A stretch of 64,000 nt of DNA from assembly GCA_036001065.1 (NCBI GenBank), contig DASYUQ010000077.1, positions 12,299 through 76,298 of the forward strand, read 5' to 3'. Below the pieces are notes generated by a model that was given only the letters and a program-made list of their open reading frames with translations, ran no database searches and was not told the origin of the DNA. How positions within the stretch are numbered: the first letter of the stretch is position 1; the number at the start of each line of letters is the position of its first letter. The position numbers were made by a program, and so were the translations under genes. Shown one piece after another: positions 1-64,000 of this stretch. The stretch is from Candidatus Methylomirabilota bacterium. Lineage in GTDB: Bacteria > Methylomirabilota > Methylomirabilia > Rokubacteriales > CSP1-6.

Positions 1-1148
1 GAGCACTGCCAGCACAGGTGGCGCTGCGGGTAGTTCACGGCGCCGCAGTCGGCGCACTTCTGGCCGTAGAGCCGAAGGTTCTGCCGTTCCTCCCGCACCA
101 GCGTCGGGACGCTCGAGAACGAGCGGATGACCTCGGTGTCGACGTGGCGGCGGAATCGCAGGAACTTGCCGTAATGCCCGAGCGCCCGGCCGGCGGCGAG
201 CTGCCCGCCCACGGGCCGCGGGGGGCGGAAGCCAGCGATCGCATCCGTCGCCTCGAAGAGCAACGCCTCCGCCCCGTTGCCGTACGACACCACCAGGATC
301 TGATCGTGAGGCTTCGCCTCCTCCATGACGGAGGCCAGCTCCAGCAGGCAGGAGGCGGCACCCGTGTTGCCGGCCCGCCCGATGACGGGCTCCCCGGGCA
401 CCGCGGCCTCGGGAAACTTCAGCTGGCGGACCAGCGCCGCGTGGGTGCGGGCATCGGGGCCGTAGAGCACGAGCCTGGCGACGTCCTCCCGCTTCCGACC
501 CGTTTTCCGGAGGAGCCCGTCGATGGCCTCGGGGATGTGCTTGTCGAGCCCGTGAGCCTTGATGAACGTCAGATCGGGCAGTGACTGGACGTAGCGCTCG
601 CCATCGTTGCGCCAGAAATCGGTGAACTCGTGGCTGGCCGTGAATGCTCCCTCGAAGGAGGCGATGACGTCGGCGGTCCCGATCAGCGCCGCGCCGGCGC
701 CGTCGCCCACGAGCATCTCCAGCTCGCCGCCGGGCGCGACCGGCCGCATGTCCGCCGCCGCCACCAGCGCCTCGGCCGCCGAGCCCGCCCGCACCGTGTC
801 GAGCGCCAGACGGAGCGCGGTGGTGCCGCAGCGGAGCGATCCCCCGAGATCGGCAGTGAGCACGCCCGCCCCCAGGTCGACGACGCTGGCCAGAAGCGTG
901 GCGCTGGACTTCTCGACGTAGGGCGCGGAGGTCGAGGCGAAGAAGCAGGCGCCGATGCCGGAGACGGCGCGCGCGCCGATGGCGTTGAGGGCCGCCTCGC
1001 AGGCCATGGTAAGGGCGTCCTCGTCGTAGTTGGCCACGGCGCGCCCGCCGCCGCCCCCGCCCCACACCTGCGCGACCGTCTGGCCCGACAGCCGGTAGCG
1101 CGGCACGTAGCCCCCCACGCTCACGAGACCGATCTTCGGATCAGCCAT
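1..1148 (-). CDS. HMG-CoA synthase-family condensing enzyme fused to a C-terminal DUF35 Zn-ribbon/OB-fold domain (5' ATG at 1148, 3' end cut by window start)
   Basis: Minus-strand translation from ATG at 1148 gives MADPKIGLVSVGGYVPRYRLSG...ANYDEDALTMACEAALNAIG...ACFFASTSAPYVEKSSA...LRCGTTALRLA. This matches HMGCS hallmarks (ANxDEDS(I/L)TMA, FATES-like, C-G-(G/T)-T-A-L). The C-terminal part visible before the window edge (YGQKCADCGAVNYPQRHLCWQC) is a DUF35-type C4 Zn ribbon. The gene is not in the ORF track because it runs off the window. It sits 14 bp downstream of the CoA-transferase stop. Confidence 0.6.
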   Translation of the reverse strand, partial: MADPKIGLVSVGGYVPRYRLSGQTVAQVWGGGGGGRAVANYDEDALTMACEAALNAIGARAVSGIGACFFASTSAPYVEKSSATLLASVVDLGAGVLTADLGGSLRCGTTALRLALDTVRAGSAAEALVAAADMRPVAPGGELEMLVGDGAGAALIGTADVIASFEGAFTASHEFTDFWRNDGERYVQSLPDLTFIKAHGLDKHIPEAIDGLLRKTGRKREDVARLVLYGPDARTHAALVRQLKFPEAAVPGEPVIGRAGNTGAASCLLELASVMEEAKPHDQILVVSYGNGAEALLFEATDAIAGFRPPRPVGGQLAAGRALGHYGKFLRFRRHVDTEVIRSFSSVPTLVREERQNLRLYGQKCADCGAVNYPQRHLCWQC

Positions 1149-1162
1149 GGGTGATGTCTCCA

Positions 1163-3040
1163 CTATCCAAGGAAATACCGCCTCGGATCGAAGAGCCGGA
1201 TGAGCCGCAGCTCGTCCGGCGTCGGGGGATCGAAGCGCCGCAGGGCCGGGGCGACCTTCAGCTCCCAGCCGCACGCCTCCCGCGCAGCCCGGACGGCTTC
1301 CGCCTCGGGCGGCCCCGCCAGGACGCCCGTCAGGATCAGCTCGGAGCTCTCGTCGGGCTTCTCGTACACGCCCCGGTCCGACACGACGGTCGTGACGCGC
1401 GTGCCCGGCGCCGTGATGTACGGCGCCTTGTCGACGAAGCGCTCCCGGCTCTGGGCCAGCGTCACGACGACCTCCCGCGCCGACGAGGCGATGTCGTTGG
1501 CTCCGCCCGAGCCCGTGATGTACAGGGTCCCCGGCACGATGGTCGAGTTGATGTTGCCGTGCTTGTCGATCTGCCCCGCCGCCAGCGAGCCGAGGCAGCG
1601 GTTCTCGCTCCCGCCCATGAAGATGCCCATAACGTGGAAGATGTCGGTGAGCATCTTGGACGACGGGAAGTTGCGGAACGAGAAGACGAACGGCTCGGCC
1701 GGGCGCGGCAGATAGCCGACCATCCCCGTCTCGGCCATCAGCTCCACGTCGACGCCGGCGGCCTTCAGCTCGTAGGCGCTGAGCCAGGCGGCCAGGTTCG
1801 AGTTGCCCACGCCGGCCAGGAAGGCGCGATAGCCCCGCGCCCTCACCTTCTCGCCGAGCAGGCGCGCCGCGGCCACCACCATCATCTCCGCTGCGGTGAA
1901 GCCGCCGTCGGCGGGAATGGCGGGCGCGAGCATCTCCAGCTCCCAGACCCAGGCGTCGGTGTGGGCGCGGCCCTTGACCTCCATCAGCCGCTGGTAGCCC
2001 AGCCGGGCGACGTAGGCCCCCTGGTCCGGCACCTCCAGCATCCACTCCTTGATCCAGGCCTCCGCCGTCTCGCGCTTCCGGAAGGCGCGGCGCAGCGTGA
2101 GGATGAAGTCGAGGTCCTCCGCGTATCCCTCCAGCTCGGCGACGTTCATGCCGTACATCCCGGCGGGATGGGCCCCGAACGGCGCCTCCACCACGGCCGC
2201 GACGTACTGTCCCGGCAGTCGCACCAACGGGGCGTGGCGGCGGATGAACTCGGTCGAGACGACCTTCTCGACGCTGACGATGGCGCCCCCGCGGGCGGCC
2301 ATCGCCGCGTAGAAGTTCTCGTTGAGGGGCGCGGCGGCGAGGACGTTGCCGGCGCGGTCGGCGGCCCAGGCGTGAAACAGCGCCACATCCGGCTTGAGCG
2401 AGCGCACGAACCCGACCCTTCGAGCGCCGGCTCCGCCGGCACAACCCTCCGATGGGGAGGTTCGGAGGGGGTCGTGAGGCCCTCTCTGACTAGGGATCTC
2501 GGAGGGGGCCGTAACGTCCGCCCCCTCCGAAAAAAACGGGTCGGGGGCGGCGAGGAAATCGCCATCGCGCGCGTTGTCCTCCTCCATCGAGGAGCCGAGC
2601 AGCGAGCGCGTGGGCATGAAGGGCACGCCCAGCGCGCCCCCGATCAGCCTGAGCGGCATCGTCAGCATCGACCAGTTCTGGACGGCCACCTGGCCGCCGA
2701 GCACGGCGCGGCCGACCAGCGGCTGGGGCGTCGGATAAGGATAGCCCTCGCCGATGAAGGTCGTGACGAGGCGCTCGACGAGGCCGCCCACGACGAACGC
2801 CGTCCAGGGCGAGCCGAACCCGGTCATCGCCAGCGTCCAGCCCGGCCTCCGGCCCCACCACTGGCGGATCACCTCTCGCACCAGCGCGTTCGGGCGGCCG
2901 TGGGCGGCGCCCAGGTAGATGGTCTGGCGCGGCGCGATCAGGCGCCGCACCGCCTCCTCCAGGGTCGTCACCTTGTCCGGCCCTTCGGTGGGCGGCAGCG
3001 CGAGGCGTCGCCCGATCAGCTCCGCGTAGTCCGAGCGCAT
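1163..3040 (-). CDS. Family I CoA-transferase, fused alpha-like + beta-like subunits (GctAB/AtoDA-type), with an about 39-aa in-frame repeat-derived insertion
   Basis: 625-aa ORF. The C-terminal half carries the beta-subunit catalytic-glutamate motif (GGSENRCLGSLAAGQIDKHGNINSTIV). The N-terminal half resembles the alpha subunit. Residues about 168-207 (PFFSEGADVTAPSEIPSQRGPHDPLRTSPSEGCAGGAGARRVG) are encoded by repeat copy A. Confidence 0.65.
   Translation of the reverse strand: MRSDYAELIGRRLALPPTEGPDKVTTLEEAVRRLIAPRQTIYLGAAHGRPNALVREVIRQWWGRRPGWTLAMTGFGSPWTAFVVGGLVERLVTTFIGEGYPYPTPQPLVGRAVLGGQVAVQNWSMLTMPLRLIGGALGVPFMPTRSLLGSSMEEDNARDGDFLAAPDPFFSEGADVTAPSEIPSQRGPHDPLRTSPSEGCAGGAGARRVGFVRSLKPDVALFHAWAADRAGNVLAAAPLNENFYAAMAARGGAIVSVEKVVSTEFIRRHAPLVRLPGQYVAAVVEAPFGAHPAGMYGMNVAELEGYAEDLDFILTLRRAFRKRETAEAWIKEWMLEVPDQGAYVARLGYQRLMEVKGRAHTDAWVWELEMLAPAIPADGGFTAAEMMVVAAARLLGEKVRARGYRAFLAGVGNSNLAAWLSAYELKAAGVDVELMAETGMVGYLPRPAEPFVFSFRNFPSSKMLTDIFHVMGIFMGGSENRCLGSLAAGQIDKHGNINSTIVPGTLYITGSGGANDIASSAREVVVTLAQSRERFVDKAPYITAPGTRVTTVVSDRGVYEKPDESSELILTGVLAGPPEAEAVRAAREACGWELKVAPALRRFDPPTPDELRLIRLFDPRRYFLG
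2420..2537. repeat. GC-rich palindromic repeat element, copy A (forward orientation), inside the CoA-transferase CDS in-frame
   Basis: Sequence: ttcgagcgccggctccgccggc...gatggggaggttcggagggggtcgtgaggccctctctgactagggatctcggagggggccgtaacgtccgccccctccgaaaaaaa. It is near-identical to copy B (32414-32520) and shares 5' and 3' modules with copies C, D, E and F. Internal hairpins: GCCGGCtccGCCGGC and TTCGGAGGGGG...CCCCCTCCGAA. Confidence 0.65.
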
Positions 3041-3046
3041 CTTTCC

Positions 3047-3394
3047 CTAGCGTGGTGAGAAGATGCGGGCCTTGATCCGACCCGGCACCCAGCCGGCCAG
3101 CAGGTGGGCCGCCCGCGCCAGCCGCTCCAGCGACGCGGCGCTCCCCGGCCAGTACTTGAGCAGCAGGGCGCGGTCGACGTAGTTGAGGATCCCGTCGAGG
3201 ATGATCGCCGCCAGCAGGAGATCGTCGAGGTAGCCCAGGAACGGGATGAAGTCGGGGATCAGGTCGATGGGACTGGCCAGGTAGACCGCCGCGGCGGCCA
3301 GGGCGATCTTGGCCGGGCGCGGCAGTACCGGGTCGCCCACGAGCCGGGCGATCAGCCGTACGAGGTCGGGCAGCGCGCGCAGCAGCTCCTTCAC
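3047..3394 (-). CDS. DUF1232 (YkvA-like) small membrane protein
   Basis: 115 aa with the DUF1232 signature PIDLIPDFIPFLGYLDDLLL and hydrophobic segments. Its start ATG overlaps the upstream gene's stop (ATGA). Confidence 0.55.
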   Translation of the reverse strand: MKELLRALPDLVRLIARLVGDPVLPRPAKIALAAAAVYLASPIDLIPDFIPFLGYLDDLLLAAIILDGILNYVDRALLLKYWPGSAASLERLARAAHLLAGWVPGRIKARIFSPR

Positions 3395-5376
3395 TCCAGG
3401 CTCTCCGCCACCAGCTCGCTCACATCTTTGACTTGAAGTCGCTCCTCGGCCCCCTTGACCTTACGGCCCAGGTCGATCATCGCCAGGCAGAAGGGACAGG
3501 CGGTGCCCACCATGGTCGCCTCGGTCTCCAGGGCCTCCTCCACCCGGATGATGTTGACGCGCTTCCGGGACTTCACCTCCATCCACATGTGGCCCCCGCC
3601 CCCGCCGCAGCAGAGCCCGCGTTCGCGGTTGCGCGGCATCTCGATGACCCGGAGACCGGGAAGCGCGCGGGCCACGGCCCGGGGCGCCTCCATGATGCCG
3701 TTGTAGCGTCCGAGATAGCAGGAGTCGTGGAAGGCCAGCGTCGCGTCGAGGGCCTTTTTCGGCTTGATCCGGCCGGCGGCGAGCAGCTCGTTGATGACCA
3801 CCGAGTGGTGGACCACCTCGTAGGTGCCGCCGAACTGGGGGAACTCGTTCTTGATGGTGTTGAAGCAGTGGGGGCAGTGGGTGAGGACCTTCCGGAAGCG
3901 GTACCGGCCCAGCGCCTCGACGTTCTCCTGCTGCACGGTCTGGTACAGGTACTCCTCGCCCAGCCGGCGCGCGACCTCGCCGTGGCAGCGCTCCTCCGGC
4001 ATCACCGCGAAGGACACGCCGGCCGCTTTGAGGATCCTCACCACGGACCGCGCGATCGACTGGTTGCGCTTGTCGTAGGAGGCGGAGCAGCCGACCCAGT
4101 AGAGGTACTCGACCTCTTTGCCCGGCTCCATGAGCGGCACGTCGAGCCCGTGCGCCCAGGCCAGCCGCTCGCTGGCCGGCAGCCCCCAGGGGTTGCCCGC
4201 CCGCTGGATGTTCTGCAGCGATTGCGGCGCCGTCGACGGGAGAGCGCCCTCCGACAGCGCCAGATACCGGCGGAGGTCGATGATGGTGTCGACGATGTCG
4301 ATGAAGGCCGGGCACTCCTGCACGCAGGCCATGCAGGTCGTGCACGCCCACAGCTCCTCGGCCTTGATGAGTTGGCCGTGGATCGGTCCGGGCAGCTCGC
4401 CGTGCAGGTGCCGCTTGAGCTTCACGATGATCTGCTTGGGGGATAGCGCCGTGCCCGCCATGTAGGCGGGGCAGACCGCCTGACAGCGCCCGCACTCCAC
4501 GCACGCGTCGAAGTCTAGCCGTCGCTTCCACGAGAACTCCTCGAGCTTCGAGATGCCGAACGACTCGGCCTCCTCGATGTTCTCGATCTTGGGGATCTCG
4601 CCGCGGGGGCCGAGCTTCGAGAAGAAGATGTTCAGCGGCGTGGTCAGGAGGTGGACGAAGTAGGAGTAGGGGATGACGGCGACGAAGGCCAGGGAGATCG
4701 CCGCGTGGAACAGCCAGGTCCCCAGATGGAGCGCACGCAACGCGCCCTCCGACATCCCGGCCGCCAGCATCGTCCGCCCCAGCGCCCAGCCCACCGGCGA
4801 CCACGGCGCCCACGCCGGCTCGACGACGGCCAGGCGGCAGGCCTCCATGATGAAGCCCGTGAGGTTGATCACGAAGAGCAGGGCCAGCACGCCGGCGAAG
4901 CGCGCCGTGGGATCGAGGCGATCCGGGCGCGCGACGAAGCGCCGCCCCACCGCCATGCCGAGCCCGATGACGAAGAAGAGCCCGAAGAGGTCGAGCACCG
5001 TCTCGTAGAAGAGGTAGAACGGCCCCTGGAGCAGCTTCACGTCGAAGAGCGGCAGCGTGATGTCCCAGTCGATGGTGGCCAGCACGGTGCCCATGAAAAG
5101 GGCGAGGAAGCCCCAGAATATGATCGCGTGCATGACCCCCGGATAGGCCTGGGAGAGTGTGCGGGCCTGGCCGAGCGCGTGCACCAGCACGAGCTTGACG
5201 CGTTCGGGAACCCGGTCGAATCGGTCCTGGGGGCGGCCGGCGCGCCACAGCCGGACGCGCTGCCACATACCGTAGACGAAGACGGCGACGGCCGCGAGGG
5301 CGCCGGCGTAGAGCGCGATCTGAGCCCAGGCCGGAACATTCCAGAAGGTGTCGCGGAACGGAATCTGTCCGGTCAT
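3391..5376 (-). CDS. Membrane-anchored iron-sulfur oxidoreductase: NarI/DsrM-like polytopic N-terminal domain + two 4Fe-4S ferredoxin motifs + two CCG (HdrD/DsrK/GlpC-like) cysteine-rich domains
   Basis: True start is ATG at 5376 (MTGQIPFRDTFWN...), overlapping the meaB stop as ATGA. The track ORF 3391..5925 carries a spurious 183-aa Arg/Gly-rich N-terminal extension. About 5-6 predicted TM helices are followed by CVECGRCQAVCP and CTTCMACVQECP, then the CCG motifs WVGCSASYD and LCCGGGGGHMW...CPFC. The architecture matches DsrMK/HmeCD-type and the membrane FeS oxidoreductases (DUF224) that accompany EtfAB in syntrophs. Confidence 0.65.
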   Translation of the reverse strand: MTGQIPFRDTFWNVPAWAQIALYAGALAAVAVFVYGMWQRVRLWRAGRPQDRFDRVPERVKLVLVHALGQARTLSQAYPGVMHAIIFWGFLALFMGTVLATIDWDITLPLFDVKLLQGPFYLFYETVLDLFGLFFVIGLGMAVGRRFVARPDRLDPTARFAGVLALLFVINLTGFIMEACRLAVVEPAWAPWSPVGWALGRTMLAAGMSEGALRALHLGTWLFHAAISLAFVAVIPYSYFVHLLTTPLNIFFSKLGPRGEIPKIENIEEAESFGISKLEEFSWKRRLDFDACVECGRCQAVCPAYMAGTALSPKQIIVKLKRHLHGELPGPIHGQLIKAEELWACTTCMACVQECPAFIDIVDTIIDLRRYLALSEGALPSTAPQSLQNIQRAGNPWGLPASERLAWAHGLDVPLMEPGKEVEYLYWVGCSASYDKRNQSIARSVVRILKAAGVSFAVMPEERCHGEVARRLGEEYLYQTVQQENVEALGRYRFRKVLTHCPHCFNTIKNEFPQFGGTYEVVHHSVVINELLAAGRIKPKKALDATLAFHDSCYLGRYNGIMEAPRAVARALPGLRVIEMPRNRERGLCCGGGGGHMWMEVKSRKRVNIIRVEEALETEATMVGTACPFCLAMIDLGRKVKGAEERLQVKDVSELVAESLE

Positions 5377-6368
5377 GAGTGTCCCAACGATAGCACGGCG
5401 AGAACGACCTCCGCGGCGGCGTACGGGTCGAGCTGCCCGTCGGCGACCCGATCGAACGTCTGGGCCAGGTCGCCCGAGCGCAGCATCCGCTCCACGCTGT
5501 CCCTGAACTCCTCCACCAGGAGACTCTTGAACTCGTCGCGCCGCCGGGCCCGGCGCCGTTCGGCCAGCGCGCCCGCTCCCTCCAGAGCTGCGCGGTGGCC
5601 GACGACCGTGTCGAGCAGCTCGGCCATCCCGCCGTTGTTCTGGGCCTCCGTCGCCAGCACGGGGATCTCCCAGTCGACGTCGCGCGGCGCGGTGGGGCTG
5701 GTGGAGGCCAGGTGGGCGGCGAACTTCAGCTCCGCCATCAGGGCGGGGGCGCCGGTGCGGTCGGCCTTGTTGACGACGAAGACGTCGGCCGCCTCCATGA
5801 GGCCCGCCTTCATCGTCTGGATGGCGTCGCCCGACTCCGGCACCAGGATGACCACCGTCGTGTCGGCGAGCTTCATGATGTCGAGCTCGGTCTGGCCCAC
5901 GCCCACGGTCTCGATGAGGATCCACGGAAACCCGAACGCGGCCAGGAGCTTGATGACGTCGCCGGTGGCGCGGGCCAGCCCGCCGAAGGCGCCGCGCGTC
6001 GCCATGCTCCGGATGAAGACGCCGGGGTCGAGCGCGTGGGCCTGCATGCGGATGCGATCGCCCAGCACCGCGCCCCCCGTGAACGGACTCGACGGATCCA
6101 CGGCGACGACGCCGACGGTCTGCTCGCGCGCGCGGAGCAGCGCGGTCAGCCGGTCCACGACTGTCGATTTACCGGCGCCGGGTGGCCCCGTCACGCCCAC
6201 GACGTAGGCGCCCTGCGCCCGCGGATGGATCGCGCGCATGATGGCGGGCACCGCCTCCCTGCGGTTCTCGACGTGGGTGATGAGACGCGCCAGCGCCAGC
6301 CGGTCGCCGGCCAGCATGCGCTCGACGAGCGCGTCGATTTTCTGCGGGCGGGTCTTCGGATCAGGCAT
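5373..6368 (-). CDS. meaB: MeaB/ArgK-family G-protein (B12-dependent acyl-CoA mutase metallochaperone)
   Basis: 331 aa with P-loop GVTGPPGAGKST, VETVGVGQ and NKAD. This is typical MeaB. It is the first gene of a 5-gene minus-strand operon. Confidence 0.8.
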   Translation of the reverse strand: MPDPKTRPQKIDALVERMLAGDRLALARLITHVENRREAVPAIMRAIHPRAQGAYVVGVTGPPGAGKSTVVDRLTALLRAREQTVGVVAVDPSSPFTGGAVLGDRIRMQAHALDPGVFIRSMATRGAFGGLARATGDVIKLLAAFGFPWILIETVGVGQTELDIMKLADTTVVILVPESGDAIQTMKAGLMEAADVFVVNKADRTGAPALMAELKFAAHLASTSPTAPRDVDWEIPVLATEAQNNGGMAELLDTVVGHRAALEGAGALAERRRARRRDEFKSLLVEEFRDSVERMLRSGDLAQTFDRVADGQLDPYAAAEVVLAVLSLGHS

Positions 6369-6384
6369 CGGCCGACGGGTCCCC

Positions 6385-6410
6385 GGAATTGTAGCACTCT
6401 GCTAGTATGG
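6385..6410. promoter_or_regulatory. AT-rich divergent promoter island: extended -10 (TGcTACAAT) on the minus strand for meaB, and TAGTAT -10-like on the plus strand for the small membrane ORF
   Basis: The plus strand reads ggaattgtagcactctgctagtatgg. This is the only AT-rich patch in a GC-rich region. Minus-strand gTGcTACAAT lies about 20 nt upstream of the meaB ATG (6368). No convincing -35 is present. Confidence 0.3.
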
Positions 6411-6417
6411 CCGGCTG

Positions 6418-6789
6418 ATGCGGGGCCTCCCCATGCTCGTCGCGCTCGCCGCCGCCGAACAGCCCCTCACGCTGCAGCGGGTATGGCTCGACCGCCTGGC
6501 GATCATCATTCCGGCGACCATGGCGACGCGGTGGCTGCTCCTCGCCGACCTCGCCTGCCTGATCGCGCTGGGGCTGGGGATGCGCCGGCCGCTGCTCGGC
6601 GTGGTCCTCACCCTTGGCGGAGGATTCCTTGTCCTCAACGGCCTCGGCATGGCGCTCACGGATTTCTACCTGGGACTCGCCCTCTTTCACTTCGTCGTCG
6701 GCGTCACCGTGGTCCTGTTCGCGCGCCGCGCGCGCTGGCTGGGCGCGGCGGCGCTGGGACTGGCGCTCGTCCTCGGCGCCCTCACCTGA
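6418..6789 (+). CDS. Small hydrophobic membrane protein (hypothetical)
   Basis: 123 aa with about 4 predicted TM helices (LVALAAA..., LLLADLACLIALGL, VVLTLGGGFLVLNGLGMAL, LALFHFVVGVTVVLF). Plus-strand codon usage is GC3-rich. It is convergent with the cytochrome gene, and an alternative start is at 6433. Confidence 0.4.
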   Translation: MRGLPMLVALAAAEQPLTLQRVWLDRLAIIIPATMATRWLLLADLACLIALGLGMRRPLLGVVLTLGGGFLVLNGLGMALTDFYLGLALFHFVVGVTVVLFARRARWLGAAALGLALVLGALT

Positions 6790-6797
6790 TGACGGCC

Positions 6798-7355
6798 TTA
6801 CATCTCCTTGTGGCACTCCAGGCAGATGGGGACGACGAGCGTCCTGGAGATAAACCGGTTGGTGGCGTCGCTGTCCGTCGTGTGCGTCGTGTGACAGCGC
6901 ACGCAAGCCACCCTCACCGTGTCGTGCTCGCGGATGGCATGGTAGGAGGTGCCTCCCCGGCCTTCGGTCGCCTCCTCGGCCTCGAACTCCGCACCGGGGT
7001 CGACGGCCCGCGCCGGGCTCCCCGCCGCCTCGCCGTCGGCGCGCGACACGCGCAGAATCGGCGTGTGGCACTGGCGGCAGTCGGCGTCGCGCAGCGGCAG
7101 CCGCATGTGCGTCGGCTCCTGATAGGCGCCGGCCAGGAACTTCAGCGTGTCGAACCCCGCCACGGCCCAGACCGTCAAGCGCATCCCGGAATCGGCGCCG
7201 CCGTGACAGGCGATGCACCCGACCGCCGCGTCCTGGCGGTGATGCTGCCCGGCCAGATCGCCAGGCATGGCCGCGGTCAGACCCCCGAACTTCTCATCGT
7301 GCAGGTGGCAGGAGACGCAGAAGCGGTTGTCGCGCTCCTTGGCGGCGAGCGCCAC
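6798..7355 (-). CDS. NapC/NirT/NrfH-family membrane-anchored multiheme cytochrome c (5 CxxCH); likely N-terminal extension to about 7436
   Basis: The ORF from GTG 7355 contains CVSCH, CIACH, CRQCH, CVRCH and CLECH. In-frame upstream codons (no stop back to 7445) encode a TM anchor, IARSFGRSLALWAAGGAGALLLGSLFLVALAAKERDNRFCVSCH. This is the NrfH/NapC arrangement (TM helix, then first heme). The only start-like codon there is ATC at 7436, 8 nt after a GAGAGGAGGA Shine-Dalgarno. Confidence 0.6.
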   Translation of the reverse strand: MALAAKERDNRFCVSCHLHDEKFGGLTAAMPGDLAGQHHRQDAAVGCIACHGGADSGMRLTVWAVAGFDTLKFLAGAYQEPTHMRLPLRDADCRQCHTPILRVSRADGEAAGSPARAVDPGAEFEAEEATEGRGGTSYHAIREHDTVRVACVRCHTTHTTDSDATNRFISRTLVVPICLECHKEM

Positions 7356-7461
7356 CAGGAAGAGCGAACCGAGAAGCAGGGCTCCCGCCCCGCCCGCCGC
7401 CCAGAGTGCGAGAGACCGTCCGAACGACCGGGCGATGGCGGGAGTCCTCCTCTCGCGGGTG

Positions 7462-8268
7462 CTAGCGAACGGTCACCATCACCGGCTTGGCGAACATAAT
7501 GTGCCCCGACGGACCACCGCCACCACCTCGCGGCAGCACCGCGCCGGTCGGCGTCGTCACGGTGCCCACGGACGAGGCCTTCTCGGAGCCGTAGTGGAAG
7601 GCGGCGGTGATCGAGTACGTACCGGGCTCCTGCGGGGCCTTCACGGCCCACACGACCTTGCCCTCGGCCGGCTTCCGGGCGGCCAGATCAGTCTTCTGAT
7701 CGAAGATGACGACGCTATTGAGGTTCTTCTTGAGTCCGGCCGCACGGCTATCCACCCACTTGGTCTGCTCCTGGCCATCGCCGCCCCACGCCTTTGGAGG
7801 ACCGACGATCAGCCAACCGTCGCCCTGGACCGGTCGCGCCTGGAAGCGGAGGTCGGTGTCGACCAGGAACACCCCGACGGCCCCGTGGCCCCCCTTGACC
7901 GTCACCGTGATCTGGGTCTCCTGACCCGGTCGGAGGCTGGTCGGGGCGCTGAGGTTCACCGAGGCGAGCTCGTCCATCAGCTTGACGTCGGCCAGCAGCT
8001 TCTGGCGGTCGGCGGGCTGCATCTGCTGATAGGGGCCCGCGCCATCCTCGATGGCCTTGTAGTGCTTGTTCTCCTTGACCTGGCTGTTGGCGAACGCCTC
8101 CGGCTCGTTCCGTAACTGGTCCTTGGAGACGGACGAGTGGCAGGCGGCACACGTCGGGGCGAGATCGGTAACGTTGCGCAGCGGCCCGCCATTATAGGCG
8201 GCAGCCGGCGGCACGCCGAAGGGAAGCAGCATTGCTGCGAGGCCGAGAACGCTGGCAAATCGTTTCAT
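7462..8268 (-). CDS. Secreted monoheme c-type cytochrome-domain protein
   Basis: True start ATG at 8268 (MKRFASVLGLAAMLLPFGVPPAAAYNGG...) with a GGGGGA RBS. It has a signal peptide, a single CAACH heme motif about 20 aa after the cleavage site, and an about 220-aa C-terminal domain. The upstream 149 aa of track ORF 7462..8715 is an Arg/Ser-rich artefact. Confidence 0.55.
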   Translation of the reverse strand: MKRFASVLGLAAMLLPFGVPPAAAYNGGPLRNVTDLAPTCAACHSSVSKDQLRNEPEAFANSQVKENKHYKAIEDGAGPYQQMQPADRQKLLADVKLMDELASVNLSAPTSLRPGQETQITVTVKGGHGAVGVFLVDTDLRFQARPVQGDGWLIVGPPKAWGGDGQEQTKWVDSRAAGLKKNLNSVVIFDQKTDLAARKPAEGKVVWAVKAPQEPGTYSITAAFHYGSEKASSVGTVTTPTGAVLPRGGGGGPSGHIMFAKPVMVTVR

Positions 8269-8326
8269 CAGGTTTCCCCCGTGACAGCGAAGTGCACTGC
8301 AGTCCAACCCGACACTGATAAACCGA

Positions 8327-8821
8327 TCACCGGTAATGCCGGTTCCCCCGCGACGCCGCGCTCCGGCTGTCCCCCCCCAGGCTCGCCTCCATGACCAGCG
8401 CGTCCTCGCCCGTGTCGTAATAGTAGCCGCGGCGCCGCCCGACGACCCGGAAGCCGAACGACTCGTACAGCGCGCGCGCTTCGGCGTTGCTGGGCCGGAC
8501 CTCCAGGACGACCAGCCGCAGCGCCCGTCCGCGGGCCTCGTCGAGCACCTGACCCAGCAGCGCCCGCCCGATCCCCCGTCGGCGCGCGGACGGGTGCACC
8601 GCGATGTTCGTGATGTGCAACTCGTCCGCGACCTCCCACAGGCAGACGTAGCCGACGAGCCGGCCGTCCTCGCGGATGACGTTGCAGCGCGCCACCCGGT
8701 TCTGCTCCATCTCATAGAGGAAGGCGCCCCGTGACCAGGGCATCGAGAACGAGGCGCGCTCGATGGCGAGCACCTCGTCGAGATCGGCCGGGCTCATCCG
8801 CTCAGTGGACAGTGACGCCAC
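8327..8821 (-). CDS. rimI: Ribosomal-protein-alanine N-acetyltransferase (GNAT)
   Basis: GNAT motifs (ITNIAVHPSARRRGIGRALL) and a conserved tsaB-rimI gene pair. The probable start is ATG at 8797 (MSPADLDEV...). The track start at 8821 is GTG overlapping tsaB. Confidence 0.7.
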   Translation of the reverse strand: MASLSTERMSPADLDEVLAIERASFSMPWSRGAFLYEMEQNRVARCNVIREDGRLVGYVCLWEVADELHITNIAVHPSARRRGIGRALLGQVLDEARGRALRLVVLEVRPSNAEARALYESFGFRVVGRRRGYYYDTGEDALVMEASLGGDSRSAASRGNRHYR

Positions 8822-9509
8822 GGCGCTTCAGCTCCGCTTCGGACGGCCGCAGATAGATCGGAACGAGGTCGGCGACGGCGACGGTATCGCCGGCCAGGAG
8901 CCGGGCGAGCCCCAGGACGCCCACCGAGGCCGGCGACGGGACGCGTCGGTGCGGCGGGGCCGGGCGCGCATGCGGGGTGCGAATGGTGGCCGCCGCGTCG
9001 CCGAGGAGGATGACGGGCTCCGTCATCCGGGCGGCCAGGGCCCCGGGAGCGAGCGCGAGGTAGTCTGACTCCCGCTGCATCGCGGCCCCGTCCCATCGGT
9101 AGAACGCGCAGTAGACCTCCCCCTTACGGGCGTCGAGCACGGGGCACACCGGCAGCGACGCGAAGGGAAGCGATGCCGCCATCGCGTCGAGCGTAGGCAC
9201 CGCCGCGACCGGGATGCCGAGGGCCAGCGCCAGCCCCTTCACCGCGCTCAGCCCGATCCGCAGTCCGGTGAACGAGCCGGGTCCGACAGCGACGGCCAAG
9301 CCCTGCAGGTCGGCCGGCGTCCAGGCGGCGTCGGTCAGCAACCGGTCGATGGCCGGCAGCAGCCGCTCGGAGTGCGTGGCGCTCACGTCGAGCGAGTACT
9401 CGCCGCGGAGCCGCTCGCCGTCCAGCAGGGCCACGCCGCCCGCCAGCGTCGAAGTTTCGACCGCTAGAACGCGCACGGGCGCCAGTCTAGCACGCGGCGC
9501 CAGAGCCAA
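8802..9509 (-). CDS. tsaB: tRNA threonylcarbamoyladenosine biosynthesis protein TsaB (YeaZ)
   Basis: VRVLAVETSTLAGGVALLDG...HSERLLPAIDRLL...GPGSFTGLRIGLSAVKGLALA is canonical inactive-Kae1 TsaB. Confidence 0.75.
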   Translation of the reverse strand: MALAPRARLAPVRVLAVETSTLAGGVALLDGERLRGEYSLDVSATHSERLLPAIDRLLTDAAWTPADLQGLAVAVGPGSFTGLRIGLSAVKGLALALGIPVAAVPTLDAMAASLPFASLPVCPVLDARKGEVYCAFYRWDGAAMQRESDYLALAPGALAARMTEPVILLGDAAATIRTPHARPAPPHRRVPSPASVGVLGLARLLAGDTVAVADLVPIYLRPSEAELKRRGVTVH

Positions 9510-9517
9510 AGCCGGCG

Positions 9518-10231
9518 GTGCGATATAATACGCCCGGGAGGAAGCGGATGAGTGCCGCGCCGAAGAACGATCCCGCCGCCGTCGAGGTGGAGGTCCGTGA
9601 AAAGATCCACCTCGAGATCCTCAAGCGGACGGGTGCCTACCACGCCAACGACCACGTGCTGCTGCCCTCGGGGCAGCACACCAGCGAGTACATCGAGAAG
9701 ACGCTGGTGACGACGGAGCCATCTTTCACCGAAGGGCTCGGCGCCGTCATCGCCAAGCACTTCGCCCAGTGGCCCGTCGATGCCGTGCTCTCCACTGGTC
9801 CGGGCGCCCTCATCCTCTCCCACTGCGTGGCGCGGGCGCACCCTTCACGCCCGATTGTCGTTTATGGCACGAAGGGACTGTCCGGTGGCAAGCGGCGGGT
9901 CACGCTGCCCGTCGAGTTCCAGCGCCTGATCCGGGAGGGCGCGCGCGTCCTGCTGATCGAAGACCTCGTCAGTACCGGCACCACGCTCGACCTCCTGATC
10001 AACCTTGTCGAGCAGTTGGGCGCCGAGGTGGTGGGGATCGGGTGCCTTTGGCGCCGCACGTCTGTGCAACTGAACGGCAAGCCAGTCTTCAGTCTGGTGA
10101 GCAGGGACTTTCCGACCTACGATCCGTCAGATTGTCCTCTATGTAAAAGGGGAATACCACTGAACGAAGAGTTCGTCCGGAGGCGGCACCTGCGGCGTCC
10201 CTCGACCGTACAGGAGCCTAAGACCCCGTAG
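9518..10231 (+). CDS. Phosphoribosyltransferase, orotate-PRTase (PyrE)-like, with C-terminal CxxC tail
   Basis: PRPP-binding motif RVLLIEDLVSTGTTL, and LPSGQHTSEYIEK resembles the PyrE hood region. C-terminal DCPLCKRG. A possible later start is at 9548 (MSAAPKND). Confidence 0.5.
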   Translation: MRYNTPGRKRMSAAPKNDPAAVEVEVREKIHLEILKRTGAYHANDHVLLPSGQHTSEYIEKTLVTTEPSFTEGLGAVIAKHFAQWPVDAVLSTGPGALILSHCVARAHPSRPIVVYGTKGLSGGKRRVTLPVEFQRLIREGARVLLIEDLVSTGTTLDLLINLVEQLGAEVVGIGCLWRRTSVQLNGKPVFSLVSRDFPTYDPSDCPLCKRGIPLNEEFVRRRHLRRPSTVQEPKTP

Positions 10232-10284
10232 TTCCGGCCTTTCAAGCTGTCCGGCCAAGCCCCGCCTCGTCTGTCACCAGGTCT

Positions 10285-10300
10285 TGGCACCCCTCTTGCG
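10285..10300 (+). promoter_or_regulatory. Sigma-54 (RpoN) -24/-12 promoter
   Basis: TGGCACccctcTTGCG matches TGGCAC-N5-TTGCW exactly. It lies 47 nt upstream of the ATG at 10347. Confidence 0.5.
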
Positions 10301-10346
10301 TAGTCACCGTGAGGCGAAACTTCTGGCATCGCCCGAGAGGTGCCTA

Positions 10347-11099
10347 ATGTATAGGCAGGCAATCCCGCTCCTCGGTCTCGTTCTCTCGCTCGCGGTCACG
10401 AGCCTCGCGGACGCCGAGCCGGTGACGGTCCTGTTTCCGGAGGGCGTGACGCGGGCCTTCCCCATCCTACGCTCCATGGACAACGAAAAGCTCGCCCAGG
10501 GTGACCTCAGCCAGGTCGTGCGGGGTGACAAGGTTTACAGCCGCCTGGTGTTCCGCTTCAAGGACGGTTCGATCTACGACGAGAGCGTCGTCTTCACCCA
10601 GCGCGAAGTATTCACCCTCCTGAGCTACCGCATTGTGCAGAAGGGCCCCTCTTTCCCGGAGACGCTGGAGGCGGCCATCGACCGGGACACCGGACGCTAC
10701 CAGGTCCGCTACCGCGCGGACGAGGACAGCCCCGAAGAGGTCCTCACCGGAAAGTTCGCGCTCCCCGACGACGCCTACAACGGGATGCTCTTCCTGATCG
10801 TGAAGAACCTGCCCGCGCGGGCCGGGGAGACGGTTTCGATAGTGGCGTTCACGCCGAAGCCGCGGGCCGTGAAGATGCAGCTCCTGCCGGTGGCCGAAGA
10901 TCGCATGCTGGTCAGCGACTCGCCGATGCAGGCCACCCGCTATCACATCCGGCCGCAGCTCGGCCTGTTCGCCTCGCTCCTGGTGGCCGACATCCCCGAT
11001 CTCCGCATGTGGATTCTTCCCGGGGAGGCTCCGGCGTTCCTGCGCGCGGAGGGTCCGCTCTACTTCATGGGGCCGGTCTGGAGGATCGACCCCTACTAG
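10347..11099 (+). CDS. Secreted hypothetical protein (signal peptide, no lipobox)
   Basis: Start at the second Met of the track ORF (MYRQAIPLLGLVLSLAVTSLADA|EP). There is no recognisable catalytic motif. The local GC is lower than surrounding DNA. Confidence 0.5.
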   Translation: MYRQAIPLLGLVLSLAVTSLADAEPVTVLFPEGVTRAFPILRSMDNEKLAQGDLSQVVRGDKVYSRLVFRFKDGSIYDESVVFTQREVFTLLSYRIVQKGPSFPETLEAAIDRDTGRYQVRYRADEDSPEEVLTGKFALPDDAYNGMLFLIVKNLPARAGETVSIVAFTPKPRAVKMQLLPVAEDRMLVSDSPMQATRYHIRPQLGLFASLLVADIPDLRMWILPGEAPAFLRAEGPLYFMGPVWRIDPY

Positions 11100-11196
11100 A
11101 TTCCTCGGAGGGGGGCTTCGCCCCCCTTCCGAAACCTCCCCCCAGGATCCATTGCGCGGGCTAAGCCCGCGCTCGAGCCGGCCGCCCCCAGAAACT
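11100..11196. repeat. GC-rich palindromic repeat element, diverged copy F (reverse orientation), between convergent genes
   Basis: cggaggggggcttcgccccccttccgaaacctccccccaggatccattgcgcgggctaagcccgcgctcgag parallels copies D and E (cggagggggcctcggcggccccctccgaggcctcccccagga..gatggcgccggcggagccggcgctcgaa). The terminal hairpin is kept by compensatory changes (GCGCGGGCtaaGCCCGCGC versus GCGCCGGCggaGCCGGCGC). Confidence 0.5.
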
Positions 11197-13017
11197 TCAG
11201 GCGGCTTCCCACAGCCCTTCGGCGACGCCGGCGCTCTTGTAGGCGGCTCGGATGCGATCGAGGTTCTGCGTGAAGAGGAGCCCGATCTTCGCGAACGGCT
11301 CGAAGACAGGACCCTGGCCCTCGATCAGCGGGAAGCTGACATTGGGGAGCTTGCCCCACTGGGCGCGCAGCGCGATGTTCACGGTCGCCAGGCGCGCGTA
11401 GAACTCCTCGCGCTCCTTCGCCGCGCGCTTGACGATCGGCGTGATCAGGCAGTCGATGGTCTGGCGCGCCCGCGCCGCCGCGCCCTCGACGGCCGCCTCC
11501 GCCAGCGGCACCACCGTCACGCCCAGCTCGCCCAGGAACCGCTGCAGGAGCCGACCGACCGATTCCTGGAGCAGCACCTCGGGCAGCCCGACCGTCTTCA
11601 GCTCGCGGTGGCCGATCTGCGCAGCCTCCGCGTACAGCTGGTCGCGCAGCCACTGCACGTAGGCGCGGTTCTCCTCGTCCTTCCACCACTGCTTGATCAT
11701 CTTCTTGCCCCAGTAACGGATGGCCACGTAGTAGAGGTCCCGCTTCCAGAGCTTCTTGGCGATCCCCCGCCAGGAGTAGAACTTGGCCATCGCATCGATC
11801 GCCCCCGTCTGGAGCTCGTAGGGCGACATCCGCCGCGGCTGGTGGACCGTGTGGTGGCCGTCGTAAAAGGACCAGTTCCGGTTGATGACGTACTTGTCGC
11901 CCTTGGCGTAGAGGGTGTCCCAGTCGGGCGAGCCCGGGATCGGCGTGAGGATCATGAACTGCACGGAGTCGATGTCGTGCTTCAGCGCGAAGTCGGCGGT
12001 CGCGTCGATCGTCTCGAGGTCGTCCTCGTCCGAGCCGACCACGAACATGCCGTGGATCCGGATTTGGTGGGCGTGGAAGCGCTCGATCGACCGCTCGATC
12101 TTGGCCAGATCCTGCTTCTTCTGGAAGAGCTTGAGCGTGCGGGGATTGATGGACTCGAACCCCACGTACACATTGAAGCAGTTCGAGTCGCGCATGAGCT
12201 CGAGAAGCTCGGGATCGTCCACCGTCTCGGTGCGCACCTGGGCGCCCCACTGGGGCGTGAGCCCGCGCTCGATCATCCCCCGCAAGAGCTCCTTCACGCG
12301 CTTCTTGTTGGCGGTGAAGATGTCGTCGGCGAAGAAGGTGTAGAGGTTGCCCTTGTGCAGCGTCAGCTCCTCCAGCACCCGCGCGACCGAGTGGGTGCGG
12401 AAGGCGTGACCGTACATCCCCGGCACCGAGCAGAAGGTGCAGGAGAAGGGGCAGCCGCGGGAGGTGGCGATGGAGATGACCCCGCCCGGCTTCCAGCCGG
12501 TGATGAGCTGGTAATCGGGGATCGGGTTCACGTCCAGGTTGGGGATCTTCGGGCGCTCGGGGTTGTGCACGGTCCGGCCGTCCGCCTGGTACGAGAGATT
12601 CTGGATCTTCTCGAACCCCTCGCCCCGCTGGATGGCGTCCACCAGCTCCTGGAAGGCGGCCTCCCCCTCGCCCCGGACGACGAAGTCTCCGTGGGCGAGC
12701 CCTTCGTCGGGCATGAAGCTCGTGTGGGTGCCGCCCAGCACGACGATCCCGCCCGCCTGCCTCACCTGGTCGGCGAGGCGATACGACTGGGGGGCCGTGG
12801 AGGTGATGGCGGAGATGCCCACCAGATCGGCCGCGAGCACCTCCGCCATGTCCACGGGTTGGATGTCCTCGATGTAGACGCGGACGTCGTATCCCTTGCT
12901 CCGCATGATCGTGCCCAAGAGCACGGAGCCGAGCCGCGGAATACACACCCGGGTGTACACGTGGAGGTGCGTGGACTTCGGCTCGACAAACACGAGCTTC
13001 TTGAGCGCTCGCTTCAT
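11197..13017 (-). CDS. Cobalamin (B12)-binding domain radical SAM enzyme (class B) with about 180-aa C-terminal extension
   Basis: Start ATG 13017 (MKRALKKLVFVEP...) with RBS GGGGAG. N-terminal B12-binding fold (DLVGISAITS...IVVLGGTHTSF) and CPFSCTFCSVPG (Cx3Cx2C), then a Trp-rich C-terminal extension reminiscent of DUF4070. Confidence 0.75.
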   Translation of the reverse strand: MKRALKKLVFVEPKSTHLHVYTRVCIPRLGSVLLGTIMRSKGYDVRVYIEDIQPVDMAEVLAADLVGISAITSTAPQSYRLADQVRQAGGIVVLGGTHTSFMPDEGLAHGDFVVRGEGEAAFQELVDAIQRGEGFEKIQNLSYQADGRTVHNPERPKIPNLDVNPIPDYQLITGWKPGGVISIATSRGCPFSCTFCSVPGMYGHAFRTHSVARVLEELTLHKGNLYTFFADDIFTANKKRVKELLRGMIERGLTPQWGAQVRTETVDDPELLELMRDSNCFNVYVGFESINPRTLKLFQKKQDLAKIERSIERFHAHQIRIHGMFVVGSDEDDLETIDATADFALKHDIDSVQFMILTPIPGSPDWDTLYAKGDKYVINRNWSFYDGHHTVHQPRRMSPYELQTGAIDAMAKFYSWRGIAKKLWKRDLYYVAIRYWGKKMIKQWWKDEENRAYVQWLRDQLYAEAAQIGHRELKTVGLPEVLLQESVGRLLQRFLGELGVTVVPLAEAAVEGAAARARQTIDCLITPIVKRAAKEREEFYARLATVNIALRAQWGKLPNVSFPLIEGQGPVFEPFAKIGLLFTQNLDRIRAAYKSAGVAEGLWEAA

Positions 13018-13334
13018 GAGTGGTTTCTCCCCGGTTGAAGAGGCCAGAGAATTTCGCAGATGCGCCAACGCTATCACCCGCCTCCGCGGCTTGTCAACGT
13101 ACGCCTGCCCCCTTCTCCCCTAAATATGGTGTTCACGACCCGTCCGGAACCCCCGTATGTTGGATTTGGGGCTTGACAGGATTTCCGGGCCGGCTCTAGC
13201 ATGCCGGTGACGCGCGTCATGCCGCAAGGGAGGTGAGCCGCGCCCTCGAGGCGACCGGCCCTCTCGGCCTTGCGTTCCGGCAGGGCCGCACCCTCTGATG
13301 ATACTGAGTGGGGCGACCCCCCTCAGACCCTGAG

Positions 13335-13392
13335 GATTCTGGCCTGCAGACTCTCCCCCGCAGATTCTCCCCCCGCGAATTCTGCCCGCAAT
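13335..13392. repeat. Four tandem imperfect 14-15 bp direct repeats (GAYTCT-SSCCC-GCA)
   Basis: GATTCTGGCCTGCA / GACTCTCCCCCGCA / GATTCTCCCCCCGC / GAATTCTGCCCGCA. They lie directly 3' of the nrdR stop and about 320 bp upstream of the radical SAM start. A CCTCAGaccCTGAGG palindrome at 13321-13335 abuts them. Confidence 0.4.
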
Positions 13393-13403
13393 CGACGGTC
13401 GAG

Positions 13404-13916
<513 letters not shown>

Positions 13917-13929
13917 GGGAGCCCTCCCC

Positions 13930-15177
13930 TCACTTCACGCGGTCCGGGTAGAGGGGAAACCGACCGGTCAGCTCCTGCACCTCGGCGCGCACCGCCGCCT
14001 CCACCGCCGAGGAGCCGAGCTGGCTCAACACGCGGTCGGTGAGCTCGGCGATCCGCTCCATCTCGGGCTCCCGCATGCCCCGCGTCGTCAGCGCCGGCGT
14101 CCCCAGCCGGATGCCGCTGGTCACCATGGGGCTGCGGGTATCGAAGGGCACGGTGTTCTTGTTCACGGTGATCCAGGCGCGGTCCAGCGCCTCCTGGGCG
14201 TCTTTGCCCGTGATGTCGCGGCTGGTGAGGTCGACCAGGATGAGATGCGTGTCGGTGCCGCCGCTCACCAGGCGATAGCCGCGAGCCAGCAGCGCGGCGG
14301 CGAGCGCCTTGGCATTGCGGACGATCTGCTGCTGGTAGGCGCGCCACTCCGGCGTGAGGGCCTCCTTGAACGCCACCGCCTTGGCGGCGATCACGTGCAT
14401 GAGCGGACCGCCCTGCACTCCCGGCATCACGACTTTGTCCAGCGTCGCCGCGTCCTTGGCCTGGCACAGGATCATGCCGCCCCGAGGGCCGCGCAGGGTC
14501 TTGTGGGTGGTGGTGGTGACGAAGTCGGCGAGGCCGACCGGCGACGGATGCAGCCCCGCCGCGACCAACCCGGCCGGATGGGCGATGTCGGCCATCAGGA
14601 CGGCACCGACTTCGCGCGCGATCTCTGCGAAGGGGCGGAAGTCGATGGCGCGTGGAAAGGCCGAGCCCCCGGCGATGATCAGCTTGGGGTGATGCTGCCG
14701 GGCCAGGTCGCGCACCTGGTCGAGGTCGATCCGCTCGGTGTCCTTGCGGACGCCGTAGGGCACGATCTTGTAGAGCTTCCCCGAGTAGTTCACGGGGCTC
14801 CCGGCCGTCAGGTGGCCGCCGTGCGAGAGGTTGGGCCCCAGGACCGTGTCGCCGGGTTTGAGGACAGCGAAGTAGACGGCCATGTTGGCCTGGGCGCCCG
14901 AGTGAGGCTGGACGTTGGCGTGCTCGGCACCGAACAGCTCCCGGGCGCGGGCGATCGCCAGGTCCTCGGCGATATCGACCACCTCGCAGCCCCCGTAGTA
15001 CCGGCGCCCCGGATAGCCCTCGGCGTACTTGTTGGTCATGACCGAACCGAGCGCCTCCAGCACCGCCTCGGAGACGAAGTTCTCGGAGGCGATCAGCTCG
15101 AGGTTCCGGTTCTGCCGCTGCGCTTCCTCGCGCAGCGTCTTGGCGATGTCGGGGTCGACGTCAGTGAGCCGGGGCAT
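13930..15177 (-). CDS. glyA: Serine hydroxymethyltransferase
   Basis: 415 aa, with the PLP-Lys motif [15 protein letters not shown] and [26 protein letters not shown]. Confidence 0.9.
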
Positions 15178-15343
15178 CGGAAACGCCTGCGCGCGGGATC
15201 ACGCGTTCGAGGGCCGCCCACACGCCGGGAACCTTGTTGGCGGCGATGACCATGCCGAGGGAGTCGGTGCCGACGTCGAGGATCCGGTGGTCTTCCTTGA
15301 GAGGGAAACCGGCGTGGTCGGCGCCGAGGGCGATGACCGTCAT
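15161..15343 (-). pseudogene. rpiB: Degenerate remnant of ribose-5-phosphate isomerase B (rpiB/lacAB family)
   Basis: MTVIALGADHAGFPLKEDHRILDVGTDS | LGMVIAANKVPGVWAALE. It matches the RpiB N-terminus and the ANKVPG segment. The about 45-aa middle (including the catalytic Cys loop) and the about 70-aa C-terminus are missing. The ORF terminates inside the glyA start region. Confidence 0.45.
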
Positions 15344-15412
15344 ACCTGGCTCACCATACTGGTAGGGGCCCGACGTGTCAAGCACACCTAGATGTCGGGG
15401 TCGGGGCACCCG

Positions 15413-16141
15413 TCACGGATACGCGTTCCGGTCGGCGAGAACCGTGCAGCGCGGATGGTTTCTGAGGACGGAGGCGGGGATCTCCGGGCTCACCGGACCG
15501 TCGACGAGCCGCCGGAGCGCGGCGCGCTTGCCGCGGCCGCTCACCAGGACGACGACCTCGCGCGCTGCGGCGATCGTCGAGAGCCCCAGCGTCACCGCGC
15601 GGTCCGCGACGGCGCCCCCGGCCAGCGTCAGGTTGACCTGGTCGGTGAGGATGTACTGCACGGTTTCGGGCAGGAGCGGGACCGGACGGGTCACCGAGTC
15701 GAAGGGTGCCCCCGGCTCGTTGGAGGCCAGGTGGGCGTTCGGTCCGAGCCCCAGCATCACGAGGTCCAACCCGCCCACCTCGACGATGACTTTCTCGTAG
15801 GCCCGGCACATCTCCTCCAGGTCGGCCGCGTCGATCCGAAAGGGATGGCACCGCGCGCCCGGCACGCCCGCCCACTCCAGGAACTCGTGGCAGACCTGCT
15901 GCCAGAAATAGCCGCTGGCGGGCGCCGGGCGACAGAGCTCATCCACCGAGAAGACCCGCAGACGCGAGAAGTCGACGGCCACCGTGGCCTGCAGCTCGCG
16001 CAGCAGCGCGTACATCCGGCGGGGTGTGCGCCCCGCCGGCACGGCCATGGCGAGATCGGGCTTGGCCCCGACGCGCTCGCGTACCAGCGCGGCCGCGGCC
16101 GCAGCCAGCTCCTCGGCCTCGCGAAAGACGATCAGTCGCAT
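15413..16141 (-). CDS. pgl: 6-phosphogluconolactonase (NagB/Pgl family)
   Basis: 242 aa, with LMLGLGPNAHLASNEPG and the family fold. Confidence 0.65.
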   Translation of the reverse strand: MRLIVFREAEELAAAAAALVRERVGAKPDLAMAVPAGRTPRRMYALLRELQATVAVDFSRLRVFSVDELCRPAPASGYFWQQVCHEFLEWAGVPGARCHPFRIDAADLEEMCRAYEKVIVEVGGLDLVMLGLGPNAHLASNEPGAPFDSVTRPVPLLPETVQYILTDQVNLTLAGGAVADRAVTLGLSTIAAAREVVVLVSGRGKRAALRRLVDGPVSPEIPASVLRNHPRCTVLADRNAYP

Positions 16142-17361
16142 CGTCCTCGGAGCGCGCGCGCCCCCTCGGCGGCGGCCCCCGTCGGGAACTCGAAGGTCTC
16201 CAGCGCCGCCCCCTCGACCCCCATCCCGACGAGCCGGGGAATCTCCAGCCGAGCCTCGGCCGCGCGGATCTCATCCGCCGATACGCCCGTCGCCGGGTGC
16301 TTCGGCACGAAGAGCGTGCAACAGTCGGCATCGGGCTCGATCGAGATCTCGAACGTGCCGAGCCGCTGGGCCTCGGCGGTGATCTCCAGCTTGTCCATGC
16401 CGATGAGCGGGCGCAGCACCGGCAGCCCCGCGACCTCGTCGATGCGCGCGATGTTCGTGAGCGTCTGCGACGCGACCTGCCCCAGGCTCTCCCCCGTGGC
16501 CAGCGCCAGCGCGCCCGCTGTCCGGGCCAGCGCCTCGGCGATCCGCACCATCATCCGTCGGTAGACCACCACCCGCACCGGCGGCGGCACGCTCAGCACC
16601 ACCTCGCGCTGGATCTCCCCGAGCGGCACCAGAAGGAGCTGGGACCGGTACTGCCACTCCGTGAGGCGCTCGACCAGCGCCCGCGCCTTGGCCTGGGAGG
16701 TGGCCGGCAGGTACGGCACGCTGTGGAAGTGGACGAACACCACGCGGCAGCCGCGCTTCATCATGCGCCAGGCGGCCACGGGCGAGTCGATGCCGCCCGA
16801 CAGCAGGGCGGCCACGGTGCCGCTCGCCCCCACCGGGAGCCCGCCGGGTCCGGGGACGCGGTCCGCATAGACAAACGTCTCGGCGGGCAGCACCTCGACG
16901 TGGATCTCCAGCTCGGGCTCATTCAGGTCCACCCGCGCGCCCGAGCCCTTGACGCGCTCCAGGACGAACGCGCCCAGCTCACGGTTCAGCTCGACGGAGG
17001 TCATGGGGTACGTCTTGAAGGCTCGGCGCGCCGAGATCCTGAACGACCGGAACGGCCGCCCTTCGATCAGGCCGGCGATGGCGGCCTTCATCGGCTCGAC
17101 CGACGAGGGGACGCGATACGCGAGGGCGACGCTGGCCACGCCGCACACGCGGGCGGCACGGGCGCGGACGACCTCCGGCCGGTCGTGGCCCGCGAGATCG
17201 AGCACGATGCGTCCCGTGAGCTGCTCGACGCCGACCCCGCCCAGATCGGAGGTCGCGCGCGCCAGGTTGCGGGAGAGCTGGCGGAGGAAGAGCGGGCGGT
17301 TGCCCCGCTTCAGGCTGATCTCGTGGTAGTGGACGACCACGGCGGCGCGCAGCCGGCCCAT
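16132..17361 (-). CDS. thiI: tRNA 4-thiouridine(8) synthase ThiI
   Basis: True start ATG at 17361 (MGRLRAAVVVHYHEISLKRGNRP..., aa 121 of the track ORF). THUMP domain + PP-loop SGGIDSPVAAW. Confidence 0.75.
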   Translation of the reverse strand: MGRLRAAVVVHYHEISLKRGNRPLFLRQLSRNLARATSDLGGVGVEQLTGRIVLDLAGHDRPEVVRARAARVCGVASVALAYRVPSSVEPMKAAIAGLIEGRPFRSFRISARRAFKTYPMTSVELNRELGAFVLERVKGSGARVDLNEPELEIHVEVLPAETFVYADRVPGPGGLPVGASGTVAALLSGGIDSPVAAWRMMKRGCRVVFVHFHSVPYLPATSQAKARALVERLTEWQYRSQLLLVPLGEIQREVVLSVPPPVRVVVYRRMMVRIAEALARTAGALALATGESLGQVASQTLTNIARIDEVAGLPVLRPLIGMDKLEITAEAQRLGTFEISIEPDADCCTLFVPKHPATGVSADEIRAAEARLEIPRLVGMGVEGAALETFEFPTGAAAEGARALRGRCD

Positions 17362-17369
17362 CGCTGCCT

Positions 17370-18164
17370 TCAGTACACGCCGCCCGGGAACGTCGAGACC
17401 TCCGGGCGGCGACCGGGCACACGGTACATCTTCACGCCGGAGCCGCCCGCGCCGAACGGCGTGCCGAGGATGCCGTCGTGGATGGCCCAGCTGCGGCCCC
17501 GGATCGAGCCGTCGAACCCCCGTCGCCGGAACGGCGTCGAGTCGTCGAGGCACGCGTGCAGGGCGCCGCCGGGCTGAAAGCCGGCGTGGATGGCGTCCAT
17601 GCGGTCGCGGCCGATGAAGTAGTCGCAGCCGTGGCGCTCGTAGAGGAGCGCCGAGTGATAGAAGAGCGGTTCGACGAGATAGAACTCGCGTCCCAGCAGC
17701 CGGCAGAACGCGTCCATGCACTCCAGCACGCGGCCGATCATGCGGAGGCCCCGGCGAACCTGGCCGGGCGCGAGGCCCGCGGCGAGGGCCCGCGCCTCCT
17801 CACCGAGGTTGCGGCAGGCTGTACCGAGCAGGGTGTCGTGCCCGTGGTCGTCCCGATCGACCCCGTAGCGGGGCGTCTCCGGATCGTTGATCTGAACCAG
17901 CGACAGCTCCGGCGCCCCGAACGCCGACATGCCCATGTCGAGGAGGAGAACCGGGTCGCGATCGTGCTCGCGCGCCCAGAGCTCGATACGCACCCAGGGC
18001 TTCTCGTCCCCGGCGGTGATCCGCACCAGGCGCTCGCCGAGCGGGCCGTGCAGCTGCTGCCGGTCGACCCCGTAGACCACGAGCAGCTCCTCGGGAACGA
18101 GTCGTAGATAGAGCCGGTCGCGGACGTCGAGCGGCAGAGCGTTCAGCGCGACGATGGGGTCCAT
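17370..18164 (-). CDS. Conserved hypothetical protein (no recognisable domain)
   Basis: 264 aa with GC3-rich codon usage, packed between mobA and thiI. There are no diagnostic motifs. Confidence 0.4.
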   Translation of the reverse strand: MDPIVALNALPLDVRDRLYLRLVPEELLVVYGVDRQQLHGPLGERLVRITAGDEKPWVRIELWAREHDRDPVLLLDMGMSAFGAPELSLVQINDPETPRYGVDRDDHGHDTLLGTACRNLGEEARALAAGLAPGQVRRGLRMIGRVLECMDAFCRLLGREFYLVEPLFYHSALLYERHGCDYFIGRDRMDAIHAGFQPGGALHACLDDSTPFRRRGFDGSIRGRSWAIHDGILGTPFGAGGSGVKMYRVPGRRPEVSTFPGGVY

Positions 18165-18225
18165 TACAGGCTCGCCTCGGCCGCGGGGGCCCCAGCCCCC
18201 GGCCGTCCTGCGGCTCGCACGGCCA

Positions 18226-18822
18226 TCAGGCGAGCTCCCGGACCAGCGCCCGCGCGCGCTCCAGCTCCTCGGGCGTATTGACGTTCATGAACACGACGGC
18301 GGGGTCGACGTACCGCGCGATCTCCGCCTCATCGATCACGACGACGCGCACCTTGTCGAAGAACCCCACGATCTTCAGCCGCCCGGCCAGCAACCGCTCC
18401 TCCATGTGCGGTAGGCAGCTCTTCTGGTAGGCGGCGTGCATCGTCTCGTACTGATCGCCCACGCGCGGGATCACGACGTCCCCGAGCGGAGCGTGCTCGA
18501 CGACGAGACGGACGACCTCGCGGCGCAGGAACGGCATGTCACAGGCCACGGTGAACGCCGCCCCGCCGGAGGCCGCCTTGAGGCCCGAGTAGATGCCGCC
18601 CAGGGAGCCGTGATCCGGATAGACGTCGGGCACCATGGGCAGGCCCAGGAAGGCATAGAGCTCCGGCATGTTCGTGACGATCAGCAGGTCGTCCACGGCG
18701 CCCGCGAGCACCCCGGCCACGCGCTCGATGATCCGTCGGCCGCCCAGGTCCATCAGCGCCTTGGGTTGCCCGCCCATGCGGGTGCTCTTGCCACCGGCCT
18801 GGATCACGCCCGTGATTTTCAT
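18226..18822 (-). CDS. mobA: Molybdenum cofactor guanylyltransferase
   Basis: Start ATG 18822 (MKITGVIQAGGKSTRMGGQPKAL...). The first 29 aa of the track ORF are a read-through of repeat copy D. Confidence 0.7.
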   Translation of the reverse strand: MKITGVIQAGGKSTRMGGQPKALMDLGGRRIIERVAGVLAGAVDDLLIVTNMPELYAFLGLPMVPDVYPDHGSLGGIYSGLKAASGGAAFTVACDMPFLRREVVRLVVEHAPLGDVVIPRVGDQYETMHAAYQKSCLPHMEERLLAGRLKIVGFFDKVRVVVIDEAEIARYVDPAVVFMNVNTPEELERARALVRELA

Positions 18823-18896
18823 TCGAAGGGGGCCTCGGCGGCCCCCTCCGAGGCCTCCCCCAGGATCGATGGCGCCGGCAAAGCCGACGCTCGAAC
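18823..18896. repeat. GC-rich palindromic repeat element, copy D (reverse orientation), immediately 5' of mobA
   Basis: cgaagggggcctcggcggccccctccgaggcctcccccaggatcgatggcgccggcaaagccgacgctcgaa is about 90% identical to copy E over about 70 bp. Confidence 0.6.
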
Positions 18897-18919
18897 GCTG
18901 GCCTCGCAACAGCGGGGCG

Positions 18920-19531
18920 TCATATCACGCGCACGGCGCCCTGGCGGATCACGCGCGGCGGATCGACGGTGACGTCGAGCACCGTGGAGGCCAGCCCACC
19001 GGCCGTCGGGCCGCCGTCGAGCACCAGCGCGATCGCGCCGTCCAGATCACGCAGCACCGCGTCTGCAGTCGTCGGCGGAGGATCGTCGGACCGGTTCGCG
19101 CTGGGCGCCGTCACCGGTCCGCCGAGCGCTCGGGCCAAGCCGCGCGCGATCGGATGAAGCGAGAGCCGCACGCCGACCGTGCCCGTCCCCGCCGTGACCT
19201 CCACCGGCACCGACGGCTGGGCGGGCAGCACCAGCGTCAGGGCTCCGGGCCAGTGTTGGGCCATGAGTCGGCGGGCGGGCTCGGAGATGACCGCCAGCCG
19301 CTCGACCATCTCCACCGAGTCGACGAGCACCAGCAGCGGCTTCGATTCGGGGCGGCGCTTGACCTCGAAGATCCGCCTCACCGCCCCCCCATCCAGCGCC
19401 GCGGCGCCGAGGCCGTAGAAGGTCTCGGTGGGATAGGCGACCAGACCGCCCTTCTTCAGCGCGGCCGCCCCGCGCTGGAGCGCAGCGGCGTCAGGGTTCG
19501 CGGGATCGACCTTCAGGACCTCCGTGCCCAT
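18920..19531 (-). CDS. tsaC: L-threonylcarbamoyladenylate synthase (YrdC/Sua5 family)
   Basis: YPTETFYGLGAAA and the YrdC fold, 203 aa. Confidence 0.7.
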   Translation of the reverse strand: MGTEVLKVDPANPDAAALQRGAAALKKGGLVAYPTETFYGLGAAALDGGAVRRIFEVKRRPESKPLLVLVDSVEMVERLAVISEPARRLMAQHWPGALTLVLPAQPSVPVEVTAGTGTVGVRLSLHPIARGLARALGGPVTAPSANRSDDPPPTTADAVLRDLDGAIALVLDGGPTAGGLASTVLDVTVDPPRVIRQGAVRVI

Positions 19532-19546
19532 GCCCTCACGTCCCGG

Positions 19547-20062
19547 TTATTCGCGTGCCTTCATCCGTTCGGCGACGCGGCGCGCCCGCTCGTCGACCTC
19601 GGCGGCCAGGCGCCTTCGGTAGGCCGCCAGGCGCTCGCTCACGGCGGGATCGGCGACGGCCAGAATCTGCGCCGCCAGGATCGCGGCGTTCACCGCGCCC
19701 CAGGTACCGATGGCCACCGTGGCCACGGGCACGCCCTTGGGCATCTGGGCGATCGACAGGAGCGCATCGAGGCCGCCGAGCGGGGTGGAGGCGATGGGCA
19801 CGCCGATGACGGGCAGCGGCGAGGCCGCCGCCAGAACGCCGGGCAGCGCAGCGGCGCCGCCGGCCGCACCGATGAGGACGCCAAGGCCACGCGCATGAGC
19901 CGTCGCCGCGTAGTCGTGGGTCCGCTGGGGCGTGCGATGGGCGGAGGCCACCACCACCTCGCTGCCGATCTCGAGCGCATCGAGGACCTTCACTGCCTCC
20001 AGCATGACCTCGAGGTCCGAATCGCTGCCGAGCACGATGCCGACACGCACAGGTCTATCCAC
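19547..20062 (-). CDS. purE: 5-(carboxyamino)imidazole ribonucleotide mutase
   Basis: GTG start at 20062 with RBS AGGAAGGGG. It overlaps the purD stop as [20 protein letters not shown]...ASAHRTP...[12 protein letters not shown]. Confidence 0.8.
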
Positions 20063-21330
20063 TATCCGATCCCCTTCCTGCCGATGTCGGTGCGATAGTG
20101 CACACCGTCGAAGCGGATCCGCGCCGCCGCCTGGTAGGCGTGTGCGATCGCCTCGCGGAGCGCGGGTGCCGTGGCCGTCACGCTCAGCACGCGCCCGCCG
20201 GCCGTGACGAGCTTGCCGTCGCGCTCGGCCGTCCCCGCGTGGAAGACGCGCACGCCCTCCACCGTCTCGGCGGCGTCGATGCCGTCGATGGGGAGGCCCA
20301 TCGGGTAGCGCTCCGGGTAGCCGGCGGAGGCCAGCGTCACGCACACCGCCGCCTCGGGCCTCCAGGCGACGCGCTCGGGCAGCCGATCACCGCGCGCGGC
20401 GGCCAGCAGAAGCGGCACGAGGTCACTCCCGAGCCGCACCACGAGCGCCTGGCACTCCGGGTCACCGAAGCGGCAGTTGAACTCCAGCACCTTCGGTCCC
20501 TCGCCCGTCATCATCAGCCCGACGAAGAGCACGCCGCGGTAGGGCATACCGTCCTTGGCCAGCGCCGCGATCGTGGGATCGACGATACTCTCCATCACCT
20601 GCTGTTCGGCCGCGGCATCGATCCCCGGCACCGGCGAGTAGGCCCCCATGCCGCCGGTGTTCGGTCCACGGTCGTCGTCGAAGACCGTCTTGTGATCTCG
20701 TGCGGCGCCGAGAGGCACCGCGGCCTGGCCATTGGCCAGGGCGAAAAACGAGACCTCCCCACCACGCAAGAACTCCTCAATCACGACCTTCTTCCCGGCA
20801 TCGCCAAATACCCTGAGTTCCATCGCCGCCGATATGGCCTTGGCCGCTTCCTCGGCCGTCTGACACACGGTCACGCCTTTACCCGCGGCGAGTCCGTCGA
20901 CCTTTACGACCACGGGCTGGCTAAGCCCTCGGCAGTGGTCGATCGCGGCCCTGACGTCGTCAAAGGTCTCAAATCGCGCGGTGGGGATCCGGTAGCGCTT
21001 CATCAGCGACTTCGCGAACGCCTTCGATCCCTCGATCTGCGCCGCGGCCGCGGTCGGCCCGAAGACGGCCAGCCCCCGCGAGGTGAAGCGGTCGGCGAGT
21101 CCGGCGACCAGCGGCCCTTCGGGCCCCACGACGGTGAAGTCGATCCGCTCGCGCTCGGCGAAGGCGAGGAGCTCGTCGTGGGCCTCGGCTTTGATGGGCA
21201 CGCACTTCGCGTGACGCGCGATGCCCGGATTGCCGGGCGCGGCGTAGAGCGTGTCGACCAGCGGGCTCTGCGCGAGCTTCCAGGCCAGCGCGTGCTCCCG
21301 TCCCCCACCGCCCACCAGCAGCAGCTTCAT
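20062..21330 (-). CDS. purD: Phosphoribosylamine--glycine ligase
   Basis: Start ATG 21330 ([19 protein letters not shown]...) with an ATP-grasp domain. Confidence 0.85.
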
Positions 21331-22229
21331 TCGGGCGGGCCCCCTCCAGGCGGCTCCACGACTTCCAGGTGCGCGCGGGCGATGCGGGCCCACGGGCTAC
21401 CCGAGTCCAGCTCGAGGTACCGCTGCCAGTGCGCGACCGCTTCCGCGTTGCGGCCGGCCCGGGCGAGCGCCGCCGCCAGGTTGAAGTGAGCGTCGGCGTA
21501 GTCGGGCGACAGCTCGAGCGCGCGCCGGTAATGGACGATCGCCTGCTCGGCATCGCCGCAGTCCTCGTCGAGCGATCCCAGGTTGTAGGCGGCCTCGGCG
21601 CACCGGGGGTCCTGCTCCAGCGCGGCCGTGTACGCCGCCCGCGCCTCCTCGTATCGTCCCATCCGGTGCAGGAGGAGCCCGAGGTTGTTCCAGGCGGCGG
21701 CGTAGGTCGGATCGAGGGCCACCACGCGGCGATAGGCATCGATGGCGTCCTCCCAGTGCCCGGGATCGGCATCCCACTCGCTGGCCCGCTCGAACCAGGT
21801 CTCCGCCTGGGCGGCGGGCGGATACAGCGGCCGGACCAGCCCCGTGGCGAGGGTCGCCGCCGCGTCCTTGGTGAGGCCGCCGGCGTCGAGCGCGAGCACC
21901 GTCTGCCCGGTGCGGGGATCGAAGCGGACGCGCTCGGACTGAGCGAGGAGGCGATCGCCCTCGACGATGAAGCGCACCTCCGCCAGCGGGCTCTCCAGAT
22001 CGGGGTCCTGCTTCCGGAGCGCCAGCAGCGCCTCGCGGATCTGGCGTACCGATGCGCCCGCGTCCAGCAGCGCGGTGGCCGCCTTGAGCGCCAGGAGGTC
22101 GCGGAAGGTGTAGCCGGCGTCGCCGCGGAGCAGATCGAGCCGCCGGAGTTGGGCCAGCCGCCGGGGCGTGAGGCTCAGAATCCGGGTCAGATCCCGGAGC
22201 CCATAGATCCGTTCGGGACCCCGTGCCAT
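21327..22229 (-). CDS. MerR-like HTH + TPR-repeat protein embedded in the pur operon
   Basis: N-terminal IYGLRDLTRILSLTPRRLAQLRRLDLL (MerR-type HTH) followed by several TPR units (AAWNNLGLLLHRMGRYEEARAAY...). Its stop and start overlap purD and purH. Confidence 0.5.
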   Translation of the reverse strand: MARGPERIYGLRDLTRILSLTPRRLAQLRRLDLLRGDAGYTFRDLLALKAATALLDAGASVRQIREALLALRKQDPDLESPLAEVRFIVEGDRLLAQSERVRFDPRTGQTVLALDAGGLTKDAAATLATGLVRPLYPPAAQAETWFERASEWDADPGHWEDAIDAYRRVVALDPTYAAAWNNLGLLLHRMGRYEEARAAYTAALEQDPRCAEAAYNLGSLDEDCGDAEQAIVHYRRALELSPDYADAHFNLAAALARAGRNAEAVAHWQRYLELDSGSPWARIARAHLEVVEPPGGGPPE

Positions 22230-22234
22230 CGCGG

Positions 22235-23920
22235 TCAGTGGCGGAAGTGACGGATGCCGGTGAAGACCATCGCCACCCCGCGCTCGTCGGCCGCCGCGAT
22301 GACCTCCTGATCCCGGAGCGAGCCGCCCGGCTGGATGACGGCCGTGACCCCGGCCTGAGCCACGACGTCGAGACCGTCGCGGAACGGGAAGAACGCGTCG
22401 GAGGCGCAGACGCTGCCTTCGGTGCCGAGCCCGGCCTCGCGCGCCCGCATGACGGCCAGGCGCGCGGAGTCCAGGCGATTCATCTGCCCGGCCCCGACGC
22501 CGACCACCTGATCGCCTGTGGTCAGCACGATGGCGTTCGATTTGACGTGCTTGGCCACCCGCCAGGCGAAGCCGAGCGCGGCCATCTCGTCGGGAGTGGG
22601 CGCGCGCCGGGTGACCGTCTTGAGGGTCTTCTCATCGAGGTCGACCGCGTCCGCCGCCTGCACCAGCAGACCACCGAGCACGCTCCGGTACTCGACGAGC
22701 CGCGGGAGCCGTTCGCACGGTACCTGGAGCACACGGCACTTCTTCTTCGTCCGCCTGAGCTCCTCCAGCGCCTCGGGAACGAAGGCGGGCGCGAAGAGGA
22801 TCTCGACGAAGATGCCGGCGAGCTCCCGGACGACGGCCGGGTCGAAGGCGCGGTTGACGCCGACGATCCCGCCGTAGATCGATACCGGATCCGACGCTTT
22901 CGCCTTGGCCATGGCGGCGCCGGCGGTGGCGGCGACCGCGGCACCGCACGGGTTGGTGTGCTTGACGACGACGGCCGCCGGCTCGGCGAACTCGAGCAAC
23001 AGCCCCAGGGCCGCCGAGAGGTCGAGCAGATTGTTGTAACCGAGCTCGGGCCCGTGCAGCTGCCGCATGGCGCCGAGCCCGAAGGGGAACCCGCCGAGGA
23101 GGCGGTAGAACGCCGCCGCCTGGTGGGGGTTCTCGCCGTACCTCAGACCGAGCGCCCGCTCGGCCTCGAGCCGCAGCCGCTCCGGAAACTGCTCCGTTCG
23201 AGCGCCGGCTTCGCCGGCGCAATCCGTCCTGGGGGAGGTCTCGGAGGGGACCGTCGCGCCCTCCGGGCGCGCCTGTGGAGTCGCCCCCTCCGACCGGGAT
23301 GGGAGGCGAAGCCCCCCTCCGAGGGAGGCGGCCCCCTCCGAAGAAAAATGAGCGGCGATCGCCGCGTCGTATTCGGCCGTCCGCCGGAACGCTTGCTGGG
23401 CCAGACGAGCGCGCGTCTCGTCGCTAAGCGCGCCGCCGCTGGCCCGCAGCTCTCCCAGGACCTCCGCGTACTGCGAGGGATCGGTGACGACGGCCACGCT
23501 CGCGTGGTTCTTGGCGGCGGCGCGAATCATGGCCGGACCCCCGATGTCGATCTGCTCGATCGCCTCGGCGCGCGTGACGCCGGGCCGCGCCACCGTGGCC
23601 TCGAACGGGTAGAGCGCCACGACGACGAGGTCGATCGGCGGGATCCCGTGCTGCTCGAGCGCGGCCGCATGCTCGGGGGAGTCCCGGCGGGCCAGGATGC
23701 CTCCGTGAATCTTGGGATGGAGCGTCTTGACACGACCGTCGAGCATCTCGGGAAACCCGGTGACGTCGGCGACCTCGCGCACCGGCACCCCCGAGTCCCG
23801 GAGCAGCCGAGCCGTCCCGCCCGTCGAGAGGAGCTCCACCCCCAGCTCCCGGAGGGCTCTGGCCAGCTCGACCACACCGGTCTTGTCGTGAACGCTCACG
23901 AGCGCACGCCGGACCTTCAT
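22235..23920 (-). CDS. purH: Bifunctional AICAR transformylase / IMP cyclohydrolase, with repeat-derived about 50-aa insertion in the interdomain linker
   Basis: MGS-like N-domain (VRRALVSVHDKTG...) and AICARFT C-domain. The linker segment SSEGAASLGGGLRLPSRSEGATPQARPEGATVPSETSPRTDCAGEAGARTEQ is encoded by repeat copy C. Confidence 0.85.
   Translation of the reverse strand: MKVRRALVSVHDKTGVVELARALRELGVELLSTGGTARLLRDSGVPVREVADVTGFPEMLDGRVKTLHPKIHGGILARRDSPEHAAALEQHGIPPIDLVVVALYPFEATVARPGVTRAEAIEQIDIGGPAMIRAAAKNHASVAVVTDPSQYAEVLGELRASGGALSDETRARLAQQAFRRTAEYDAAIAAHFSSEGAASLGGGLRLPSRSEGATPQARPEGATVPSETSPRTDCAGEAGARTEQFPERLRLEAERALGLRYGENPHQAAAFYRLLGGFPFGLGAMRQLHGPELGYNNLLDLSAALGLLLEFAEPAAVVVKHTNPCGAAVAATAGAAMAKAKASDPVSIYGGIVGVNRAFDPAVVRELAGIFVEILFAPAFVPEALEELRRTKKKCRVLQVPCERLPRLVEYRSVLGGLLVQAADAVDLDEKTLKTVTRRAPTPDEMAALGFAWRVAKHVKSNAIVLTTGDQVVGVGAGQMNRLDSARLAVMRAREAGLGTEGSVCASDAFFPFRDGLDVVAQAGVTAVIQPGGSLRDQEVIAAADERGVAMVFTGIRHFRH
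23199..23349. repeat. GC-rich palindromic repeat element, long copy C (forward orientation), in-frame inside purH
   Basis: The 5' module ttcgagcgccggcttcgccggcgcaatccgtcctgggggaggtctcggagggga matches the reverse complement of copy E's 3' end (A and C share the core TTCGAGCGCCGGCTYCGCCGGC and GGGGAGG-YCGGAGGGG). The 3' module ggccccctccgaagaaaaa matches copies A and B. Confidence 0.6.
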
Positions 23921-23924
23921 TCGA

Positions 23925-24539
23925 TCACCATCCCACGATCACTCTCCTGCCGACGATCCTAAGCCGCCCTTCCGCGAAGAGCCGCACCGCCTGCGGATAG
24001 AGCCGGTGCTCCTCGGCGAGGATCCGTGCCGCCAGCGTCTCCTCGGTGTCGTCGGGCTGCACGGGGACGCTCGATTGTAAGATGATCGGGCCGGTGTCCA
24101 CGCCTTCGTCGACGAAGTGGACGGTGGCGCCCGAGATCTTCACGCCATGGTCGAGCGCCTGGCGCTGGGCGTTCAGCCCGGGGAAGGCCGGCAGCAGCGA
24201 GGGGTGGATGTTCATGATCCGCCCCGTCCACGCCCGGACGAACGCCGGTCCGAGGACACGCATGAAGCCGGCCAGGCAGACGAGCCCGACCTGATGCGCC
24301 TCGAGGACCTTGGTGATGGCGGCGTCGTAGGCCTCGCGGGCGCCGAAGTCCTTGGGGTTCAGGAGCACGGCCGGCACCCCCCGCTCGGCGGCGATCTTCA
24401 GCGCCCGGGCGCCCTCGCGATCGGAGACGACCACGGCGACCCGGGCCGGAAAGTCGGTGCGCGCGCTGGCGTCGAGGATCGCCTGGAGGTTCGAGCCGCG
24501 ACCGGAGGCGAGCACGCCGACCCGGAGAAGCTCCTTCAC
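23925..24539 (-). CDS. purN: Phosphoribosylglycinamide formyltransferase
   Basis: VGVLASGRGSNLQAIL...HPSLLPAFPG. Confidence 0.8.
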   Translation of the reverse strand: MKELLRVGVLASGRGSNLQAILDASARTDFPARVAVVVSDREGARALKIAAERGVPAVLLNPKDFGAREAYDAAITKVLEAHQVGLVCLAGFMRVLGPAFVRAWTGRIMNIHPSLLPAFPGLNAQRQALDHGVKISGATVHFVDEGVDTGPIILQSSVPVQPDDTEETLAARILAEEHRLYPQAVRLFAEGRLRIVGRRVIVGW

Positions 24540-25834
24540 GCGGCGTCGCGCTCCTTGGGGGCGGCGGCGTGAAGGGCGCAGATCGGGCAGCGTGGCACCT
24601 GTCGCATGATGGCCGAGTCCCGCGGGAAGAAGCGGGCCAGGGACCAGTCGAGCGCCACCTGGAGTTGCTTGCGGACGCCGACCAACTTCAGGAGGTGGAG
24701 CGCGTTCCAGAAGAGCCAGGCCGGGTAGCCGGAGAACCGGAACCCCATGACCTCGACCACGGCGTCCTTCTCGCCCAGCGACACCAGCATCCCGCGCGGC
24801 GCAAAGTCGATCGGCCGCAGCGCGCGGCCGGCGAGGTCGGCCACGATGTTCTCGGCGACCAGGCGCCCGTGGGCCAGCGCCGCCGGGATGATGGGAATGG
24901 AGGCTTGGGGCTTGCCCTCGATGCTGACCGCGTCCCCGGCGCCGTAGACCTCCGGATGGCCGGGAATCTGGAGGAAGCTGTTGACGACGATCCGCCCCAG
25001 TCGATCGTGGCCGACGGGGAGGTGGGCCAGTGCCGGGTGGCCCTTGACGCCCGCGGCCCAGACGATCAGGCCCGCCGCGATCGACTCGCCACCCCCTACC
25101 TCGACGACGCCGGGCAGCACCCGCGTGACGCGCGTTCGGGTCTTGACCTCGATGCCCTCGCGGTGCAGCCGCCGGTGCGCTCGTTCCGCGAGCGCGGGAT
25201 GGACGCCGCGCAGGATCTCCTCGCCCGCCTCGAGGACGACCAGGCGGTAGTCGCCGGCCTCGATGCCGCGGTAGCGCGGCACCACATACGAATGGAAGAA
25301 GTCGTGCAGCTCCGCCACCAGCTCGACGCCGGTGTAGCCGCCGCCAACGACGCAGACCGTCAGCATGCGCCGACGGACGTCGGGATCGGGCTCGTGATCG
25401 GCGTGCTCGGCGAGGTCGATCAGATGATCGCGCAGGAGGATGGCGTCGTCGAGGTGCTTGTACGGGAGCGCGTGCTCCTCGACGCCGGGGATCCCGAAGC
25501 TCGGCGTCGTTCCGCCGAGCGCGATCACCAGACGGTCATAGGCCACGGTCCCCTCGGCGAGGACGACCCGACGCGCGGCCAGATCGATGTCGAGCACCTG
25601 GTCGCGGCGGAAGCGGAATCGGCGGGCCCCGCGGAGGTCGCGGATCGGTTGGATGATGTGGCGCGGCTCGACGAGCGAGGAGGCCACCTGGGGCAGCAGC
25701 GGGGTGAACAGCAGATAGTTGCGGTCGCTCACCAGGAGCAGCTCGACATCCTGCCGGGGGCCCAGCCGGCGATCCAGCACGCGGATCGCCTCCAGCCCGG
25801 CGAAGCCGCCGCCCAGCACCGCGATGCGGCTCAC
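24536..25834 (-). CDS. ndh: Type II NADH:quinone oxidoreductase (NDH-2)-family flavoprotein, embedded in the pur operon
   Basis: GTG start 25834 (VSRIAVLGGGFAGLEA...). It has two Rossmann GxGxxG motifs (the second is VVGGGYTGVE). GTGA overlap with the purM stop and ATGA overlap with the purN start. Confidence 0.6.
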   Translation of the reverse strand: MSRIAVLGGGFAGLEAIRVLDRRLGPRQDVELLLVSDRNYLLFTPLLPQVASSLVEPRHIIQPIRDLRGARRFRFRRDQVLDIDLAARRVVLAEGTVAYDRLVIALGGTTPSFGIPGVEEHALPYKHLDDAILLRDHLIDLAEHADHEPDPDVRRRMLTVCVVGGGYTGVELVAELHDFFHSYVVPRYRGIEAGDYRLVVLEAGEEILRGVHPALAERAHRRLHREGIEVKTRTRVTRVLPGVVEVGGGESIAAGLIVWAAGVKGHPALAHLPVGHDRLGRIVVNSFLQIPGHPEVYGAGDAVSIEGKPQASIPIIPAALAHGRLVAENIVADLAGRALRPIDFAPRGMLVSLGEKDAVVEVMGFRFSGYPAWLFWNALHLLKLVGVRKQLQVALDWSLARFFPRDSAIMRQVPRCPICALHAAAPKERDAA

Positions 25835-26862
25835 GCCACCAGCTCCACGCCGCGCTCGCCGGCCACGATCTCGCCCAGCCGGTGCACCGTCTCGCCGGCG
25901 ACGGCGAGCGCCGCTCCGGCGGCCTCGGCGTGCGGCGCCGGCACGACGACCACGTAGCCGATCCCCATGTTGAAGGTCCTGAACATCTCCGCGTCGGCCA
26001 CCCGGCCGGCCCGCTGCAGCGTCTCGAACACGGCCGGCACCTGCCACGACTTGCGGTGGATCAGGGCGCGACACCCCTCGGGCAGCACGCGGGGAACGTT
26101 CCCGACGATCCCGCCGCCCGTGATGTGCGCCATCGCTCCCACCTCCATCCGCTCCAGCAAGGCGAGGATCGGGCGCACGTAGATCCGCGTCGGCTCCAGC
26201 AGCTCGGCGGCGACGGCGCGGCCCGTTCCGGGCAGCTCGGCGTCGATCGACAGCTTGAGGACGTCGAAGACGATCCGGCGCGCCAAAGAGTAGCCGTTCG
26301 AGTGGAGGCCGGACGATGCCAACCCGAGCAGGATGTCTCCCGGTCGCACGCGAGCGCCGTCGACGATGCGGCTCTGCTCCACGACGCCCACGGCGAACCC
26401 GGCCAAATCGTATTCTCCCGGCCCGTAGAGGTCGGGCAGCTCGGCGGTCTCCCCCCCGATCAGCGCGCAGCCCGCCCGCCGGCACCCCTCGACCACCCCG
26501 CGCACGATCGTCTCCACCCGCGCGGGGTCCAGGCGCGCGATGCCGATGTAATCCAGAAAGTAGAGGGGCTCGGCGCCGTGGACGAGAAGGTCGTTGACGC
26601 CCATGGCCACCAGGTCGATGCCCACGGTCTGGTGGCGGTCGGCCATGAAGGCCACTTTGAGCTTCGTGCCCACGCCGTCCGTCGACGACACCAGCACCGG
26701 CTCGCGGAACTTCTGGGGCACCCTGACGAACCCCGCGAAGGCCCCGATGCCGCCGATGACCTCCGGCCGGAAGGTGGTACGGGCCAGCGGCGCGATGCGG
26801 CGAACCGCCTCGTCGCCGGCCTCGATGTCGACGCCGGCGTCACGGTAGGTCGGTCGATCCAT
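25831..26862 (-). CDS. purM: Phosphoribosylformylglycinamidine cyclo-ligase (AIR synthetase)
   Basis: Start ATG 26862 (MDRPTYRDAGVDIEAGDEAV...). The first 45 aa of the track ORF are read-through of repeat copy E. Confidence 0.85.
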   Translation of the reverse strand: MDRPTYRDAGVDIEAGDEAVRRIAPLARTTFRPEVIGGIGAFAGFVRVPQKFREPVLVSSTDGVGTKLKVAFMADRHQTVGIDLVAMGVNDLLVHGAEPLYFLDYIGIARLDPARVETIVRGVVEGCRRAGCALIGGETAELPDLYGPGEYDLAGFAVGVVEQSRIVDGARVRPGDILLGLASSGLHSNGYSLARRIVFDVLKLSIDAELPGTGRAVAAELLEPTRIYVRPILALLERMEVGAMAHITGGGIVGNVPRVLPEGCRALIHRKSWQVPAVFETLQRAGRVADAEMFRTFNMGIGYVVVVPAPHAEAAGAALAVAGETVHRLGEIVAGERGVELVA

Positions 26863-26877
26863 CGGCGGCGCTAGCTC

Positions 26878-26952
26878 AGTCGGAGGGGGCCTCGGCGGCC
26901 CCCTCCGAGGCCTCCCCCAGGAAGGGATGGCGCCGGCGGAGCCGGCGCTCGA
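26878..26952. repeat. GC-rich palindromic repeat element, copy E (reverse orientation), in the purF-purM intergenic spacer
   Basis: agtcggagggggcctcggcggccccctccgaggcctcccccaggaagggatggcgccggcggagccggcgctcgaa. Its 3' 22 nt are the exact reverse complement of copy A's 5' 22 nt (ttcgagcgccggctccgccggc). Confidence 0.6.
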
Positions 26953-27000
26953 AACAGCGAGCAGTGGCCGGAGTAAGCTGGCGCCATTCGCCAACAACCG

Positions 27001-28413
27001 CTAGTCGTCGAACAGCCTGAGCTGCGGGCTCGGCTCGGGCGCGATCCCCACCCGGTAATTGCCGGTGAAGCAGGCGTGGCAGAAGTGGCTGGGGTCCGCG
27101 CCGGTGGCCTTCAGCATGCCCTCGAGCGAGAGGTATCCGAGCGAATCGGCGCCGACATACCGGCGGATCTCTTCGACGTTGTGACTGGCGCCGATCAGCT
27201 CCCTCCGGGTCGGGGTGTCGATGCCGTAGTAGCAGGGCCACTTGATCGGCGGCGACGAGATCCGCATGTGGACCTCGCGGGCGCCGGCGTTCCGGATCAT
27301 CCTCACGATCTTGCGGCTGGTGGTGCCGCGGACGATCGAGTCGTCGACGACCACGACCCGCCGCCCCTCCAGCATCTCCCGCATCGGGTTGAGCTTCACC
27401 TTGACGCCGAAGTGGCGGATGCCCTGCTTGGGCTCGATGAACGTGCGGCCCACGTAGTGGTTGCGGATGAGGCCCATCTCGTAGCGCACCCCCGACTGCT
27501 CGGAGAAGCCGAGCGCCGCGCTGGTGCCCGAGTCCGGCACCGGGATGACGATGTCGGCCTCCACCGGGTGCTCGCGAGCCAGCTCCCGCCCGAGCGCCTT
27601 GCGGACGGTGTGCACGTTGCGGCCCCAGAGGACGGAGTCGGGCCGCGCGAAGTAAACGTACTCGAAGACGCAGTGCAGGCGCTCCCCGGCGGGGGCGTAG
27701 CGGCGAGATTGCACGCCGGCCTCCGAGATGACGACGATCTCCCCCGGCTCGACCTCGCGCTCGTACTTCGCCTCGATGAGGTCGAGCGCGCACGTCTCCG
27801 AGGCGACCACCCACGAGTCGGTGAGCCTCCCCAGTCCCAGCGGCCGGAAGCCATTCGGGTCGCGCACGGCGTACATGGCGTCCGGCGTGAGGATCAGCAG
27901 CGAGTATGCCCCCGTCACCTGCCGGAGCGCATGCGGGAGTTGCTCCGCCAGCGTCCCGGCGGGGGCGCGCGCGAGGAGGTGGAGGATGACCTCGGTGTCG
28001 GAGTTGGACTGGAAGATGGCGCCCTCCCGCTCCATCTCCCTCCGCAGCGCCTCGGCGTTGGTCAGGTTGCCGTTGTGGGCGATGGCGATCGGGCCGCGGG
28101 CGGTGTTGGCCGTGATGGGCTGGGCGTTGCGGAGCTTCGAGGAGCCGGCCGTCGAGTAGCGGACGTGACCGATGGCGCGGTGGCCGGGAAGCCGGCGCAG
28201 GCGCTCGGGGCCGAAGACGTCGGCGACCCATCCCATCGCCTTCTCGGTGTGGAAGCTCTGCCCGTCGGTCGCGGCGATCCCCGCGGACTCCTGCCCGCGG
28301 TGCTGGAGCGCGTAGAGACCGAGGTAGGCGACGTTGGCGGCCTCCGGATGATTCCAGATGCCGAACACCCCACACTCGTCGTGGAACTTGTCGTCACGCC
28401 AGGTGACGCTCAA
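27001..28413 (-). CDS. purF: Amidophosphoribosyltransferase
   Basis: Short propeptide, then CGVFGIW (Ntn Cys), a PRTase domain, and C-terminal Fe-S cysteines. Confidence 0.85.
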
Positions 28414-30616
28414 AGCCCCTCCTCCAAGCCTGTTCGAGGCTCTCGATCGCGGCGTCGATCACCGTCGTCGACCCGCAGCGAACTCTCAGCCGCTCGCTCC
28501 CCGTGGTCCCGATCCAGCGCCACGGAATGGCCGACTCCGCCATCAGCCCCTCGAACTCCAGGACCCGCGCCGGGTCGACGGAGACGACCACCCGCGACGG
28601 TCCTTCGCCGAAGAGCATGAGATCGGCCCGCGCTCCCTCGGGCAGCGTCACGCTACATCCCACCGGCTCCCGGCCGGTGACGCAGCCCTCCGCCAGCGCC
28701 ACCGCCAGGCCGCCCTCGGCGCAATCGTGCGCGGAGAGCACGAGCCCGGCGCCGATCGCCGCCTGGACGGCCGACTGTACCCGCCGCTCCCGCCCCAGGT
28801 CCAGCGGCGCCAGCGGCCCGGCGAGGCGGCGGTGGAGCATCCACAGGTACTCGCTTCCCCCCAGGCTGACGGCGTCGGGACCCAGCAGGGCGAGACGGTG
28901 GCCCGCCCCCTTGAACCACTGCGTGACCGCCCGCCCCGCCTCCGCGAGCACGCCGACCACGCCCACGACGGGCGTGGGGAGAATGGCCTGCCCGTTGGTT
29001 TCATTGTAGAAGGAAACGTTGCCGCCCACTACCGGCAGATCGAGGGCGCGGCAGGCCTCGGCGAGGCCGTCGATCGCCTCGGCGAACTGCCAGAGGATCT
29101 CGGGCCGCTCGGGCGAGCCGAAATTCAGGCAGTCCGTGACGCCCAGCGGTCGACCACCCGCGCAGGAGACGTTCCGCGCCGCCTCGCAGACCGCCATGGC
29201 CGCTCCGCGACGGGGATCGAGAAACACTTGCCGGCCGTTGCCGTCGGTCGAGATCGCCAGGGCGCGGCGCGTGCCCTTCACTCTCAGCACCGCCGCGTCG
29301 GAGCCCGGCAGCACCAGGGTGTTGATCCCGACCTGCTGGTCGTACTGGCGGAACGCCCACTCCTTGGAGCCGATGGTCGGCGACCCCAGGACCGCCAGCA
29401 GCGCCTCCTCGTAATCCGCCGGCTCCGGCAGGGCCAGGGGATCGAAGGCCCGTAGCTCGGCCAGCCACGGGGGCGGCGCGGTCGGCTTCTCGTAGCGAGG
29501 CGCCTCGGCCAGCGCCTTCACTGGCACGCGGGCGGCGATCTCCCCGTGGTGGCGCACGGTCAGGTTGCCGTCGTCGGTGACCCGTCCGATCTCGACGGCG
29601 TCCAGCTCCCACTTGGCGAAGACCCGCCGCACCTCCTCCTCGCGGCCGCGCGCCACGACCAGCAGCATGCGCTCCTGCGACTCCGAAAGAAGGATCTCGT
29701 AGGGGGTCATCTCGATCTCGCGCTGGGGCACGCGCGACAGCTCCACCTCCATGCCGGTGCCGGCCCGCGCCGGCATCTCCGAGGTGCAGCAGGCCAGCCC
29801 GGCCGCGCCCATGTCCTGGATCCCCACCACGGCGCCGGTCTGCATGAGCTCCAGACAAGCCTCGAGGAGCAGCTTCTCCGTGAAGGGATCGCCCACCTGC
29901 ACCGTCGGGCGGCGCTCCTGGGCACGCTCGTCGAACGTCGACGAGGCCATCGTGGCGCCGTGGATGCCGTCGCGCCCCGTCTTGTTGCCGACGTAGAACA
30001 CGGGATTCCCCACCCCCTCGGCGCGGGCGCGGAAGATCCGGTCGGCCCGGACGAGCCCCACGCACATCACGTTGACGAGGGGGTTGCCCGCATACTCGGG
30101 GGCGAAGGCGATCTCGCCGCCGACGGTGGGGCAGCCGAAGCAGTTGCCGTACCAACTGATGCCGGACACGACCCCCTCGATCAGCCGGCGCGTCCGGGGG
30201 TCGTCCGGCTCGCCGAAGCGGAGGGAATCGAGGATGGCGATGGGGCGGGCGCCCATCGTAAAGATGTCCCTCAGGATTCCGCCCACCCCGGTGGCGGCGC
30301 CCTGGAAGGGCTCGATGAACGAGGGGTGATTGTGGCTCTCGATCTTGAACACGACGGCCCAGCCGTCGCCGATGTCGACGACACCGGCGTTCTCGCCGGG
30401 CCCCTGCAGCACATGCGGCCCCGCTTGGGGCAGCCGGGCCAGGAACACGCGCGAGTGCTTGTAGGCACAGTGCTCCGACCAGAGGGCGGAGAACAGCCCC
30501 AGTTCGGTGTAGGTGGGCTCGCGACCGAGCCGCTCGATGATCCGGTCGTATTCGTCGGCAGTGAGGCCCAGTTCGCGCGCGAGGTCCGGTGTCGCCTTCG
30601 GCTCCGACCCCGTCAA
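28394..30616 (-). CDS. purL: Phosphoribosylformylglycinamidine synthase subunit PurL (FGAM synthase II)
   Basis: 740 aa with [12 protein letters not shown]. It overlaps purF by 20 nt. Confidence 0.85.
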
Positions 30617-30630
30617 TCCGCCTCCAGCGG

Positions 30631-31344
30631 TTACCGCTTCAAGAAGCCGCCGTCCTCGACGAGGCTGCCGAGGAGGGACTGGAAGATCAGCAGCCCGTCG
30701 GTGCTACCCATCGCCGGCTCGGCCGCCCGCTCGGGATGCGGCATGAGTCCCAGCACGGTCCCCTCCTCGTTGACGACGCCGGCGATGCTCTCCAGGGAGC
30801 CGTTGGGATTGGCCGCCCGCGTGACCTGGCCTTCGGCCGTCGCGTAGCGGAACACGATCTGGCCGTTCTTCCTGAGCTTCGCCAGCGCCCCGGCGTCGGC
30901 ATAGTACTTGCCCTCGCCGTGGGAAATCGGCATCGTCAACACCTGCCCCACGCGCAGACCCCGAGTGAAGGGCGTGTCCACGTTCTCGACCACGAGATGC
31001 GTCTGCTGGCAGCGATACTGCAGGCACTCGTTGCGCATGAGCGCGCCGGGCAGGAGGCCGGCCTCGCACAGGATCTGAAACCCGTTGCAGGAGGCGAGCA
31101 CATGCCCGCCGCGCGCGACGAAGTCACCCAGCGCCTCCACCACCGGCGAGCGGCCGGCCACGGCGCCGGCTCTCAAGTAATCGCCGTAGGAGAAGCCGCC
31201 CGGCAGGATGACGCAGTCGAAGTCATCGAGGTTCCGGTCGCGGTGCCAGATGTACTTGACCGGCTGCCGCAGGACTTCCGAGACCACGTAGTGGAAGTCG
31301 CAGTCGCTCCAAGTCCCCGGGAACACGACCACGCCGAATCTCAT
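30631..31344 (-). CDS. purQ: Phosphoribosylformylglycinamidine synthase glutaminase subunit
   Basis: [16 protein letters not shown]..., a class I glutamine amidotransferase. Confidence 0.85.
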
Positions 31345-31414
31345 GGAGTCGATTCTCCTCTCGAGGCAGGACTATCTTACCGCTGCCAGGCGGCACCGAG
31401 CAAGCGAAGCGCGC

Positions 31415-31648
31415 TCACTCGATCGTGTACTCCTCGAGCAGGGGGTTGGCGAGGAGCCGGCGGCACATCTCGTCGGCGCGGGCGCGGGCCTGCGCGGCCG
31501 TGGGAGCCTCCAGCTCGACCTCGATCACCTTGCCCACCCGCAGGTCGGCCACGTCGGTGAAGCCGAGGCCCATCAACGCGCGCTTGACGGCCGCGCCCTG
31601 AACGTCGAGGATGCCCGGCTTGAGCCGGACGAGCACGCGCACTTTCAT
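31415..31648 (-). CDS. purS: Phosphoribosylformylglycinamidine synthase subunit PurS
   Basis: Start ATG 31648 (MKVRVLVRLKPGILDVQG...), about 77 aa. ATGA overlap with the purC stop. Confidence 0.75.
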   Translation of the reverse strand: MKVRVLVRLKPGILDVQGAAVKRALMGLGFTDVADLRVGKVIEVELEAPTAAQARARADEMCRRLLANPLLEEYTIE

Positions 31649-32388
31649 GTCCGCGGCGCGCCGCCTTCGACGAGACGCCGGAACACTTCCTGGTAGGCGT
31701 CCTCCACGCCCCCCAGATCCTGGCGGAAGCGGTCCTTGTCCAGCTTGGCGCGGGTCCGGGCGTCCCACAGGCGGCAGGTGTCGGGTGAGATTTCGTCGCC
31801 CAGGTAGAGCCGGCCGCGGGCACGCCCGAACTCGAGCTTGAAGTCGACCAGCAGGAGCCCCCGGCGCGCCATGTGCGGCCGGAGTACGCGATTGATCCGG
31901 AGGGCCATCCGCCGGAGCCAGGCCAGCTCCCGGGGTGTGGCCAGCCCCAGCAGCCGCACGTGGTCGTCGGTGATCATGGGATCACCGAGCGGATCCGACT
32001 TGTAGTAGAGCTCCACGATCGGCTGCTTGATCGGAGTCCCTTCCTCGAACCCGGTGCGCTTGGCCAGGCTGCCGGCCACGATGTTGCGGACGATCGTCTC
32101 GATGCGGATGATCTCGAGCCGCCGGCAGAGCATCTCGCGGTCGGAGAGGGTGGCCAGATAGTGGGTGGGCACCCCCGCCCGCTCGAGCCGCTGGAACAGC
32201 GCCGCCGACATCCGGTTGTTCACCACGCCCTTGCCGACGATGGTCCCGCGCTTGAGCGCGTTGAAGGCGGTGGCGTCGTCCTTGAAGTACTGGATGATCA
32301 GATCCGGCCGGCTGGTCGCGTAGACGATCTTCGCCTTGCCTTCGTAGAGCTTCTCGCCCTGCTCGACCTCCGGAATCGCCCTCTTCAT
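31645..32388 (-). CDS. purC: Phosphoribosylaminoimidazole-succinocarboxamide synthase
   Basis: Start ATG 32388 (MKRAIPEVEQGEKLYEGKAKIVY...). Confidence 0.85.
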   Translation of the reverse strand: MKRAIPEVEQGEKLYEGKAKIVYATSRPDLIIQYFKDDATAFNALKRGTIVGKGVVNNRMSAALFQRLERAGVPTHYLATLSDREMLCRRLEIIRIETIVRNIVAGSLAKRTGFEEGTPIKQPIVELYYKSDPLGDPMITDDHVRLLGLATPRELAWLRRMALRINRVLRPHMARRGLLLVDFKLEFGRARGRLYLGDEISPDTCRLWDARTRAKLDKDRFRQDLGGVEDAYQEVFRRLVEGGAPRT

Positions 32389-32413
32389 CGCTCTACCCTC
32401 TATTTCGCGCTTT

Positions 32414-32520
32414 TCGAGCGGCGGCTTTGCCGCCGCGATCCTATGGGGTGGTTCGGAGGGGGCCGCGAGGCCCCCTCTGACTAGGGATCCCGGAGGGGGC
32501 GGCGCCCCCCTCCGACAAAA
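32414..32520. repeat. GC-rich palindromic repeat element, copy B (forward orientation), overlapping the purB 3' end
   Basis: ttcgagcggcggctttgccgccgcgatcctatggggtggttcggagggggccgcgaggccccctctgactagggatcccggagggggcggcgcccccctccgacaaaa. It is near-identical to copy A. The 5' hairpin has compensatory changes (GCGGCGGCtttGCCGCCGC versus GCCGGCtccGCCGGC). Confidence 0.65.
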
Positions 32521-33808
32521 GTCCGGCCCGCCTGAAGATCGCGTCGACATGACGGAGGTACCACGCCGGATCGAAGCACGCCTTCAGCTCGTCCGGCCCG
32601 ACTCGCTCGGTGATCGCCGGGTCGGCGGCGAGAAGCTCCAGGAATGACCGCCGCTCCCGCCAGGCCTGCATGGCGTTGCGCTGCACGATCTCGTAGGCCG
32701 CCTGGCGCGCCAGCCCCGTCTCGGTGAGCTTGAGCAGCACCCGCTGGGAGTAGACGAGGCCGTAGCTCCGCTCGAGGTTCTCCGCCATGCGAGCCGGGTC
32801 GACCTCGAGGCCCTCGACGACGAACGTCGTCAGATCGAGCAGGTAGTCGACGAGGATGGTCGAGTCCGGCAGGATGACGCGCTCGACGGAGGAGTGGCTG
32901 ATGTCGCGCTCGTGCCACAGCGCGACATTCTCGAGCGCGGCCAGCGCGTTGGTCCTGACGAGCCGCGCCAGCCCGCAGATGCGCTCGGTCAGCTCGGGGT
33001 TGCGCTTGTGGGGCATGGCGCTGGAGCCCTTCTGGCCCTCGGCGAAGGGCTCCTGGGCCTCCAGGATCTCCGTCCGCTGGAGGCCCCGGATCTCCAGGGC
33101 GATCTTCTCGAGGGAGGCGGCGGCGACGGCGAGCCCCGTAGAGAACTCCGCGTGGCGGTCGCGCTGGACGATCTGGGTGGAGACGGCCGCCGGCTCCAGG
33201 CCCAGCTCCCGGCAGACCTCCTCCTCGATCTCGGGCTCGACGTGGGCGAAGTTGCCGACGGCTCCCGACAGCTTGCCCACGGCGACGGCCGCCCGCGCCC
33301 GGCGGAGGCGCTCGAGGTTCCGCCCGGCCTCCGTGTACCACACCGCCACCTTCAGGCCGAACGTCGTCGGCTCGGCGTGAACGCCGTGAGTCCGGCCGAC
33401 GATTAGGGTGTCCTTGTGGCGGCGGGCCAGCTCGCCGAGTGCCGCGCGCAACCGCTCCTGGCCGGCGATGAGGAGGTCGGCGGCCTCGCGAAGCTGGAGG
33501 GCCAGCGCCGTGTCCCACACGTCGTTGGTGGTGAGCCCGATGTGGACGAAGCGGGAGTCCGCGCCCAGCTGCTCCTCGAGGCTGGTGAGGAGCGCGATCA
33601 TCTCGTGCTTGACCCGCCGCTGGATCTCGAGGATCCGGTCGACGTCGACGCGAGCCTTGGCCCGGACGCGGGCCAAGGCCTCGACCGGGATGCGGCCGCG
33701 GCGGGCATAGGCCTCGCACACGGCCAGCTCCACGCGCAGCCAGGTGGCGTACTTGGACTCCTCGCTCCAGATTCGCCCCATGGCCGGACGCGTGTACCGC
33801 TCGATCAC
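32441..33808 (-). CDS. purB: Adenylosuccinate lyase, with C-terminal about 25 aa and stop codon supplied by a repeat element
   Basis: Canonical PurB through ...WYLRHVDAIFRRAGL. It then reads LSEGGAAPSGIPSQRGPRGPLRTTP* from repeat copy B. The same repeat-encoded peptide frame is seen in the CoA-transferase (SEIPSQRGPHDPLRTSP). Confidence 0.85.
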   Translation of the reverse strand: MIERYTRPAMGRIWSEESKYATWLRVELAVCEAYARRGRIPVEALARVRAKARVDVDRILEIQRRVKHEMIALLTSLEEQLGADSRFVHIGLTTNDVWDTALALQLREAADLLIAGQERLRAALGELARRHKDTLIVGRTHGVHAEPTTFGLKVAVWYTEAGRNLERLRRARAAVAVGKLSGAVGNFAHVEPEIEEEVCRELGLEPAAVSTQIVQRDRHAEFSTGLAVAAASLEKIALEIRGLQRTEILEAQEPFAEGQKGSSAMPHKRNPELTERICGLARLVRTNALAALENVALWHERDISHSSVERVILPDSTILVDYLLDLTTFVVEGLEVDPARMAENLERSYGLVYSQRVLLKLTETGLARQAAYEIVQRNAMQAWRERRSFLELLAADPAITERVGPDELKACFDPAWYLRHVDAIFRRAGLLSEGGAAPSGIPSQRGPRGPLRTTP

Positions 33809-33955
33809 GCCCTCACCTTAAAGGAAAACCCGGGCAAGGGAAAGCGGCAAGCCGGGCCGGACAACGAGCCAGACGAGGCCCGAAGGAGGAGCCCACCGGA
33901 GCGTACGTGTTTGTACGTGAGGATGGGCGACGACTGAGAACGAAGTCTGGCGACG

Positions 33956-35216
33956 TTATCCGGCCCGGCTCAGTTCGCGGGGGAGATTGCGCCGGTCCAG
34001 CGGGCCGTAGGTCGTCAGCGCCAGCCGGTCCTCGTCCAGGAGCTGGCTGACGAGCACCTGGACCTCCTCGTGGCGGACGGCGTCGATGGCTGCGAGCATG
34101 GCGGCCATCGTGAGGAACGAGCCGAAGTGCAGCTCGTGCTTGGCCAGCCGGTTCATCCGGCTCGAGGTGGACTCCAGCGACAGCATGAGGCTGCCCTTGA
34201 GGTGATCCTTGGCGCGCCGCAGCTCGTCCTCCCGCACGCCGTGCTTCTTGAGATCCCGGATCTCCTTGAGGATCGACTTGAGCACCTTCGAGAAGTTGGG
34301 CGCGTCGGTCGCCGCGTAGATGTAGAGGGTGCCCGTGTCGCGGAAGGCCTGGGCGCCGGAGTGGATGGAGTAGACCAGCCCCTGACGTTCGCGGACCTCC
34401 TGGAAGAGGCGGGAGGACATGCTGCCGCCGATGATGTCGTTGAGGAGGAAGAGCGCGTACCGCTCGGGTGCGGAGTGGCTGAGCCCGGGGAAGCCCATCA
34501 CCACGTGGACCTGCTCCAGCTCCTTCTGGACGATGTTCACACCCGGCTTCATCACCGGCACCGTGTTCGGGCGCTCGATCGGCTGGCGGCGGAAACCGTC
34601 GAAGCCGGCGCCGAACAGTTCCAGCACTCGGTCGTACGTGACATTGCCGGCCACGGCGATGATGATCTTGGGGGGCGCGTAGTGCTCCACGAAGTGCGTG
34701 TGGATGGCGTCCCGCCCGTAGCCGATGACGGCCTCCCGGGTGCCCAGGATCGGCCGCCCCAGCGGGTGCCCTTCCCAGACGTGCGCGGCGAAAAGATCGT
34801 GGATGAGGTCGTCGGGCGTGTCCTCGACCATCTTGATCTCCTGCAGCACCACGGACTTCTCCCGCTCCAGCTCCTCGGCGTCGAAGAGCGGGTGCAGGAG
34901 GATGTCGGTGAGCAGGTCCACGGCCAGGGGTAGATGCTCGTCGAGGACCTGCACGTAGAAGCAGGTGTGCTCCTTCGTGGTGAAGGCGTCCATCTGCCCG
35001 CCCACGGAATCCATGGTGCGGGCGATCATCTCGGCGCTGCGCGTCGCCGTGCCCTTGAAGACCAGGTGCTCGATGAGGTGGGACATGCCGGCCCGGCCCT
35101 CGGGCTCGTGGCGGGAGCCGGTCTCCACCCAGACGCCGACGGCCACCGACCGGACGTGGGACATCCGCTCGGTGACGACGCGGATGCCGTTCGGCAGCAG
35201 GCCCTTCCGGTATTCT

Positions 35217-35224
<8 letters not shown>
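33956..35224 (-). CDS. M16-family zinc metallopeptidase (insulinase-like)
   Basis: Inverted zincin motif HLIEHLVFKGT...E, 422 aa. Confidence 0.7.
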
Positions 35225-37358
<2,134 letters not shown>

Positions 37359-37464
37359 ACAAATGCTCGTCCTCGCGTGTCGGCCGGAGTCCGGCGAACG
37401 CCGTGTGGCGCGGGACGTGTCGCCCGCGCAGGGGCCCCCGGAACCGTTCCGTCCGAGGACCTGT

Positions 37465-37494
37465 CGTGAAAAGCGAGACCGCCGTCACCGGCGG
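37465..37494 (-). terminator. Stem-loop overlapping the rpsO stop (CCGCCG-gtga-CGGCGG) followed by a uCuCGCUUUUC tract; rpsO terminator / pnp leader hairpin
   Basis: The minus strand reads ATC CGC CGG TGA CGGCGG TCTCGCTTTTCAC. This mirrors the rpsO-pnp intergenic organisation in other bacteria. Confidence 0.45.
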
Positions 37495-37754
37495 ATTCCG
37501 AGCTTCTCGATGATGGCGCGATATCGCTCGGAGTCTTTGTTGCGCAGATACTCGAGGAGCCCGCGGCGCTTGCCGATCAGCATGAGCAGGCCGCGTCGCG
37601 AGTGGTGGTCTTTCGTGTGCTGCTTGAAGTGCTCGGTCAGTCCGTTGATCCGCTCCGACAGGAGCGCGATCTGAACCTCCGGCGAGCCCGTATCGCCCTC
37701 GTGAACACGGAACTGCTCGATCAGGCTTCGCTTCTTGTCGATGGACAGCGGCAT
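37485..37754 (-). CDS. rpsO: 30S ribosomal protein S15
   Basis: Start ATG 37754 ([32 protein letters not shown]...) with RBS GGAGGAGGG. Confidence 0.9.
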
Positions 37755-37815
37755 CGGGAGGCCCTCCTCCAATCGCCACGCTCCGGGGAGGACACCTCCG
37801 CCAGAACGGGTTCCC

Positions 37816-37847
37816 AAAAACCTCTTTCCCCCTGTAATTACAGGGGG
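37816..37847 (-). terminator. Intrinsic-terminator-like hairpin (CCCCCTGTAAT/ATTACAGGGGG) + U-tract between ribF and rpsO
   Basis: The minus strand reads CCCCCTGTAATTACAGGGGG AAAGAGG TTTTT. A perfect 10-bp palindrome. Confidence 0.45.
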
Positions 37848-37885
37848 AATCCTATCACCGAAACGCCGCCGAGTAAAGCCGGCGG

Positions 37886-38803
37886 TCAAAGACGCCGGCG
37901 GGCCGCCGCGATGTCGAGGCCGATCTGCTCCCTGAGCGCTTCCGGCCCGGGGAACTTTCGCTCATCCCTGAGCCGGCAGACGAACGCCAGGCGGATCGCA
38001 TGACCGTACAAAGAGCCCGAAAAATCGAGGAGATGGGCCTCGATGACCAGACGTCCTTCCTCGAACGTCGGCCGCACACCGATGTTGACGACGGCCGGAT
38101 GGCTCTCTCCGTCGACCTGGGCACGGCAGGCGTAGACGCCGGGCGGCACGAGCAAGGGCCGGTTGGGTCGGAGGTTCGCCGTCGGGAAGCCCAGGGTCCG
38201 ACCACGCCCGGCGCCCTGCACGACCTCGCCTCCGACCGCGTAGGGCCTGCCCAGGTACCGGTTGGCCCGCTCGACCTCGCCCGCCTTCAGCGCGGCGCGG
38301 ATCTCGGAGGAGGAGACGGCGACGCCGTCGATCATCAGCGGCGGCACGACGTGGCAGCGGAAGCCCATCCGCGGGCTGAGCGCCTGGAGGAGCCGCGCGC
38401 TGCCCCGCGCTCCGCGGCCGAAGGTGTGGTCGAACCCGACGACGATCTCGCGGGCGCGCAGCCGTTCGAGCAGCACGTCTTTCACGAAAGCCTCAGGCTC
38501 GACCGCGGCCAGGTCGGAGGTGAAGGCCAGCACGACGGTCGCGTCGACGTCCGTTTGAGCGATCAACGCCAGTCGCTCGTCCAGCGTGGAGATCAGCGCG
38601 GGGGCCTGCCCGGGCTGAAGCACCTCGGCGGGGTGGGGATCGAAGGTGCAGGCCAGCGCCTGCAGCCCCGAGGCCCGCGCCCGCGCCACCGCAGTCGCCA
38701 GGATCGCGCGATGGCCGAGATGGACGCCGTCGAAGACGCCGAGCGCGACCGTCGTCGCGGGCGCCTCAGGCGGGTAGGACTCGAGGCCCCGGACGATCCG
38801 CAT
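37886..38803 (-). CDS. ribF: Bifunctional riboflavin kinase / FMN adenylyltransferase
   Basis: [17 protein letters not shown] and a C-terminal riboflavin kinase domain. Confidence 0.8.
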
Positions 38804-39698
38804 GCAGAATCCGCGCGGGCCTGACGCGGCCGCCGTCGGCCATCAGCTCCCCGACCCCAAAGAACCCGCCCTCGGCCGCGTGCACGGCCACGAATCGTCC
38901 GCTCCGACCGAGGGGCGGCATCACCTCCGCCGCCTGCCCCTGAAGAAAGCGCAACGCGGCTGGCGCGTCGAGGCGGATCACCGGCCAGCCAGCCAGGGTC
39001 GCCTCCGGCGGCAGGACCCGCCGCCACAGGGCGTCCGCTACGGCCCCGCTGATCTCCGAGGATGCGACGGCCTCGCCCAGCCCGAAGGGGCCGACCCGAC
39101 TGCGCACCAGGCGCTCGATGGCGGCGCCACAGCCGACCGCCTCCCCCAGGTCCGCGGCGAGGGTCCGGACGTAGGTGCCCTTGCCGCAGACGATCCTCAG
39201 CATCGCCGTCGGGGGGACCACTTCCTCGACCGTGATGGCATGGACCATCACCTCGCGCGGGGCCCGCACCACCTCGAGGCCCCGCCGCGCCAGCTCGTAG
39301 AGGCGCCGCCCCTCGTGGTGGAGCGCCGAGTACATCGGCGGCACCTGCTTGATCCGGCCGACGAAGGCGCGCGTGATCCGGATCAGGACGTCGCGGTCCA
39401 GCGGCGGCACCGGTGAGGTCGCGATCACACGCCCGTCGAGATCGAGGGTGTCGGTCCGGACCCCGAAGCGCAGTGTGGCGAGGTACTCCTTGTCCATATC
39501 TTGCAGGTAGGGCATGAGCTTGGTGGCCTCGCCGATGAGGACGGGCAGGACGCCGACGGCGCCGGGATCCAGGGTGCCGGCATGACCCACCCGCCGGGGC
39601 CGCAGCCGGCGGCGCACCAGCGCGACCACGTCGAAGGATGTTATGCCGGCGGCCTTGTCCACCACCAGCACGCCGGAGCGGGGGGCGCTCTCGGTCAT
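38766..39698 (-). CDS. truB: tRNA pseudouridine(55) synthase
   Basis: Start ATG 39698 (MTESAPRSGVLVVDKAAGITSFDVV...GHAGTLDPGAVGVLPV). Confidence 0.85.
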   Translation of the reverse strand: MTESAPRSGVLVVDKAAGITSFDVVALVRRRLRPRRVGHAGTLDPGAVGVLPVLIGEATKLMPYLQDMDKEYLATLRFGVRTDTLDLDGRVIATSPVPPLDRDVLIRITRAFVGRIKQVPPMYSALHHEGRRLYELARRGLEVVRAPREVMVHAITVEEVVPPTAMLRIVCGKGTYVRTLAADLGEAVGCGAAIERLVRSRVGPFGLGEAVASSEISGAVADALWRRVLPPEATLAGWPVIRLDAPAALRFLQGQAAEVMPPLGRSGRFVAVHAAEGGFFGVGELMADGGRVRPARILHADRPGPRVLPA

Positions 39699-40660
39699 CG
39701 CGCCTCGAGCGCGGCGCGAATGGCCGTCAGCACGTCGCGCGTGACCCGCTCGAGCGGTCCCTGCACGGTGCACCCCGCGGCGTTGGGGTGTCCTCCTCCG
39801 CCGAACCGCGCCGCGATGCGGCTCACGTCGACGTCGCCCTTGCCGCGCAGGCTCACCTTCACCGCTCCGTCCCGCTCGCGCAGCAGGCAGGCCACCCGCA
39901 CCGACTCGACGGAGCGCGGATAGGTCACGAGATCTTCGGACTCGATGATCATCTCCGGGACCGCGCCCGCCGGCAGCGCCAGCCACCCCACGCGCCCGTC
40001 GGGGCTCACCTCGATGCGGGCGAGGGCCTGGCCCAGCCACCGGAGCGCCTCCACGGACCGTCGCTCATAGAGCTGGCCCGAGACGAACGCGGGGTCGGCG
40101 CCCGCCGCCACCAGCGCGCCCGCGATGCGGAAGGTCGTGGGCGTCACGTTGGAGTAGCGGAACGACCCCGTGTCCATGTGGATCGCAGTGAAGAGGTTCG
40201 TGGCGATGGCCGGTGTGATCGGGGCGCCCAGCGCCAGCAGCAGCTCGTAGATCATCTCGCCCGTCGCCGCCGCCCCCGGCTCGATCCAGTTCACGTCGCC
40301 GTAGCCGCGGTTGTCGTGGTGGTGGTCGATGTTGACGATCGCCGCTCCCGTCCGCCGCGCCTGGTCGAGAAGACCCTCGGTGCGCTCGGGGTTGGGGCAG
40401 TCGGTCAGCACGGCCACGTCGAGCGGCCCCTCCACGCGCTCCAGGCGCGCGTACCGGTCGATGCCGGGCAGGAAGGCCAGCATCGGCGGCGCGGGGTGAG
40501 GCCCGCCCCACCTCACCGTCCAGCCGCGATTGCCCAGCGCCAGGCCGAGCGCGAGCAACGTGCCGAGAACGTCGGCGTCGGGGTGGACGTGGCCCAGCAT
40601 GAGCGCGCGCTGCGGACGCTTGAAGGCGGCCAGGACTTCATTGGTGACGGTCACCGGCAC
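39695..40660 (-). CDS. nrnA: DHH/DHHA1 phosphoesterase (NrnA-like bifunctional oligoribonuclease/pAp phosphatase)
   Basis: HVHPDADVLGT, DHHHDN and GGGHPNAAG motifs. Confidence 0.6.
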   Translation of the reverse strand: MPVTVTNEVLAAFKRPQRALMLGHVHPDADVLGTLLALGLALGNRGWTVRWGGPHPAPPMLAFLPGIDRYARLERVEGPLDVAVLTDCPNPERTEGLLDQARRTGAAIVNIDHHHDNRGYGDVNWIEPGAAATGEMIYELLLALGAPITPAIATNLFTAIHMDTGSFRYSNVTPTTFRIAGALVAAGADPAFVSGQLYERRSVEALRWLGQALARIEVSPDGRVGWLALPAGAVPEMIIESEDLVTYPRSVESVRVACLLRERDGAVKVSLRGKGDVDVSRIAARFGGGGHPNAAGCTVQGPLERVTRDVLTAIRAALEAR

Positions 40661-40666
40661 CCCCTT

Positions 40667-41014
40667 TCAGCGCTCGCCGGAGAGCTGCTTGAGCAGCTGC
40701 TGGATGCGCGCCGCGTGCTCCAGCGACCGGTCCGCCCGGAAGTCGAGCTCGGGCGTGACGCGCAGCTCGAGATGCTCCCGCAGCCAGTTGCGGATGAACC
40801 CCCGGGCGTGGACGAGCGCCGCCAGCGACGAGGCCCACTGCGGGTCATCGCCGAGAACCGAGACGAAAACCTTCGCCGACCGGAGGTCCTTGGTCGTCTC
40901 CACCTCGGTGATGGTCACGAAGCCCAGGCGGGGATCCTTGAGCTCGCGCTGGAGCAGCAGTGAAATCTCCTCGCGGATCAGCTGGTTCACGCGATCGAGC
41001 CGCTTGCCCTGCAT
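40667..41014 (-). CDS. rbfA: Ribosome-binding factor A
   Basis: Start ATG 41014 (MQGKRLDRVNQLIREEIS...). Confidence 0.85.
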   Translation of the reverse strand: MQGKRLDRVNQLIREEISLLLQRELKDPRLGFVTITEVETTKDLRSAKVFVSVLGDDPQWASSLAALVHARGFIRNWLREHLELRVTPELDFRADRSLEHAARIQQLLKQLSGER

Positions 41015-41304
41015 CAGAGTATCTCCACGCTCGTGTCGATGACGGAGCCGTCGATACTGGCTTCGATGAAGTCCATGGCCTTGGATACGACCTCGTTGGC
41101 GTGGCGGGAGTCGTGCGAGACGCACGCGACGGCGAGCGTGGCCCGCTGCCAGATGTCGTGATGGTCGACCTCGGCGACCGCCACCTCGAACCGGGCGCGG
41201 ACACGCTCCTTCAGCCCTTTGAGAACGTGTCGCTTGCCCTTCAGCGAATCGACGCCTGAAAGGTGCAGCTCAATCGTGCCGACAGCGACGCGCGCTCGGG
41301 ACAC
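41014..41304 (-). CDS. DUF503 (YlxP-like) protein
   Basis: 96 aa, in the conserved infB-DUF503-rbfA position. Confidence 0.55.
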   Translation of the reverse strand: MSRARVAVGTIELHLSGVDSLKGKRHVLKGLKERVRARFEVAVAEVDHHDIWQRATLAVACVSHDSRHANEVVSKAMDFIEASIDGSVIDTSVEIL

Positions 41305-41316
41305 GGCCCTCCGCCA

Positions 41317-43854
41317 TCACAACGTGCGCGCGATTTCCTCGGTGGCGTAGACCTCCAGGATGTCCCCGGGCTGGATCCCCTTCACCGCATCCACGCCGAT
41401 GCCGCACTCGAGGCCCGCCGCCACCTCGCGGACGTCCTCCTTGAAGCGCTTGAGCGAGGTGACCGTGCCTTCACCCACGACCGTGTCGCCCCGCCGCACC
41501 CGGACCTTGGCGTTCCGCACGATCTTGCCTTCCTGGACGTGGCTCCCGGCGATGGGCCCCAGCTTGGAGATGACGAAGATCTGGCGCACCTGGGCCCGGC
41601 CCAGCGTCGTCTCCCGGATCTCGGGCGCCAGCAGGCCGGCCAGCGCGGCCCTGACGTCGTTGATCACCTCGTAGATGACGTTGTAGTAGCGTACGTCCAC
41701 GCCGTTGGCCTGGGCCTGGCTGGCCGCCTTCGGCTCCGCCTTGACGTTGAAGCCGATGACGATGGCGTTCGAGGCCGAGGCGAGCATCACGTCGCTCTCG
41801 TTGATGGCGCCCACCGAGGCGTGGATGACCTTCAGCTTGACCTCCTCCGTCGAGAGCCGCTCCAGCGATTCCGTCAGCGCCTCCACCGAGCCCTGGACGT
41901 CGGCCTTGAGCACGAGCCGCAGTTCCTTGATCTCGCCGCTCTCGATCTGCCGGTGCAGCCCCTCGAGCGTGATGCGCTCCGCGGTCTTGACCTTGGCCTT
42001 CTCCCGCTCGAGCCGCATCTGCGCGATCTGGCGCGCCTTGCGCTCGTCCGACACGGCGACGAGCACGTCGCCGGCCGACGGCACGCCCGAGAGTCCGAGG
42101 ATCTCAACGGGATCCGACGGCCCCGCCGATTTGACCTTCCGCCCGCTCGGGTCGATCAGCGCGCGGATGCGGCCGGAGTGCGAGCCCAGGACGACGGCGT
42201 CGCCTTCCTTGAGCGTGCCATTCTGCACCAGCGCGGTGGCCACCGGGCCGCGCCCGCGGTCCAGCCGACCCTCGATGATGACGCCTTTGGCCGCGCGGTT
42301 GGGGTTGGCCTTGAGCTCGAGGATCTCGGCCTGGAGCGCCGTCATCTCCAGGAGATGGTCGATGCCGGTGCCCTTCTTCGCCGACGTGTTGACGAAGATG
42401 GTCTGCCCGCCCCACTCCTCGGGCACCAGGTCGTGGTTGCTGAGCTCGCGCTTGACCCGGTCCGGGTCCGCCTCCGGCTTGTCGATCTTGTTGAGGGCGA
42501 CGATGATGGGCACGTTCGCCGCCCGCGCGTGATTGATCGCCTCGATCGTCTGGGGCATCACGCCGTCGTCGGCCGCCACCACCAGGATCACGATGTCCGT
42601 GGCCTGGGCGCCGCGCGCGCGCATGGCCGTGAAAGCTTCGTGCCCGGGGGTATCGAGGAACGTCACTTTGCCGTGCGACGTCATGACTTGATAGGCGCCG
42701 ATGTGCTGGGTGATCCCGCCGAACTCCTTCTCGGCGACCTTCGACTTCCTGACCGCGTCCAGGAGCGAGGTCTTGCCGTGGTCGACGTGGCCCATGACGG
42801 TTACTACCGGGGGCCGGAGCACGAGCTGCGAAGGATCGACCTCGTCCTCTTCGAGGATGTCGCCTTCCACCGATCGGACCTCGACGTCGAAGCCGAACTT
42901 GTCGGCGACCAGCTTGGCCGCGGTGGGGTCCAGCAGCTCGTTCACCGTCGCCATCACGCCCAGCTCGAGGAGCGCCTTGATCACCTCGCCGGACTTGCGG
43001 CGCATCTTTTCGGCCAGCTCCGCGACCGTGACCGACTCCGGCACCCGGACCAGCTCGCGCTTGACGTCGGCCAGGGGCTCGGGCGGCGCTTCGATGGTCG
43101 CGACAGAAGCCGGCTTGGGCGGCGCGACCTCGACCGACGCCGTCCCGGCGGCAGCGGCCGGGGCTGCCGGCTCGACGCGGCGAAGCTCGCGCGGAGGTGC
43201 CGGTCGCGGCGGCGCCGGCGTGATACGAGGCTGCGCGAAGGGAGGCGCGGGATGACGCTGCGCCGGACGCGACGGAGGCGGCGGCGCTGGCCGCTCGATC
43301 GGTCGGAACGGGACGATCCTGGGCTCGGGCTTTTTCGCGGGGGCGGCCGGTGTCGAGGCGGGGCTCCCCACGAGCGGCTTGGGCGGCGCGGGCAGCACCG
43401 GCTCCGGTGGCGGCGCGATAGCGGGCTTGGGTTCGGGGATCGCCTCCGCCACGGGCCTGAGCGGCTCCAGCGCTTCGGCCGGCGCCTCCGCCGGCTTCTC
43501 GACCGGCTTCGGCTTGACGATCGTCGCCGCCGGGCGGAGCTCGACGGGCGCCGGCGCCTCTTCGGACGGCTGAACCTTCGCCTTCCGCGGGCGCGCGGCG
43601 GGCTTCGCCGCCTCTCCCTCCTCGGCCGCGGGCTTGAGCGTCCGGGGCCGCGAGGGGCGCTGCGGCTTCGTCTCTTCCGGAAGCTCCCGCCCTTTGCCGA
43701 GCTTGAGCCTCAGCGCGTTAGCAAGCGTCGTGTCGAGAGGGGTCATGGCGCGGACGCCCTTCTTGCCCATCTCTTCGGCTGCCAGCATCAAATCCTTGCT
43801 GGTCACGCCGAGCTCCTTCGCCAACTCGATGACCTTTATCTTTGCCGCTGCCAC
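41317..43854 (-). CDS. infB: Translation initiation factor IF-2
   Basis: 845 aa. It has a Pro/Ala-rich N-terminal region and a GTPase domain ([30 protein letters not shown]). Confidence 0.9.
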
Positions 43855-43861
43855 AGCCCCC

Positions 43862-44192
43862 TCACCTCCTACGATCTACGATACGTTTCCCGCTCGCCTC
43901 GGGCGCAGGGGCCCCTGGCTGCCCTGCGGCTCGCACCGCGGCCCCCGGCCGTCCTGCGGCTCGCACGACCATCTCCAGACTGGCCCCAGCCTCGCACGGT
44001 TTCCTGAACGCCTGCGCGAATCTCCCTGACTTCATCGCGCGCTCGAGACAGCCCGGGTCCGCGCACAGGTAGGCGCCACGGCCGACTCCCGTGGGGTCGT
44101 GGACGACGACGCCGTCCGGACGGCGAACCAACCGCACCAGCTCCAGCTTGGGTCGCACCTGCCGGCATCCCACGCACGTGCGCCGAGGACCT

Positions 44193-44209
<17 letters not shown>
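43862..44209 (-). CDS. ylxR: YlxR/RnpM family (DUF448) RNA-binding protein
   Basis: RTCVGCRQVRPKLELVRLV... in the conserved nusA-ylxR-infB position. The start is taken at Met17 of the track ORF. Confidence 0.55.
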
Positions 44210-45517
<1,308 letters not shown>

Positions 45518-45521
<4 letters not shown>

Positions 45522-45991
45522 CCCTCTCCCCGCCTCGGCCAGGGCACCTCCGCGTCCAGGCGCGCCTTGGTGACAACCGCCCGCGGCAACTCCACCCGCT
45601 CGCCCTCGCGCTCCAGCACCAGGCACTCCGGCACCACCTCGGCGAGCCGGCCGCGCACCTCGGCCCCACCGGCCAGCCAGCAACGCACGCGCTTGCCGGT
45701 CGCCCAGCGGTACTCGCGCTCGGTGCGCAGCTGCCGGTCCAGCCCGGGCGACGACACCTCCAGATCGTAGGACTCGGCGATCAGTCCCGCGACGTCCAGC
45801 AGATCGCCGACCTCGCGGCTCAGCCGCTCGCAGTCCCCGATGGCGACGCCGCCTGGCTTGTCGATGAACACGCGCAGCACCGCCCGGGGGCGGCGCGGAC
45901 GCCATTCGAGGTCCACCAACTCGAGCCCGTGGTCGTGGAGCACCGGCTGAATGACCTCCTCGATCTGGGCGCTCCGCTCCTCGTCCTGCAT
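45518..45991 (-). CDS. rimP: Ribosome maturation factor RimP
   Basis: Start ATG 45991 (MQDEERSAQIEEVIQPVL...). Confidence 0.7.
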
Positions 45992-46011
45992 CGTGACCAA
46001 CCCGCTAAAGT

Positions 46012-46038
46012 AAAAAACTGGGCAAGGCCCAGTTTTTT
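46012..46038. terminator. Bidirectional intrinsic terminator/attenuator hairpin (A6-CTGGGC-aag-GCCCAG-T6) between proS and rimP
   Basis: aaaaaactgggcaaggcccagtttttt, with a perfect 6-bp stem flanked by A- and T-runs. It lies only 20 nt upstream of the rimP ATG, so it may be an attenuator for the rimP-nusA-infB operon. Confidence 0.55.
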
Positions 46039-46072
46039 GAGACTTTAGCACGTGCATCCGGCGGAGGCAAGC

Positions 46073-47770
46073 TCATCCGGGCATTTTCAGCGCCCCGCTG
46101 GACTTGATGGCCGCCGCTACCTCGGCCTTGGCCACCCGGCTCTCCCGCCGGGTGCGGCGCTCCCGGATCTCCACGATGCCGTCTTTGACGAAGGCGTTGC
46201 CGACCGTCACCCTGAGCGGCATGCCCAGCAGGTCGGCGTCCTTGAACTTGACGCCCGGCCGCTCGTCGCGGTCGTCCAGCAGGGCCTCGATCCCGTGGCG
46301 ACAGCATTCCGCGTAGACCTCCTCGGCCGCGGTCGCCTGGGCCGCATCGCGGACGTTCACGGCGACGATGTGAACCTGGAAGGGCGCGATGGATGGGGGC
46401 CAGACGATCCCGTCGGCGTCGGCGAGCTGTTCGATCGCCGCCGCCGCGATCCGAGCCGGCCCGATGCCGTAGCTGCCCATCACGATCGGCTGCTGGCGGC
46501 CCTGCTCGTCCAGGTAGGCGGCGCCGAGCGGCGCCGAGTACTTCGTGCCGAGCTTGAAGATGTTGCCGACCTCGATCACGCGCTCGACGGCGAGGGGCTT
46601 GCCGCACTCGGGGCACGCCTCGCCCGCGGCCACTGTGTGCAGGTCGACGAAGCGGCAGCGAAAGTCGCGGCCCGGGCTGACGCCGCGGATGTGGACGCCC
46701 TCGCGGTTGGCGCCGACGACGTAGGTCCCGGTCTCGAGCGCCTCGTCGGCGAGCACGGGCACGCGCGCGCCCAGCGGTCCGATCGATCCCGCCGGGGCTC
46801 CCAGCAGCGCCTGGACCTCGTCGGGACGGGCGGGCCGGAACTCCTCGCCGAGCGCGCGCGCCAGCTTCCGCTCGTGCAGCGCGTGGTCGCCCCGCACCAG
46901 CGCCAGGACCGGGCCCATCTTCGCCGCGATGTAGAGCAGCGACTTGATCGTCAGCCGGGGATCGATCTTGAGCAACGCGGAGACTTCGGCGATCGTGCGC
47001 GCATTCGGCGTGGCCACCTCCTCGCGCGTCCAGGCTGGAAAGTCGGGTGGGGCCGGAACGCCCCGGGCGAGCTCAACGTTGGCCGCGTAGCCGCAGCCGC
47101 CACAGAGCGCGATCTCGTCCTCGCCGGCGGCGCTGGGCGCCATGAACTCGTGGGAGCCGAGCCCGCCCATCATCCCCGTATCGGACCGGACGACGTGGTA
47201 GGCCAGGCCGCAGCGGTCGAAGATCCGGCGATAGGCCCGCTCGTGAGCGGCGTAGGAGCGCTCCAGAGCTTCCAGGTCGGGATCGAGCGTGTACGAGTCC
47301 TTCATGAGGAACTCGCGGGTGCGAAGCACGCCCGAGCGCGGGCGCGCCTCGTCGCGCTCCTTGGTCTGGATCTGGTACCAGATCTGGGGCAGGTCGCGGT
47401 AGGAGCGGATCTCCCGGGCCGCCAGCCAGGCCACCACCTCCTCGTGCGTCATGCCCAGGCACATGTCGGCGCCCTTGCGGTCCTTCAGCTTGAACATTTC
47501 GGGAATACCGTCCCACCGGCCGGTCTTCTGCCAGATCTCGGCGGGCTGGAGCACCGGCATGGTGATCTCCTGCCCACCGATGGCGTTCATCTCCTCTCGG
47601 ATGATCGCGTTGATCTTGTCGATCACGCGCTGCCCGAGGGGGAGATAGACGTAGATTCCGGCCGCCAGCTGTCTGACCAGCCCGGCCCGCAGCATCAGCT
47701 TGTGGCTGAGGGCCTCGGCCTCGGCAGGGTCCTCCCGCAGCGTGGCGACGAGCGCTTTGCTGAGGCGCAT
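46073..47770 (-). CDS. proS: Proline--tRNA ligase
   Basis: 565 aa, a class II aaRS with an editing insertion. Confidence 0.9.
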   Translation of the reverse strand: MRLSKALVATLREDPAEAEALSHKLMLRAGLVRQLAAGIYVYLPLGQRVIDKINAIIREEMNAIGGQEITMPVLQPAEIWQKTGRWDGIPEMFKLKDRKGADMCLGMTHEEVVAWLAAREIRSYRDLPQIWYQIQTKERDEARPRSGVLRTREFLMKDSYTLDPDLEALERSYAAHERAYRRIFDRCGLAYHVVRSDTGMMGGLGSHEFMAPSAAGEDEIALCGGCGYAANVELARGVPAPPDFPAWTREEVATPNARTIAEVSALLKIDPRLTIKSLLYIAAKMGPVLALVRGDHALHERKLARALGEEFRPARPDEVQALLGAPAGSIGPLGARVPVLADEALETGTYVVGANREGVHIRGVSPGRDFRCRFVDLHTVAAGEACPECGKPLAVERVIEVGNIFKLGTKYSAPLGAAYLDEQGRQQPIVMGSYGIGPARIAAAAIEQLADADGIVWPPSIAPFQVHIVAVNVRDAAQATAAEEVYAECCRHGIEALLDDRDERPGVKFKDADLLGMPLRVTVGNAFVKDGIVEIRERRTRRESRVAKAEVAAAIKSSGALKMPG

Positions 47771-47774
47771 GGGC

Positions 47775-48110
47775 TCAGCGAGCGCCCGGCTTCTTGTTCG
47801 CTCCCTTCACACCGGGTTTGTAGAGGAGGCGCTCGACGGGCTTGCCGCCGAGAATGTGGGACTCGAAGATCTCCTGGAGATCGGACTCCTGGACGCCCGC
47901 GTACCACACGTCGTCAGGATAGACGACCATCATTGGCCCGTGGCCGCACTGCGAGAAGCAGCCGGCCTTGTTGACGCGGACCTCCGTCTTGAGACCGGCC
48001 CTGGCGCACTCGCCGCGCAGGTACTTCACGAACTGCTCGACGTCGCCCTGGGTCGGGCAGGTGTCGCCGCTCGTGCACACGAAGACGTGGGTGCGGTACT
48101 GGCCCATCAA
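47775..48110 (-). CDS. Thioredoxin-like [2Fe-2S] ferredoxin
   Basis: VFVCTSGDTCPTQG...CFSQCGHGP, 111 aa. Confidence 0.6.
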   Translation of the reverse strand: MMGQYRTHVFVCTSGDTCPTQGDVEQFVKYLRGECARAGLKTEVRVNKAGCFSQCGHGPMMVVYPDDVWYAGVQESDLQEIFESHILGGKPVERLLYKPGVKGANKKPGAR

Positions 48111-49207
48111 TCTGACGCGGCCGGCGCCGCCGCCCGGGCCGCCTTGCGCTCGGCGATGAACTTGTCGACCTCCTCGCGCATCGCCTTCACGATGTCTTTT
48201 TCGGAGACCTTCCGGATCACCTCACCGTTCTTGAAGATGAGGCCGATGCCCCGCCCGCCGGCGACGCCGATGTCGGCGGCGCGCGCCTCCCCGGGACCGT
48301 TCACCTCGCAGCCCATCACCGCGATGTGGATCTCCTCGTTGAGGCCGCGGAACTCGTCCTCGACCTCCTTGGCCAGCTTGACGAGGTCCACGTCGGCGCG
48401 GCCACACGAGGGGCAGGATACGAAGGTGAGCCCGCCCGTGCGCAGGCCGAGCGCTTTGAGGATATCGATCCCCACCCGGACTTCCTCGGTGGGGTCGGCG
48501 CTGAGCGAGACGCGGACCGTGTCACCGATCCCCTCGGAGAGCAGCGCGCCGAGGCCGACCGCCGACTTGATCGTCCCCACCCCCGGCGTGCCGGCCTCGG
48601 TGACGCCGAGGTGGAATGGATAGTCGACCTGATCGGCGAGCATCCGGTAGGCCTCGATCATCATCCGGGGGTCGGACGCCTTGAGCGAGACCTTCATCTC
48701 CGGGTAGTTCAGTTCCTCGAGGATCCGGATGTGCCGGAGCGCGGACTCGACCATGCCCTGGGCGGTGGGGCCATTGTACTTGGCGAGCAGGTCCTTTTCC
48801 AGCGAGCCCGCGTTGACGCCGATACGGATGGGTATCCACTTGTCCTTGGCCAGGTTGACGACCTCCTGGACGAAGTGCTTGCCCCCGATGTTGCCCGGAT
48901 TGAGCCGCAGCCCGTCGACCCCCTGCTCCAGCGCGATGAGGGCCAGCTTGTAGTTGAAGTGGATGTCGGCGACCAGCGGGATGCGAATCTGCCGCTTGAT
49001 CTCGCCGAGCTTCTCGGCCGCCTCCCGGACGGGGACCGCACAGCGGACGATCTCGCACCCGGCCGCCTCCAGCGACCAGATCTCCAGCAGCGTGGCCTCG
49101 ACGTCGCGCGTGTCGGTCTTGGTCATGGACTGCACGGTGATCGGCGAATCGCCGCCGATCTTGACCGTGCCGATCTGGATCTGCCGGGTCTGGCGCCGTT
49201 TGATCAT
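48107..49207 (-). CDS. ispG: 4-hydroxy-3-methylbut-2-en-1-yl diphosphate synthase (flavodoxin)
   Basis: 366 aa; canonical GcpE. Confidence 0.9.
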   Translation of the reverse strand: MIKRRQTRQIQIGTVKIGGDSPITVQSMTKTDTRDVEATLLEIWSLEAAGCEIVRCAVPVREAAEKLGEIKRQIRIPLVADIHFNYKLALIALEQGVDGLRLNPGNIGGKHFVQEVVNLAKDKWIPIRIGVNAGSLEKDLLAKYNGPTAQGMVESALRHIRILEELNYPEMKVSLKASDPRMMIEAYRMLADQVDYPFHLGVTEAGTPGVGTIKSAVGLGALLSEGIGDTVRVSLSADPTEEVRVGIDILKALGLRTGGLTFVSCPSCGRADVDLVKLAKEVEDEFRGLNEEIHIAVMGCEVNGPGEARAADIGVAGGRGIGLIFKNGEVIRKVSEKDIVKAMREEVDKFIAERKAARAAAPAASD

Positions 49208-49216
49208 GTCCAGGTC

Positions 49217-50590
49217 CTATTTGAAGAATCGGAATGCGTCGATGCGCACAAGGTCATTGTAGAGCGCCAGCACCATGATCAGCATCAGCAGCGCGAAACC
49301 CAGCTGCTGGGCCAGCTCGCGCTTCCTCACCGACAGCGGCCGGCCCAGGACGGCCTCGATGAGGAAGAAGAACAGGTGACCCCCGTCGAGCATCGGCACC
49401 GGCAGCAGGTTGAGCACGGCCAGGTTCACGCTGATGACCGCCGTGAACACCGCCAGCGGCGCGGCGCCCTCCTGGGCCTGCCGGCCGGTCTCGGAGGCGA
49501 TCTGCACCGGCCCCCCCAGGTTCGAGAGCGGGATCTGGCCGGTGACGATCTTCCAGAAGCCCTTGGTCGTCAGCACCGTCATGTCCCAGGTCTTCATCGC
49601 CCCCTGCCACACGGCGGCGGGCGGCGAGTACGGCGCGTAGGTGACGGTACGGGTGACGATGGAGACGCCGATCCGGCCGACCTCGATCTCCTGCCCCGTC
49701 GGGCCCTTCTCCCTGACGACGTTGGCCGTGACCGGGAGCGTGTGGGACGTGCCGCCGCGCTCGACCGTCACCTCGAAGGACTGGCCGGCCCGCTTCTGGA
49801 TGGCCTGCATCAACTCTTCGGGCGTGAAGACCGGTTGACCGGCCACCGCCACCACGTGGTCGCCCGCCTTGAGGCCGGCCCGTTCGGCCGGCGAGTCCGG
49901 GTTCACGGCCCCGATCTGGGGCGTCAGCCGGGGGCCCACCCCGAGGTCCCACACGTCTTTGGCGTCCTTGAAGATCGGATCGCGGACCGTCGTGAGCCGC
50001 GGCGTGACAACCACCGTCGGCTCGGCGCCCCCCCGCCGAAGGCGCAGCGCCAGGGGCCGGCCGCCCGAGGCGGCGACGGCGTGCTCCAGGTCCTCCCAAT
50101 GCGCGACGGCGCGCCTGTCGATCGCGGCCACCACGTCCCCCGTCCTCACTCCGGCCGCGGCGGCCGGACCGGCCGGCGCCACGCGGCCGATCACCGCCGG
50201 CCATACCGGCCGGCCGATCGTCGCCAGCACGACGACGAAGATCGCGGCGGCCAGGACGAAGTTCATCCCCGGGCCGGCGAAGACGATGAGGAAGCGGATC
50301 CACAGCGGCTTGAGGGCGAAGGCCTTGCCCGGATCATAGGGCAGGGCCGCCCCGCTCTCGAGCGGGTTCTCCTCGCCCATCATCTTGACGTAGCCGCCCA
50401 TGGGGATGACGCTCAGGCAGTACTCGGTCTCCCTCCCCCGCCAGCGGGCCAGCACGGGGCCGAAGCCGATCGAGAAGCGCTCGACCCCGACGCCGGCCCA
50501 GCGCGCCACCAGAAAATGGCCCAGCTCGTGGATCAGGATGAGAACGCCGATGACGACGACGAACGAAACGACGGTGGTCACGTGAGTCAC
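49217..50590 (-). CDS. rseP: RIP metalloprotease RseP (site-2 protease)
   Basis: GTG start at 50590 (GTGA overlap with the dxr stop) or at 50581. HELGHFLVAR HExxH in TM1, a PDZ domain, and LDGG. Confidence 0.75.
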   Translation of the reverse strand: MTHVTTVVSFVVVIGVLILIHELGHFLVARWAGVGVERFSIGFGPVLARWRGRETEYCLSVIPMGGYVKMMGEENPLESGAALPYDPGKAFALKPLWIRFLIVFAGPGMNFVLAAAIFVVVLATIGRPVWPAVIGRVAPAGPAAAAGVRTGDVVAAIDRRAVAHWEDLEHAVAASGGRPLALRLRRGGAEPTVVVTPRLTTVRDPIFKDAKDVWDLGVGPRLTPQIGAVNPDSPAERAGLKAGDHVVAVAGQPVFTPEELMQAIQKRAGQSFEVTVERGGTSHTLPVTANVVREKGPTGQEIEVGRIGVSIVTRTVTYAPYSPPAAVWQGAMKTWDMTVLTTKGFWKIVTGQIPLSNLGGPVQIASETGRQAQEGAAPLAVFTAVISVNLAVLNLLPVPMLDGGHLFFFLIEAVLGRPLSVRKRELAQQLGFALLMLIMVLALYNDLVRIDAFRFFK

Positions 50591-51756
50591 TTTCCTCCGG
50601 CGAGGGTGTCGACGGACCGCTGCACTCGGCGCCGCGCCTCGGCGTCGATCGCCACGCACTCCTCGATCGACCGGAGCTCGCCGGGGGAAACCTCCACCAG
50701 CGCGCGCTCGATCAATTCCGGAATGCGGGTGAAGCCGATTCTGCGGTCGAGAAACGCGGCCACCGCCACCTCGTTCGCCGCATTGAGCACCACCGGCGCC
50801 GAGCCGCCGCACTCGAGAGCGGCGCGCGCCAGGCGGAGACAGGGGAACCGTTCCGTGTCGGGCTCGAAGAAGGTCAACTGGCCGATGCAGGTCAGATCCA
50901 GCCGCGCCGCCGGGGTCGGACGCCGCTCCGGATAGGTGAGCGCGTAGAGAATCGGCACGCCCATGTCGGCGACGCCGAGCTGGGCGATCACGGAGCCGTC
51001 GATGTACTCGACCATCGAGTGGACGATCGACTGCGGATGCACGAGCACCTGGACCTGGTCGGGCTCGAGGTCGAACAGCCAGCGCGCCTCGATGATTTCC
51101 AGGCCCTTGTTCATCAGCGTCGCCGAGTCGATCGTGATCTTCGCGCCCATCTTCCACGTGGGGTGCCGGAGCGCGTCCTCCACCGTGACGTGCGCGAACT
51201 GCTCCTTGGGCAGCTCCCGGAACGGGCCCCCGGACGCCGTCAGGAGAATGCGGTGGACGTCACCCTTGTTGTGACCGACCAGGCACTGGAAGACGGCGCT
51301 GTGCTCCGAGTCGACGGGCAGCAACGGCACGCCGCGCCGCCGGGCGGCGGCCGTCATCAGGCTGCCCGCCATCACCAGCGTCTCCTTGTTGGCCAGGGCG
51401 ACGGTGCGGCCGGCCTCGATGGCGGCCATGGTCGGCAACAGCCCGGCGCCGCCGACGAGCGCCGAGACCACGATGTCGGCCTCGATGTCACGCGCCAGCG
51501 CGACGAGCCCCTGCGGCCCGGAGAGCAGCTCGGGCCGGGGCGGGGGCAGGAGGCGGGCGAGCCTATCGACGGCCCCATCGTTGAGCACCGCGACGGCGCG
51601 CGGCGCGTACTTGCGGCAGAGGTCGGCGATCAGCTCCACGTTCGATCCGCGCGCCGCCAGCCCCGCCACCGAGAACTCCTCGGACAAGCTCGAGACCAGC
51701 TCGAGCGTGCGGAGGCCGATGGACCCCGTGGCGCCCAGCAGCGTGATCCGCTTCAC
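50587..51756 (-). CDS. dxr: 1-deoxy-D-xylulose 5-phosphate reductoisomerase
   Basis: GTG start 51756 (VKRITLLGATGSIG...), RBS GGAGG, GTGA overlap with the cdsA stop. Confidence 0.85.
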   Translation of the reverse strand: MKRITLLGATGSIGLRTLELVSSLSEEFSVAGLAARGSNVELIADLCRKYAPRAVAVLNDGAVDRLARLLPPPRPELLSGPQGLVALARDIEADIVVSALVGGAGLLPTMAAIEAGRTVALANKETLVMAGSLMTAAARRRGVPLLPVDSEHSAVFQCLVGHNKGDVHRILLTASGGPFRELPKEQFAHVTVEDALRHPTWKMGAKITIDSATLMNKGLEIIEARWLFDLEPDQVQVLVHPQSIVHSMVEYIDGSVIAQLGVADMGVPILYALTYPERRPTPAARLDLTCIGQLTFFEPDTERFPCLRLARAALECGGSAPVVLNAANEVAVAAFLDRRIGFTRIPELIERALVEVSPGELRSIEECVAIDAEARRRVQRSVDTLAGGK

Positions 51757-52610
51757 GCGCCGCCTCCCAGCGCCGCGTAGTAGTAGAGGGCAGGCGCGTT
51801 GAAGAGCAGGCCGTCCACCCGGTCGAGCACGCCCCCGTGGCCGGGGATGAGGCCGCCCGTGTCCTTGACGCCGACGCTCCGCTTCATCACCGACTCCGCG
51901 AGGTCGCCGATCTGCCCGACCAGCCCCAGGAGCGCGCCGGCCACCAGGAGGCGCGGCGCCTGCCAGTTCAGGAGCCACGCGCCCAGCACCAGCGCGGCCA
52001 GCCCGGATGCGAGCAACTGAGCGACGGCACCCTCGACCGTCTTGTTGGGGCTGATCATCGGCGCCAGCTTGTGGCGCCCGAGCGCCGAGCCCACCAGATA
52101 CGCCGCCGACTCGCCGATCCACGTCACGCCCACCAGGAACAGGATGAGGTCCGCCCCATCCGGCAGCCGGTGGAGCAGCAAGGCATGGCCCAGGAACCAG
52201 CTCACGTAGACCAGCCCGAGCAGCGCCAGGGCCACCGGCTCGGTGGCCGGCCGGGCCGGGCTCCACACCGGCGCGCTGAGCAACGCGGCAACCGCCAGCG
52301 ACAGGACCAGCATAGGTAGGGCCGGACCCACCGCGTCCGCCGGCACCGCGAAGCTCGCGGTCACTGCGATTCCCGCGCCCACGCCCAGCCGCGTGTAGGT
52401 CGGCACGCCCGCCTGCTCGAACATCCGCGCCAGCTCCCAGGAAGCCGCGGCGCCCACCCCGATGACGAAGAGGACGAAGACCCATTCGGGGGCACGCATC
52501 ACCATCCAGACGAACACCGGGATGGCGATGACGGCGGTGGCCACGCGCTTGAGCAGGCCCGTGGCGCCGCCGCCCAGCGTCATCGTCGCCGAGTCCACCT
52601 CAGACTCCAC
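51753..52610 (-). CDS. cdsA: Phosphatidate cytidylyltransferase
   Basis: C-terminal signature PGHGGVLDRVDGLLFNAP, polytopic. Confidence 0.75.
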   Translation of the reverse strand: MESEVDSATMTLGGGATGLLKRVATAVIAIPVFVWMVMRAPEWVFVLFVIGVGAAASWELARMFEQAGVPTYTRLGVGAGIAVTASFAVPADAVGPALPMLVLSLAVAALLSAPVWSPARPATEPVALALLGLVYVSWFLGHALLLHRLPDGADLILFLVGVTWIGESAAYLVGSALGRHKLAPMISPNKTVEGAVAQLLASGLAALVLGAWLLNWQAPRLLVAGALLGLVGQIGDLAESVMKRSVGVKDTGGLIPGHGGVLDRVDGLLFNAPALYYYAALGGGA

Positions 52611-53382
52611 CGAACCGTCGCGTACGCCCCTGGAAATCGGCGACGGCCCGGTAGAGATCGACCGGGCGAAAATCCGGCCAGAGGGTCGAAGTGATCCACA
52701 GCTCGGTGTAGGCGATCTGCCACAGAAGGAAGTTCGACACGCGCATCTCGCCGCTGGTGCGGATCAGCAGGTCGGGATCGGGCGTCTCGGCCGTGTACAG
52801 CGCCCTGCTCACGTCGGCCTCGGAGATGTCGTCGGGCTTGAGCTCGCCCGCGGCCACCCGGCGTGCCAACGTCCGGAAGGCGTCGATCAGCTCGTCGCGG
52901 CCGCCGTAGTTGAAGGCCATCAAGAGGTGCAGCCCGGTGTTGTCGCGCGTCGCTTCCACGACCCGGTCGATGCCGCGGCGGATCGGCACCGGCACGCCGT
53001 TGGCGCGACCGATGATCAGGAGCCGCACGTTGCGCTCCATGAGCTCGGGCAGCTCCCGGTAGATCGACTCCTCCAGCAGCTTCATCAGCATCGAGACTTC
53101 GTCCTCGGGCCGGCTCCAGTTCTCCGTCGAGAAGGCGTAGAGGGTCAGGTAGCGAAGCCCGAGGTCGCCGGCGGCCCGCACGATCGCCCGCGCAGCCTTG
53201 ACCCCTTCCCGATGGCCGGCCACGCGGGGCAACCCGCGCCGCGTCGCCCAGCGCCCGTTGCCGTCCATGATAATGGCCACGTGCTGGGGCAGCGGCTGCG
53301 TGCGCACCAGGGCCAGCAGCTCGGTCTCGGTGGGCGTCGGCAGCTCGGCGCGCGGCGTCTCGCTAGGCGATCTCAGGGCCAT
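52600..53382 (-). CDS. uppS: Undecaprenyl diphosphate synthase
   Basis: HVAIIMDGNGRWA... Confidence 0.85.
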   Translation of the reverse strand: MALRSPSETPRAELPTPTETELLALVRTQPLPQHVAIIMDGNGRWATRRGLPRVAGHREGVKAARAIVRAAGDLGLRYLTLYAFSTENWSRPEDEVSMLMKLLEESIYRELPELMERNVRLLIIGRANGVPVPIRRGIDRVVEATRDNTGLHLLMAFNYGGRDELIDAFRTLARRVAAGELKPDDISEADVSRALYTAETPDPDLLIRTSGEMRVSNFLLWQIAYTELWITSTLWPDFRPVDLYRAVADFQGRTRRFGGV

Positions 53383-53396
53383 CGGCTCTCATCGTA

Positions 53397-53951
53397 TTAG
53401 AAAGAGAGGATCTCCTGCTCCTTTTTCTTGAGGAGCTCGTCCACCTTGGCAATGAACTTGTCGGTGGTCTTCTGGATCTGGTCGTGCCCTCGGCGCTCCT
53501 CGTCCTCGGAGACCTTCTTGTCCCGGGACATCGCCTTGAGCTTGTCGTTGGCCTCGCGACGGATGTTGCGGATCGCGACGCGGCCGTCCTCGGCGAGCTT
53601 GTGGACGGTCTTGGCCAGCTGCTTGCGCCGCTCCTCGGTGAGCGGCGGCATCACCAGCCGGATGGTCTTGCCGTCGTTGACGGGAGTCAGACCGAGGTCC
53701 GACTTCATGATCGCCTTCTCGATGGCTCCCAGCTGCGACGCCTCCCACGGCTGGATCGCCAGCGTACGGGCGTCGGGCACCGACACCGACGCCATCTGGG
53801 TCACCGGCGTGGGGGTGCCGTAGTAGTCGACGCGGATCGTGTCGAGCAGGCCGGTCGACGCCCGGCCCGTCCGAACCGACGCGAACTCGCGCCCGAGCGT
53901 GTCGAGCGCCGCGTTCATGCGGACCTCGATGTCCTTCAAGAGCGCCTGCAT
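53397..53951 (-). CDS. frr: Ribosome recycling factor
   Basis: 184 aa; canonical. Confidence 0.9.
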
Positions 53952-53972
53952 GGCCCCTCCTTCCCGCCGCGG

Positions 53973-56079
<2,107 letters not shown>

Positions 56080-56084
56080 GAATC

Positions 56085-56165
56085 CTCCTTCGGTTGTTCC
56101 CTCCGCTGTGCTTTCGGAGCCGACTTCATTCTTCGGCTCCGCACCGATGCGGCGCACAGCGTGCG
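56085..56165 (-). promoter_or_regulatory. Structured rpsB leader / argJ-rpsB spacer with three consecutive hairpins (no U-tract)
   Basis: The minus strand reads CGCACgctGTGCG, CCGCAtcggTGCGG, GGAGCCGAagaatgaagTCGGCTCC, then the SD. Confidence 0.35.
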
Positions 56166-56175
56166 TGATGGTGAG

Positions 56176-57432
56176 TTACGTCGTGTACTTGGCATTGATC
56201 CGCACGTATTCCTCGCTCAGGTCGCACGTCCACACCCGGTCCTCGCCCCGGCCGAGGCCCAGGTCGACGGTGATCGTGTACTCCGACCTCCCCATGATCT
56301 CGCGAATACGGTCCAGACGCGCGCCTTCCCGGATCGCGCCCCGCTCGACCAGCGGCTCGTCCTCGAAGAGGATCCCCACCCGGTCCGGCTCCACCTTCGC
56401 CGCCGACTTGCCGAGCGCCATCATGAGGCGGCCCCAGTTGGGGTCCTGCCCGTTGAGCGCGGTCTTCACCAGGAGCGAGTTGGCGACGCTCCGGGCCGCC
56501 AGCCGGGCGTCTTTCCTCGTCGTCGCCCCCCGCACCGCGATGGTGACGAGCTTCGTCGCGCCCTCGCCGTCGCTCACCAGCATCCGCGCCAGCCGCGCCG
56601 TCAGCGCGTCGAGGCCGCGGGCGAACTGCCGGAGGCCGCGCCCCCCCGTCTCCAGCGGAGCGTTCTCGGCCAGGCCGTTGGCCAGCACGGCCACCGTGTC
56701 GCTGGTGGACTGATCGCCGTCCACCGTGATCCGGTTGAAGGAGCGATCGACGCTGCCACGCAGCGCGCTCCCGAGCACCCCCGTCCCGATGACGGCGTCG
56801 GTCGTGATGAAGCAGAACATCGTCGCCAGGTGAGGCTCGACCATCCCCACCCCCTTGGCGATCGCGCCGATGGTCACCGGTCGGCCGTTGACCTCGACTC
56901 GCAGCGCGGCTTCCTTGGGTCGCGTGTCGGTCGTCATGATGGCCTCGGCCGCCGCCCGGCCGCCCTGCGGTGACAGCGCCTTCACCAGCTTCGGCAAGGC
57001 CGTGCGGATCTTGTCCATCGGCAGGGGCGGCCCGATGACTCCGGTGGCGCCGATCAGCACGTGCTTGGCCGGGATCCTCAGCAGCTCCCCCACCAGCCGG
57101 GTGATCTCCCGTGCGTCACGAAGGCCCTGCTCGCCGGTGCAGACGTTGGCGCAACCGCTGGAGGCCACGATGGCCTGGGCCACCCCGCCGCGGACGTGCT
57201 CCAGGGAGACGAGGACCGACGCTCCCTTCACCTGATTGGAGGTGAAGAGCGCCGCTGCCCGCGCCGGCGCCGATGAGTAGACCAGGGCGAGATCCTTCTT
57301 GCTGCTGGGCTTGATGCCGGCGGCCACCCCGCCGGCGAGGATGCCGGGGACGGCGGTGACGCCGCCCTCCAGCCACTCGATGTCGCCCGACTTGCTCTCG
57401 GGCCTGGCGCCGGAGACCGTGGTGCCGGGCAC
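56176..57432 (-). CDS. argJ: Bifunctional glutamate N-acetyltransferase / amino-acid acetyltransferase
   Basis: GTG start 57432, overlapping the argC stop by 1 nt. A threonine-autoproteolysis ATML-type site appears as LATMFCFITTDA. Confidence 0.75.
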   Translation of the reverse strand: MPGTTVSGARPESKSGDIEWLEGGVTAVPGILAGGVAAGIKPSSKKDLALVYSSAPARAAALFTSNQVKGASVLVSLEHVRGGVAQAIVASSGCANVCTGEQGLRDAREITRLVGELLRIPAKHVLIGATGVIGPPLPMDKIRTALPKLVKALSPQGGRAAAEAIMTTDTRPKEAALRVEVNGRPVTIGAIAKGVGMVEPHLATMFCFITTDAVIGTGVLGSALRGSVDRSFNRITVDGDQSTSDTVAVLANGLAENAPLETGGRGLRQFARGLDALTARLARMLVSDGEGATKLVTIAVRGATTRKDARLAARSVANSLLVKTALNGQDPNWGRLMMALGKSAAKVEPDRVGILFEDEPLVERGAIREGARLDRIREIMGRSEYTITVDLGLGRGEDRVWTCDLSEEYVRINAKYTT

Positions 57433-58496
57433 TAGGGGTACACCGGCGGCGCTTCGAGACCCGTGCGCTCGTTCCACCCGCACAGGATGTTGAGGTCCTG
57501 GACTCCGTTCGCCGCCCCCCCCTTGCCGAGGTTGTCGAGCGCCGAGAGGCACACCGCCCGGCCCGTGCGGGCGTCCGCCACCACGGTCAGGTCGCAGTAG
57601 TTGGAGCCGACGACGGCGCGCGTGGTGGGCCGCTCACCCTCGGCGAGCACCCGCACGAACGGCTCGCCGGCGTAGAACTCCCGGTAGAGGGCGACGAGGT
57701 CGGCCGTCACCATCGTCGTTGCCAGCGGCACGACGGCCGTGGTGAAGAGGCCGCGATTCAACGGCGCCAGATGGGGCGTGAAGGTGACGCGGACCGGCCC
57801 ACCGGCGAGGGCCCCCAGCTCCTGCTCGATCTCGGGCGTGTGCCGGTGCGACGCGATGGCGTAGGCCTGGATGTTCTCGTTGGCTTCCGTGTAGAGGTAC
57901 ATCGGATCGAGCTTCCGGCCCTGGGCGCCCGCGCCGCTGACGCCTGACTTGCCGTCGATGACGATCCCCTCCAGGCGCGCCAGGCCGGCCCTGACGAGCG
58001 GCGCCGTGGCCAGGATCGCGCCGACCGGGTAGCAGCCCGGCGCGGCAACGAGCGCCGCCGAGGCGATGGACTTGCGGTGCAGTTCCGGCAGCCCGTACAC
58101 GGCCTCGGCGAGCCCCTCGGGATCGATGTGGGGCGCCTTGTACCACACCGTGTAATCGTTGGCGTCATGCAGCCGGTAGTCGGCGGAGAGGTCGATGGCC
58201 CTGACGCGCCGGCCGCGCAGCACCGGCAGCACCCTCTGGGACTCCAGGTGCGGCAACGCGAGGAAGACGACGTCCGCCATTTCGGCCAGCCACAGGGGCT
58301 CGAGGTCGTGGAACGCGAGATCGGTGAGGGTCCGGAGATGAGGGTACACCTTGGCCAGCGGCTCGCCGGCCAGGCGCTCGGAGGTGACGCCGGTCACTTC
58401 GACGTGCGGATGCCGGAGGAGCAGGCGCAGCAGCTCGGCGCCGATGTAGCCGCTGGCGCCAGCGACGGCAACGCGGATCGCTTTCGAGCCCACCAC
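57432..58496 (-). CDS. argC: N-acetyl-gamma-glutamyl-phosphate reductase
   Basis: IRVAVAGASGYIGAELLRLL and a catalytic Cys. Confidence 0.8.
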   Translation of the reverse strand: MVGSKAIRVAVAGASGYIGAELLRLLLRHPHVEVTGVTSERLAGEPLAKVYPHLRTLTDLAFHDLEPLWLAEMADVVFLALPHLESQRVLPVLRGRRVRAIDLSADYRLHDANDYTVWYKAPHIDPEGLAEAVYGLPELHRKSIASAALVAAPGCYPVGAILATAPLVRAGLARLEGIVIDGKSGVSGAGAQGRKLDPMYLYTEANENIQAYAIASHRHTPEIEQELGALAGGPVRVTFTPHLAPLNRGLFTTAVVPLATTMVTADLVALYREFYAGEPFVRVLAEGERPTTRAVVGSNYCDLTVVADARTGRAVCLSALDNLGKGGAANGVQDLNILCGWNERTGLEAPPVYP

Positions 58497-58500
58497 CGAC

Positions 58501-58896
58501 CTACCGCTTGGAGTACTGGAACTTCTGGCGCGCGCCGGGCTGACCGTATTTCTTGCGCTCGCGCATCCGGGGATCGCGCGTCAGGAGTCCGGCCTTCTTC
58601 AGAGGCAGGCGGAGCTTGTCGTCGAACTGCACGAGGGCCCGCGCAATTCCGTGGCGCACCGCGCCGGCCTGGCCCGAGGGGCCGCCACCGGCGACGCTGA
58701 CGAGCACGTCGAATTGTTCCGCGGTGTTCGTCAACTGCAGCGGCTGCGCGATGATCATCCGCAGCGTCTCGCGAGGGAAGTAGTCCTCGAAGGGCCGGCG
58801 GTTGACGACGATCCGCCCCGCCCCCGGCCGGATCCACACCCGCGCCACGGAGGTCTTCCGCCGGCCGGTCCCGTAGAAGCGATCGAGAACGGCCAT
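58501..58896 (-). CDS. rpsI: 30S ribosomal protein S9
   Basis: Start ATG 58896 ([20 protein letters not shown]...). Confidence 0.9.
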
Positions 58897-59351
58897 CAGC
58901 GGCCTCCCGTCTTCGGCCCGAGGCCCGCCGGCAGCGGGGCAGGCTGCTGCGCCTGATGGGGATGCGCCGCGCCGCGGTAGACCTTCAGCTTTTTGGCCAT
59001 CGCCCGCCCCAACCGGTTCTTCGGCAGCATGCCCTGCACGGCCCACTCGATCACGCGCTCGGGATGGGTCCTGAGCATCTTTTCCGCATTCACCTCGCGC
59101 AGATGGCCGATATAGCCCGTGTGCCAGCGGTACATCTTGTCGCGCAGCTTGCGTCCGGTGAGGTGCACCTTCTCGGCGTTCACCACCACCACATGGTCGC
59201 CGACGTCGAGATGGGGCGTGAAGGTCGGCTTGTGCTTGCCGCGCAGAATTGCCGCGACGCGGCTCGCCAGGCGCCCGAGCACCTGGCTGTCGGCGTCGAC
59301 GACAAACCATTTCCGTTCGATCTCACTCTCCTTCGGCATCGGCGTCGGCAT
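58896..59351 (-). CDS. rplM: 50S ribosomal protein L13
   Basis: ...[20 protein letters not shown]... Confidence 0.9.
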
Positions 59352-59399
59352 CGTTTCCTCTTGGTGTCAGGACCGGCTAAGTAGGCCTGAGAACGGCAA

Positions 59400-59440
59400 A
59401 ATTGCAACGTCATAGCGTAACGGAAAACCCCGATCCTGTC
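59400..59440 (-). promoter_or_regulatory. Candidate sigma-70-like promoter for rplM-rpsI (TTGACA-17-TACGCT), overlapping a weak nth terminator hairpin
   Basis: The minus strand reads cgattcgTTGACAggatcggggttttccgtTACGCTatg. The -10 is a poor match. Confidence 0.3.
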
Positions 59441-59454
59441 AACGAATCGGCCCG

Positions 59455-60108
59455 TCATCCGCGCGTCTTGTCGGGCCACGGACAGAGCGTCCGCACCGGG
59501 CAGGCGGGGCAAAGGGGCTTGCGCGCCGTGCAGGTCCGGCGGCCGTGGGCCTGGAAGAGGTGGCAGGTGCGCGTCCACTGGGCCCGGGGCAGCACCTCCC
59601 GGAGCTGGTCATGGATCTGGTCGGGGTCCTTCGACTGCGCCAGCCCCAGGCGCTGCGACACGCGGAAGACGTGGGTGTCGACGGCGATGGCCTGCTCGCC
59701 GAAGGCGTTGCCCAACACGACGCTGGCGGTCTTCAGACCGACCCCGGGCAGCGCCACGAGCGCTTCGCGCGAGCGCGGGACCTCGCCGCCGTGCTTGTCC
59801 ACGAGCGCCCTCGCCATGCCGATGATCGCCCGGGCCTTGGCGCGGAAGAAGCCGGTGGACCGGACTTCGCGCTCGAGGGTCGCCTGATCCGCTCGCGCGT
59901 AGTCTTCCGCACGACGGTACTTGCGAAACAGCGACCGCGTGACGATGTTGACCCGCTCGTCCGTGCATTGCGCGGAGAGGATGGTGGCCGCCAGCAGCTC
60001 GAGCGGAGTGCTGAACTCCAGCGCGATCTTCGCGTCCGGATACGCTCGCTCGAGCGCGGCGATGATCTTCCGGGCGCGCGCCTTCTTCGCCTCCCTGGAC
60101 TCCCGCAT
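59455..60108 (-). CDS. nth: Endonuclease III
   Basis: HhH-GPD (LPGVGLKTASVV) and a C-terminal 4Fe-4S Cx6Cx2Cx5C. Confidence 0.85.
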   Translation of the reverse strand: MRESREAKKARARKIIAALERAYPDAKIALEFSTPLELLAATILSAQCTDERVNIVTRSLFRKYRRAEDYARADQATLEREVRSTGFFRAKARAIIGMARALVDKHGGEVPRSREALVALPGVGLKTASVVLGNAFGEQAIAVDTHVFRVSQRLGLAQSKDPDQIHDQLREVLPRAQWTRTCHLFQAHGRRTCTARKPLCPACPVRTLCPWPDKTRG

Positions 60109-60126
60109 GACGCGGGACCTATGCCC

Positions 60127-60546
60127 TCAGCGCGCCAGCCGACTGCGGATGAGCGTGATGCGCTCGCCCAGCGCGGCGGCCGTCAGCCGCCGCGGCTCGT
60201 GGTCCACGCGCCAGGCCGGTCCCCCGGGGGCGGGATCGCCCGCGAGACGGGGGATGAGGTGCCAGTGGATGTGCGGCACCTGATTGCCCAGCAGCTCGTA
60301 GTTCAGCTTCACGGCGTCGAACGCCGCCGCCAGCGCGCGCGCGATGTCCGTCACCTCTTCGATGAGCTGGGCGCGCTCATCGCGACTGAGGTCGAACAGC
60401 TCCGTCGCGTGCCGCTTGAGCACCAGCACCGTCCAGCCGACAAAGAACTGATCGTCGTGCAGGTAGACCACCGACAGACCCAGGTCGGCGATCCGATGGT
60501 CCTCACGGGGCCACGCTCCCGTGCACGCCGGACAGTCGGCCTTCAC
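60127..60546 (-). CDS. HIT-family hydrolase
   Basis: GTG start 60546 (GTGA overlap). Histidine triad HIHWHLIPR. Confidence 0.6.
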   Translation of the reverse strand: MKADCPACTGAWPREDHRIADLGLSVVYLHDDQFFVGWTVLVLKRHATELFDLSRDERAQLIEEVTDIARALAAAFDAVKLNYELLGNQVPHIHWHLIPRLAGDPAPGGPAWRVDHEPRRLTAAALGERITLIRSRLAR

Positions 60547-61700
60547 GCGCGCGCGGCCAGGAAGCGTCCCAGCCGACACAGTCCCTCCTGGATGCGCGGG
60601 AGCGAGGCGGCATAGGAAAAGCGCAGGTAGCCCTCGGCGTTGGCGCCGAACGCCGCCCCCGGCGTGACGGCGACGTGACACCCCTCGAGGATCTCGAAGG
60701 CGAAGCGCGTGGAGTCGCTGGTGTACCGGCGCGCGTTGGCCAGAACATAGAAGGCGCCGGTGGGCTCGAAGCCCACGCCGAGCCCGACGGCCCGCAGCCC
60801 GGCGATCATGGCGCGCCGCCGCTCGTCGAAGATCTGCCGGAACCGGCGGGTGTCCTCACCGGCCTCGCGCAGGGCCGCCACCCCCGCCCACTGGACGAAC
60901 TCGTTCGTCGAGATGAAGAAGTTGCCGAAGATCTTCTGGAGCGAGCGAATGTGGTCGGGGGGCGCGATGAGGTAACCCAGGCGCCAGCCGGTCATGGCGA
61001 AGGCCTTCGAGAAGCCGTTGAGCACGAAGGCGCGGTCCGTGTATTCCAGAATGGAGCGGTCGCGATCCGCGTAGGAGAGGCCATGGTAGATCTCGTCCGA
61101 GATGACGACGAGGTCCCGCCCCTGGGTCAGCTCCGCGATCGCCGCCATACGCTCGGGTGAGAGGACCGTCCCGGTGGGGTTCGCCGGCGAGTTGATGAGG
61201 ATCCCCCTGGTGCGCGGGCCGAGGCGCTCCCGGATGGCCTCCGGCCGGTACTGGAACGCGTCCTCCTCGGTCACGCTGACATAGGCGGGCACGCCGTCGG
61301 CGTAGCGGATGAAGTTCGGGTAACAGGCATAGTACGGATCCGAGAGCACCACCTCGTCGCCGGGGTCGAGGAGGTGGCCGAACAGCAGGAGCATCGCCGG
61401 CGAGGTGCCCGGGGTGACGAGGATCTGGTCGGGCGAGACCTCGATGTCGTAGGTCTGGGCGTAGTGCTCGGCGATCGCCTCGCGCAGGGGCAGGATGCCG
61501 AGGCTGGCCGCGTAACGGGTGCGGCCGTCCTTGATCGCCCGCTCCACCGCCTCGACGATCACCGGCGGCGTGTCGAAGTCCGGCTCGCCGAACTCCAGGT
61601 GCACGATGTCAGCGCCCGCGCGCTCCAACGCCTGGGCCCGCTCGAAGACCTCGACGGCCAGGAACGGCTCAATCTGCTCGATCCGCCGCGACGGCCTCAC
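60543..61700 (-). CDS. Class I/II PLP-dependent aminotransferase (AspC-like)
   Basis: 385 aa with SKAFAMTGWRLGY (PLP Lys). Confidence 0.75.
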   Translation of the reverse strand: MRPSRRIEQIEPFLAVEVFERAQALERAGADIVHLEFGEPDFDTPPVIVEAVERAIKDGRTRYAASLGILPLREAIAEHYAQTYDIEVSPDQILVTPGTSPAMLLLFGHLLDPGDEVVLSDPYYACYPNFIRYADGVPAYVSVTEEDAFQYRPEAIRERLGPRTRGILINSPANPTGTVLSPERMAAIAELTQGRDLVVISDEIYHGLSYADRDRSILEYTDRAFVLNGFSKAFAMTGWRLGYLIAPPDHIRSLQKIFGNFFISTNEFVQWAGVAALREAGEDTRRFRQIFDERRRAMIAGLRAVGLGVGFEPTGAFYVLANARRYTSDSTRFAFEILEGCHVAVTPGAAFGANAEGYLRFSYAASLPRIQEGLCRLGRFLAARA

Positions 61701-62419
61701 GCGGCTCTTCCAATACGCAGCCGCGTCAGCACGATCTCACAGAGCATCCGGGGGCCGCTCTTGAGGACACCGGTCTTGCTGCCCGCCTGGTCAGTCCAGT
61801 TCACCGGCACTTCGACGATGCGGTACCCGTGAGCGCGCGACAGCAAGAGCAGCTCGACGTCGAAGCCGAAGCCGGCGGTCTGCAGACGCGGGAACAGGTC
61901 TCTGGCGGCGGCGGCCGTGACGGCGTTGAATCCGCACTGCGAGTCGGCGATCACCCCGAGCCCGAGCCGGGCCACAATCCAATTGAAGAGGCGCCCCGCC
62001 GCCACGCGGTGGCGCCGCGCATTGACCGACACGCCTCGATGGGGCAGCCACCGCGAGCCGATGGCGATGTCGGCCCCCGACACCAAGGCGTTCTCGAGCC
62101 GCTCCACCTCGGCGATGGGGGTCGCCCCATCGGCGTCCGTGAGGAGCCGGAGGGCGCCGCGGGCCGCCAGCATACCCTGGCGCACCGTGGCACCCTTGCC
62201 CCGGTTGCCCTCGCTGCGGAACAGCCGCACCGTCCGATGCGCGCGAGCGGCCGCCTCGACCACGCCGGCGGTCCGGTCGGTGCTCCCGTCGTCCACGACC
62301 AGCACCTCGTAGGGCTCCCCCCGCCCTGCGAAGAAGTCCGCGACCTCCTCCGGGTATCTCGTCAGACGCAGCGCCTCGTTGAAGGCCGGGATGACGACGG
62401 ACCAGCGCGGTGGACTCAC
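61697..62419 (-). CDS. GT2 glycosyltransferase (dolichol-phosphate mannosyltransferase-like)
   Basis: VVIPAFNEA...VLVVDDGSTDRT... Confidence 0.7.
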   Translation of the reverse strand: MSPPRWSVVIPAFNEALRLTRYPEEVADFFAGRGEPYEVLVVDDGSTDRTAGVVEAAARAHRTVRLFRSEGNRGKGATVRQGMLAARGALRLLTDADGATPIAEVERLENALVSGADIAIGSRWLPHRGVSVNARRHRVAAGRLFNWIVARLGLGVIADSQCGFNAVTAAAARDLFPRLQTAGFGFDVELLLLSRAHGYRIVEVPVNWTDQAGSKTGVLKSGPRMLCEIVLTRLRIGRAA

Positions 62420-63852
62420 TTGACTCCGAAAACGTCGACGCGCCGGCGTCGACGGGCGGTCCCCGTCTCATGGGAGGCGCGGGCCACGCCGGCCGCCACC
62501 GCCAGCGCCACGTTCTTGTTGAAAACGCTGGGAATGATGTACTCCGAGCTGAGCTCGCTCCGCGTCACGCATCCGGCGATGGCGCGCGCCGCCGCCAGTT
62601 TCATCTCGTCGTTCACCGTCCGCGCCCGCGAGTCCAGGAGGCCGCGGAAGAACCCCGGAAAGCAGAGCACATTGTTGATCTGGTTCGGGTAATCGGACCG
62701 GCCCGTCGCCATCACGCGCACGTGTCGCTCGGCCTCCTCGGGCTGGATCTCGGGGACGGGGTTCGCCATGGCGAAGACGATCGGATCGCGGGCCATACGC
62801 TTGATGTCGCGGAGGGTCAGGATGCCGGGGACGCTGAGCCCGATGAAGACATCCGCCCGCTGGAGCGCGTCGCCGAGGCGCCCCTTCACCTGGCGGGGGT
62901 TCGTGGCGGAGGCAACCCATCGCTTCATGAAGTCCAGGCCCTCCGGGCGGCCGCGGTAGATCGTCCCGTGCTCGTCGACGCCGATGATGTCCCGCACCCC
63001 GCACGACAGGAGGATCTTGATCGTCGCCGTGCCCGCCGCCCCTACCCCCGTCACCACCACGCGGATCTTGTCGAGATGTTTGCGCACGATCTTCAGCGCG
63101 TTGAGCAAGGCGGCCAGGACCACGACCGCGGTGCCGTGCTGATCGTCGTGAAAGACCGGGATGTCGAGGTCCTTGCGCAGCCGGGTCTCGATCTCGAAGC
63201 ATCGGGGAGCGGCGATGTCCTCGAGATTCACGCCTCCGAAGGCCGGCGCCACCAACTTGACCGTCTCGACGATCTTGTCCACGTCCCTGGTCGCCAGGCA
63301 GAGGGGGAAGGCGTCCACGTTGGCGAACTCCTTGAAGAGCATCGCCTTGCCTTCCATGACCGGCAGGGCCGCCTCCGGTCCGATGTCACCCAGGCCGAGG
63401 ACGGCCGTCCCGTCGGTGACGACGGCGACGGTGTTGTGCTTGATGGTCAGCGCGAAGGCGCGCTCCCGGTCGTCCCGGATGGCCAGGCAGACGCGGGCGA
63501 CGCCGGGCGTGTAAGCCATCGACAGGTCGTCGCGCGTGCGAACGGGGACCTTGTTGTGGATCTCGATCTTGCCGCCCAGGTGCAACAGGAACGTCCGGTC
63601 CGAGACGTTGCTGACGCGGATGCCCGGCAGGCGGCGCAGGCTACTGACGATTTCCTGGCCGTGGACGCTGTCGCGAGCCTTGATCGTGATGTCGCGGACG
63701 ATGCGATCGCGGTGCGATTCCACGAGGTCCACAGCGCCGATGTCGCCGCCGGCCTGTCCGATCGCCGAGGCCACCCGGCCCAGCATCCCCGGGCGATTCT
63801 TGATCTCGAGCCGGAGAGTGAGGCTGTAGCTCGCACTGGGCGCGACAGCCAT
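62416..63852 (-). CDS. NAD(P)-dependent malic enzyme with N-terminal ACT domain
   Basis: Start ATG 63852 (MAVAPSASYSLTLRLEIKNRPGMLGRVAS...). The malic-enzyme NAD domain follows. Track ORF starts at 63876. Confidence 0.75.
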   Translation of the reverse strand: MAVAPSASYSLTLRLEIKNRPGMLGRVASAIGQAGGDIGAVDLVESHRDRIVRDITIKARDSVHGQEIVSSLRRLPGIRVSNVSDRTFLLHLGGKIEIHNKVPVRTRDDLSMAYTPGVARVCLAIRDDRERAFALTIKHNTVAVVTDGTAVLGLGDIGPEAALPVMEGKAMLFKEFANVDAFPLCLATRDVDKIVETVKLVAPAFGGVNLEDIAAPRCFEIETRLRKDLDIPVFHDDQHGTAVVVLAALLNALKIVRKHLDKIRVVVTGVGAAGTATIKILLSCGVRDIIGVDEHGTIYRGRPEGLDFMKRWVASATNPRQVKGRLGDALQRADVFIGLSVPGILTLRDIKRMARDPIVFAMANPVPEIQPEEAERHVRVMATGRSDYPNQINNVLCFPGFFRGLLDSRARTVNDEMKLAAARAIAGCVTRSELSSEYIIPSVFNKNVALAVAAGVARASHETGTARRRRRVDVFGVK

Positions 63853-64000
63853 CGCGCGCCTACCCGGCTGCCGCATCGACGCCGAGGCGGGAGACCCCCT
63901 CGCGCCGGCCCCCCACCCCCGCCGGGGTTTCCACTGCAGCGCCGGGCAGAGCGTCCTTCCCGGAGCTCAGAGCGTCTGGGGTTCCAGGCGTGTAAAAACG

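Follow-up and report, generated by a model that had tools for sequence, protein, structure and literature searches.

Which function belongs to a protein of 661 amino acids that is encoded in a soil Methylomirabilota (Rokubacteria) genome and annotated in databases only as "heterodisulfide reductase-related"? Its open reading frame lies at 3391..5376 on the minus strand of the window, meaning the whole 64-kb stretch of DNA that was analyzed. It ends with a TGA stop codon at 3391-3393 and has a plausible ATG start at 5376-5374; this ATG and the TGA that closes the meaB reading frame upstream share bases (ATGA). A longer reading of 844 amino acids up to 5925 was rejected as the gene since it is the same open frame extended upstream across meaB (5373..6368, in another frame). 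A protein of a Methylomirabilota MAG has the same sequence as the 661-residue product (100% identity). We consider it probable that it is a single-subunit membrane-bound electron-transfer flavoprotein (ETF):quinone oxidoreductase of the EMO/EtfD family, i.e., a fusion of a NarI-like cytochrome b with an HdrC-like and an HdrB-like part. The gene is placed in this family by its reading frame and translation, the overlap of its ATG with the meaB stop, and sequence and Foldseek matches to PDB entry 9OJN.

This entry, EtfD of M. smegmatis, is the best PDB sequence match (9OJN_A; E 7.8e-107, 361 bits, query residues 42-660), and the next one is HdrC with an E of 1e-7. The AlphaFold2 model of the 661-residue protein (pLDDT 93.6, pTM 0.90) also has 9OJN as its top Foldseek match in the PDB, aligned over the whole chain (TM 0.87, 733 columns, E 3.5e-40); the matches that follow, LutA, HdrB, and NarI, cover one domain apiece. 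In the alignment, every ligand residue named for 9OJN has an identical counterpart in the query. Among the curated NCBIfam models, none reaches its cutoff: HdrC models score 29-52 bits against cutoffs of 160-350, and the best model is TfrB with 151.9 bits against 385. TfrB (thiol:fumarate reductase subunit B) is a soluble protein with an N-terminal [2Fe-2S] SdhB-like part. It was rejected as a candidate since its match spans query residues 262-658 only and the N terminus of the query is a membrane domain.

This cytochrome-b-like domain comprises residues 1 to about 255 (4612..5376, minus strand) and five transmembrane (TM) helices, as judged by hydropathy and charge, DSSP, and Foldseek matches to NarI. 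Five hydrophobic segments are recognized at about residues 15-37, 80-102, 122-144, 160-184, and 220-243, and the high-confidence AlphaFold model analyzed by DSSP has the same five helices. Of the five to six helices expected in the preliminary description of this DNA, the lower number thus stands and a sixth helix does not. The loops I-II and III-IV are rich in Lys and Arg, which points to an N-out, C-in topology; hence, the Fe-S domains are predicted to be cytoplasmic. The NarI/DsrM-like character formerly ascribed to the domain is not borne out by the Pfam NarI model (PF02665, Nitrate_red_gam), which reaches 16.4 bits and stays below its gathering score of 22.9. A precomputed PF02665 match is carried by a few close homologues, and the match of the QmoC model to the membrane domain is weak. 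By contrast, Foldseek aligns NarI chains with a probability of 1.00 and a target-normalised TM of about 0.5, and these matches, together with the full-length match to 9OJN, support the predicted NarI-like fold of the domain.

NarI binds two bis-His hemes by two His on TM II and two on TM V. TM II of the query contains one His only, so that its distal site would not be bis-His, unlike that of NarI. By alignment to 9OJN, His83 (codon 5128..5130, minus strand) is the predicted axial ligand of the proximal heme b and His242 (4651..4653, minus strand) the predicted second one. They correspond to the ligands of this heme in M. smegmatis, His78 and His241 (PMC13083937), and in S. aciditrophicus, His87 and His251 (bioRxiv 10.64898/2026.08.18.745454, Kosian et al.). 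The distal-heme histidine is His224 (4705..4707, minus strand), whose counterpart His233 ligates heme bD1 in S. aciditrophicus (bioRxiv 10.64898/2026.08.18.745454); the equivalent M. smegmatis His223 is present in 9OJN, and the distal heme site is unoccupied there. His224 and His242 both lie on TM V, 18 residues apart as in the two relatives. Conservation was assessed among 150 diverse family representatives with 36-56% identity to the query. Herein, His83 and His242 are each His in 150/150 and His224 in 146/150. The heme-b ligands suggested earlier hence hold for His83 of HAIIFWGF and for the second His of HLGTWLFHAAI, His224, but not for His217, which is semi-conserved (79/150); the other axial ligand of the proximal heme, His242, had been overlooked. 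The heme-propionate residues R137 and R306 of 9OJN align with R146 and R297 of the query, and its menaquinone-site residues F85 and F230 with F90 and F231. Position 239 is Lys in 116/150 representatives and Tyr in the query. Two acidic residues, D103 and D105, are located at the periplasmic end of TM II.

The membrane domain is followed by an HdrC-like ferredoxin domain (residues about 283-375; 4252..4530, minus strand) that is matched by Pfam Fer4_10, Fer4_8, and Fer4_9 (E about 1e-10) and by HdrC chains of the PDB. It contains two CX2CX2CX3CP motifs, one formed by C292, C295, C298, and C302 and one by C345, C348, C351, and C355, as anticipated from the two ferredoxin-type clusters noted before. 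Their eight Cys, suited to two cubane [4Fe-4S] clusters, are each kept in 150/150 representatives and correspond to those of the M. smegmatis clusters D3 and D4: C301, 304, 307, and 422 of 9OJN align with C292, 295, 298, and 355, and C311, 412, 415, and 418 with C302, 345, 348, and 351.

The HdrB-like non-cubane-cluster domain (residues about 420-640; 3457..4119, minus strand) consists of two CCG domains, which are identified by two stretches of Pfam CCG (PF02754; E 4.5e-30, 104 bits against a cutoff of 20.6), by alignment, and by Foldseek matches to HdrB and LutA. With the N-terminal TM domain, these stretches agree with the previous view of a membrane-integral HdrD-like CCG protein. The proximal non-cubane site is made up of C553, C589, C590, C627, and C630 plus H503, equivalent to C637, 672, 673, 709, and 712 plus H583 of M. 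smegmatis. H503 is invariant (150/150); in EMO, this residue blocks the substrate (CoM-binding) site of HdrB (bioRxiv 10.64898/2026.08.18.745454). The distal site has C430, C464, C501, and C504, equivalent to M. smegmatis C503, 538, 581, and 584. Ligands of the HdrB-like domain are conserved in 130-150 of the 150 representatives, and EtfD/EMO ligand positions as a whole are 87-100% conserved, with the heme and proximal-cluster ligands being invariant and the distal cluster site variable. This variability is located at the pair Cys464-His465 (3982..3987, minus strand; from the alignment), which is Cys-Cys in HdrB and Cys-Thr in M. smegmatis EtfD. Residue 465 is T in 59, C in 54, N in 15, S in 14, H in 4, and D in 2 of the 150 representatives. 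His465 is invariant in 23 close Methylomirabilota-type sequences and occurs among 80 homologous loci in L007, L012, and L014 only; neither solved EMO/EtfD structure has His at the equivalent position. With His465, the distal cluster may be a [3Fe-4S] or a His-ligated [4Fe-4S] cluster.

The two family members with solved structures are M. smegmatis EtfD (9OJN, PMC13083937) and S. aciditrophicus EMO (bioRxiv 10.64898/2026.08.18.745454). EtfD of M. smegmatis and M. tuberculosis (MSMEG_0690-type, Rv0338c; PMC8593149, PMC13083937) shares with the query, at an identity of about 30%, the layout of five TM helices, a pair of cubane [4Fe-4S] clusters, and a pair of CCG domains in a single chain. EtfD and the query agree in the kind of every ligand residue, including His503 (M. 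smegmatis H583) at the proximal non-cubane cluster, and in the phenylalanines of the menaquinone site, and neither has the second Cys of the first CCG motif. Like the query gene, etfD of M. tuberculosis is unlinked to etfBA. The query is shorter (661 versus 1042 amino acids) and has neither the disordered C-terminal extension of ~30 kDa nor the loop insertions of EtfD. Tyr239 replaces the common Lys, and phylum and operon context differ. Since His465 stands in place of Thr539, the linear [3Fe-4S] cluster cannot be assumed in the query. S. aciditrophicus EMO (SYN_02638), an ETF:methylmenaquinone oxidoreductase (bioRxiv 10.64898/2026.08.18.745454, PMC8805022), is similar in size (706 versus 661 amino acids) and without a C-terminal tail. 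Its three domains are arranged as in the query, its three heme-related histidines are equally spaced, and a His likewise blocks the Hdr substrate site. A proxy from the Syntrophaceae (L054), which adjoins etfBA and carries a CPHG motif, is 37% identical to the query over residues 8-659. The query has CPHC (Cys504) instead of the CPHG of S. aciditrophicus, hence a [4Fe-5S] cluster is not expected. Unlike S. aciditrophicus EMO, it lacks the CC pair and does not adjoin etfAB.

The family comprises 2444 clusters at 50% identity (E <= 1e-30). Its gene neighborhoods were surveyed in 80 homologous loci with 8-kb flanks, spanning Chloroflexota, Actinomycetota, Bacillota, Thermodesulfobacteriota, Syntrophaceae, Bdellovibrionota, Myxococcota, and others. 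In 17/80 loci, etfB and/or etfA lie inside the flank. The etf genes adjoin the EMO gene in 15 of these 17, 13 of them on the same strand; in L074, they adjoin it on the opposite strand, and in L010, etf is located upstream at the contig end and known from a 39-codon EtfA match. In L040 and L021, etf is farther away, at about 0.9 kb and about 7 kb, respectively. At least one ETF or β-oxidation gene (ETF, acyl-CoA dehydrogenase, acyl-CoA synthetase, enoyl-CoA hydratase, thiolase, or 3-hydroxyacyl-CoA dehydrogenase) is found at most 8 kb from the EMO gene in 36/80 loci, among which are the closest relatives outside the phylum (42-49% identity; L023, L014, L026, L011, L009, and L010). Architecture, all ligand residues, fold, and this family-wide linkage to etfAB and β-oxidation are established here. 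The resemblance to the ETF:menaquinone Fe-S oxidoreductases of syntrophs, proposed in the preliminary description, is upheld by the sequence, the conserved ligands, the fold prediction, and the gene neighborhood across the family alike.

Experiments have demonstrated the EMO/EtfD function for M. tuberculosis and M. smegmatis (PMC8593149, PMC13083937) as well as for S. aciditrophicus (bioRxiv 10.64898/2026.08.18.745454). From homology, we infer cofactor content, ETF partner, quinone type and site, heme number, and electron direction. By analogy with the two solved members, reduced ETF, loaded by acyl-CoA dehydrogenases, would dock on the cytoplasmic HdrB-like domain, where the two non-cubane Fe-S clusters would serve as the entry point for single electrons. 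The two cubane [4Fe-4S] clusters would relay them to the proximal heme b (His83/His242), from which the membrane quinone would be reduced. Most likely, the reaction runs forward from ETF to quinone and would feed β-oxidation electrons into respiration in an aerobic or nitrate-respiring soil lineage; β-oxidation genes have been reported in Rokubacteriales MAGs (PMC8780371). The same predicted role, transfer of ETF electrons to the quinone pool, is held by the mitochondrial and proteobacterial ETF-QO (ETFDH). This is a monotopic FAD/[4Fe-4S] protein without homology to the query, in which Pfam detects none of its domains; EtfD, too, is not homologous to human ETFDH (PMC8593149).

The gene is part of an apparent operon on the minus strand. 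Its first gene encodes a meaB-type G3E GTPase of 331 amino acids (5373..6368; TIGR00750 338 bits versus 240.75, Pfam MeaB E 5e-88), 50 bp upstream of which a divergent plus-strand reading frame starts. Downstream of the EMO gene follows a small DUF1232 membrane protein of 115 amino acids (3047..3394; PF06803, E 4.5e-14), whose GTG start overlaps the EMO stop (GTGA). The meaB/EMO and EMO/DUF1232 overlaps are 4 nt each, and the three genes are predicted to be translationally coupled. A fused family-I CoA-transferase of 625 amino acids (1163..3040; Pfam CoA_trans in two stretches, E 1.3e-26) starts 6 nt past the DUF1232 stop. After a gap of 14 nt, it is followed by a fusion of an HMG-CoA-synthase-like (thiolase-superfamily) part with DUF35 (ChsH2 zinc-ribbon/OB), whose gene is cut off at the window start (1..1148; Pfam OB_ChsH2_C, zf-ChsH2, and ACP_syn_III_C). 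This last gene was placed via gene 14229-15638 of L001 and scores 217.8 bits with NF003274 (cutoff 244).

DUF1232 directly follows EMO in each Methylomirabilota locus with sequence there. The CoA-transferase is kept downstream in L012 (71% identity) and L008 (52%) and absent in L002, L004, and L005; the downstream sequence of L006 is too short to judge. MeaB is missing in one relative with 83% EMO identity (L004 and L005). The whole order from MeaB through EMO, DUF1232, and CoA-transferase to the HMG-CoA-synthase-like/DUF35 fusion persists down to 68% EMO identity in L008, which additionally has a family-III CoA-transferase. Outside Methylomirabilota, MeaB adjoins the EMO gene in 0/77 loci, with weak MeaB matches at 3-6 kb in two (L070 and L082). 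The former argument that the placement next to meaB and CoA enzymes speaks for acyl-CoA coupling is therefore weak: MeaB and CoA-transferases adjoin EMO only within Methylomirabilota, and the 64-kb window holds neither etfAB nor acyl-CoA dehydrogenase genes. Several observations count against the assignment itself, namely, the operon partners (MeaB, DUF1232, and two CoA-thioester enzymes), which are not classical ETF/β-oxidation genes, the uncommon Cys-His distal pair, Tyr239, the NCBIfam cutoffs that no model reaches, and the missing etfAB and acyl-CoA dehydrogenase genes of the window.

Other readings assign a different energetic role or partner to the same scaffold. It is unlikely that the query is a syntroph-type variant with a distal heme or twin heme on His224, a quinone site near the periplasmic face, and transfer coupled to the membrane potential, i.e., a pmf-consuming reverse loop or, in reverse, quinol-driven enoyl-CoA reduction. 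The conserved His224, the S. aciditrophicus-like spacing of His83, His224, and His242, and the acidic D103 and D105 would fit such a variant. So would Thr97 (His83+14), at the position of S. aciditrophicus Ala101 and of a Ser in the HdrE model that faces heme bD2; the hydroxyl of Thr97 could approach a heme. However, the three histidines are also kept in EtfD of M. smegmatis, where the distal heme is lacking, and hence do not discriminate between the variants. Moreover, the query keeps Phe90 and Phe231, which line the menaquinone site proposed for EtfD in the middle of the membrane, and it is not obvious why a respiring soil bacterium with nearby c-type cytochromes should need an uphill step driven by the pmf; since the organism is not a syntroph, a reverse loop is improbable. 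Quite improbable, too, is a non-ETF donor in Methylomirabilota that is linked to the protein's own operon of MeaB, CoA-transferases, and HMG-CoA-synthase-like/DUF35 protein. The 4-nt overlaps and the 6-nt and 14-nt gaps indicate one transcription/translation unit, its arrangement is retained as far as L008, etfAB is not nearby, and the atypical Cys-His pair is situated at the distal, ETF-facing cluster site. Yet the operon partners include no redox enzyme, and MeaB (L004/L005) and CoA-transferase (L002, L004, and L005) can be absent. The obviously unrelated tsaB and rimI are equally kept in the gene order of close relatives, so that the synteny may be merely inherited. At position 465, homologues encoded next to ETF have N, C, S, or T, hence this residue does not define the redox partner. 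In a joint and rather unlikely reading, the Methylomirabilota EMO represents a fourth distal-cluster variant with His465 as a ligand, and its coupling to MeaB and DUF1232 is functionally meaningful. His465 would then act as the ligand for which Hdr has a Cys and which is absent from the mycobacterial and Syntrophus enzymes, whose distal clusters are a linear [3Fe-4S] (PMC13083937) and a [4Fe-5S] cluster (bioRxiv 10.64898/2026.08.18.745454), respectively. The coupling could reflect GTPase-assisted maturation or gating, or a non-ETF donor tied to CoA-thioester metabolism; the alternative is inherited gene order only.

Two further readings are very improbable. A catalytic Hdr/DsrK-type thiol-disulfide reductase (quinol:heterodisulfide or DsrC-type, like HdrDE, DsrMK, and HmeCD) is suggested by the public annotation and by the modules in common with HdrDE (Methanosarcina) and HdrBC: a NarI-like anchor (HdrE), an HdrC-like ferredoxin, and an HdrB-like CCG part, which are homologous as seen from Foldseek matches to HdrB and phmmer matches to HdrC and HdrB. 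In the query, unlike in HdrDE/HdrBC, they are fused in one chain. A close relation to DsrK, to which the earlier account likened the protein, or to HmcF or TmcB is contradicted by profile scores far under the cutoffs for DsrK (48.8 bits versus 400), HmcF (57.7 versus 750), TmcB (76.5 versus 735), and HdrB (TIGR03288; 23.6 versus 345), and the bit score of EtfD is roughly ten times that of any Hdr chain. In addition, the CCG part has nine Cys plus His465 and His503 against ten Cys in HdrB, and the family-invariant His503 fills the Hdr CoM-binding position; the predicted role is hence electron transfer rather than disulfide catalysis. Equally hard to sustain is a transmembrane conduit from the cytoplasmic Fe-S clusters to periplasmic c-type cytochromes encoded just upstream. 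The distal histidine is present, and each of the Methylomirabilota loci examined has c-type cytochrome genes upstream. However, their types are not conserved (cytochrome c plus cytochrome c' in L002 to L006, L008, and L012, a pentaheme protein in the window), cytochrome c is absent from the twenty most recurrent annotated neighbor clusters of the 80 diverse loci, and the divergent reading frame between the cytochrome genes and meaB puts the former outside the operon.

Small peculiarities of the query are its rare Cys-His pair at the variable distal site and the predicted meaB-EMO-DUF1232 coupling. The ETF:quinone oxidoreductase assignment moves a protein labeled only "heterodisulfide reductase-related" into the EMO/EtfD family, whose function and structure were established between 2021 and 2026 and which the survey reveals as large and uniform. 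The query is an ordinary, well-conserved member, which confirms the existing picture and opens no new question. For uncultured soil Rokubacteria/Methylomirabilota, this placement would define how electrons of acyl-CoA oxidation reach the respiratory quinone pool.

The gene at 3391-5376 (-) codes for a 661-aa protein of the EMO/EtfD family of membrane ETF:quinone Fe-S oxidoreductases. Its minus-strand open frame is closed by a TGA at 3391-3393, and the start ATG at 5376 shares the four nucleotides ATGA with the stop of the preceding meaB gene. In a mechanical ORF listing, the frame runs on to 5925 (844 aa); this longer reading was rejected because it overlaps the well-supported meaB gene (5373-6368) in another frame. 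A protein called on MAG contigs from Methylomirabilota has exactly the sequence of the 661-aa product (100% identity), and the same length is found in ~120 homologues among the matches listed, at 82-99% identity. Therefore, the extent of 3391-5376 given in the preliminary description is correct. The DNA has a GC content of ~70%, and the organism belongs to the Methylomirabilota/Rokubacteriales.

The protein consists of a membrane domain followed by Fe-S domains. Five transmembrane segments are recognized by hydropathy, spanning residues 15-37, 80-102, 122-144, 160-184, and 220-243. Lysine and arginine are concentrated in the loops I-II (nine residues) and III-IV (four), and the remaining loops are acidic or neutral. 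This distribution predicts an N-out, C-in topology, which would place everything after residue ~250 in the cytoplasm. By Pfam, residues 286-358 form a 4Fe-4S dicluster domain, two CCG domains are recognized with E 4.5e-30, and NarI matches residues 130-252 below threshold; the transmembrane helices, the ferredoxin domain, and the two CCG domains noticed beforehand are, thus, all present. None of the NCBIfam equivalogs reaches its cutoff, the top model being TfrB with 152 bits against 385. The models for DsrK, HmcF, TmcB, HdrB, and HdrC all fall far under theirs; the likeness to DsrK and HmeCD drawn earlier is remote.

Among PDB sequences, phmmer returns a single outstanding match, chain A of 9OJN (E 7.8e-107, query residues 42-660), followed by HdrC chains at E ~1e-7. 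The entry is titled "iron-sulfur-binding reductase" and is the cryo-EM structure of Mycobacterium smegmatis EtfD (PMC13083937). The second solved member of the same family is the ETF:methylmenaquinone oxidoreductase EMO of Syntrophus aciditrophicus (biochemistry, PMC8805022; structure, bioRxiv 10.64898/2026.08.18.745454). The syntroph "DUF224 Fe-S oxidoreductase" invoked in the preliminary description is this EMO family, to which the protein belongs. M. smegmatis EtfD carries a disordered C-terminal tail of ~265 residues that the query lacks, whereas S. aciditrophicus EMO, with 706 aa, is similar to it in size. A homologue from a Syntrophaceae MAG (L054) served as proxy for the latter, being adjacent to etfBA and having the CPHG motif and identical ligand spacing; E22, H109, and E187 of S. 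aciditrophicus could not be mapped onto this proxy. The fold leads to the same relative. An AlphaFold2 model built from 27 diverse sequences reached a pLDDT of 93.6 and a pTM of 0.90, compared with a pLDDT of 57 from a shallow alignment of 23 close homologues (82-96% identical). Foldseek against the PDB ranks 9OJN first (E 3.5e-40, query-normalised TM 0.87, 733 aligned columns), followed by LutA and HdrB chains, which match the CCG domains only, and then by NarI chains, which match the membrane domain only.

Ligand correspondences were derived from the residue-level phmmer alignment to 9OJN and the ligand lists of PMC13083937. The proximal heme b ligands H78 and H241 of M. smegmatis correspond to H83 and H242 of the query, the heme-propionate residues R137 and R306 to R146 and R297, and the putative menaquinone site F85 and F230 to F90 and F231. 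The distal histidine (H223 in M. smegmatis, H233 in S. aciditrophicus) is H224. Hence, H83, H242, and H224 of the five-segment membrane domain align with heme-related histidines of the solved homologues, as had been proposed for H83 and H224. Of the two cubane clusters, D4 (C301, 304, 307, 422) is represented by C292, 295, 298, and 355, and D3 (C311, 412, 415, 418) by C302, 345, 348, and 351. The proximal non-cubane cluster D2/FeS3 (C637, 672, 673, 709, 712 and H583) corresponds to C553, 589, 590, 627, 630 and H503, and the distal variable cluster D1/FeS4 (C503, 538, 581, 584) to C430, 464, 501, and 504.

Conservation of these residues was followed among relatives drawn from 1.84 billion cluster representatives, of which 13,737 match at E <= 1e-3 and 2,444 at E <= 1e-30. 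The alignment comprises the best 150 of the 13,737, all full-length and 36-56% identical to the query. H83, H242, H503, and all eight cubane cysteines are present in 150/150 representatives and H224 in 146/150; the FeS3 cysteines are kept in 147-150 and the FeS4 cysteines in 130-144. The query has Tyr239 where 116/150 carry Lys. Thr97, 14 residues past the histidine of TM-II, is the family majority (112/150); the same position in S. aciditrophicus is Ala101, near heme bD2.

Residue 465, the second of the first "CC" motif, is the one visibly variable position, with T in 59 of the 150 representatives, C in 54, N in 15, S in 14, H in 4, and D in 2. The query and all 22 close relatives in alignment A1 have His465. 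In M. smegmatis, the residue at this position sets the type of the distal cluster, where Thr leads to a linear [3Fe-4S] cluster (PMC13083937), and in S. aciditrophicus a Gly in place of the last Cys of CPHC leads to [4Fe-5S] (bioRxiv 10.64898/2026.08.18.745454). Unlike both, the query combines a retained CPHC with a Cys-His pair, so that, judged from these motifs, neither precedent appears directly applicable. The CPHG variant, whose first CCG motif lacks its final Cys, occurs in 13/150 representatives (~9%) and in L054 (2776-4851, Syntrophaceae UBA1062); variability of the distal cluster is therefore widespread and not the oddity of a single species. Homologues adjacent to ETF genes have N, C, S, or T here, and the variable residue, thus, does not define the partner.

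The gene lies second in an apparent minus-strand operon. It is preceded by meaB, a MeaB-type G3E GTPase (TIGR00750, 338 bits; cutoff 240.75), to which the ATGA overlap couples it translationally. Its stop overlaps by the four nucleotides GTGA with a gene for a 115-aa DUF1232 small membrane protein (3047-3394), which is followed after 6 nt by a fused family-I CoA-transferase of 625 aa (1163-3040). The next gene runs past the window start and codes for an HMG-CoA-synthase-like enzyme with a fused DUF35 (ChsH2 zinc-ribbon/OB) domain. A 123-aa hydrophobic ORF (6418-6786, +), for which no family match was found, is divergent from meaB with 50 bp between them; the operon, hence, begins at meaB. Beyond it, 6798-7355 (-) codes for a protein of 185 aa that has five CxxCH motifs and weakly matches NrfB, NrfH, and DmsE-like proteins, and 7465-8268 (-) for an adjoining 268-aa protein that combines a single CxxCH motif with an Ig-like region. 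A link between EMO and these upstream c-type cytochromes was rejected for the window since the divergent ORF separates them from meaB. In relatives, this position is taken by a cytochrome c together with one or two genes for cytochrome c' (and YceI); the cytochrome set has, thus, been swapped.

In other Methylomirabilota loci (L001-L008, L012; genes in L008 and L012 called by GC3 pattern), the most constant neighbor is DUF1232, directly after the EMO gene wherever sequence is available. MeaB lies upstream in L001-L003, L006-L008, and L012, down to 68% EMO identity, and two cytochrome c' genes take its place in L004 and L005. The pair of CoA-transferase and HMGCS-like enzyme accompanies the gene in the window, L001, and L008; L012 has the CoA-transferase only, both are missing in L002, L004, and L005, and the downstream sequence of L006 is too short. 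L008 (68% EMO identity) has an extra family-III CoA-transferase upstream of meaB, and the CoA-enzyme genes of L008 lie at 5654-6934 and 11105-14431. Unrelated genes (tsaB, rimI) are also common to these loci, so that much of the gene order is simply inherited. Among 80 family-wide loci, MeaB adjoins the EMO gene only in Methylomirabilota. The meaB/CoA-transferase context, from which acyl-CoA coupling had been argued, is confined to this phylum and variable even there; as a substrate indicator it is, therefore, weak and was downgraded.

The 80 loci stem from one genome per species; three are Methylomirabilota, and the rest span many phyla at 35-49% identity to the query. Neighbors were clustered, recurrent clusters annotated, and the counts redone by tblastn with seed proteins because the greedy ORF caller makes wrong gene calls in loci of high GC. 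EtfB is found in 16/80 loci, EtfA, acyl-CoA synthetase, and enoyl-CoA hydratase in 14/80 each, acyl-CoA dehydrogenase in 11/80, 3-hydroxyacyl-CoA dehydrogenase in 6/80, and thiolase in 5/80; at least one of these seven types occurs in 36/80. ETF genes lie inside the 8-kb flank in 17/80 loci. They adjoin EMO on the same strand, at ~20-210 bp, in 13 loci, and on the opposite strand in L074; L010 has a short EtfA match upstream, where the contig ends; the ETF genes of L040 begin ~0.9 kb downstream, and EtfB of L021 is ~7 kb upstream.

Housekeeping genes fill the remainder of the window, including those for purine biosynthesis, nusA-infB-truB-ribF-pnp, rpsB-tsf-frr-uppS-cdsA-dxr-rseP-ispG-proS, and argJ/argC. 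No ETF, acyl-CoA dehydrogenase, methylmalonyl-CoA mutase, or isobutyryl-CoA mutase was found within the 64 kb. A B12-binding radical SAM protein of ~606-626 aa (PF02310 and PF04055; 11197-13077, -) recurs at the corresponding position of several Methylomirabilota loci. Across 13400-64000, the confidently called genes are nearly all on the minus strand (pur, nusA-infB-truB-ribF-pnp, the proS-to-rpsB series, argJ-argC, rplM, malic enzyme), and the cumulative GC skew falls steadily. A 304-aa ORF without Pfam family (17373-18284, -), whose codon bias is good (GC3 0.90), is flanked by thiI and a MobA-like nucleotidyltransferase. In the ~1.9 kb at 23938-25831, no gene could be called with confidence; an ORF of 546 aa (24317-25954, +), the longest there, is without a Pfam match and has an antisense-like codon-position pattern, with GC1 (0.87) above GC3 (0.76).

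The full-length match to 9OJN, the architecture, ligands, and fold, and the family-wide guilt-by-association evidence make the protein a member of the EMO/EtfD family and support the ETF-linked interpretation offered earlier. By analogy with the solved homologues, it most probably oxidizes reduced ETF and reduces membrane quinone via four Fe-S clusters and heme b. Herein, the matched cofactor sites would be occupied, with either a single heme, the number in M. smegmatis, or the three of S. aciditrophicus; this genome would supply an ETF partner, and the quinone may bind at F90 and F231, the counterparts of the putative menaquinone site. The family is already known and recently well characterized, and the query is a new member of it. 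The forward direction of electron flow, from ETF to quinone, is favored because beta-oxidation genes are reported for the Rokubacteriales lineage (PMC8780371), a respiring soil bacterium.

Follow-up and report, generated by a model that had tools for sequence, protein, structure and literature searches.

To our knowledge, bacteria very seldom start a gene naturally at anything but AUG, GUG or UUG, and where they do, the codon is mostly AUU. In Escherichia coli, AUC initiates translation at 1-2% of the AUG level with methionine at the N-terminus, and the only confirmed natural cases in that organism are infC (encoding IF3) and pcnB, both of which begin with AUU (bioRxiv 10.1101/063800). A study of Enterococcus faecalis describes ebpA expression as attenuated by an ATT start (PMC4447247), and IF3 has been described as discriminating against near-cognate start codons (PMC9723500). 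In infC, pcnB and ebpA, the gene's own AUN start limits or regulates expression. The gene for a pentaheme c-type cytochrome considered here shares with all three a near-cognate AUN codon placed after a Shine-Dalgarno sequence, and differs from them in several respects: the codon is AUC rather than AUU; the case is known from sequence comparison alone; the product is a respiratory-type membrane cytochrome of an uncultured phylum; and, within the family, ATC has been swapped repeatedly with ATG and GTG. Our literature search recovered nothing published on the start codons of Rokubacteria, and the reports of ATC starts that it returned were nearly all mitochondrial.

The gene lies on the minus strand of the window (the whole 64-kb stretch of DNA analysed), as the second of a pair. 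The first gene (7462..8268, minus strand; ATG at 8268 to TAG at 7464-7462, from the ORF and its translation) encodes a 268-aa protein predicted to be secreted, with a signal-peptide-like N-terminus and a sole CxxCH motif, CAACH (8151-8137). An intergenic gap of 25 nt (7461-7437, minus strand) separates the stop codon of this partner from an ATC triplet, with which the pentaheme gene begins (6798..7436, minus strand; 212 codons plus TAA at 6800-6798). Its motifs are CVSCH, CIACH, CRQCH, CVRCH and CLECH (minus-strand sites at 7319-7305, 7217-7203, 7079-7065, 6905-6891 and 6824-6810). The ATC (7434..7436, minus strand; AUC in the transcript) is the proposed initiation codon on the basis of the orthologue start column, and is preceded, across an 8-nt spacer, by the strong Shine-Dalgarno sequence GAGAGGAGGA (7445..7454, minus strand; read from the sequence); GGAGGA 8 nt upstream is what an AUN start would call for. 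Between 7436 and 7356 lie 27 codons without an ATG, GTG or TTG, and the earliest canonical start of this frame is the GTG at 7353..7355 (minus strand; from the ORF listing); the window offers no canonical in-frame start for an exportable protein, as expected of a near-cognate AUN gene. The initial annotation had reported the secreted one-CxxCH ORF, the 25-nt spacing, the five-CxxCH second ORF, the missing canonical start and the strong Shine-Dalgarno sequence, all of which hold at the positions given above.

Taken alone, the absence of a canonical start is weak evidence and lends little support to an AUC start. Canonical-start triplets were taken, as a rough estimate, to make up ~5% of codons (ATG n = 174 and GTG n = 327 in frame in the 16 genes counted; genome G+C 70%), and by an equally rough estimate a run of 27 codons without one has a chance probability of about one in four. 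The weight of the case for AUC therefore comes from the requirement for the N-terminal helix and from the comparative data, rather than from the mere absence of a start. ATC is also the dominant isoleucine codon here (369/384), so the occurrence of ATC rather than ATT or ATA at the start column is itself uninformative.

Codons 2-32 (7341..7433, minus strand) encode a positively charged head, ARSFGRS, and a hydrophobic helix of ~24 residues. A 19-residue hydropathy peak of 2.01 over residues 13-31 fits a helix that spans the membrane or acts as a signal anchor, and the segment as a whole is predicted to serve as a signal anchor or as a signal peptide of unusual length. The N-terminal segment was exactly 32 codons long, and free of indels, in 45 ATC-type sequences; its uncorrected pN/pS was 0.61, vs 0.34 for the following 60 codons, which points to only moderate purifying selection on the segment and is given no weight in the argument. 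The original view of an intact gene with an obligatory N-terminal hydrophobic segment is supported.

We compared the start region across 74 distinct orthologues, drawn from genomes and metagenomes of Rokubacteria that are independent of one another. In the alignment, the start column held ATC in 49, ATT in 2, ATG in 15, GTG in 7 and TTC in 1, that is, a conserved AUN codon which, the single TTC apart, trades only with other start codons; AUC accordingly occupies this column in about two-thirds of the soil Rokubacteria relatives. Ordinary substitutes such as GTC or CTC were absent from the column, which translates as I, M or V (from GTG) plus a single F, and the flanking columns were variable. 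In orthologues with neither ATC nor ATT, and with the TTC case set aside, a canonical ATG or GTG sits at the equivalent or a neighbouring codon, the ±1-codon offsets that align GTG and some ATC lineages having been placed by eye. The context gcc-ATC-gSc-cgS with GGAGG upstream recurs in independent assemblies whose proteins are 97, 84, 83 and 74% identical, and ATC itself persists down to ~55% protein identity, across many samples and assemblers, and in one Eisenbacteria homologue. An independent, 97%-identical contig (L001) reads ATC at the same position, and the suggestion that reads might reveal ATG at 7436 was thus not borne out. The rare AUC initiator that the initial annotation had offered as one option is instead strongly supported by ATC or ATT at the start column in 51/74 orthologues.

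Exchange between start codons was visible in close relatives. A 70%-identical relative (L126) reads ACTCCCGCC-ATG where the window reads ACTCCCGCC-ATC, with an identical 5' context, and in another (L127) an ATG has been gained one codon upstream with the ATC retained (ATG-ATC). At least seven switches between canonical and non-canonical start types were counted on a neighbour-joining tree. Among the 51 ATC/ATT genes, 31 lacked a canonical start compatible with retention of the helix, and in 14 of the 51 the open upstream region contained no canonical start of any kind. Two lineages do not fit: L050/L051, with TTC at the column, and L017, which has neither a canonical start nor a clear Shine-Dalgarno motif. 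A core GGAGG, GGAG or GAGG lay 7-11 nt upstream in 43/51 ATC/ATT orthologues vs 7/15 ATG orthologues (Fisher p = 0.0055), as expected if the commoner Shine-Dalgarno sequence compensates for a weak codon. On this comparison, the putative AUC start is a conserved trait of the pentaheme family in Rokubacteria and not a one-genome accident. Dozens of lineages retain it, with repeated exchange for AUG and GUG, and it would constitute a clean natural example of such a start.

We consider it probable, at roughly 85%, that translation of the pentaheme cytochrome begins at the near-cognate AUC at 7436-7434. Sequence comparison shows which codon is present, in what context, how it is conserved and that it interchanges with ATG and GTG; from this we infer initiation at the ATC, insertion of methionine and a purpose in the tuning or coupling of expression. 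Lying 8 nt ahead, the strong Shine-Dalgarno sequence would set AUC in the ribosomal P site, where the initiator fMet-tRNA would presumably read it despite a mismatch at the third position. Translation would then yield M-ARSFGRS and, after it, the hydrophobic helix, which would direct the heme domain to the periplasmic face, where the Ccm and Sec machinery could attach the five hemes. By analogy with infC, pcnB and ebpA, the weak start most likely holds synthesis of the membrane cytochrome below that of its partner, and it may also couple pentaheme synthesis to translation of the partner 25 nt upstream.

A stronger version of this proposal, which we regard as possible though tentative, is that AUC is a selected regulatory device that fixes the stoichiometry of a two-protein redox module. 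The pentaheme subunit would then be synthesised solely or chiefly by ribosomes that have just completed the partner gene 15-34 nt upstream, or else solely under relaxed IF3 discrimination. A non-canonical start was present in 51/74 genes when the pentaheme gene was second in the pair vs 1/10 when it was first (p = 0.0006, a phylogenetically confounded comparison), and this bias, together with the stronger Shine-Dalgarno sequences of ATC genes, is consistent with selection of the codon. With this pair, the tuning of expression between two subunits of a redox module could be put to the test. The module itself would consist of a quinol-facing pentaheme protein and a possibly cytochrome-f-like, monoheme beta-sandwich protein, and was previously uncharacterised.

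The confinement of most ATC starts to one phylum could alternatively reflect a start-codon rule relaxed across Rokubacteria, or a dedicated initiator tRNA that reads AUC. We judge this improbable, albeit the least so of the competing explanations: in the 64-kb window, no other high-GC3 ORF was found to begin with a credible combination of a Shine-Dalgarno sequence and ATC or ATT, and ~30 Pfam-annotated window genes, when read from canonical codons, show no domain cut at its N-terminal end. Within the window, the ATC start looks gene-specific.

Initiation at a different near-cognate codon (CUG at codon 24 or 31), or reinitiation in the gap independently of a Shine-Dalgarno sequence, is slightly less probable again. 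CTG codons do lie within the helix, and the gap to the partner stop is short (15-34 nt). However, the CTG positions are not conserved, would leave nine or fewer hydrophobic residues and lack a preceding Shine-Dalgarno sequence, and among the in-frame codons from the partner stop to the ATC none besides the ATC is near-cognate. It is also ATC that stands in the column aligning with the ATG of relatives.

A canonical start farther downstream (GTG 7355 in the window; GTG, TTG or ATG elsewhere), with the preceding stretch left as an untranslated leader, is what gene callers have modelled. In a 97%-identical protein (P0001) the model began at the codon matching GTG 7355, giving 185 aa, and other models ran to 191 aa (P0003) or ~204 aa (P0002 and P0005). 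We give this explanation little credence. The 185-aa product of the window gene would lose its export signal and most of the helix, so that maturation as a c-type cytochrome would be impossible; internal start positions differ between lineages, and 14 have none. In 45 sequences, moreover, the supposed leader stays in frame and at exactly 32 codons, with its arginines and hydrophobic character retained, and it matches the N-termini of ATG-initiated relatives residue for residue. A start downstream of the transmembrane segment was looked for among the orthologues, and those with canonical starts instead begin upstream of the helix. GTG 7355 is a false start chosen by gene callers. In public databases, every gene caller has either cut short the N-terminus of this family or put it in the wrong place. 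A mis-called N-terminus makes a membrane or periplasmic cytochrome look cytoplasmic, and skews the metabolism reconstructed for a phylum that is abundant in soil.

Fusion of the two products by programmed frameshifting or stop-codon readthrough, which would make the ATC an internal isoleucine codon, is very unlikely. The pentaheme frame does remain open across the partner stop in the window, and in one relative (L002) both ORFs share a frame. The relation between frames is not conserved, however: the distances from the partner stop to the ATC (15, 18, 19, 20, 23, 24, 25, 27, 28, 29, 31, 32 and 34 nt) fall in all three frames, so that a conserved fusion of either kind is excluded. Gene order is also reversed in other phyla, in a fusion the helix would have the heme domain on its cytoplasmic side, and folding of the intergenic region showed RNA structure no more stable than that of shuffled sequence (z = -0.13). 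Finally, although ATG is one substitution away from ATC and occupies the column in 15/74 orthologues, the other option of the initial annotation, that a true or ancestral ATG was misread in sequencing or assembly or mutated to ATC very recently, is refuted by the recurrence of ATC in 49 distinct, independent orthologues, which as error would demand a motif-specific base-calling artefact of a kind not known.

The pentaheme protein had also been assigned to the NapC/NrfH family, and this assignment did not hold. NapC, NirT, NrfH and CymA are tetraheme quinol dehydrogenases, which it resembles in its size (~200 aa), in a single N-terminal helix directly before the first CxxCH (at residue 40, ahead of heme 1), and in weak profile similarity over the end of the helix and hemes 1-3. 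It differs in having five CxxCH motifs rather than four, in a first motif that reads CxxCHLH, that of NrfH being CxxCHxM, and in the lack of an adjoining NrfA, Nap, Tor or Dms gene. Both family models scored far below their curated cut-offs, PF03264 at 14.4 bits (cut-off 24.1) and TIGR03153 at 33.5 (cut-off 134.2; E = 3.7e-8 over residues 28-129); PF03264 was matched at E ≤ 0.01 by 11/24 relatives, in their N-terminal part. A profile search of PDB sequences with the pentaheme alignment returned no NrfH or CymA chains, its matches being weak and of generic multiheme type (decaheme 6r2q_A, NrfA and cytochrome c3). Similarity to NapC/NrfH thus appears remote.

By contrast, the C-terminal half (residues ~111-211) resembles Paired_CXXCH_1 and cytochrome c3-c7 domains (PF09699, TIGR01905, PF14537 and PF14522). 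The protein passed PF09699 (34.3 vs a cut-off of 20.6) and TIGR01905 (29.2 vs 25.2), and c3/c7-type models matched this half in 24/24 relatives tested, although such models describe generic heme-packing modules and say nothing on function. All five CxxCH motifs were invariant in 24 relatives, as were histidines H46, H65, H166, H171 and H185; these five additional histidines would suffice for five bis-His hemes. An AlphaFold2 model of the apoprotein (pLDDT 52.6) was too poor for a fold search. The pair may plausibly form an electron relay from quinol to the periplasm, as first suggested.

The partner has 361 homologues, all unnamed and none with a precomputed Pfam domain, and its invariant residues are C40, C43, H44 and H69. 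No sequence similarity to solved chains was found. Its AlphaFold2 model (pLDDT 65.7) contains a C-terminal Ig-like beta-sandwich (residues 103-267); cytochrome f, a beta-sandwich hemoprotein whose mature N-terminus ligates the heme and a lead for the partner alone, ranked 19th among generic Ig-like matches to it. The partner has no C-terminal anchor, and the heme region of its model falls below pLDDT 50.

Around the pair, the window carries RimI, TsaB, MeaB, an FeS/CCG membrane protein and other housekeeping genes, and Rfam and tRNA scans of the window found nothing. A hydrophobic, convergent ORF of 123 aa (6418..6789, plus strand) lies just downstream of the pentaheme gene; it had no Pfam or NCBIfam match, and a homologue in convergent orientation was detected by tblastn at 64/74 loci. 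No gene for a periplasmic terminal reductase (NrfA, NapAB, TorA, DmsA and similar) was adjacent in the window or at distant loci, and no conserved external terminal or catalytic partner stood beside the pair in any lineage examined. The only constant neighbour of the pentaheme gene is that of the 268-aa monoheme protein, a homologue of which lies directly upstream in 71/74 orthologous loci. The two make up a stand-alone two-gene module, also in other phyla, which was present in Rokubacteria, Binatia, Eisenbacteria and deltaproteobacterial MAGs.

On the minus strand of the window, the partner ORF of 268 codons (ATG 8268 to TAG 7464-7462), with an N-terminus resembling a signal peptide and one CAACH motif, is followed by a 25-nt intergenic gap that contains GAGAGGAGGA (7454-7445) and, after an 8-nt spacer, leads to an ATC codon (7436-7434) in frame with the five-CxxCH (pentaheme) ORF ending at TAA 6800-6798. 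Re-reading of the window bore out the coordinates and sequence statements of the initial annotation for this cytochrome pair, including the five CxxCH motifs. In a mechanical ORF list, GTG 7355 was the first ATG, GTG or TTG past the upstream in-frame stop of the pentaheme frame, and the 27 codons for ARSFGRS and the hydrophobic stretch contain no canonical start in frame; N-terminal hydropathy reaches its maximum of 2.01 over residues 13-31. Few in-frame codons are canonical-start triplets (174 ATG and 327 GTG across the 16 genes counted), and at 70% G+C we estimate that about one run in four of this length would be devoid of them, which is not rare. It is therefore function and comparison that carry the case for AUC initiation, rather than the lack of canonical starts as such.

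The pentaheme protein exceeded the Pfam cut-offs for Paired_CXXCH_1 (34.3 bits) and Cytochrom_c3_2 (28.8 bits, cut-off 25) and fell slightly below that for Cytochrome_C7 (24.6 bits, cut-off 24.8); these domains are generic multiheme modules. It had initially been assigned to the NapC/NrfH family, a placement that every curated criterion argued against: NapC/NirT (PF03264) scored 14.4 bits, below its cut-off of 24.1, and the NCBIfam equivalog model for NrfH matched residues 28-129 (E = 3.7e-8) at 33.5 bits, far below the cut-off of 134.2. PF03264 was detected at E ≤ 0.01 in 11 of 24 relatives, and searching a profile of the pentaheme family against all PDB sequences returned no NrfH or CymA chain. 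The likeness is one of architecture (a single N-terminal helix ahead of heme 1) and remote similarity, whereas NapC/NrfH proteins have four hemes, not five. Beyond the five CxxCH histidines, H46, H65, H166, H171 and H185 are invariant in relatives and, judging from this conservation, would suffice for five bis-His hemes. The AF2 model was unreliable (pLDDT 52.6).

The pentaheme family comprised 256 database matches, the named ones all from Candidatus Rokubacteria/Rokuibacteriota (Methylomirabilota). Comparison of start codons across orthologues, proposed as a check at the outset, placed the methionine of many relatives opposite the window ATC, ahead of the hydrophobic helix: many relatives of 200-220 aa begin with M-x-R-S-L-G-R-R-L, aligned exactly with I-A-R-S-F-G-R-S-L in the window. 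Gene models of the four nearest relatives (97, 84, 83 and 74% identity) each began at a different internal codon; the underlying DNA, which comes from independent samples, carries an identical gcc-ATC-gSc-cgS with GGAGG 7-8 nt upstream. Using loci from GTDB species genomes (37) and metagenomes (80), we anchored the alignment on the invariant KERDNRFC motif and took the codon 32 positions upstream as the start column, with offsets, all set by eye, of 31 or 33 codons for a few lineages and 28 for the divergent L029 and L031. Counted over 74 distinct mature proteins, this column was ATC in 49, ATT in 2, ATG in 15, GTG in 7 and TTC in 1. Its translation held only I, M or V (GTG) and the single F, flanking columns varied freely, and GTC, CTC, GCC or similar codons never occurred among the 74 orthologues.

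A canonical start preserving the helix is absent from 31 of the 51 ATC/ATT genes, and in 14 the open upstream region lacks any canonical start. The rare AUC initiator first offered as one of two options is strongly supported by ATC/ATT in 51 of 74 orthologues and by exchange with ATG/GTG in the start column; at least seven switches between non-canonical and canonical starts were required on a neighbour-joining tree. An orthologue at 70% identity (L126) reads gggagACTCCCGCC-ATG-GGC against ggaggACTCCCGCC-ATC-GCC in the window, another (L127) reads aggattcg-ATG-ATC-gct, an ATG having arisen one codon upstream of the kept ATC, and an Eisenbacteria homologue (L042) independently has ATC at the position of its relatives' ATG. 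Of the 51 ATC/ATT genes, 43 have a Shine-Dalgarno core 7-11 nt upstream, versus 7 of 15 ATG genes (p = 0.0055), an excess consistent with the motif compensating for a weak codon. Over its 32 codons, the N-terminal segment had zero indels in 45 sequences and an uncorrected pN/pS of 0.61, versus 0.34 in the following 60 codons, a moderate constraint such as an anchor helix would predict. Taken at the level of sequence, the comparison establishes a near-cognate codon at optimal Shine-Dalgarno spacing, conserved family-wide and interchangeable with ATG/GTG.

Two loci of one lineage (L050, JGI25382J43887_10006065; L051, Ga0066710_100067480) have TTC, which is not near-cognate, in the start column behind a good GGAGG, and their sole canonical codons lie deep within the helix; the start may be decaying, or another site may be used for initiation. 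A Methylomirabilia orthologue (L017, JBGPTW010000150.1, ~2880-3000) has a longer N-terminus with three in-frame ATC codons, no ATG/GTG/TTG ahead of the first heme motif and no clear Shine-Dalgarno motif.

Translation from a downstream canonical codon is very improbable: in the window it would give a product without an export signal, and in relatives such codons are inconsistently placed or absent. We consider slightly less probable still a fusion to the partner ORF by frameshifting or readthrough, given that the stop-to-ATC distance is 15-34 nt with all three frames represented, that other phyla have the two genes in the opposite order, that the topology of a fusion would be wrong for heme attachment and that the intergenic RNA between partner and ATC shows no unusual structure (z = -0.13). 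A general relaxation of start-codon usage was not supported in the 64-kb window, where a scan of the 5' ends of high-GC3 ORFs gave no second credible Shine-Dalgarno plus ATC/ATT start and some 30 Pfam-annotated genes showed no N-terminally truncated domains. The other option first offered, a point error or recent ATG-to-ATC mutation, is ruled out, as ATC recurs across independent assemblies by the dozen.

In initiation at the ATC, AUC would be read by the initiator tRNA with a third-position mismatch and methionine would be inserted. AUC in Escherichia coli supports 1-2% of AUG-level initiation, with N-terminal Met, and rare AUU starts limit expression of infC and pcnB (bioRxiv 10.1101/063800); near-cognate codons are discriminated against by IF3 (PMC9723500), and ebpA expression is also limited by a rare AUU start (PMC4447247). 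By analogy, the AUC start would likely hold the membrane pentaheme subunit below stoichiometry with its upstream partner, or make its translation depend on that partner. Non-canonical starts occur in 51 of 74 loci with the pentaheme gene second in the pair versus 1 of 10 with it first (p = 0.0006, confounded by phylogeny), an association that agrees with translational coupling but is only suggestive. Near-cognate initiation is already known; its family-wide conservation at AUC, for a cytochrome gene from an uncultured phylum, seems not to have been reported before: no publication on start codon usage in Rokubacteria came to light, and the ATC-start literature is almost entirely mitochondrial. 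A practical consequence for annotation is that public models of the family have the wrong N-terminus, and the conserved start raises a testable regulatory hypothesis.

The partner is conserved even more than the pentaheme cytochrome (66-98% identity among the matches listed); its 361 matches are all unnamed, none has a Pfam domain, and the CxxCH and H69 are invariant in homologues. In 71 of 74 loci, the pentaheme gene is immediately preceded by a homologue. At 28-47% identity, the pair recurs in reverse order in MAGs labelled Deltaproteobacteria, Binatia and Eisenbacteria (L034-L044), where pentaheme starts are canonical save for the ATC of L042 and no neighbour genes are common. In the window its neighbours are RimI, TsaB, MeaB, a TM + 2x[4Fe-4S] + CCG protein and other housekeeping genes. 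With no terminal reductase or oxidase conserved beside it in the window or the distant loci, the pair looks like a self-contained membrane-to-periplasm electron relay, and the monoheme partner may itself be the terminal element. In one Rokubacteria lineage (L007 2411-4589, L008 2773-4951), three extra genes lie between RimI and the pentaheme gene, encoding a 270-aa protein that gives a faint match to cytochrome c, a cytochrome c' (PF01322) and, immediately before the pentaheme gene, a partner homologue (P0132, 256 aa, 83% identity).

Genes across the window (1-64000) are nearly all on the minus strand and housekeeping in nature (purine biosynthesis cluster, PNPase, IF2, SHMT, NrdR, ThiI), and no tRNA or Rfam family was detected in its 64 kb. 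Directly downstream of the pentaheme gene and convergent with it, a plus-strand ORF (6418-6789) encodes a 123-aa hydrophobic protein with no Pfam or NCBIfam match; 64 of 74 orthologous loci have a homologue in this place, likewise convergent, and the ORF might belong to the module as its third component. The gene for the MeaB GTPase (6368-5373, minus) overlaps by ATGA (5373-5376), as also in L002, the start of a gene (5376-3391, minus) whose product, a membrane protein of 661 aa, combines 2x[4Fe-4S] with two CCG domains in an HdrD/DsrK-like architecture; it is unusual for a G-protein chaperone to be paired with a membrane FeS oxidoreductase.

Follow-up and report, generated by a model that had tools for sequence, protein, structure and literature searches.

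Does the -24/-12 element in front of an uncharacterised gene in this Rokubacteria genome function as a sigma-54 (RpoN) promoter, and what kind of protein would it control? An earlier note on this DNA had proposed a functional sigma-54 promoter driving a secreted protein. Here, we examined the window (the whole 64-kb stretch of DNA analysed) together with orthologous loci from other species. Judged from sequence comparison and structural modelling, it is quite probable that the gene is a transcription unit of its own, governed by a functional sigma-54-dependent promoter at 10285-10299; its exported product would be EipB/DUF3108-like.

The element and its transcription unit

The element was read directly from the sequence (Table 1). 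GG at 10286-87 and GC at 10298-99 are exactly 10 nt apart, which is the canonical -24/-12 spacing, and the core agrees with the consensus TGGCAC-N5-TTGC at 10 of 10 positions. This is the single exact match in 64 kb (0.03 expected; at least one match in 3 of 100 shuffles) and the only intergenic one in the window, so the ideal -24/-12 element noticed earlier before the gene at 10347-11099 was borne out. Relaxed patterns (one mismatch, or GGCAY-N5-TTGC) gave additional sites at 356/357 and 30898, both intragenic; 357 and 30898 were rejected as further sigma-54 sites in the window because of their location within coding regions.

With respect to the gene, the element has the geometry of a promoter: it is located upstream on the same strand, with 36 nt from the motif end (10299) to the Shine-Dalgarno sequence and 46 nt from the motif end (10300) to the ATG, which leaves room for a 5'UTR with a ribosome-binding site. 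The predicted leader is about 36 nt long in the window and 15-45 nt long, with a Shine-Dalgarno sequence, in the orthologues. No relevant Rfam RNA element was detected in the leader and intergenic regions, and the fold of the window's 5'UTR was not significant (z -1.5). In one subclade (L015, L021, L023, L024, L027 and L036), we observed a conserved 5'UTR hairpin, CCTGAACCCGG...CGGGTTCAGG, between promoter and ATG, whose 3' arm extends into the Shine-Dalgarno AGGAGG and whose pairing is kept by G-U substitutions in L015 and L027. Such a hairpin may control translation or stabilise the mRNA; it is missing from the leader in the window.

Table 1. Positions of the features in the window and in the paralogue-linked module of locus L026
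Sequence	Feature	Position	Strand	Description
Window	417-aa protein	7462-8715	-	Weak Big_3_5 and choice-of-anchor V matches only
Window	Sigma-54 promoter	10285-10300	+	Read directly; -24 box TGGCAC (10285-10290), spacer CCCTC, -12 box TTGC (10296-10299), G10300
Window	Predicted 5'UTR	10311-10346	+	Start predicted at about G10311 (C10299 = -12) from sigma-54 promoter geometry
Window	Shine-Dalgarno GAGAGG	10335-10340	+	Six bases before ATG 10347
Window	CDS, 250-aa exported protein	10347-11099	+	ATG with GAGAGG ahead; no Cys
Window	Signal peptide, residues 1-23	10347-10415	+	Starts MYRQAIPLLGLVLSLAVTSLADA, followed by EP; predicted cleavage after A-D-A
Window	GC-rich hairpin without U-tract	11105-11132	+	Directly after the stop, between the convergent target and rSAM genes; -25 kcal/mol, z -1.9
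Window	B12-binding radical-SAM (rSAM) gene	11197-13077	-	Convergent with the target
L026	bEBP	38-2365		775 aa; GAF/Sigma54_activat/HTH_8, with ESELFGHERGAFTGA (GAFTGA bEBP)
L026	Palindromes, two copies of TGCGGAATCGCA	2411, 2431		Downstream of the bEBP
L026	-24/-12 element	~2496		TGGCGT-N5-TTGCT, TGGCGTGTGCTTTGCT
L026	Small membrane ORF	ATG 2550		First in operon
L026	ORF with weak Frankia_peptide (PF14407) match	~2983-3234		
L026	MlaC	3231-3935		Adjoins paralogue of target, last in operon

The coding sequence is well delimited. JGI samples 3300036860/61 contain an identical gene, and on two JGI contigs encoding an identical protein the same start was chosen by independent gene callers. The N-terminus carries a signal peptide of the signal-peptidase-I type, with a positive n-region, a hydrophobic core and an A-x-A site. 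In the homologue alignment, A-x-A and the xP[VI] that follows it are conserved, and an N-terminal helix was modelled at residues 5-18 with low pLDDT. A lipobox cysteine is lacking, and the whole protein is free of cysteine. The assignment of a signal-peptide protein to 10347-11099 in the earlier note therefore held.

That the gene forms a unit of its own is suggested by a housekeeping-type phosphoribosyltransferase (PRTase) gene upstream (stop at 10231), the convergent B12-rSAM gene downstream, conserved synteny and a hairpin after the stop. A consensus terminator scan of 10000-11300 found nothing, including between the PRTase gene and the motif. The hairpin at 11105-11132 could be a bidirectional terminator of a type that such a scan misses, for which it is a weakly indicated candidate. 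About 22 Rokubacteria loci among the best 80 of 303 share with the window the order TsaB (-), PyrE-like PRTase (+), target (+), B12-rSAM (-), NrdR and SHMT (-). These neighbours are of housekeeping type and better conserved than the target (83-97% identity versus 59-90%). In 20 Rokubacteria loci the rSAM gene is a neighbour of the target; the highest NCBIfam scores of its product (BchE 148, HpnJ 140 and PhpK 137 bits) fall far short of every family cut-off. The protein encoded at 7462-8715 is poorly conserved and occurs in only three of the related loci.

The gene had been placed in a lower-GC patch. This patch is real (65.6% GC for the coding sequence, the 6th percentile, against a window mean of 69.7%, and 60.8% for 10001-10400), but it is mild and has no evolutionary meaning, since the GC3 of the target (0.89) is similar to that of its neighbours and synteny is conserved. 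The native-like GC3 and the phylum-wide synteny thus exclude a foreign island or a recent acquisition, and horizontal acquisition as an account of the low GC was rejected.

Conservation of the element among orthologous loci

By scanning one genome per species we obtained 303 loci and retained the best 80 (L001-L080; mostly Rokubacteria/Methylomirabilota and Nitrospirota). The 300 nt upstream of each orthologue start were searched for elements with GG-N10-GC spacing that match TGGCAC-N5-TTGC. The 29 closest Rokubacteria loci (about 215 kb, both strands) yielded 22 matches of at least 9/10, and 19 of these 22 were located directly upstream of the orthologue (background 0.004 per 80-nt window). 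Among the best 80 of 303 loci, 23 from other species have the PRTase gene immediately upstream, and all 23 syntenic loci carry GGCA[C/T]-N5-TTGC 34-71 nt before the start codon, with a background of 0.024 per 100 nt at 8/10 or better.

The pattern of conservation within these loci is informative as well. Between lineages, neither the 5-nt spacer nor the 60 nt upstream nor the leader could be aligned, while the two boxes were kept, as predicted by selection on the two boxes contacted by sigma-54; in other words, purifying selection was seen on both boxes of the 23 loci and none on spacer or flanks. Two consensus bases that were not selected in the scan are also preferred, namely T after TTGC (20 of 23; background T 0.18, p = 1.6e-12) and G after GGCAY (14/23, p 0.002). 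Since the element is kept in every related genome examined, the promoter predicted from these comparisons is almost certainly real, and the functional sigma-54 promoter proposed earlier gains strong support from phylogenetic footprinting.

Compared with canonical sigma-54 promoters (TGGCACG-N4-TTGCW, activated by enhancer-binding proteins, bEBPs), the element is alike in GG/GC spacing, core, orientation and intergenic position, as well as in the 15-45 nt leader and the cross-species conservation, and the phylum has both sigma-54 and bEBPs. It is unlike them in that the -11 base in the window is G (consensus T/A; T in the 20 orthologues mentioned above) and in that no enhancer or cognate activator was found.

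Beyond the syntenic set, ten more distant homologue loci from non-Nitrospira genomes have -24/-12 elements too, several of them TGGCAG-N5-TTGCA. In the upstream scan, a sigma-54 element was present in none of the 34 Nitrospira-labelled loci. This implies that sigma-54 control is specific to the Methylomirabilota lineage and not intrinsic to the family. In Nitrospira loci (L075 2730-7854 and at least 12 more), the stop codon of an AI-2E family transporter gene and the start of the orthologue overlap, which suggests translational coupling; the next 3 kb contain genes for a Crp-family regulator, for MlaC and for an OMP beta-barrel.

Some taxonomic labels should be read with care. Three contigs titled Binatia, Acidoferrum and Gemmatimonadetes (L005, L006 and L008) have the full Rokubacteria synteny and orthologues of 66-73% identity; mis-binning or mislabelling in their MAGs is the probable cause. 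Equal caution is needed with the ambiguous 'Binatia' labels that an exact-sequence look-up gave for RpoN clusters. In addition, two Rokubacteria MAGs (L004 and L009) contain a second paralogue that has no sigma-54 element and is preceded, about 60-100 nt upstream, by a conserved palindrome, CGATATAGG-TT-CCTATATCG (L004 3905-3935; L009 3872-3902), which is probably the operator of a different regulator.

The exported product and its family

For the target protein, 2,405 homologues were found, and among the named ones those of Candidatus Rokubacteria are closest. A profile search of 1.84 billion representatives gave 1,706 clusters at E <= 0.001, whose proteins typically have a single domain and a length of 250-290 aa. 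At 50% identity the family amounts to about 1,700 clusters, found chiefly in Methylomirabilota and Nitrospirota. The earlier note had seen no recognisable domain. This is correct for Pfam and NCBIfam, neither of which gave a match for the window protein (in Pfam up to E 10), and no PDB sequence was retrieved in a profile search. On the other hand, the protein does have a recognisable fold, as its model is a beta-barrel resembling EipB/DUF1849, YmcC and DUF3108.

In the AF2 model (pLDDT 79.5, pTM 0.74), the 14-strand beta-spiral fold that characterises DUF1849/EipB could be recognised, and Foldseek ranked 6NTR first (E 7e-5). The structural comparison list gave 16.1 for CATIP, 13.3 (191 residues) for Brucella EipB/DUF1849 (6NTR), 10.2 for PA1994/DUF1089, 9.5 for YmcC and about 8 for small porins, LolA and LmcA. 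The protein belongs to an uncharacterised family, with a modelled EipB/YmcC-like beta-barrel fold. The resemblance to CATIP (ciliogenesis-associated TTC17-interacting protein; 9FQR chain Xh), an eukaryotic axonemal protein, concerns the fold only, at 5-8% identity, and permits no functional transfer.

In the periplasm, the secreted EipB forms a 14-strand 'beta-spiral' whose lumen is largely hydrophobic; EipB is needed for envelope integrity and has a conserved disulfide, C69-C278 (bioRxiv 10.1101/551135). Compared with EipB of Brucella abortus (DUF1849, PF08904; 6NTR), the target has no cysteine and therefore lacks this disulfide, and neither the protein nor 21 close homologues matched PF08904 at E up to 10. 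For these two reasons we regard it as EipB-like and not as a DUF1849 member. DUF1849 is also restricted to Alphaproteobacteria, in contrast to the occurrence of the target family in Methylomirabilota and Nitrospirota.

A relationship with DUF3108 (PF11306) can be traced at the sequence level in a few relatives: one of 21 close homologues matched weakly (E 0.013), and in a sample of 60 diverse family members nine gave a match, the best at E 1.1e-5. The target family probably forms a distant offshoot of the DUF3108 superfamily, though the window protein itself gave no PF11306 match; relative to DUF3108/YmcC-fold proteins (3FZX, 2IN5) it would be, at best, a distantly related sister family that the current Pfam model does not cover. 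The periplasmic lipid and lipoprotein carriers of the LolA/LolB/LprG/LmcA type are a much weaker structural match; the target has a larger barrel and no sequence relationship to them, and neither a sequence match nor a strong structural match to the LolA/LolB superfamily was obtained.

What the protein does can be approached from its fold and its gene neighbours. A DUF3108 protein was found beside MlaC among the proteins raised in a gonococcal mlaA mutant by quantitative proteomics (PMC6424457), and a MlaC gene adjoins the L026 paralogue and is also near five Nitrospira orthologues. With a fold resemblance at 5-12% identity and a loose gene neighbourhood as its basis, the most reasonable assignment is a role in the envelope, possibly one related to lipids. 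After Sec export and cleavage behind residue 23, the mature EipB/DUF3108/YmcC-like beta-barrel ('beta-spiral') would reside in the periplasm or outer membrane, where it would most likely handle a hydrophobic envelope component (lipid or lipoprotein) or otherwise support envelope integrity. DUF3108 proteins have been described as outer-membrane YmcC-fold barrels (PMC4364669), so that the product might instead be an integral outer-membrane beta-barrel and not a soluble periplasmic EipB-like protein; we give this reading perhaps one chance in a handful or slightly better.

Sigma-54 machinery and the control of the promoter

In the mechanism proposed here, sigma-54 RNA polymerase would bind the -24 GG and -12 GC as a closed complex. 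This complex would remain inactive until it is remodelled, with ATP, by an AAA+ enhancer-binding protein whose gene lies at another place in the genome. Transcription would then start near 10311, the site of initiation that we infer from the promoter geometry, on a leader of about 36 nt with its Shine-Dalgarno sequence. Activator, signal and the biochemical role of the product are likewise inferred.

The window itself is without rpoN. No RpoN box, GAFTGA motif or bEBP AAA+ domain was detected in its 64 kb, either by regular expressions or by tblastn with a Rokubacteria bEBP, and so the previous statements that no bEBP is encoded nearby and that regulation would be in trans can be extended to the whole window: with no activator gene in it, the activator must act in trans. 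A genome without rpoN had been named earlier as grounds against the promoter. To address this at the level of the phylum, metagenomes were scanned for the high-GC coding pattern of the RpoN box, and the RpoN of the soil contig L149 was used as protein query. Six proteins named by NCBI as 'RNA polymerase sigma-54 factor [Candidatus Rokuibacteriota bacterium]' are 89-91% identical to it, and all six carry the Sigma54_AID, CBD and DBD Pfam domains. A highly conserved RpoN is thus present in NCBI-named Rokubacteria MAGs, and at the level of the phylum the earlier objection fails; the presence of rpoN and of bEBPs is a phylum-level result from other Rokubacteria genomes. Tetranucleotide and TETRA composition did not single out Rokubacteria contigs among 120 metagenome loci with an RpoN box, and L096, the highest-ranked candidate, was rejected as a Rokubacteria RpoN locus since protein search placed it in Gemmatimonadales. 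Our literature search found no paper describing sigma-54 regulation of Rokubacteria.

A complete sigma-54 module was observed at L026 38-4693, in a Methylomirabilota MAG (GS_EKS_MAG_00053) that also contains the syntenic orthologue L022. It comprises a bEBP gene, palindromes, a -24/-12 element and an operon with a paralogue of the target (Table 1). This bEBP carries GAF sensor domains and lacks a receiver domain of the response-regulator type. Neither the window promoter nor those of its orthologues have the L026 palindrome TGCG-N4-CGCA nearby.

For the window promoter, the bEBP-binding palindromes that the earlier note had suggested looking for upstream did not turn up: no inverted repeat, NtrC-type included, is present in 10000-10360. 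Third-codon-position entropy in a codon alignment of 24 PRTase genes revealed no constrained patch in the last 150 nt, the region in which a UAS would lie, and synonymous variation at the 3' end of these genes is if anything higher. A cognate bEBP with its UAS, as is typical of sigma-54 promoters, was therefore not found here. UAS are often remote or variable, and their sequences diverge along with the activators. For this reason the missing UAS is a gap and not a contradiction, and is compatible with membership in the sigma-54 class.

The triggers named in the earlier note (nitrogen, stress or development) are generic and have no specific support. Sigma-54 is generally associated with nitrogen control, and this association is what would place the promoter in the nitrogen (NtrC) regulon; but the upstream region has neither an NtrC-like nor any other inverted repeat, the neighbours are not nitrogen genes, the paralogue-linked L026 activator has GAF domains in place of a receiver domain, and the product is an envelope-type protein, all of which make the NtrC assignment unlikely.

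It seems still less likely that the sigma-54 holoenzyme is mainly poised or occluding at this site, or that the site is one of two promoters, with basal expression coming from another promoter and only modulated by sigma-54. Many sigma-54 binding sites in Salmonella reportedly differ from classic promoters, and no enhancer site (10000-10360) or nearby activator (64-kb window) was found here. However, the element is intergenic, in the right orientation and at a constant, promoter-like distance from the Shine-Dalgarno sequence and ATG in all orthologues, and no alternative promoter was detected in 10000-11300. It is very improbable that the match arose by chance and has no promoter function, the gene being transcribed instead by PRTase read-through or from a sigma-70-type promoter that went unrecognised. 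No terminator was detected between the PRTase stop and the motif, and the scan for sigma-70-like promoters in 10000-11300 was negative but weak; the element and even its unselected consensus bases, however, are kept in the syntenic loci against a background of 0.02 or less per 100 nt, and some orthologues (L007, L011 and L028) have a hairpin between the PRTase stop and the element.

We thus favour a sigma-54-dependent promoter that would serve the target gene alone. The finding changes no concept, as both the promoter type and the fold class were known already, and the switch that it describes for an uncharacterised envelope protein is an ordinary one. In Rokubacteria, which are abundant in soil and uncultured, a high-confidence, phylum-wide member of a sigma-54 regulon has been found purely by comparative genomics. 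The promoter offers a defined test object for heterologous hosts and an anchor for finding the cognate activator, and a large uncharacterised family of exported proteins with an EipB/DUF3108-like fold is flagged for envelope biology. More speculatively, and with a rather low probability, the family may be a widespread, hitherto undescribed factor for envelope-lipid or lipoprotein handling that works with Mla- or AI-2E-type transport and, in Rokubacteria, is the conserved output of a dedicated sigma-54/bEBP circuit of envelope remodelling; if true, sigma-54 control of the cell exterior would extend to an uncultured phylum.

Follow-up and report, generated by a model that had tools for sequence, protein, structure and literature searches.

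A putative housekeeping class-B radical SAM gene of Rokubacteria whose upstream region appears to hold the relic of an opposite-strand unit

Class-B (cobalamin-binding) radical SAM enzymes are divided into over 100 sequence groups, the majority of them uncharacterised (PMC12931638). The closest solved structure to the protein described here is that of MgmA (QCMT; PDB 9ccb; TIGR04014), the archaeal glutamine C-methyltransferase of methyl-coenzyme M reductase (MCR), a protein of about 420 to 450 aa in which a B12-binding domain is joined to a radical SAM core with a single CxxxCxxC cluster. BchE, the anaerobic Mg-protoporphyrin IX monomethyl ester cyclase, belongs to a "BchE/P-methylase" megacluster that also includes HpnJ, PhpK, and ladderane-cluster enzymes (PMC12931638). 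A third point of comparison is PlsA/Ger (plasmalogen synthase, glycerol ester reductase) of bacterial ether lipids, in which the domain DUF2229 is found (PMC13159169); these are ATP-driven enzymes of the HGD/BCR type rather than radical SAM enzymes and carry BcrAD_BadFG and HGD-D domains. For the DNA upstream of the gene, the relevant precedents are the leader-peptide attenuators (his, trp, thr), which consist of a promoter, a Shine-Dalgarno sequence, a very short open reading frame rich in codons for one residue, and a GC hairpin immediately ahead of the following gene. The lysine cluster of Thermus thermophilus has a leader with lysine codons.

The gene studied here, referred to below as rSAM, lies on the minus strand at positions 11197 to 13017 (stop codon included) of the window, by which we mean the whole 64-kb stretch of DNA that was analyzed. 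Its 606-aa product is, as the sequence-only reading had proposed, a class-B radical SAM protein. The open reading frame list and Pfam searches gave a Rossmann-like B12-binding domain at residues 25 to 126 (12640 to 12945, minus strand; PF02310, 63.4 bits against a cutoff of 32.1), a radical SAM core at residues 185 to 343 (11989 to 12465, minus strand; PF04055, 64.4 bits), and no other domain at E ≤ 0.01. The one CxxxCxxC motif (C189/C193/C196, encoded at 12430 to 12453) is invariant among 73 orthologues, and as the protein has just three cysteines besides (C25, C280, and C523), an auxiliary cluster is not expected. A protein identical to it (P0001) is annotated in public MAGs as "radical SAM protein [Methylomirabilota]." The full-length AlphaFold model, which is of moderate confidence (pLDDT 66), matches the folds of MgmA, TsrM, CysS, OxsB, and AprD4. 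The last of these is an example of a protein with a B12 domain that does not bind cobalamin (PMC12931638). The reading that we favor for the locus as a whole, at a probability of about 0.6, is that rSAM represents an uncharacterised class-B subfamily encoded by a constitutive housekeeping gene and that the region upstream of it is not a dedicated leader.

The longest open reading frame starts at GTG 13077 and would encode 626 aa. The true start is the ATG at 13015 to 13017, giving 606 aa, because homologues are 605 to 609 aa long and have MKRALKK-like N termini, because this ATG is preceded by the Shine-Dalgarno sequence GGGGAGAA (13025 to 13032, minus strand; GGAGA is invariant in an 8-species alignment), and because the −10 element lies downstream of the GTG. 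That element belongs to a putative sigma-70-type promoter (13068 to 13097, minus strand) made up of TTGACA at 13092 to 13097, an 18-nt spacer, and TAGCGT at 13068 to 13073. In the same alignment TAGCGT is invariant and TTGACA is kept in all but one of the eight sequences, amid variable flanks. The minus-strand TTGACA that had been pointed out from the sequence is thus a conserved −35 element, and it begins 80 nt upstream of the ATG. A simple promoter scan did not list this promoter because TAGCGT deviates from TATAAT; the consensus match and its conservation suggest that transcription of rSAM starts nearby.

The likeness to MgmA extends over residues 28 to 368 in sequence (E = 2e-17) and is also evident in the fold (Foldseek E = 1e-13), and the domain pair and the single cluster are the same. 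However, identity is about 20%, TIGR04014 gives 113 bits against a cutoff of 360, MgmA has neither the helical linker nor the DUF2229-like domain found in rSAM, and its substrate, MCR, is absent here. No curated NCBIfam family claims the protein, as the models for BchE, HpnJ, HpnR, PhpK, and RiPP enzymes all score far below their cutoffs. The best of these matches is to BchE (TIGR02026; residues 27 to 428), at 148.4 bits against a cutoff of 481, and scores for the others include 139.7 against 578 for HpnJ (TIGR03471), 130 against 750 for ApyD (NF050148), 116.9 against 360 for the lipid B12-radical SAM protein of ladderane clusters (TIGR04072), 90.6 against 650 for HpnR (TIGR04367), and 63.7 against 282 for the RiPP C-methyltransferase model TIGR03975. 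BchE also has the same domain order, and the protein probably belongs to the same similarity cluster, the BchE/P-methylase megacluster. The differences are that rSAM reaches less than one-third of the BchE cutoff, has no photosynthesis context, and ends in a DUF2229-like domain.

A role in tetrapyrrole or cofactor metabolism, as a BchE-like enzyme or another radical modifier of a porphyrinoid or corrinoid, would agree with that best match, and in two species (loci L044 and L061) a SirC/Met8-type precorrin-2 dehydrogenase gene lies directly upstream on the same strand, while the homologue P0265 adjoins a gene of the URO-D family. We nevertheless consider such a role improbable, given the shortfall against the BchE cutoff, the restriction of the SirC adjacency to those 2 of 80 species, and the lack of bch, ahb, or cob genes in the vicinity at about 100 loci; nor do we know of phototrophic Rokubacteria. 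The chances are slighter still for a hopanoid-modifying enzyme, either a C-methylase of the HpnP/HpnR type or an HpnJ, although hopanoid C-methylation was among the candidates first put forward, HpnJ and HpnR are among the matches, and NC10 bacteria make 3-methylhopanoids. True HpnR/HpnP orthologues would pass their equivalog models, whereas rSAM falls far short of the cutoffs for HpnR and HpnJ, and no shc/hpn genes occur in the neighborhood of the gene in the window or in related loci.

The C-terminal part of the protein had been described as a Trp-rich extension. Tryptophan is indeed concentrated there (8 of 12 residues fall in 382 to 603, 6 of them in 416 to 456), but the region is not merely Trp-rich. 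AlphaFold models place a linker of four helices at residues 399 to 468 (11614 to 11823, minus strand), which is rich in Trp, Tyr, Lys, and Arg (6 W, 7 Y, and 13 K+R in 70 residues), and a four-stranded alpha/beta domain at residues 470 to 603 (11209 to 11610, minus strand). The latter is probably a divergent DUF2229. The Pfam model of DUF2229 (PF09989; gathering score, 29.4 bits) has no direct match in the window protein (0 families at E up to 5) and matches 4 of 43 family fragments at E of about 0.02; the homologue P0243 scores 41.2 bits on it, and an HMM of the window's C-terminal region matches the same region of P0243 at E = 3e-13, so that the assignment is one of transitive homology. A word-indexed search with residues 388 to 606 for an independent, widely shared domain returned only fragments of the same family. 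The Trp-rich linker helices were not unusually amphipathic in a hydrophobic-moment scan, which thus did not single out a membrane-interface helix, and weak Pfam "Apolipoprotein" matches (10 of 43 family fragments; best E = 1e-4) are probably compositional. Because the DUF2229-like domain of rSAM is truncated and cysteine-poor, and is the only domain that it has in common with PlsA/Ger, no more than a binding or scaffolding role could be shared with those enzymes. DUF2229 itself has no defined function, and the pointer that it gives toward a lipid substrate is a weak lead. We found no paper that assigns a function to the combination of DUF2229 and radical SAM domains, or that ties Rokubacteria radical SAM proteins of this type to a function.

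Orthologues of rSAM occupy the same position in about 78 Rokubacteria species (L001 to L078), where the gene order is thiI-glyA-nrdR-rSAM-<PRT-tsaB-rimI. Median identity among orthologues is 82% for rSAM, compared with 84.5% for glyA, 79.5% for nrdR, and 70% for tsaB, and rSAM is thus about as conserved as glyA in this group. Relatives at 42 to 65% identity are found in NC10, Nitrospinota, and other phyla, which makes this an ordinary but uncharacterised class-B subfamily of broad phylogenetic distribution. In every phylum sampled these distant relatives stand alone among housekeeping genes: in NC10 the neighbors encode Lon, RNase J, and a cold-shock protein, and elsewhere they include UvrA, UvrB, RecG, trigger factor, HisRS/AspRS, MltG, and DXS. 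No neighborhood recurs in about 25 such contexts apart from the presence of housekeeping genes. (P0223, initially counted as a distant homologue, proved to be a Rokubacteria copy that has a frameshift and retains the synteny.) The earlier statement that the gene has no obvious pathway partners is borne out on this wider scale, as neither the window nor about 100 related loci place it in a known pathway cluster. The single syntenic position, the glyA-level conservation, the gene's own promoter with a short leader, and the stand-alone contexts together suggest that rSAM behaves as a constitutive housekeeping gene outside biosynthetic clusters. Its substrate is therefore most likely a standing component of the cell.

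By analogy with characterized class-B enzymes, the architecture of a B12-binding domain, a radical SAM core with a single [4Fe-4S] cluster, a helical linker, and a DUF2229-like alpha/beta domain would operate as follows. The cluster would reductively cleave SAM to give a 5'-deoxyadenosyl radical, the radical would take a hydrogen atom from a carbon that is not activated, and that carbon would then be methylated by methyl-cobalamin, which a second SAM recharges. This chemistry, methylation or otherwise, is drawn from the superfamily, and a radical rearrangement that does not involve methylation is a possible alternative. As to the substrate, our preferred guess, a tentative one, is the acyl chain of a membrane glycerolipid, on the grounds of the DUF2229-like domain and the occasional fatty-acid genes nearby. 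P0243 is followed by genes for a ketoacyl synthase, an acetyl-CoA carboxylase (ACC) carboxyltransferase, and a PlsC acyltransferase; the gene at L107 is followed by AccA; and the Nitrospinota gene lies 3' of genes for an acyl-CoA dehydrogenase, MaoC, and a CoA-transferase. Such genes occur in just 2 to 3 of the approximately 25 contexts sampled. AccA is a housekeeping gene in its own right.

It is conceivable, though unlikely, that the standing component is instead part of the translation machinery and that rSAM C-methylates tRNA, rRNA, or a ribosomal protein. The Rokubacteria neighborhood is rich in tRNA-modification genes (thiI, tsaB, rimI, tsaC/Sua5), genes for SpoU, HisRS, AspRS, and trigger factor are found close to other homologues, and conservation this high is typical of enzymes with macromolecular substrates. 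However, the neighbors vary between phyla, no RNA-binding domain was detected in the protein, and we know of no class-B radical SAM enzyme that acts on RNA.

The upstream neighbor of rSAM on the same strand is nrdR (13404 to 13916, minus strand; stop codon at 13404 to 13406), which encodes a 170-aa protein with a zinc ribbon and an ATP-cone (PF22811, PF03477). The intergenic gap between them (13018 to 13403; 386 bp) had been taken as unusually long and, with its repeats, palindrome, and TTGACA motif, as a sign of regulated expression. Among 72 species, however, the gap ranges from 33 to 2,477 bp, so its length is not a conserved property of the gene, and about half of it in the window is taken up by a promoter, a Shine-Dalgarno sequence, and a terminator hairpin that serve the opposite strand and had been overlooked in the sequence-only reading. 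The promoter (13173 to 13202, plus strand; TTGACA, an 18-nt spacer, and TAGCAT) was the sole match of the promoter scan, with 10 of 12 positions against a chance expectation of 0.1, and TTGACA-N17/18-TAGCAT is present at 28 of 72 related loci; like the rSAM promoter, it is a candidate identified by consensus and supported by conservation. Immediately 5' of its −35 element is a conserved block, CCCCCGTATGTTGGATTT (13150 to 13167, plus strand), that is A/T-rich relative to the genome, is also conserved in loci bearing an EamA transporter gene, and is possibly an UP element or activator site. Downstream lies an orphan Shine-Dalgarno sequence, GGGAGGTGAGCC (13228 to 13239, plus strand). In relatives this is followed by an open reading frame of 10 to 13 codons, MAKKKA[A/T]KKKKK, whereas in the window about 40 bp containing the micro-ORF have been deleted at 13239/13240, as they have in two independent assemblies (L081 and L082). 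The unit ends in a GC-rich hairpin (CGGCCCTCTCGGCC...CCGGCAGGGCCG; 13256 to 13288) with a folding energy of −22 kcal/mol, each base pair of which is kept in 36 to 40 of 40 sequences with little covariation. This hairpin is the terminator or attenuator of the plus-strand unit and possibly also stops transcription of nrdR. A simple scan for intrinsic terminators over 10900 to 14100 returned none, the hairpins being without U-tracts, and neither an Rfam E-value scan of the same interval (noise only, E of at least 3) nor gathering-threshold scans of the whole window and three related loci yielded a riboswitch or other known RNA.

The micro-ORF encodes MAKKKAAKKKKK, with 8 or 9 Lys in 10 to 13 residues. 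It occurs at 40 of the 80 loci and at no other position, and it lies 215 to 265 bp upstream of the rSAM start and on the other strand even at loci whose nrdR is over 1 kb distant. The earlier statement that no small substrate-peptide gene lies nearby therefore holds for the window but not for these 40 or so relatives. We considered the possibility that rSAM is a RiPP-type maturase that C-methylates this peptide for export by the EamA protein, since the position is kept in half of the species, B12-dependent radical SAM enzymes do methylate peptides, the ApyD and RiPP C-methyltransferase models match weakly, and an EamA transporter gene lies 3' of the micro-ORF in 15 species. This is very improbable. 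The micro-ORF has been cleanly deleted in the window lineage (three assemblies in all) while the enzyme remains intact; it is missing beside the NC10, Nitrospinota, and other distant homologues, and also from 15 or more species in which the gap measures 33 to 175 bp; the peptide has no leader/core organization and is accompanied by no protease or RRE domain; and the RiPP models reach 64 to 130 bits against cutoffs of 282 to 750. Furthermore, the hairpin of L018 is followed after 12 nt by the EamA start codon, and this puts the micro-ORF on the transporter transcript as a leader. The micro-ORF thus looks like a leader of the EamA gene rather than a RiPP precursor.

Its layout is that of the leader-peptide attenuators, with the differences that no convincing antiterminator pairing was found, that the unit is kept in about 25 species that have lost the transporter, and that the open reading frame has been deleted in the window. 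An attenuator with alternative pairing was not supported: the minimum free energy of the micro-ORF leader resembled that of shuffled sequences (z = −0.17), and RNAalifold recovered the terminator hairpin only. Returning to the favored reading, the upstream region would have three parts: the rSAM promoter and Shine-Dalgarno sequence within the proximal 80 bp; the divergent promoter, Shine-Dalgarno sequence, and terminator hairpin, as the relic of a poly-lysine micro-ORF unit before EamA that has lost both the micro-ORF and the transporter here; and a lineage-specific stretch of repeats and palindromes at the 3' end of nrdR. The gap would then be mostly a leftover of the opposite-strand unit, with no dedicated regulatory leader. 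For genome scanning, the lesson would be that a long, repeat-bearing upstream region can be the debris of a lost neighboring unit and is no proof of elaborate regulation.

The sequence-only reading had also raised the question of a functional link to NrdR. With such a link, the enzyme would be under NrdR control or tied to nucleotide metabolism and co-regulated with ribonucleotide reduction. In 70 or more Rokubacteria species rSAM directly follows nrdR on the same strand, and in some of these the gap of 33 to 100 bp would permit co-transcription. In addition, a conserved inverted-repeat box at 13117 to 13132 (alignment columns about 320 to 334; family consensus CCCCAnATnTGGGG, window plus strand CCCCTAAATATGGTGT) shares 12 of its 16 positions with the NrdR-box consensus in our own comparison. 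This box is single rather than tandem, however, and it keeps a fixed spacing to the plus-strand promoter and a variable one to the rSAM promoter. A search of the 64 kb for NrdR boxes (acaCwAtATaTwgtgt, tandem 16-bp) found none with up to 3 mismatches, and with only 12 matching positions the box at 13117 was passed over. Since rSAM also has its own conserved promoter and is not next to nrdR in NC10, Nitrospinota, or other phyla, we regard the link as the least credible of the alternatives.

A bolder proposal, which we put forward as a long shot, is that the B12-radical SAM-DUF2229 fusion defines a widespread housekeeping family that tailors membrane lipids, distributed over Rokubacteria, NC10, Nitrospinota, and further phyla that are mostly uncultured, and that the poly-lysine micro-ORF represents a new attenuator. 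If so, the enzymes would add methyl branches to glycerolipid acyl chains at unactivated carbons, with no olefin as intermediate, and the micro-ORF and terminator would form a lysine-sensing leader-peptide attenuator of an EamA-family transporter. The products might, for instance, be mid-chain methyl fatty acids, which are typical of NC10, or the additional methyl groups that branched tetraethers in soil carry, for which we know of no methylases. The group is unusual in that it is never found in a biosynthetic cluster, is conserved like serine hydroxymethyltransferase across an abundant soil phylum, and appears to carry a domain otherwise seen in ether-lipid enzymes. With a membrane lipid as substrate, the gene would be a genetic marker for methyl-branched lipids that serve as environmental proxies; with another substrate, it would still mark a core function that requires B12 in Rokubacteria and NC10 and that is overlooked by current annotation.

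The repeats that had drawn attention to the upstream region lie at the end of the gap next to the nrdR stop. Four tandem 14-bp repeats had been described; an array exists at 13335 to 13390, with about four degenerate units of 14 to 15 bp by eye, and it is real but weak, as Tandem Repeats Finder gives 2.8 copies of the 14-bp unit GATTCTCCCCCGCA (13335 to 13373) at a score of 50, which is the reporting threshold, along with an overlapping 15-bp period (13355 to 13387). As a dispersed motif the unit has 2 matches in the window, a number reached in 27 of 100 shuffles and not above chance, and it is absent elsewhere in the window and from 173 other loci. In place of the one palindrome reported within 13321 to 13392 there are two overlapping ones just 3' of the array, at 13304 to 13326 (CTGAGTGGGGCGACCCCCCTCAG) and 13321 to 13335 (CCTCAGACCCTGAGG), slightly outside that span. 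The repeats and palindromes adjoin the nrdR stop and are some 240 bp from the rSAM promoter, on its upstream side, so that a role in the regulation of rSAM is unlikely. Both palindromes are common only to the window lineage (L081 and L082) and L001, and the tandem array is likewise confined to the window lineage and L001, its closest relative, in which the unit boundaries differ.

The minus-strand ORF ending at 11197 has its longest reading from GTG 13077 (626 aa), and several things place the true start of the radical SAM (rSAM) gene at ATG 13015-13017, which gives a predicted protein of 606 aa. Homologues are 605 to 609 aa long and can be aligned from residue 1, a Shine-Dalgarno sequence (GGGGAGAA) lies at 13025-13032 on the minus strand, and a conserved predicted promoter falls between GTG 13077 and the ATG. 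Pfam places a B12-binding domain at residues 25-126 and the Radical_SAM core at 185-343, with a single CxxxCxxC cluster motif (C189/C193/C196); with only three further cysteines in the protein, an auxiliary Fe-S cluster is not to be expected. No NCBIfam model matched at or above its cut-off: BchE scored 148 bits (cut-off, 481), HpnJ 140 (578), PhpK 137 (600), ApyD 130 (750), the ladderane-type model 117 (360), MgmA 113 (360), and HpnR 91 (650). The solved structure nearest by sequence is MgmA (9ccb; E 2e-17), and a Foldseek search with the AlphaFold model (pLDDT 66) returned MgmA, TsrM, CysS, OxsB, and AprD4 at E values of 1e-13 to 1e-11. On the basis of these matches and the NCBIfam result, the protein is a genuine member of the class-B radical SAM enzymes and belongs to no named family. 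This agrees with the literature, in which class B comprises more than 100 groups, few of them characterised (PMC12931638). By analogy with the superfamily, SAM would be reductively cleaved to a 5'-deoxyadenosyl radical, the radical would take a hydrogen from an unactivated carbon, and methyl-cobalamin would donate a methyl group. The enzyme may instead carry out a non-methylating reaction of the BchE/HpnJ/OxsB type, or it may, as AprD4 does, bind no cobalamin.

The gene behaves as a housekeeping gene. Scanning a single genome for each species gave 80 loci, and L001 to L078 all keep the order thiI-glyA-nrdR-rSAM-<PRT-tsaB-rimI; in the window, nrdR (13404-13916) lies next upstream on rSAM's strand, with glyA beyond it. 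Median amino-acid identity, calculated over Rokubacteria loci with near-full-length matches only (53 to 77 per gene), was 82% for rSAM, compared with 84.5% for glyA, 84% for PRT, 79.5% for nrdR, 76% for thiI, 74% for rimI, and 70% for tsaB. Conservation at this level is notable for an orphan enzyme, and the gene is under strong purifying selection. An identical protein is on record at NCBI and JGI. When 1.8 billion cluster representatives were searched exhaustively with HMMER, 3726 matched at E < 1e-30, led by NC10 proteins at 65% identity and then by proteins of ~620 aa at 42 to 49% (named sources, Nitrospinota and Fidelibacterota); many proteins of 450 to 500 aa that lack the C-terminal domain were also matched. 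A convergent 271-aa ORF at 10284-11099 (+), with a signal-peptide-like N terminus and no match in Pfam or NCBIfam, was found in about one-third of the syntenic loci at a median identity of 64% and is thus far less conserved than its neighbours. Downstream of rimI are a multihaem cytochrome-c-like ORF (CxxCH) and an adjacent ORF without a Pfam match, at 6798-7355 (-) and 7462-8715 (-); these genes are also present in the window's own lineage at L081:14750-16220. Further on are MeaB and a CCG/Fer4 oxidoreductase, which show that the surrounding region also encodes other B12-dependent metabolism.

The sequence-only reading had described the rSAM gene as standing alone, and this holds across phyla, since no neighbour recurs among the ~25 homologue contexts inspected outside the syntenic set; relatives do not consistently place it in a known cluster, and it has no partner genes. 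The neighbours are housekeeping genes that change from one context to the next: in NC10 they are Lon, RNase J, and a cold-shock protein, and elsewhere UvrA, UvrB, RecG, trigger factor, HisRS/AspRS, MltG, DXS, and MerR regulators. That the substrate is a component of the translation machinery is doubtful. In two Rokubacteria species (L044:1049-1720 and L061:1632-2276, both +), a SirC/Met8-type precorrin-2 dehydrogenase/sirohaem synthase gene sits between nrdR and rSAM, and its position on rSAM's strand, 51 to 72 bp upstream, suggests co-transcription. The insertion may connect rSAM with tetrapyrroles or B12; a tetrapyrrole or cofactor as the substrate is improbable. One species carries a 571-aa ORF inside the gap (L050:456-2171, +) that by eye looks like a formate-tetrahydrofolate ligase, a function that would match the role of adjacent glyA in one-carbon metabolism. 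MerR-family regulator genes encoding ~240 aa precede, and overlap the start codons of, two homologues (L101:2573-3310 and L102:6286-7008, both +) that are shorter (~475 aa) and without the C-terminal domain; the regulators might be of the CarH type, responsive to light or B12.

A lead to a substrate comes from the C-terminal extension. An AlphaFold model of residues 396-606 (pLDDT 77) has four helices at 399-468, which hold 6 of the protein's 12 tryptophans, followed by a four-stranded beta/alpha domain at about 475-600. Pfam finds no direct DUF2229 match in the window protein, so the assignment of this domain as DUF2229-like is transitive: residues 475-678 of a 787-aa homologue (P0243) are a full DUF2229 domain by Pfam (41 bits; cut-off, 29.4), two other homologues have weak DUF2229 scores, and an HMM of the Rokubacteria C-terminal domain alone matches the P0243 DUF2229 region (E 3e-13) as well as every ~620-aa homologue from other phyla, with a conserved GLLFTQN motif aligned by hhalign. 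The gene encodes an uncharacterised variant of the class-B enzymes with what appears to be a DUF2229-like domain. DUF2229 is a domain of PlsA/Ger, which convert glycerolipid esters to ethers (PMC13159169). Downstream of the P0243 gene, and on its strand, are genes for a ketoacyl synthase, an ACC carboxyltransferase, and a PlsC-type acyltransferase (L091:1901-8064), the only operon of clear lipid character among the family's contexts; another homologue has AccA next downstream, and a Nitrospinota copy has acyl-CoA genes upstream. Together, the domain and these fatty-acid gene neighbours hint weakly at a lipid substrate. Two observations speak against it: the amphipathicity of the Trp-rich helices is nothing unusual, and the homologue contexts are mostly unrelated to lipids. 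We tentatively put the probability of a lipid substrate at about 0.3.

The nrdR-rSAM gap is 386 bp in the window. Across 72 species it measures anything between 33 and 2477 bp, which means that its length is not conserved. The upstream features were resolved by aligning gaps of similar size, with script-computed coordinates. The minus-strand TTGACA noted earlier (13092-13097) is a conserved -35 hexamer and is accompanied by a conserved -10 hexamer, TAGCGT (13068-13073, -), so that rSAM has its own conserved promoter-like elements. Beyond these are a conserved inverted-repeat box (13117-13132), a conserved, relatively A/T-rich block (13150-13167, +), a predicted opposite-strand promoter, TTGACA-N18-TAGCAT (13173-13202, +), which was the sole match of a promoter scan, a Shine-Dalgarno sequence (GGGAGGTGA; 13228-13236, +), and a GC hairpin (13256-13288; -22 kcal/mol). 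The predicted rSAM 5' leader (13018-13062, -) can fold into a small hairpin (-8 kcal/mol) in which GGGGAG of the Shine-Dalgarno sequence is paired to CUCUGG further upstream; it is probably insignificant, since the leader is not conserved among relatives. Searches of the upstream region found no riboswitch and, with up to 3 mismatches allowed, no NrdR box. The 14-bp tandem repeats (13335-13390) and palindromes (13304-13335) beside the nrdR stop, beyond the opposite-strand unit, are real; they are weak (TRF score 50) and common only to the window lineage and its closest relative, L001. The upstream region is no sign of elaborate regulation; it comprises a compact promoter, the remains of a lost neighbouring unit, and lineage-specific repeats. 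Overall, the earlier observation is confirmed, and its interpretation is supported in part only.

The lost unit is intact in some relatives. In 40 of 80, an ORF of 10 to 13 codons, MAKKKA[A/T]KKKKK, follows the opposite-strand Shine-Dalgarno sequence, at one position only (215 to 265 bp from the rSAM start; for example, about 7735 in L010, 7773 in L018, and 7701 in L072), with a GC hairpin like that of the window 3' of it. The full micro-gene (L001-L074) comprises a promoter (TTGACA-N17/18-TAGCAT), a Shine-Dalgarno sequence (GGAGGTGA), the ORF, a small hairpin, and a strong GC hairpin. Its start codon is usually GTG, its lysine codons total 291 AAG and 26 AAA, and species differ mainly by synonymous changes (AAG/AAA and GCN). 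The transporter and the micro-ORF have both been lost from the window, the latter by a clean ~40-bp deletion that also appears in L081 and L082, independent assemblies of this lineage, and the promoter, Shine-Dalgarno sequence, and hairpin at 13173-13288 are a relic of the unit. Since the micro-ORF is dispensable, it is highly improbable that rSAM modifies its peptide, as in a RiPP system. The transporter, of the EamA/DMT family, directly follows the hairpin in 15 species; in L018 its start codon is 12 nt past the hairpin, which places the micro-ORF on the transporter transcript as a leader. The transporter gene is a pseudogene in L066, and the micro-ORF is kept in ~25 species without it. The micro-ORF, a side finding that deserves separate attention, may serve as a lysine-codon leader peptide or attenuator.
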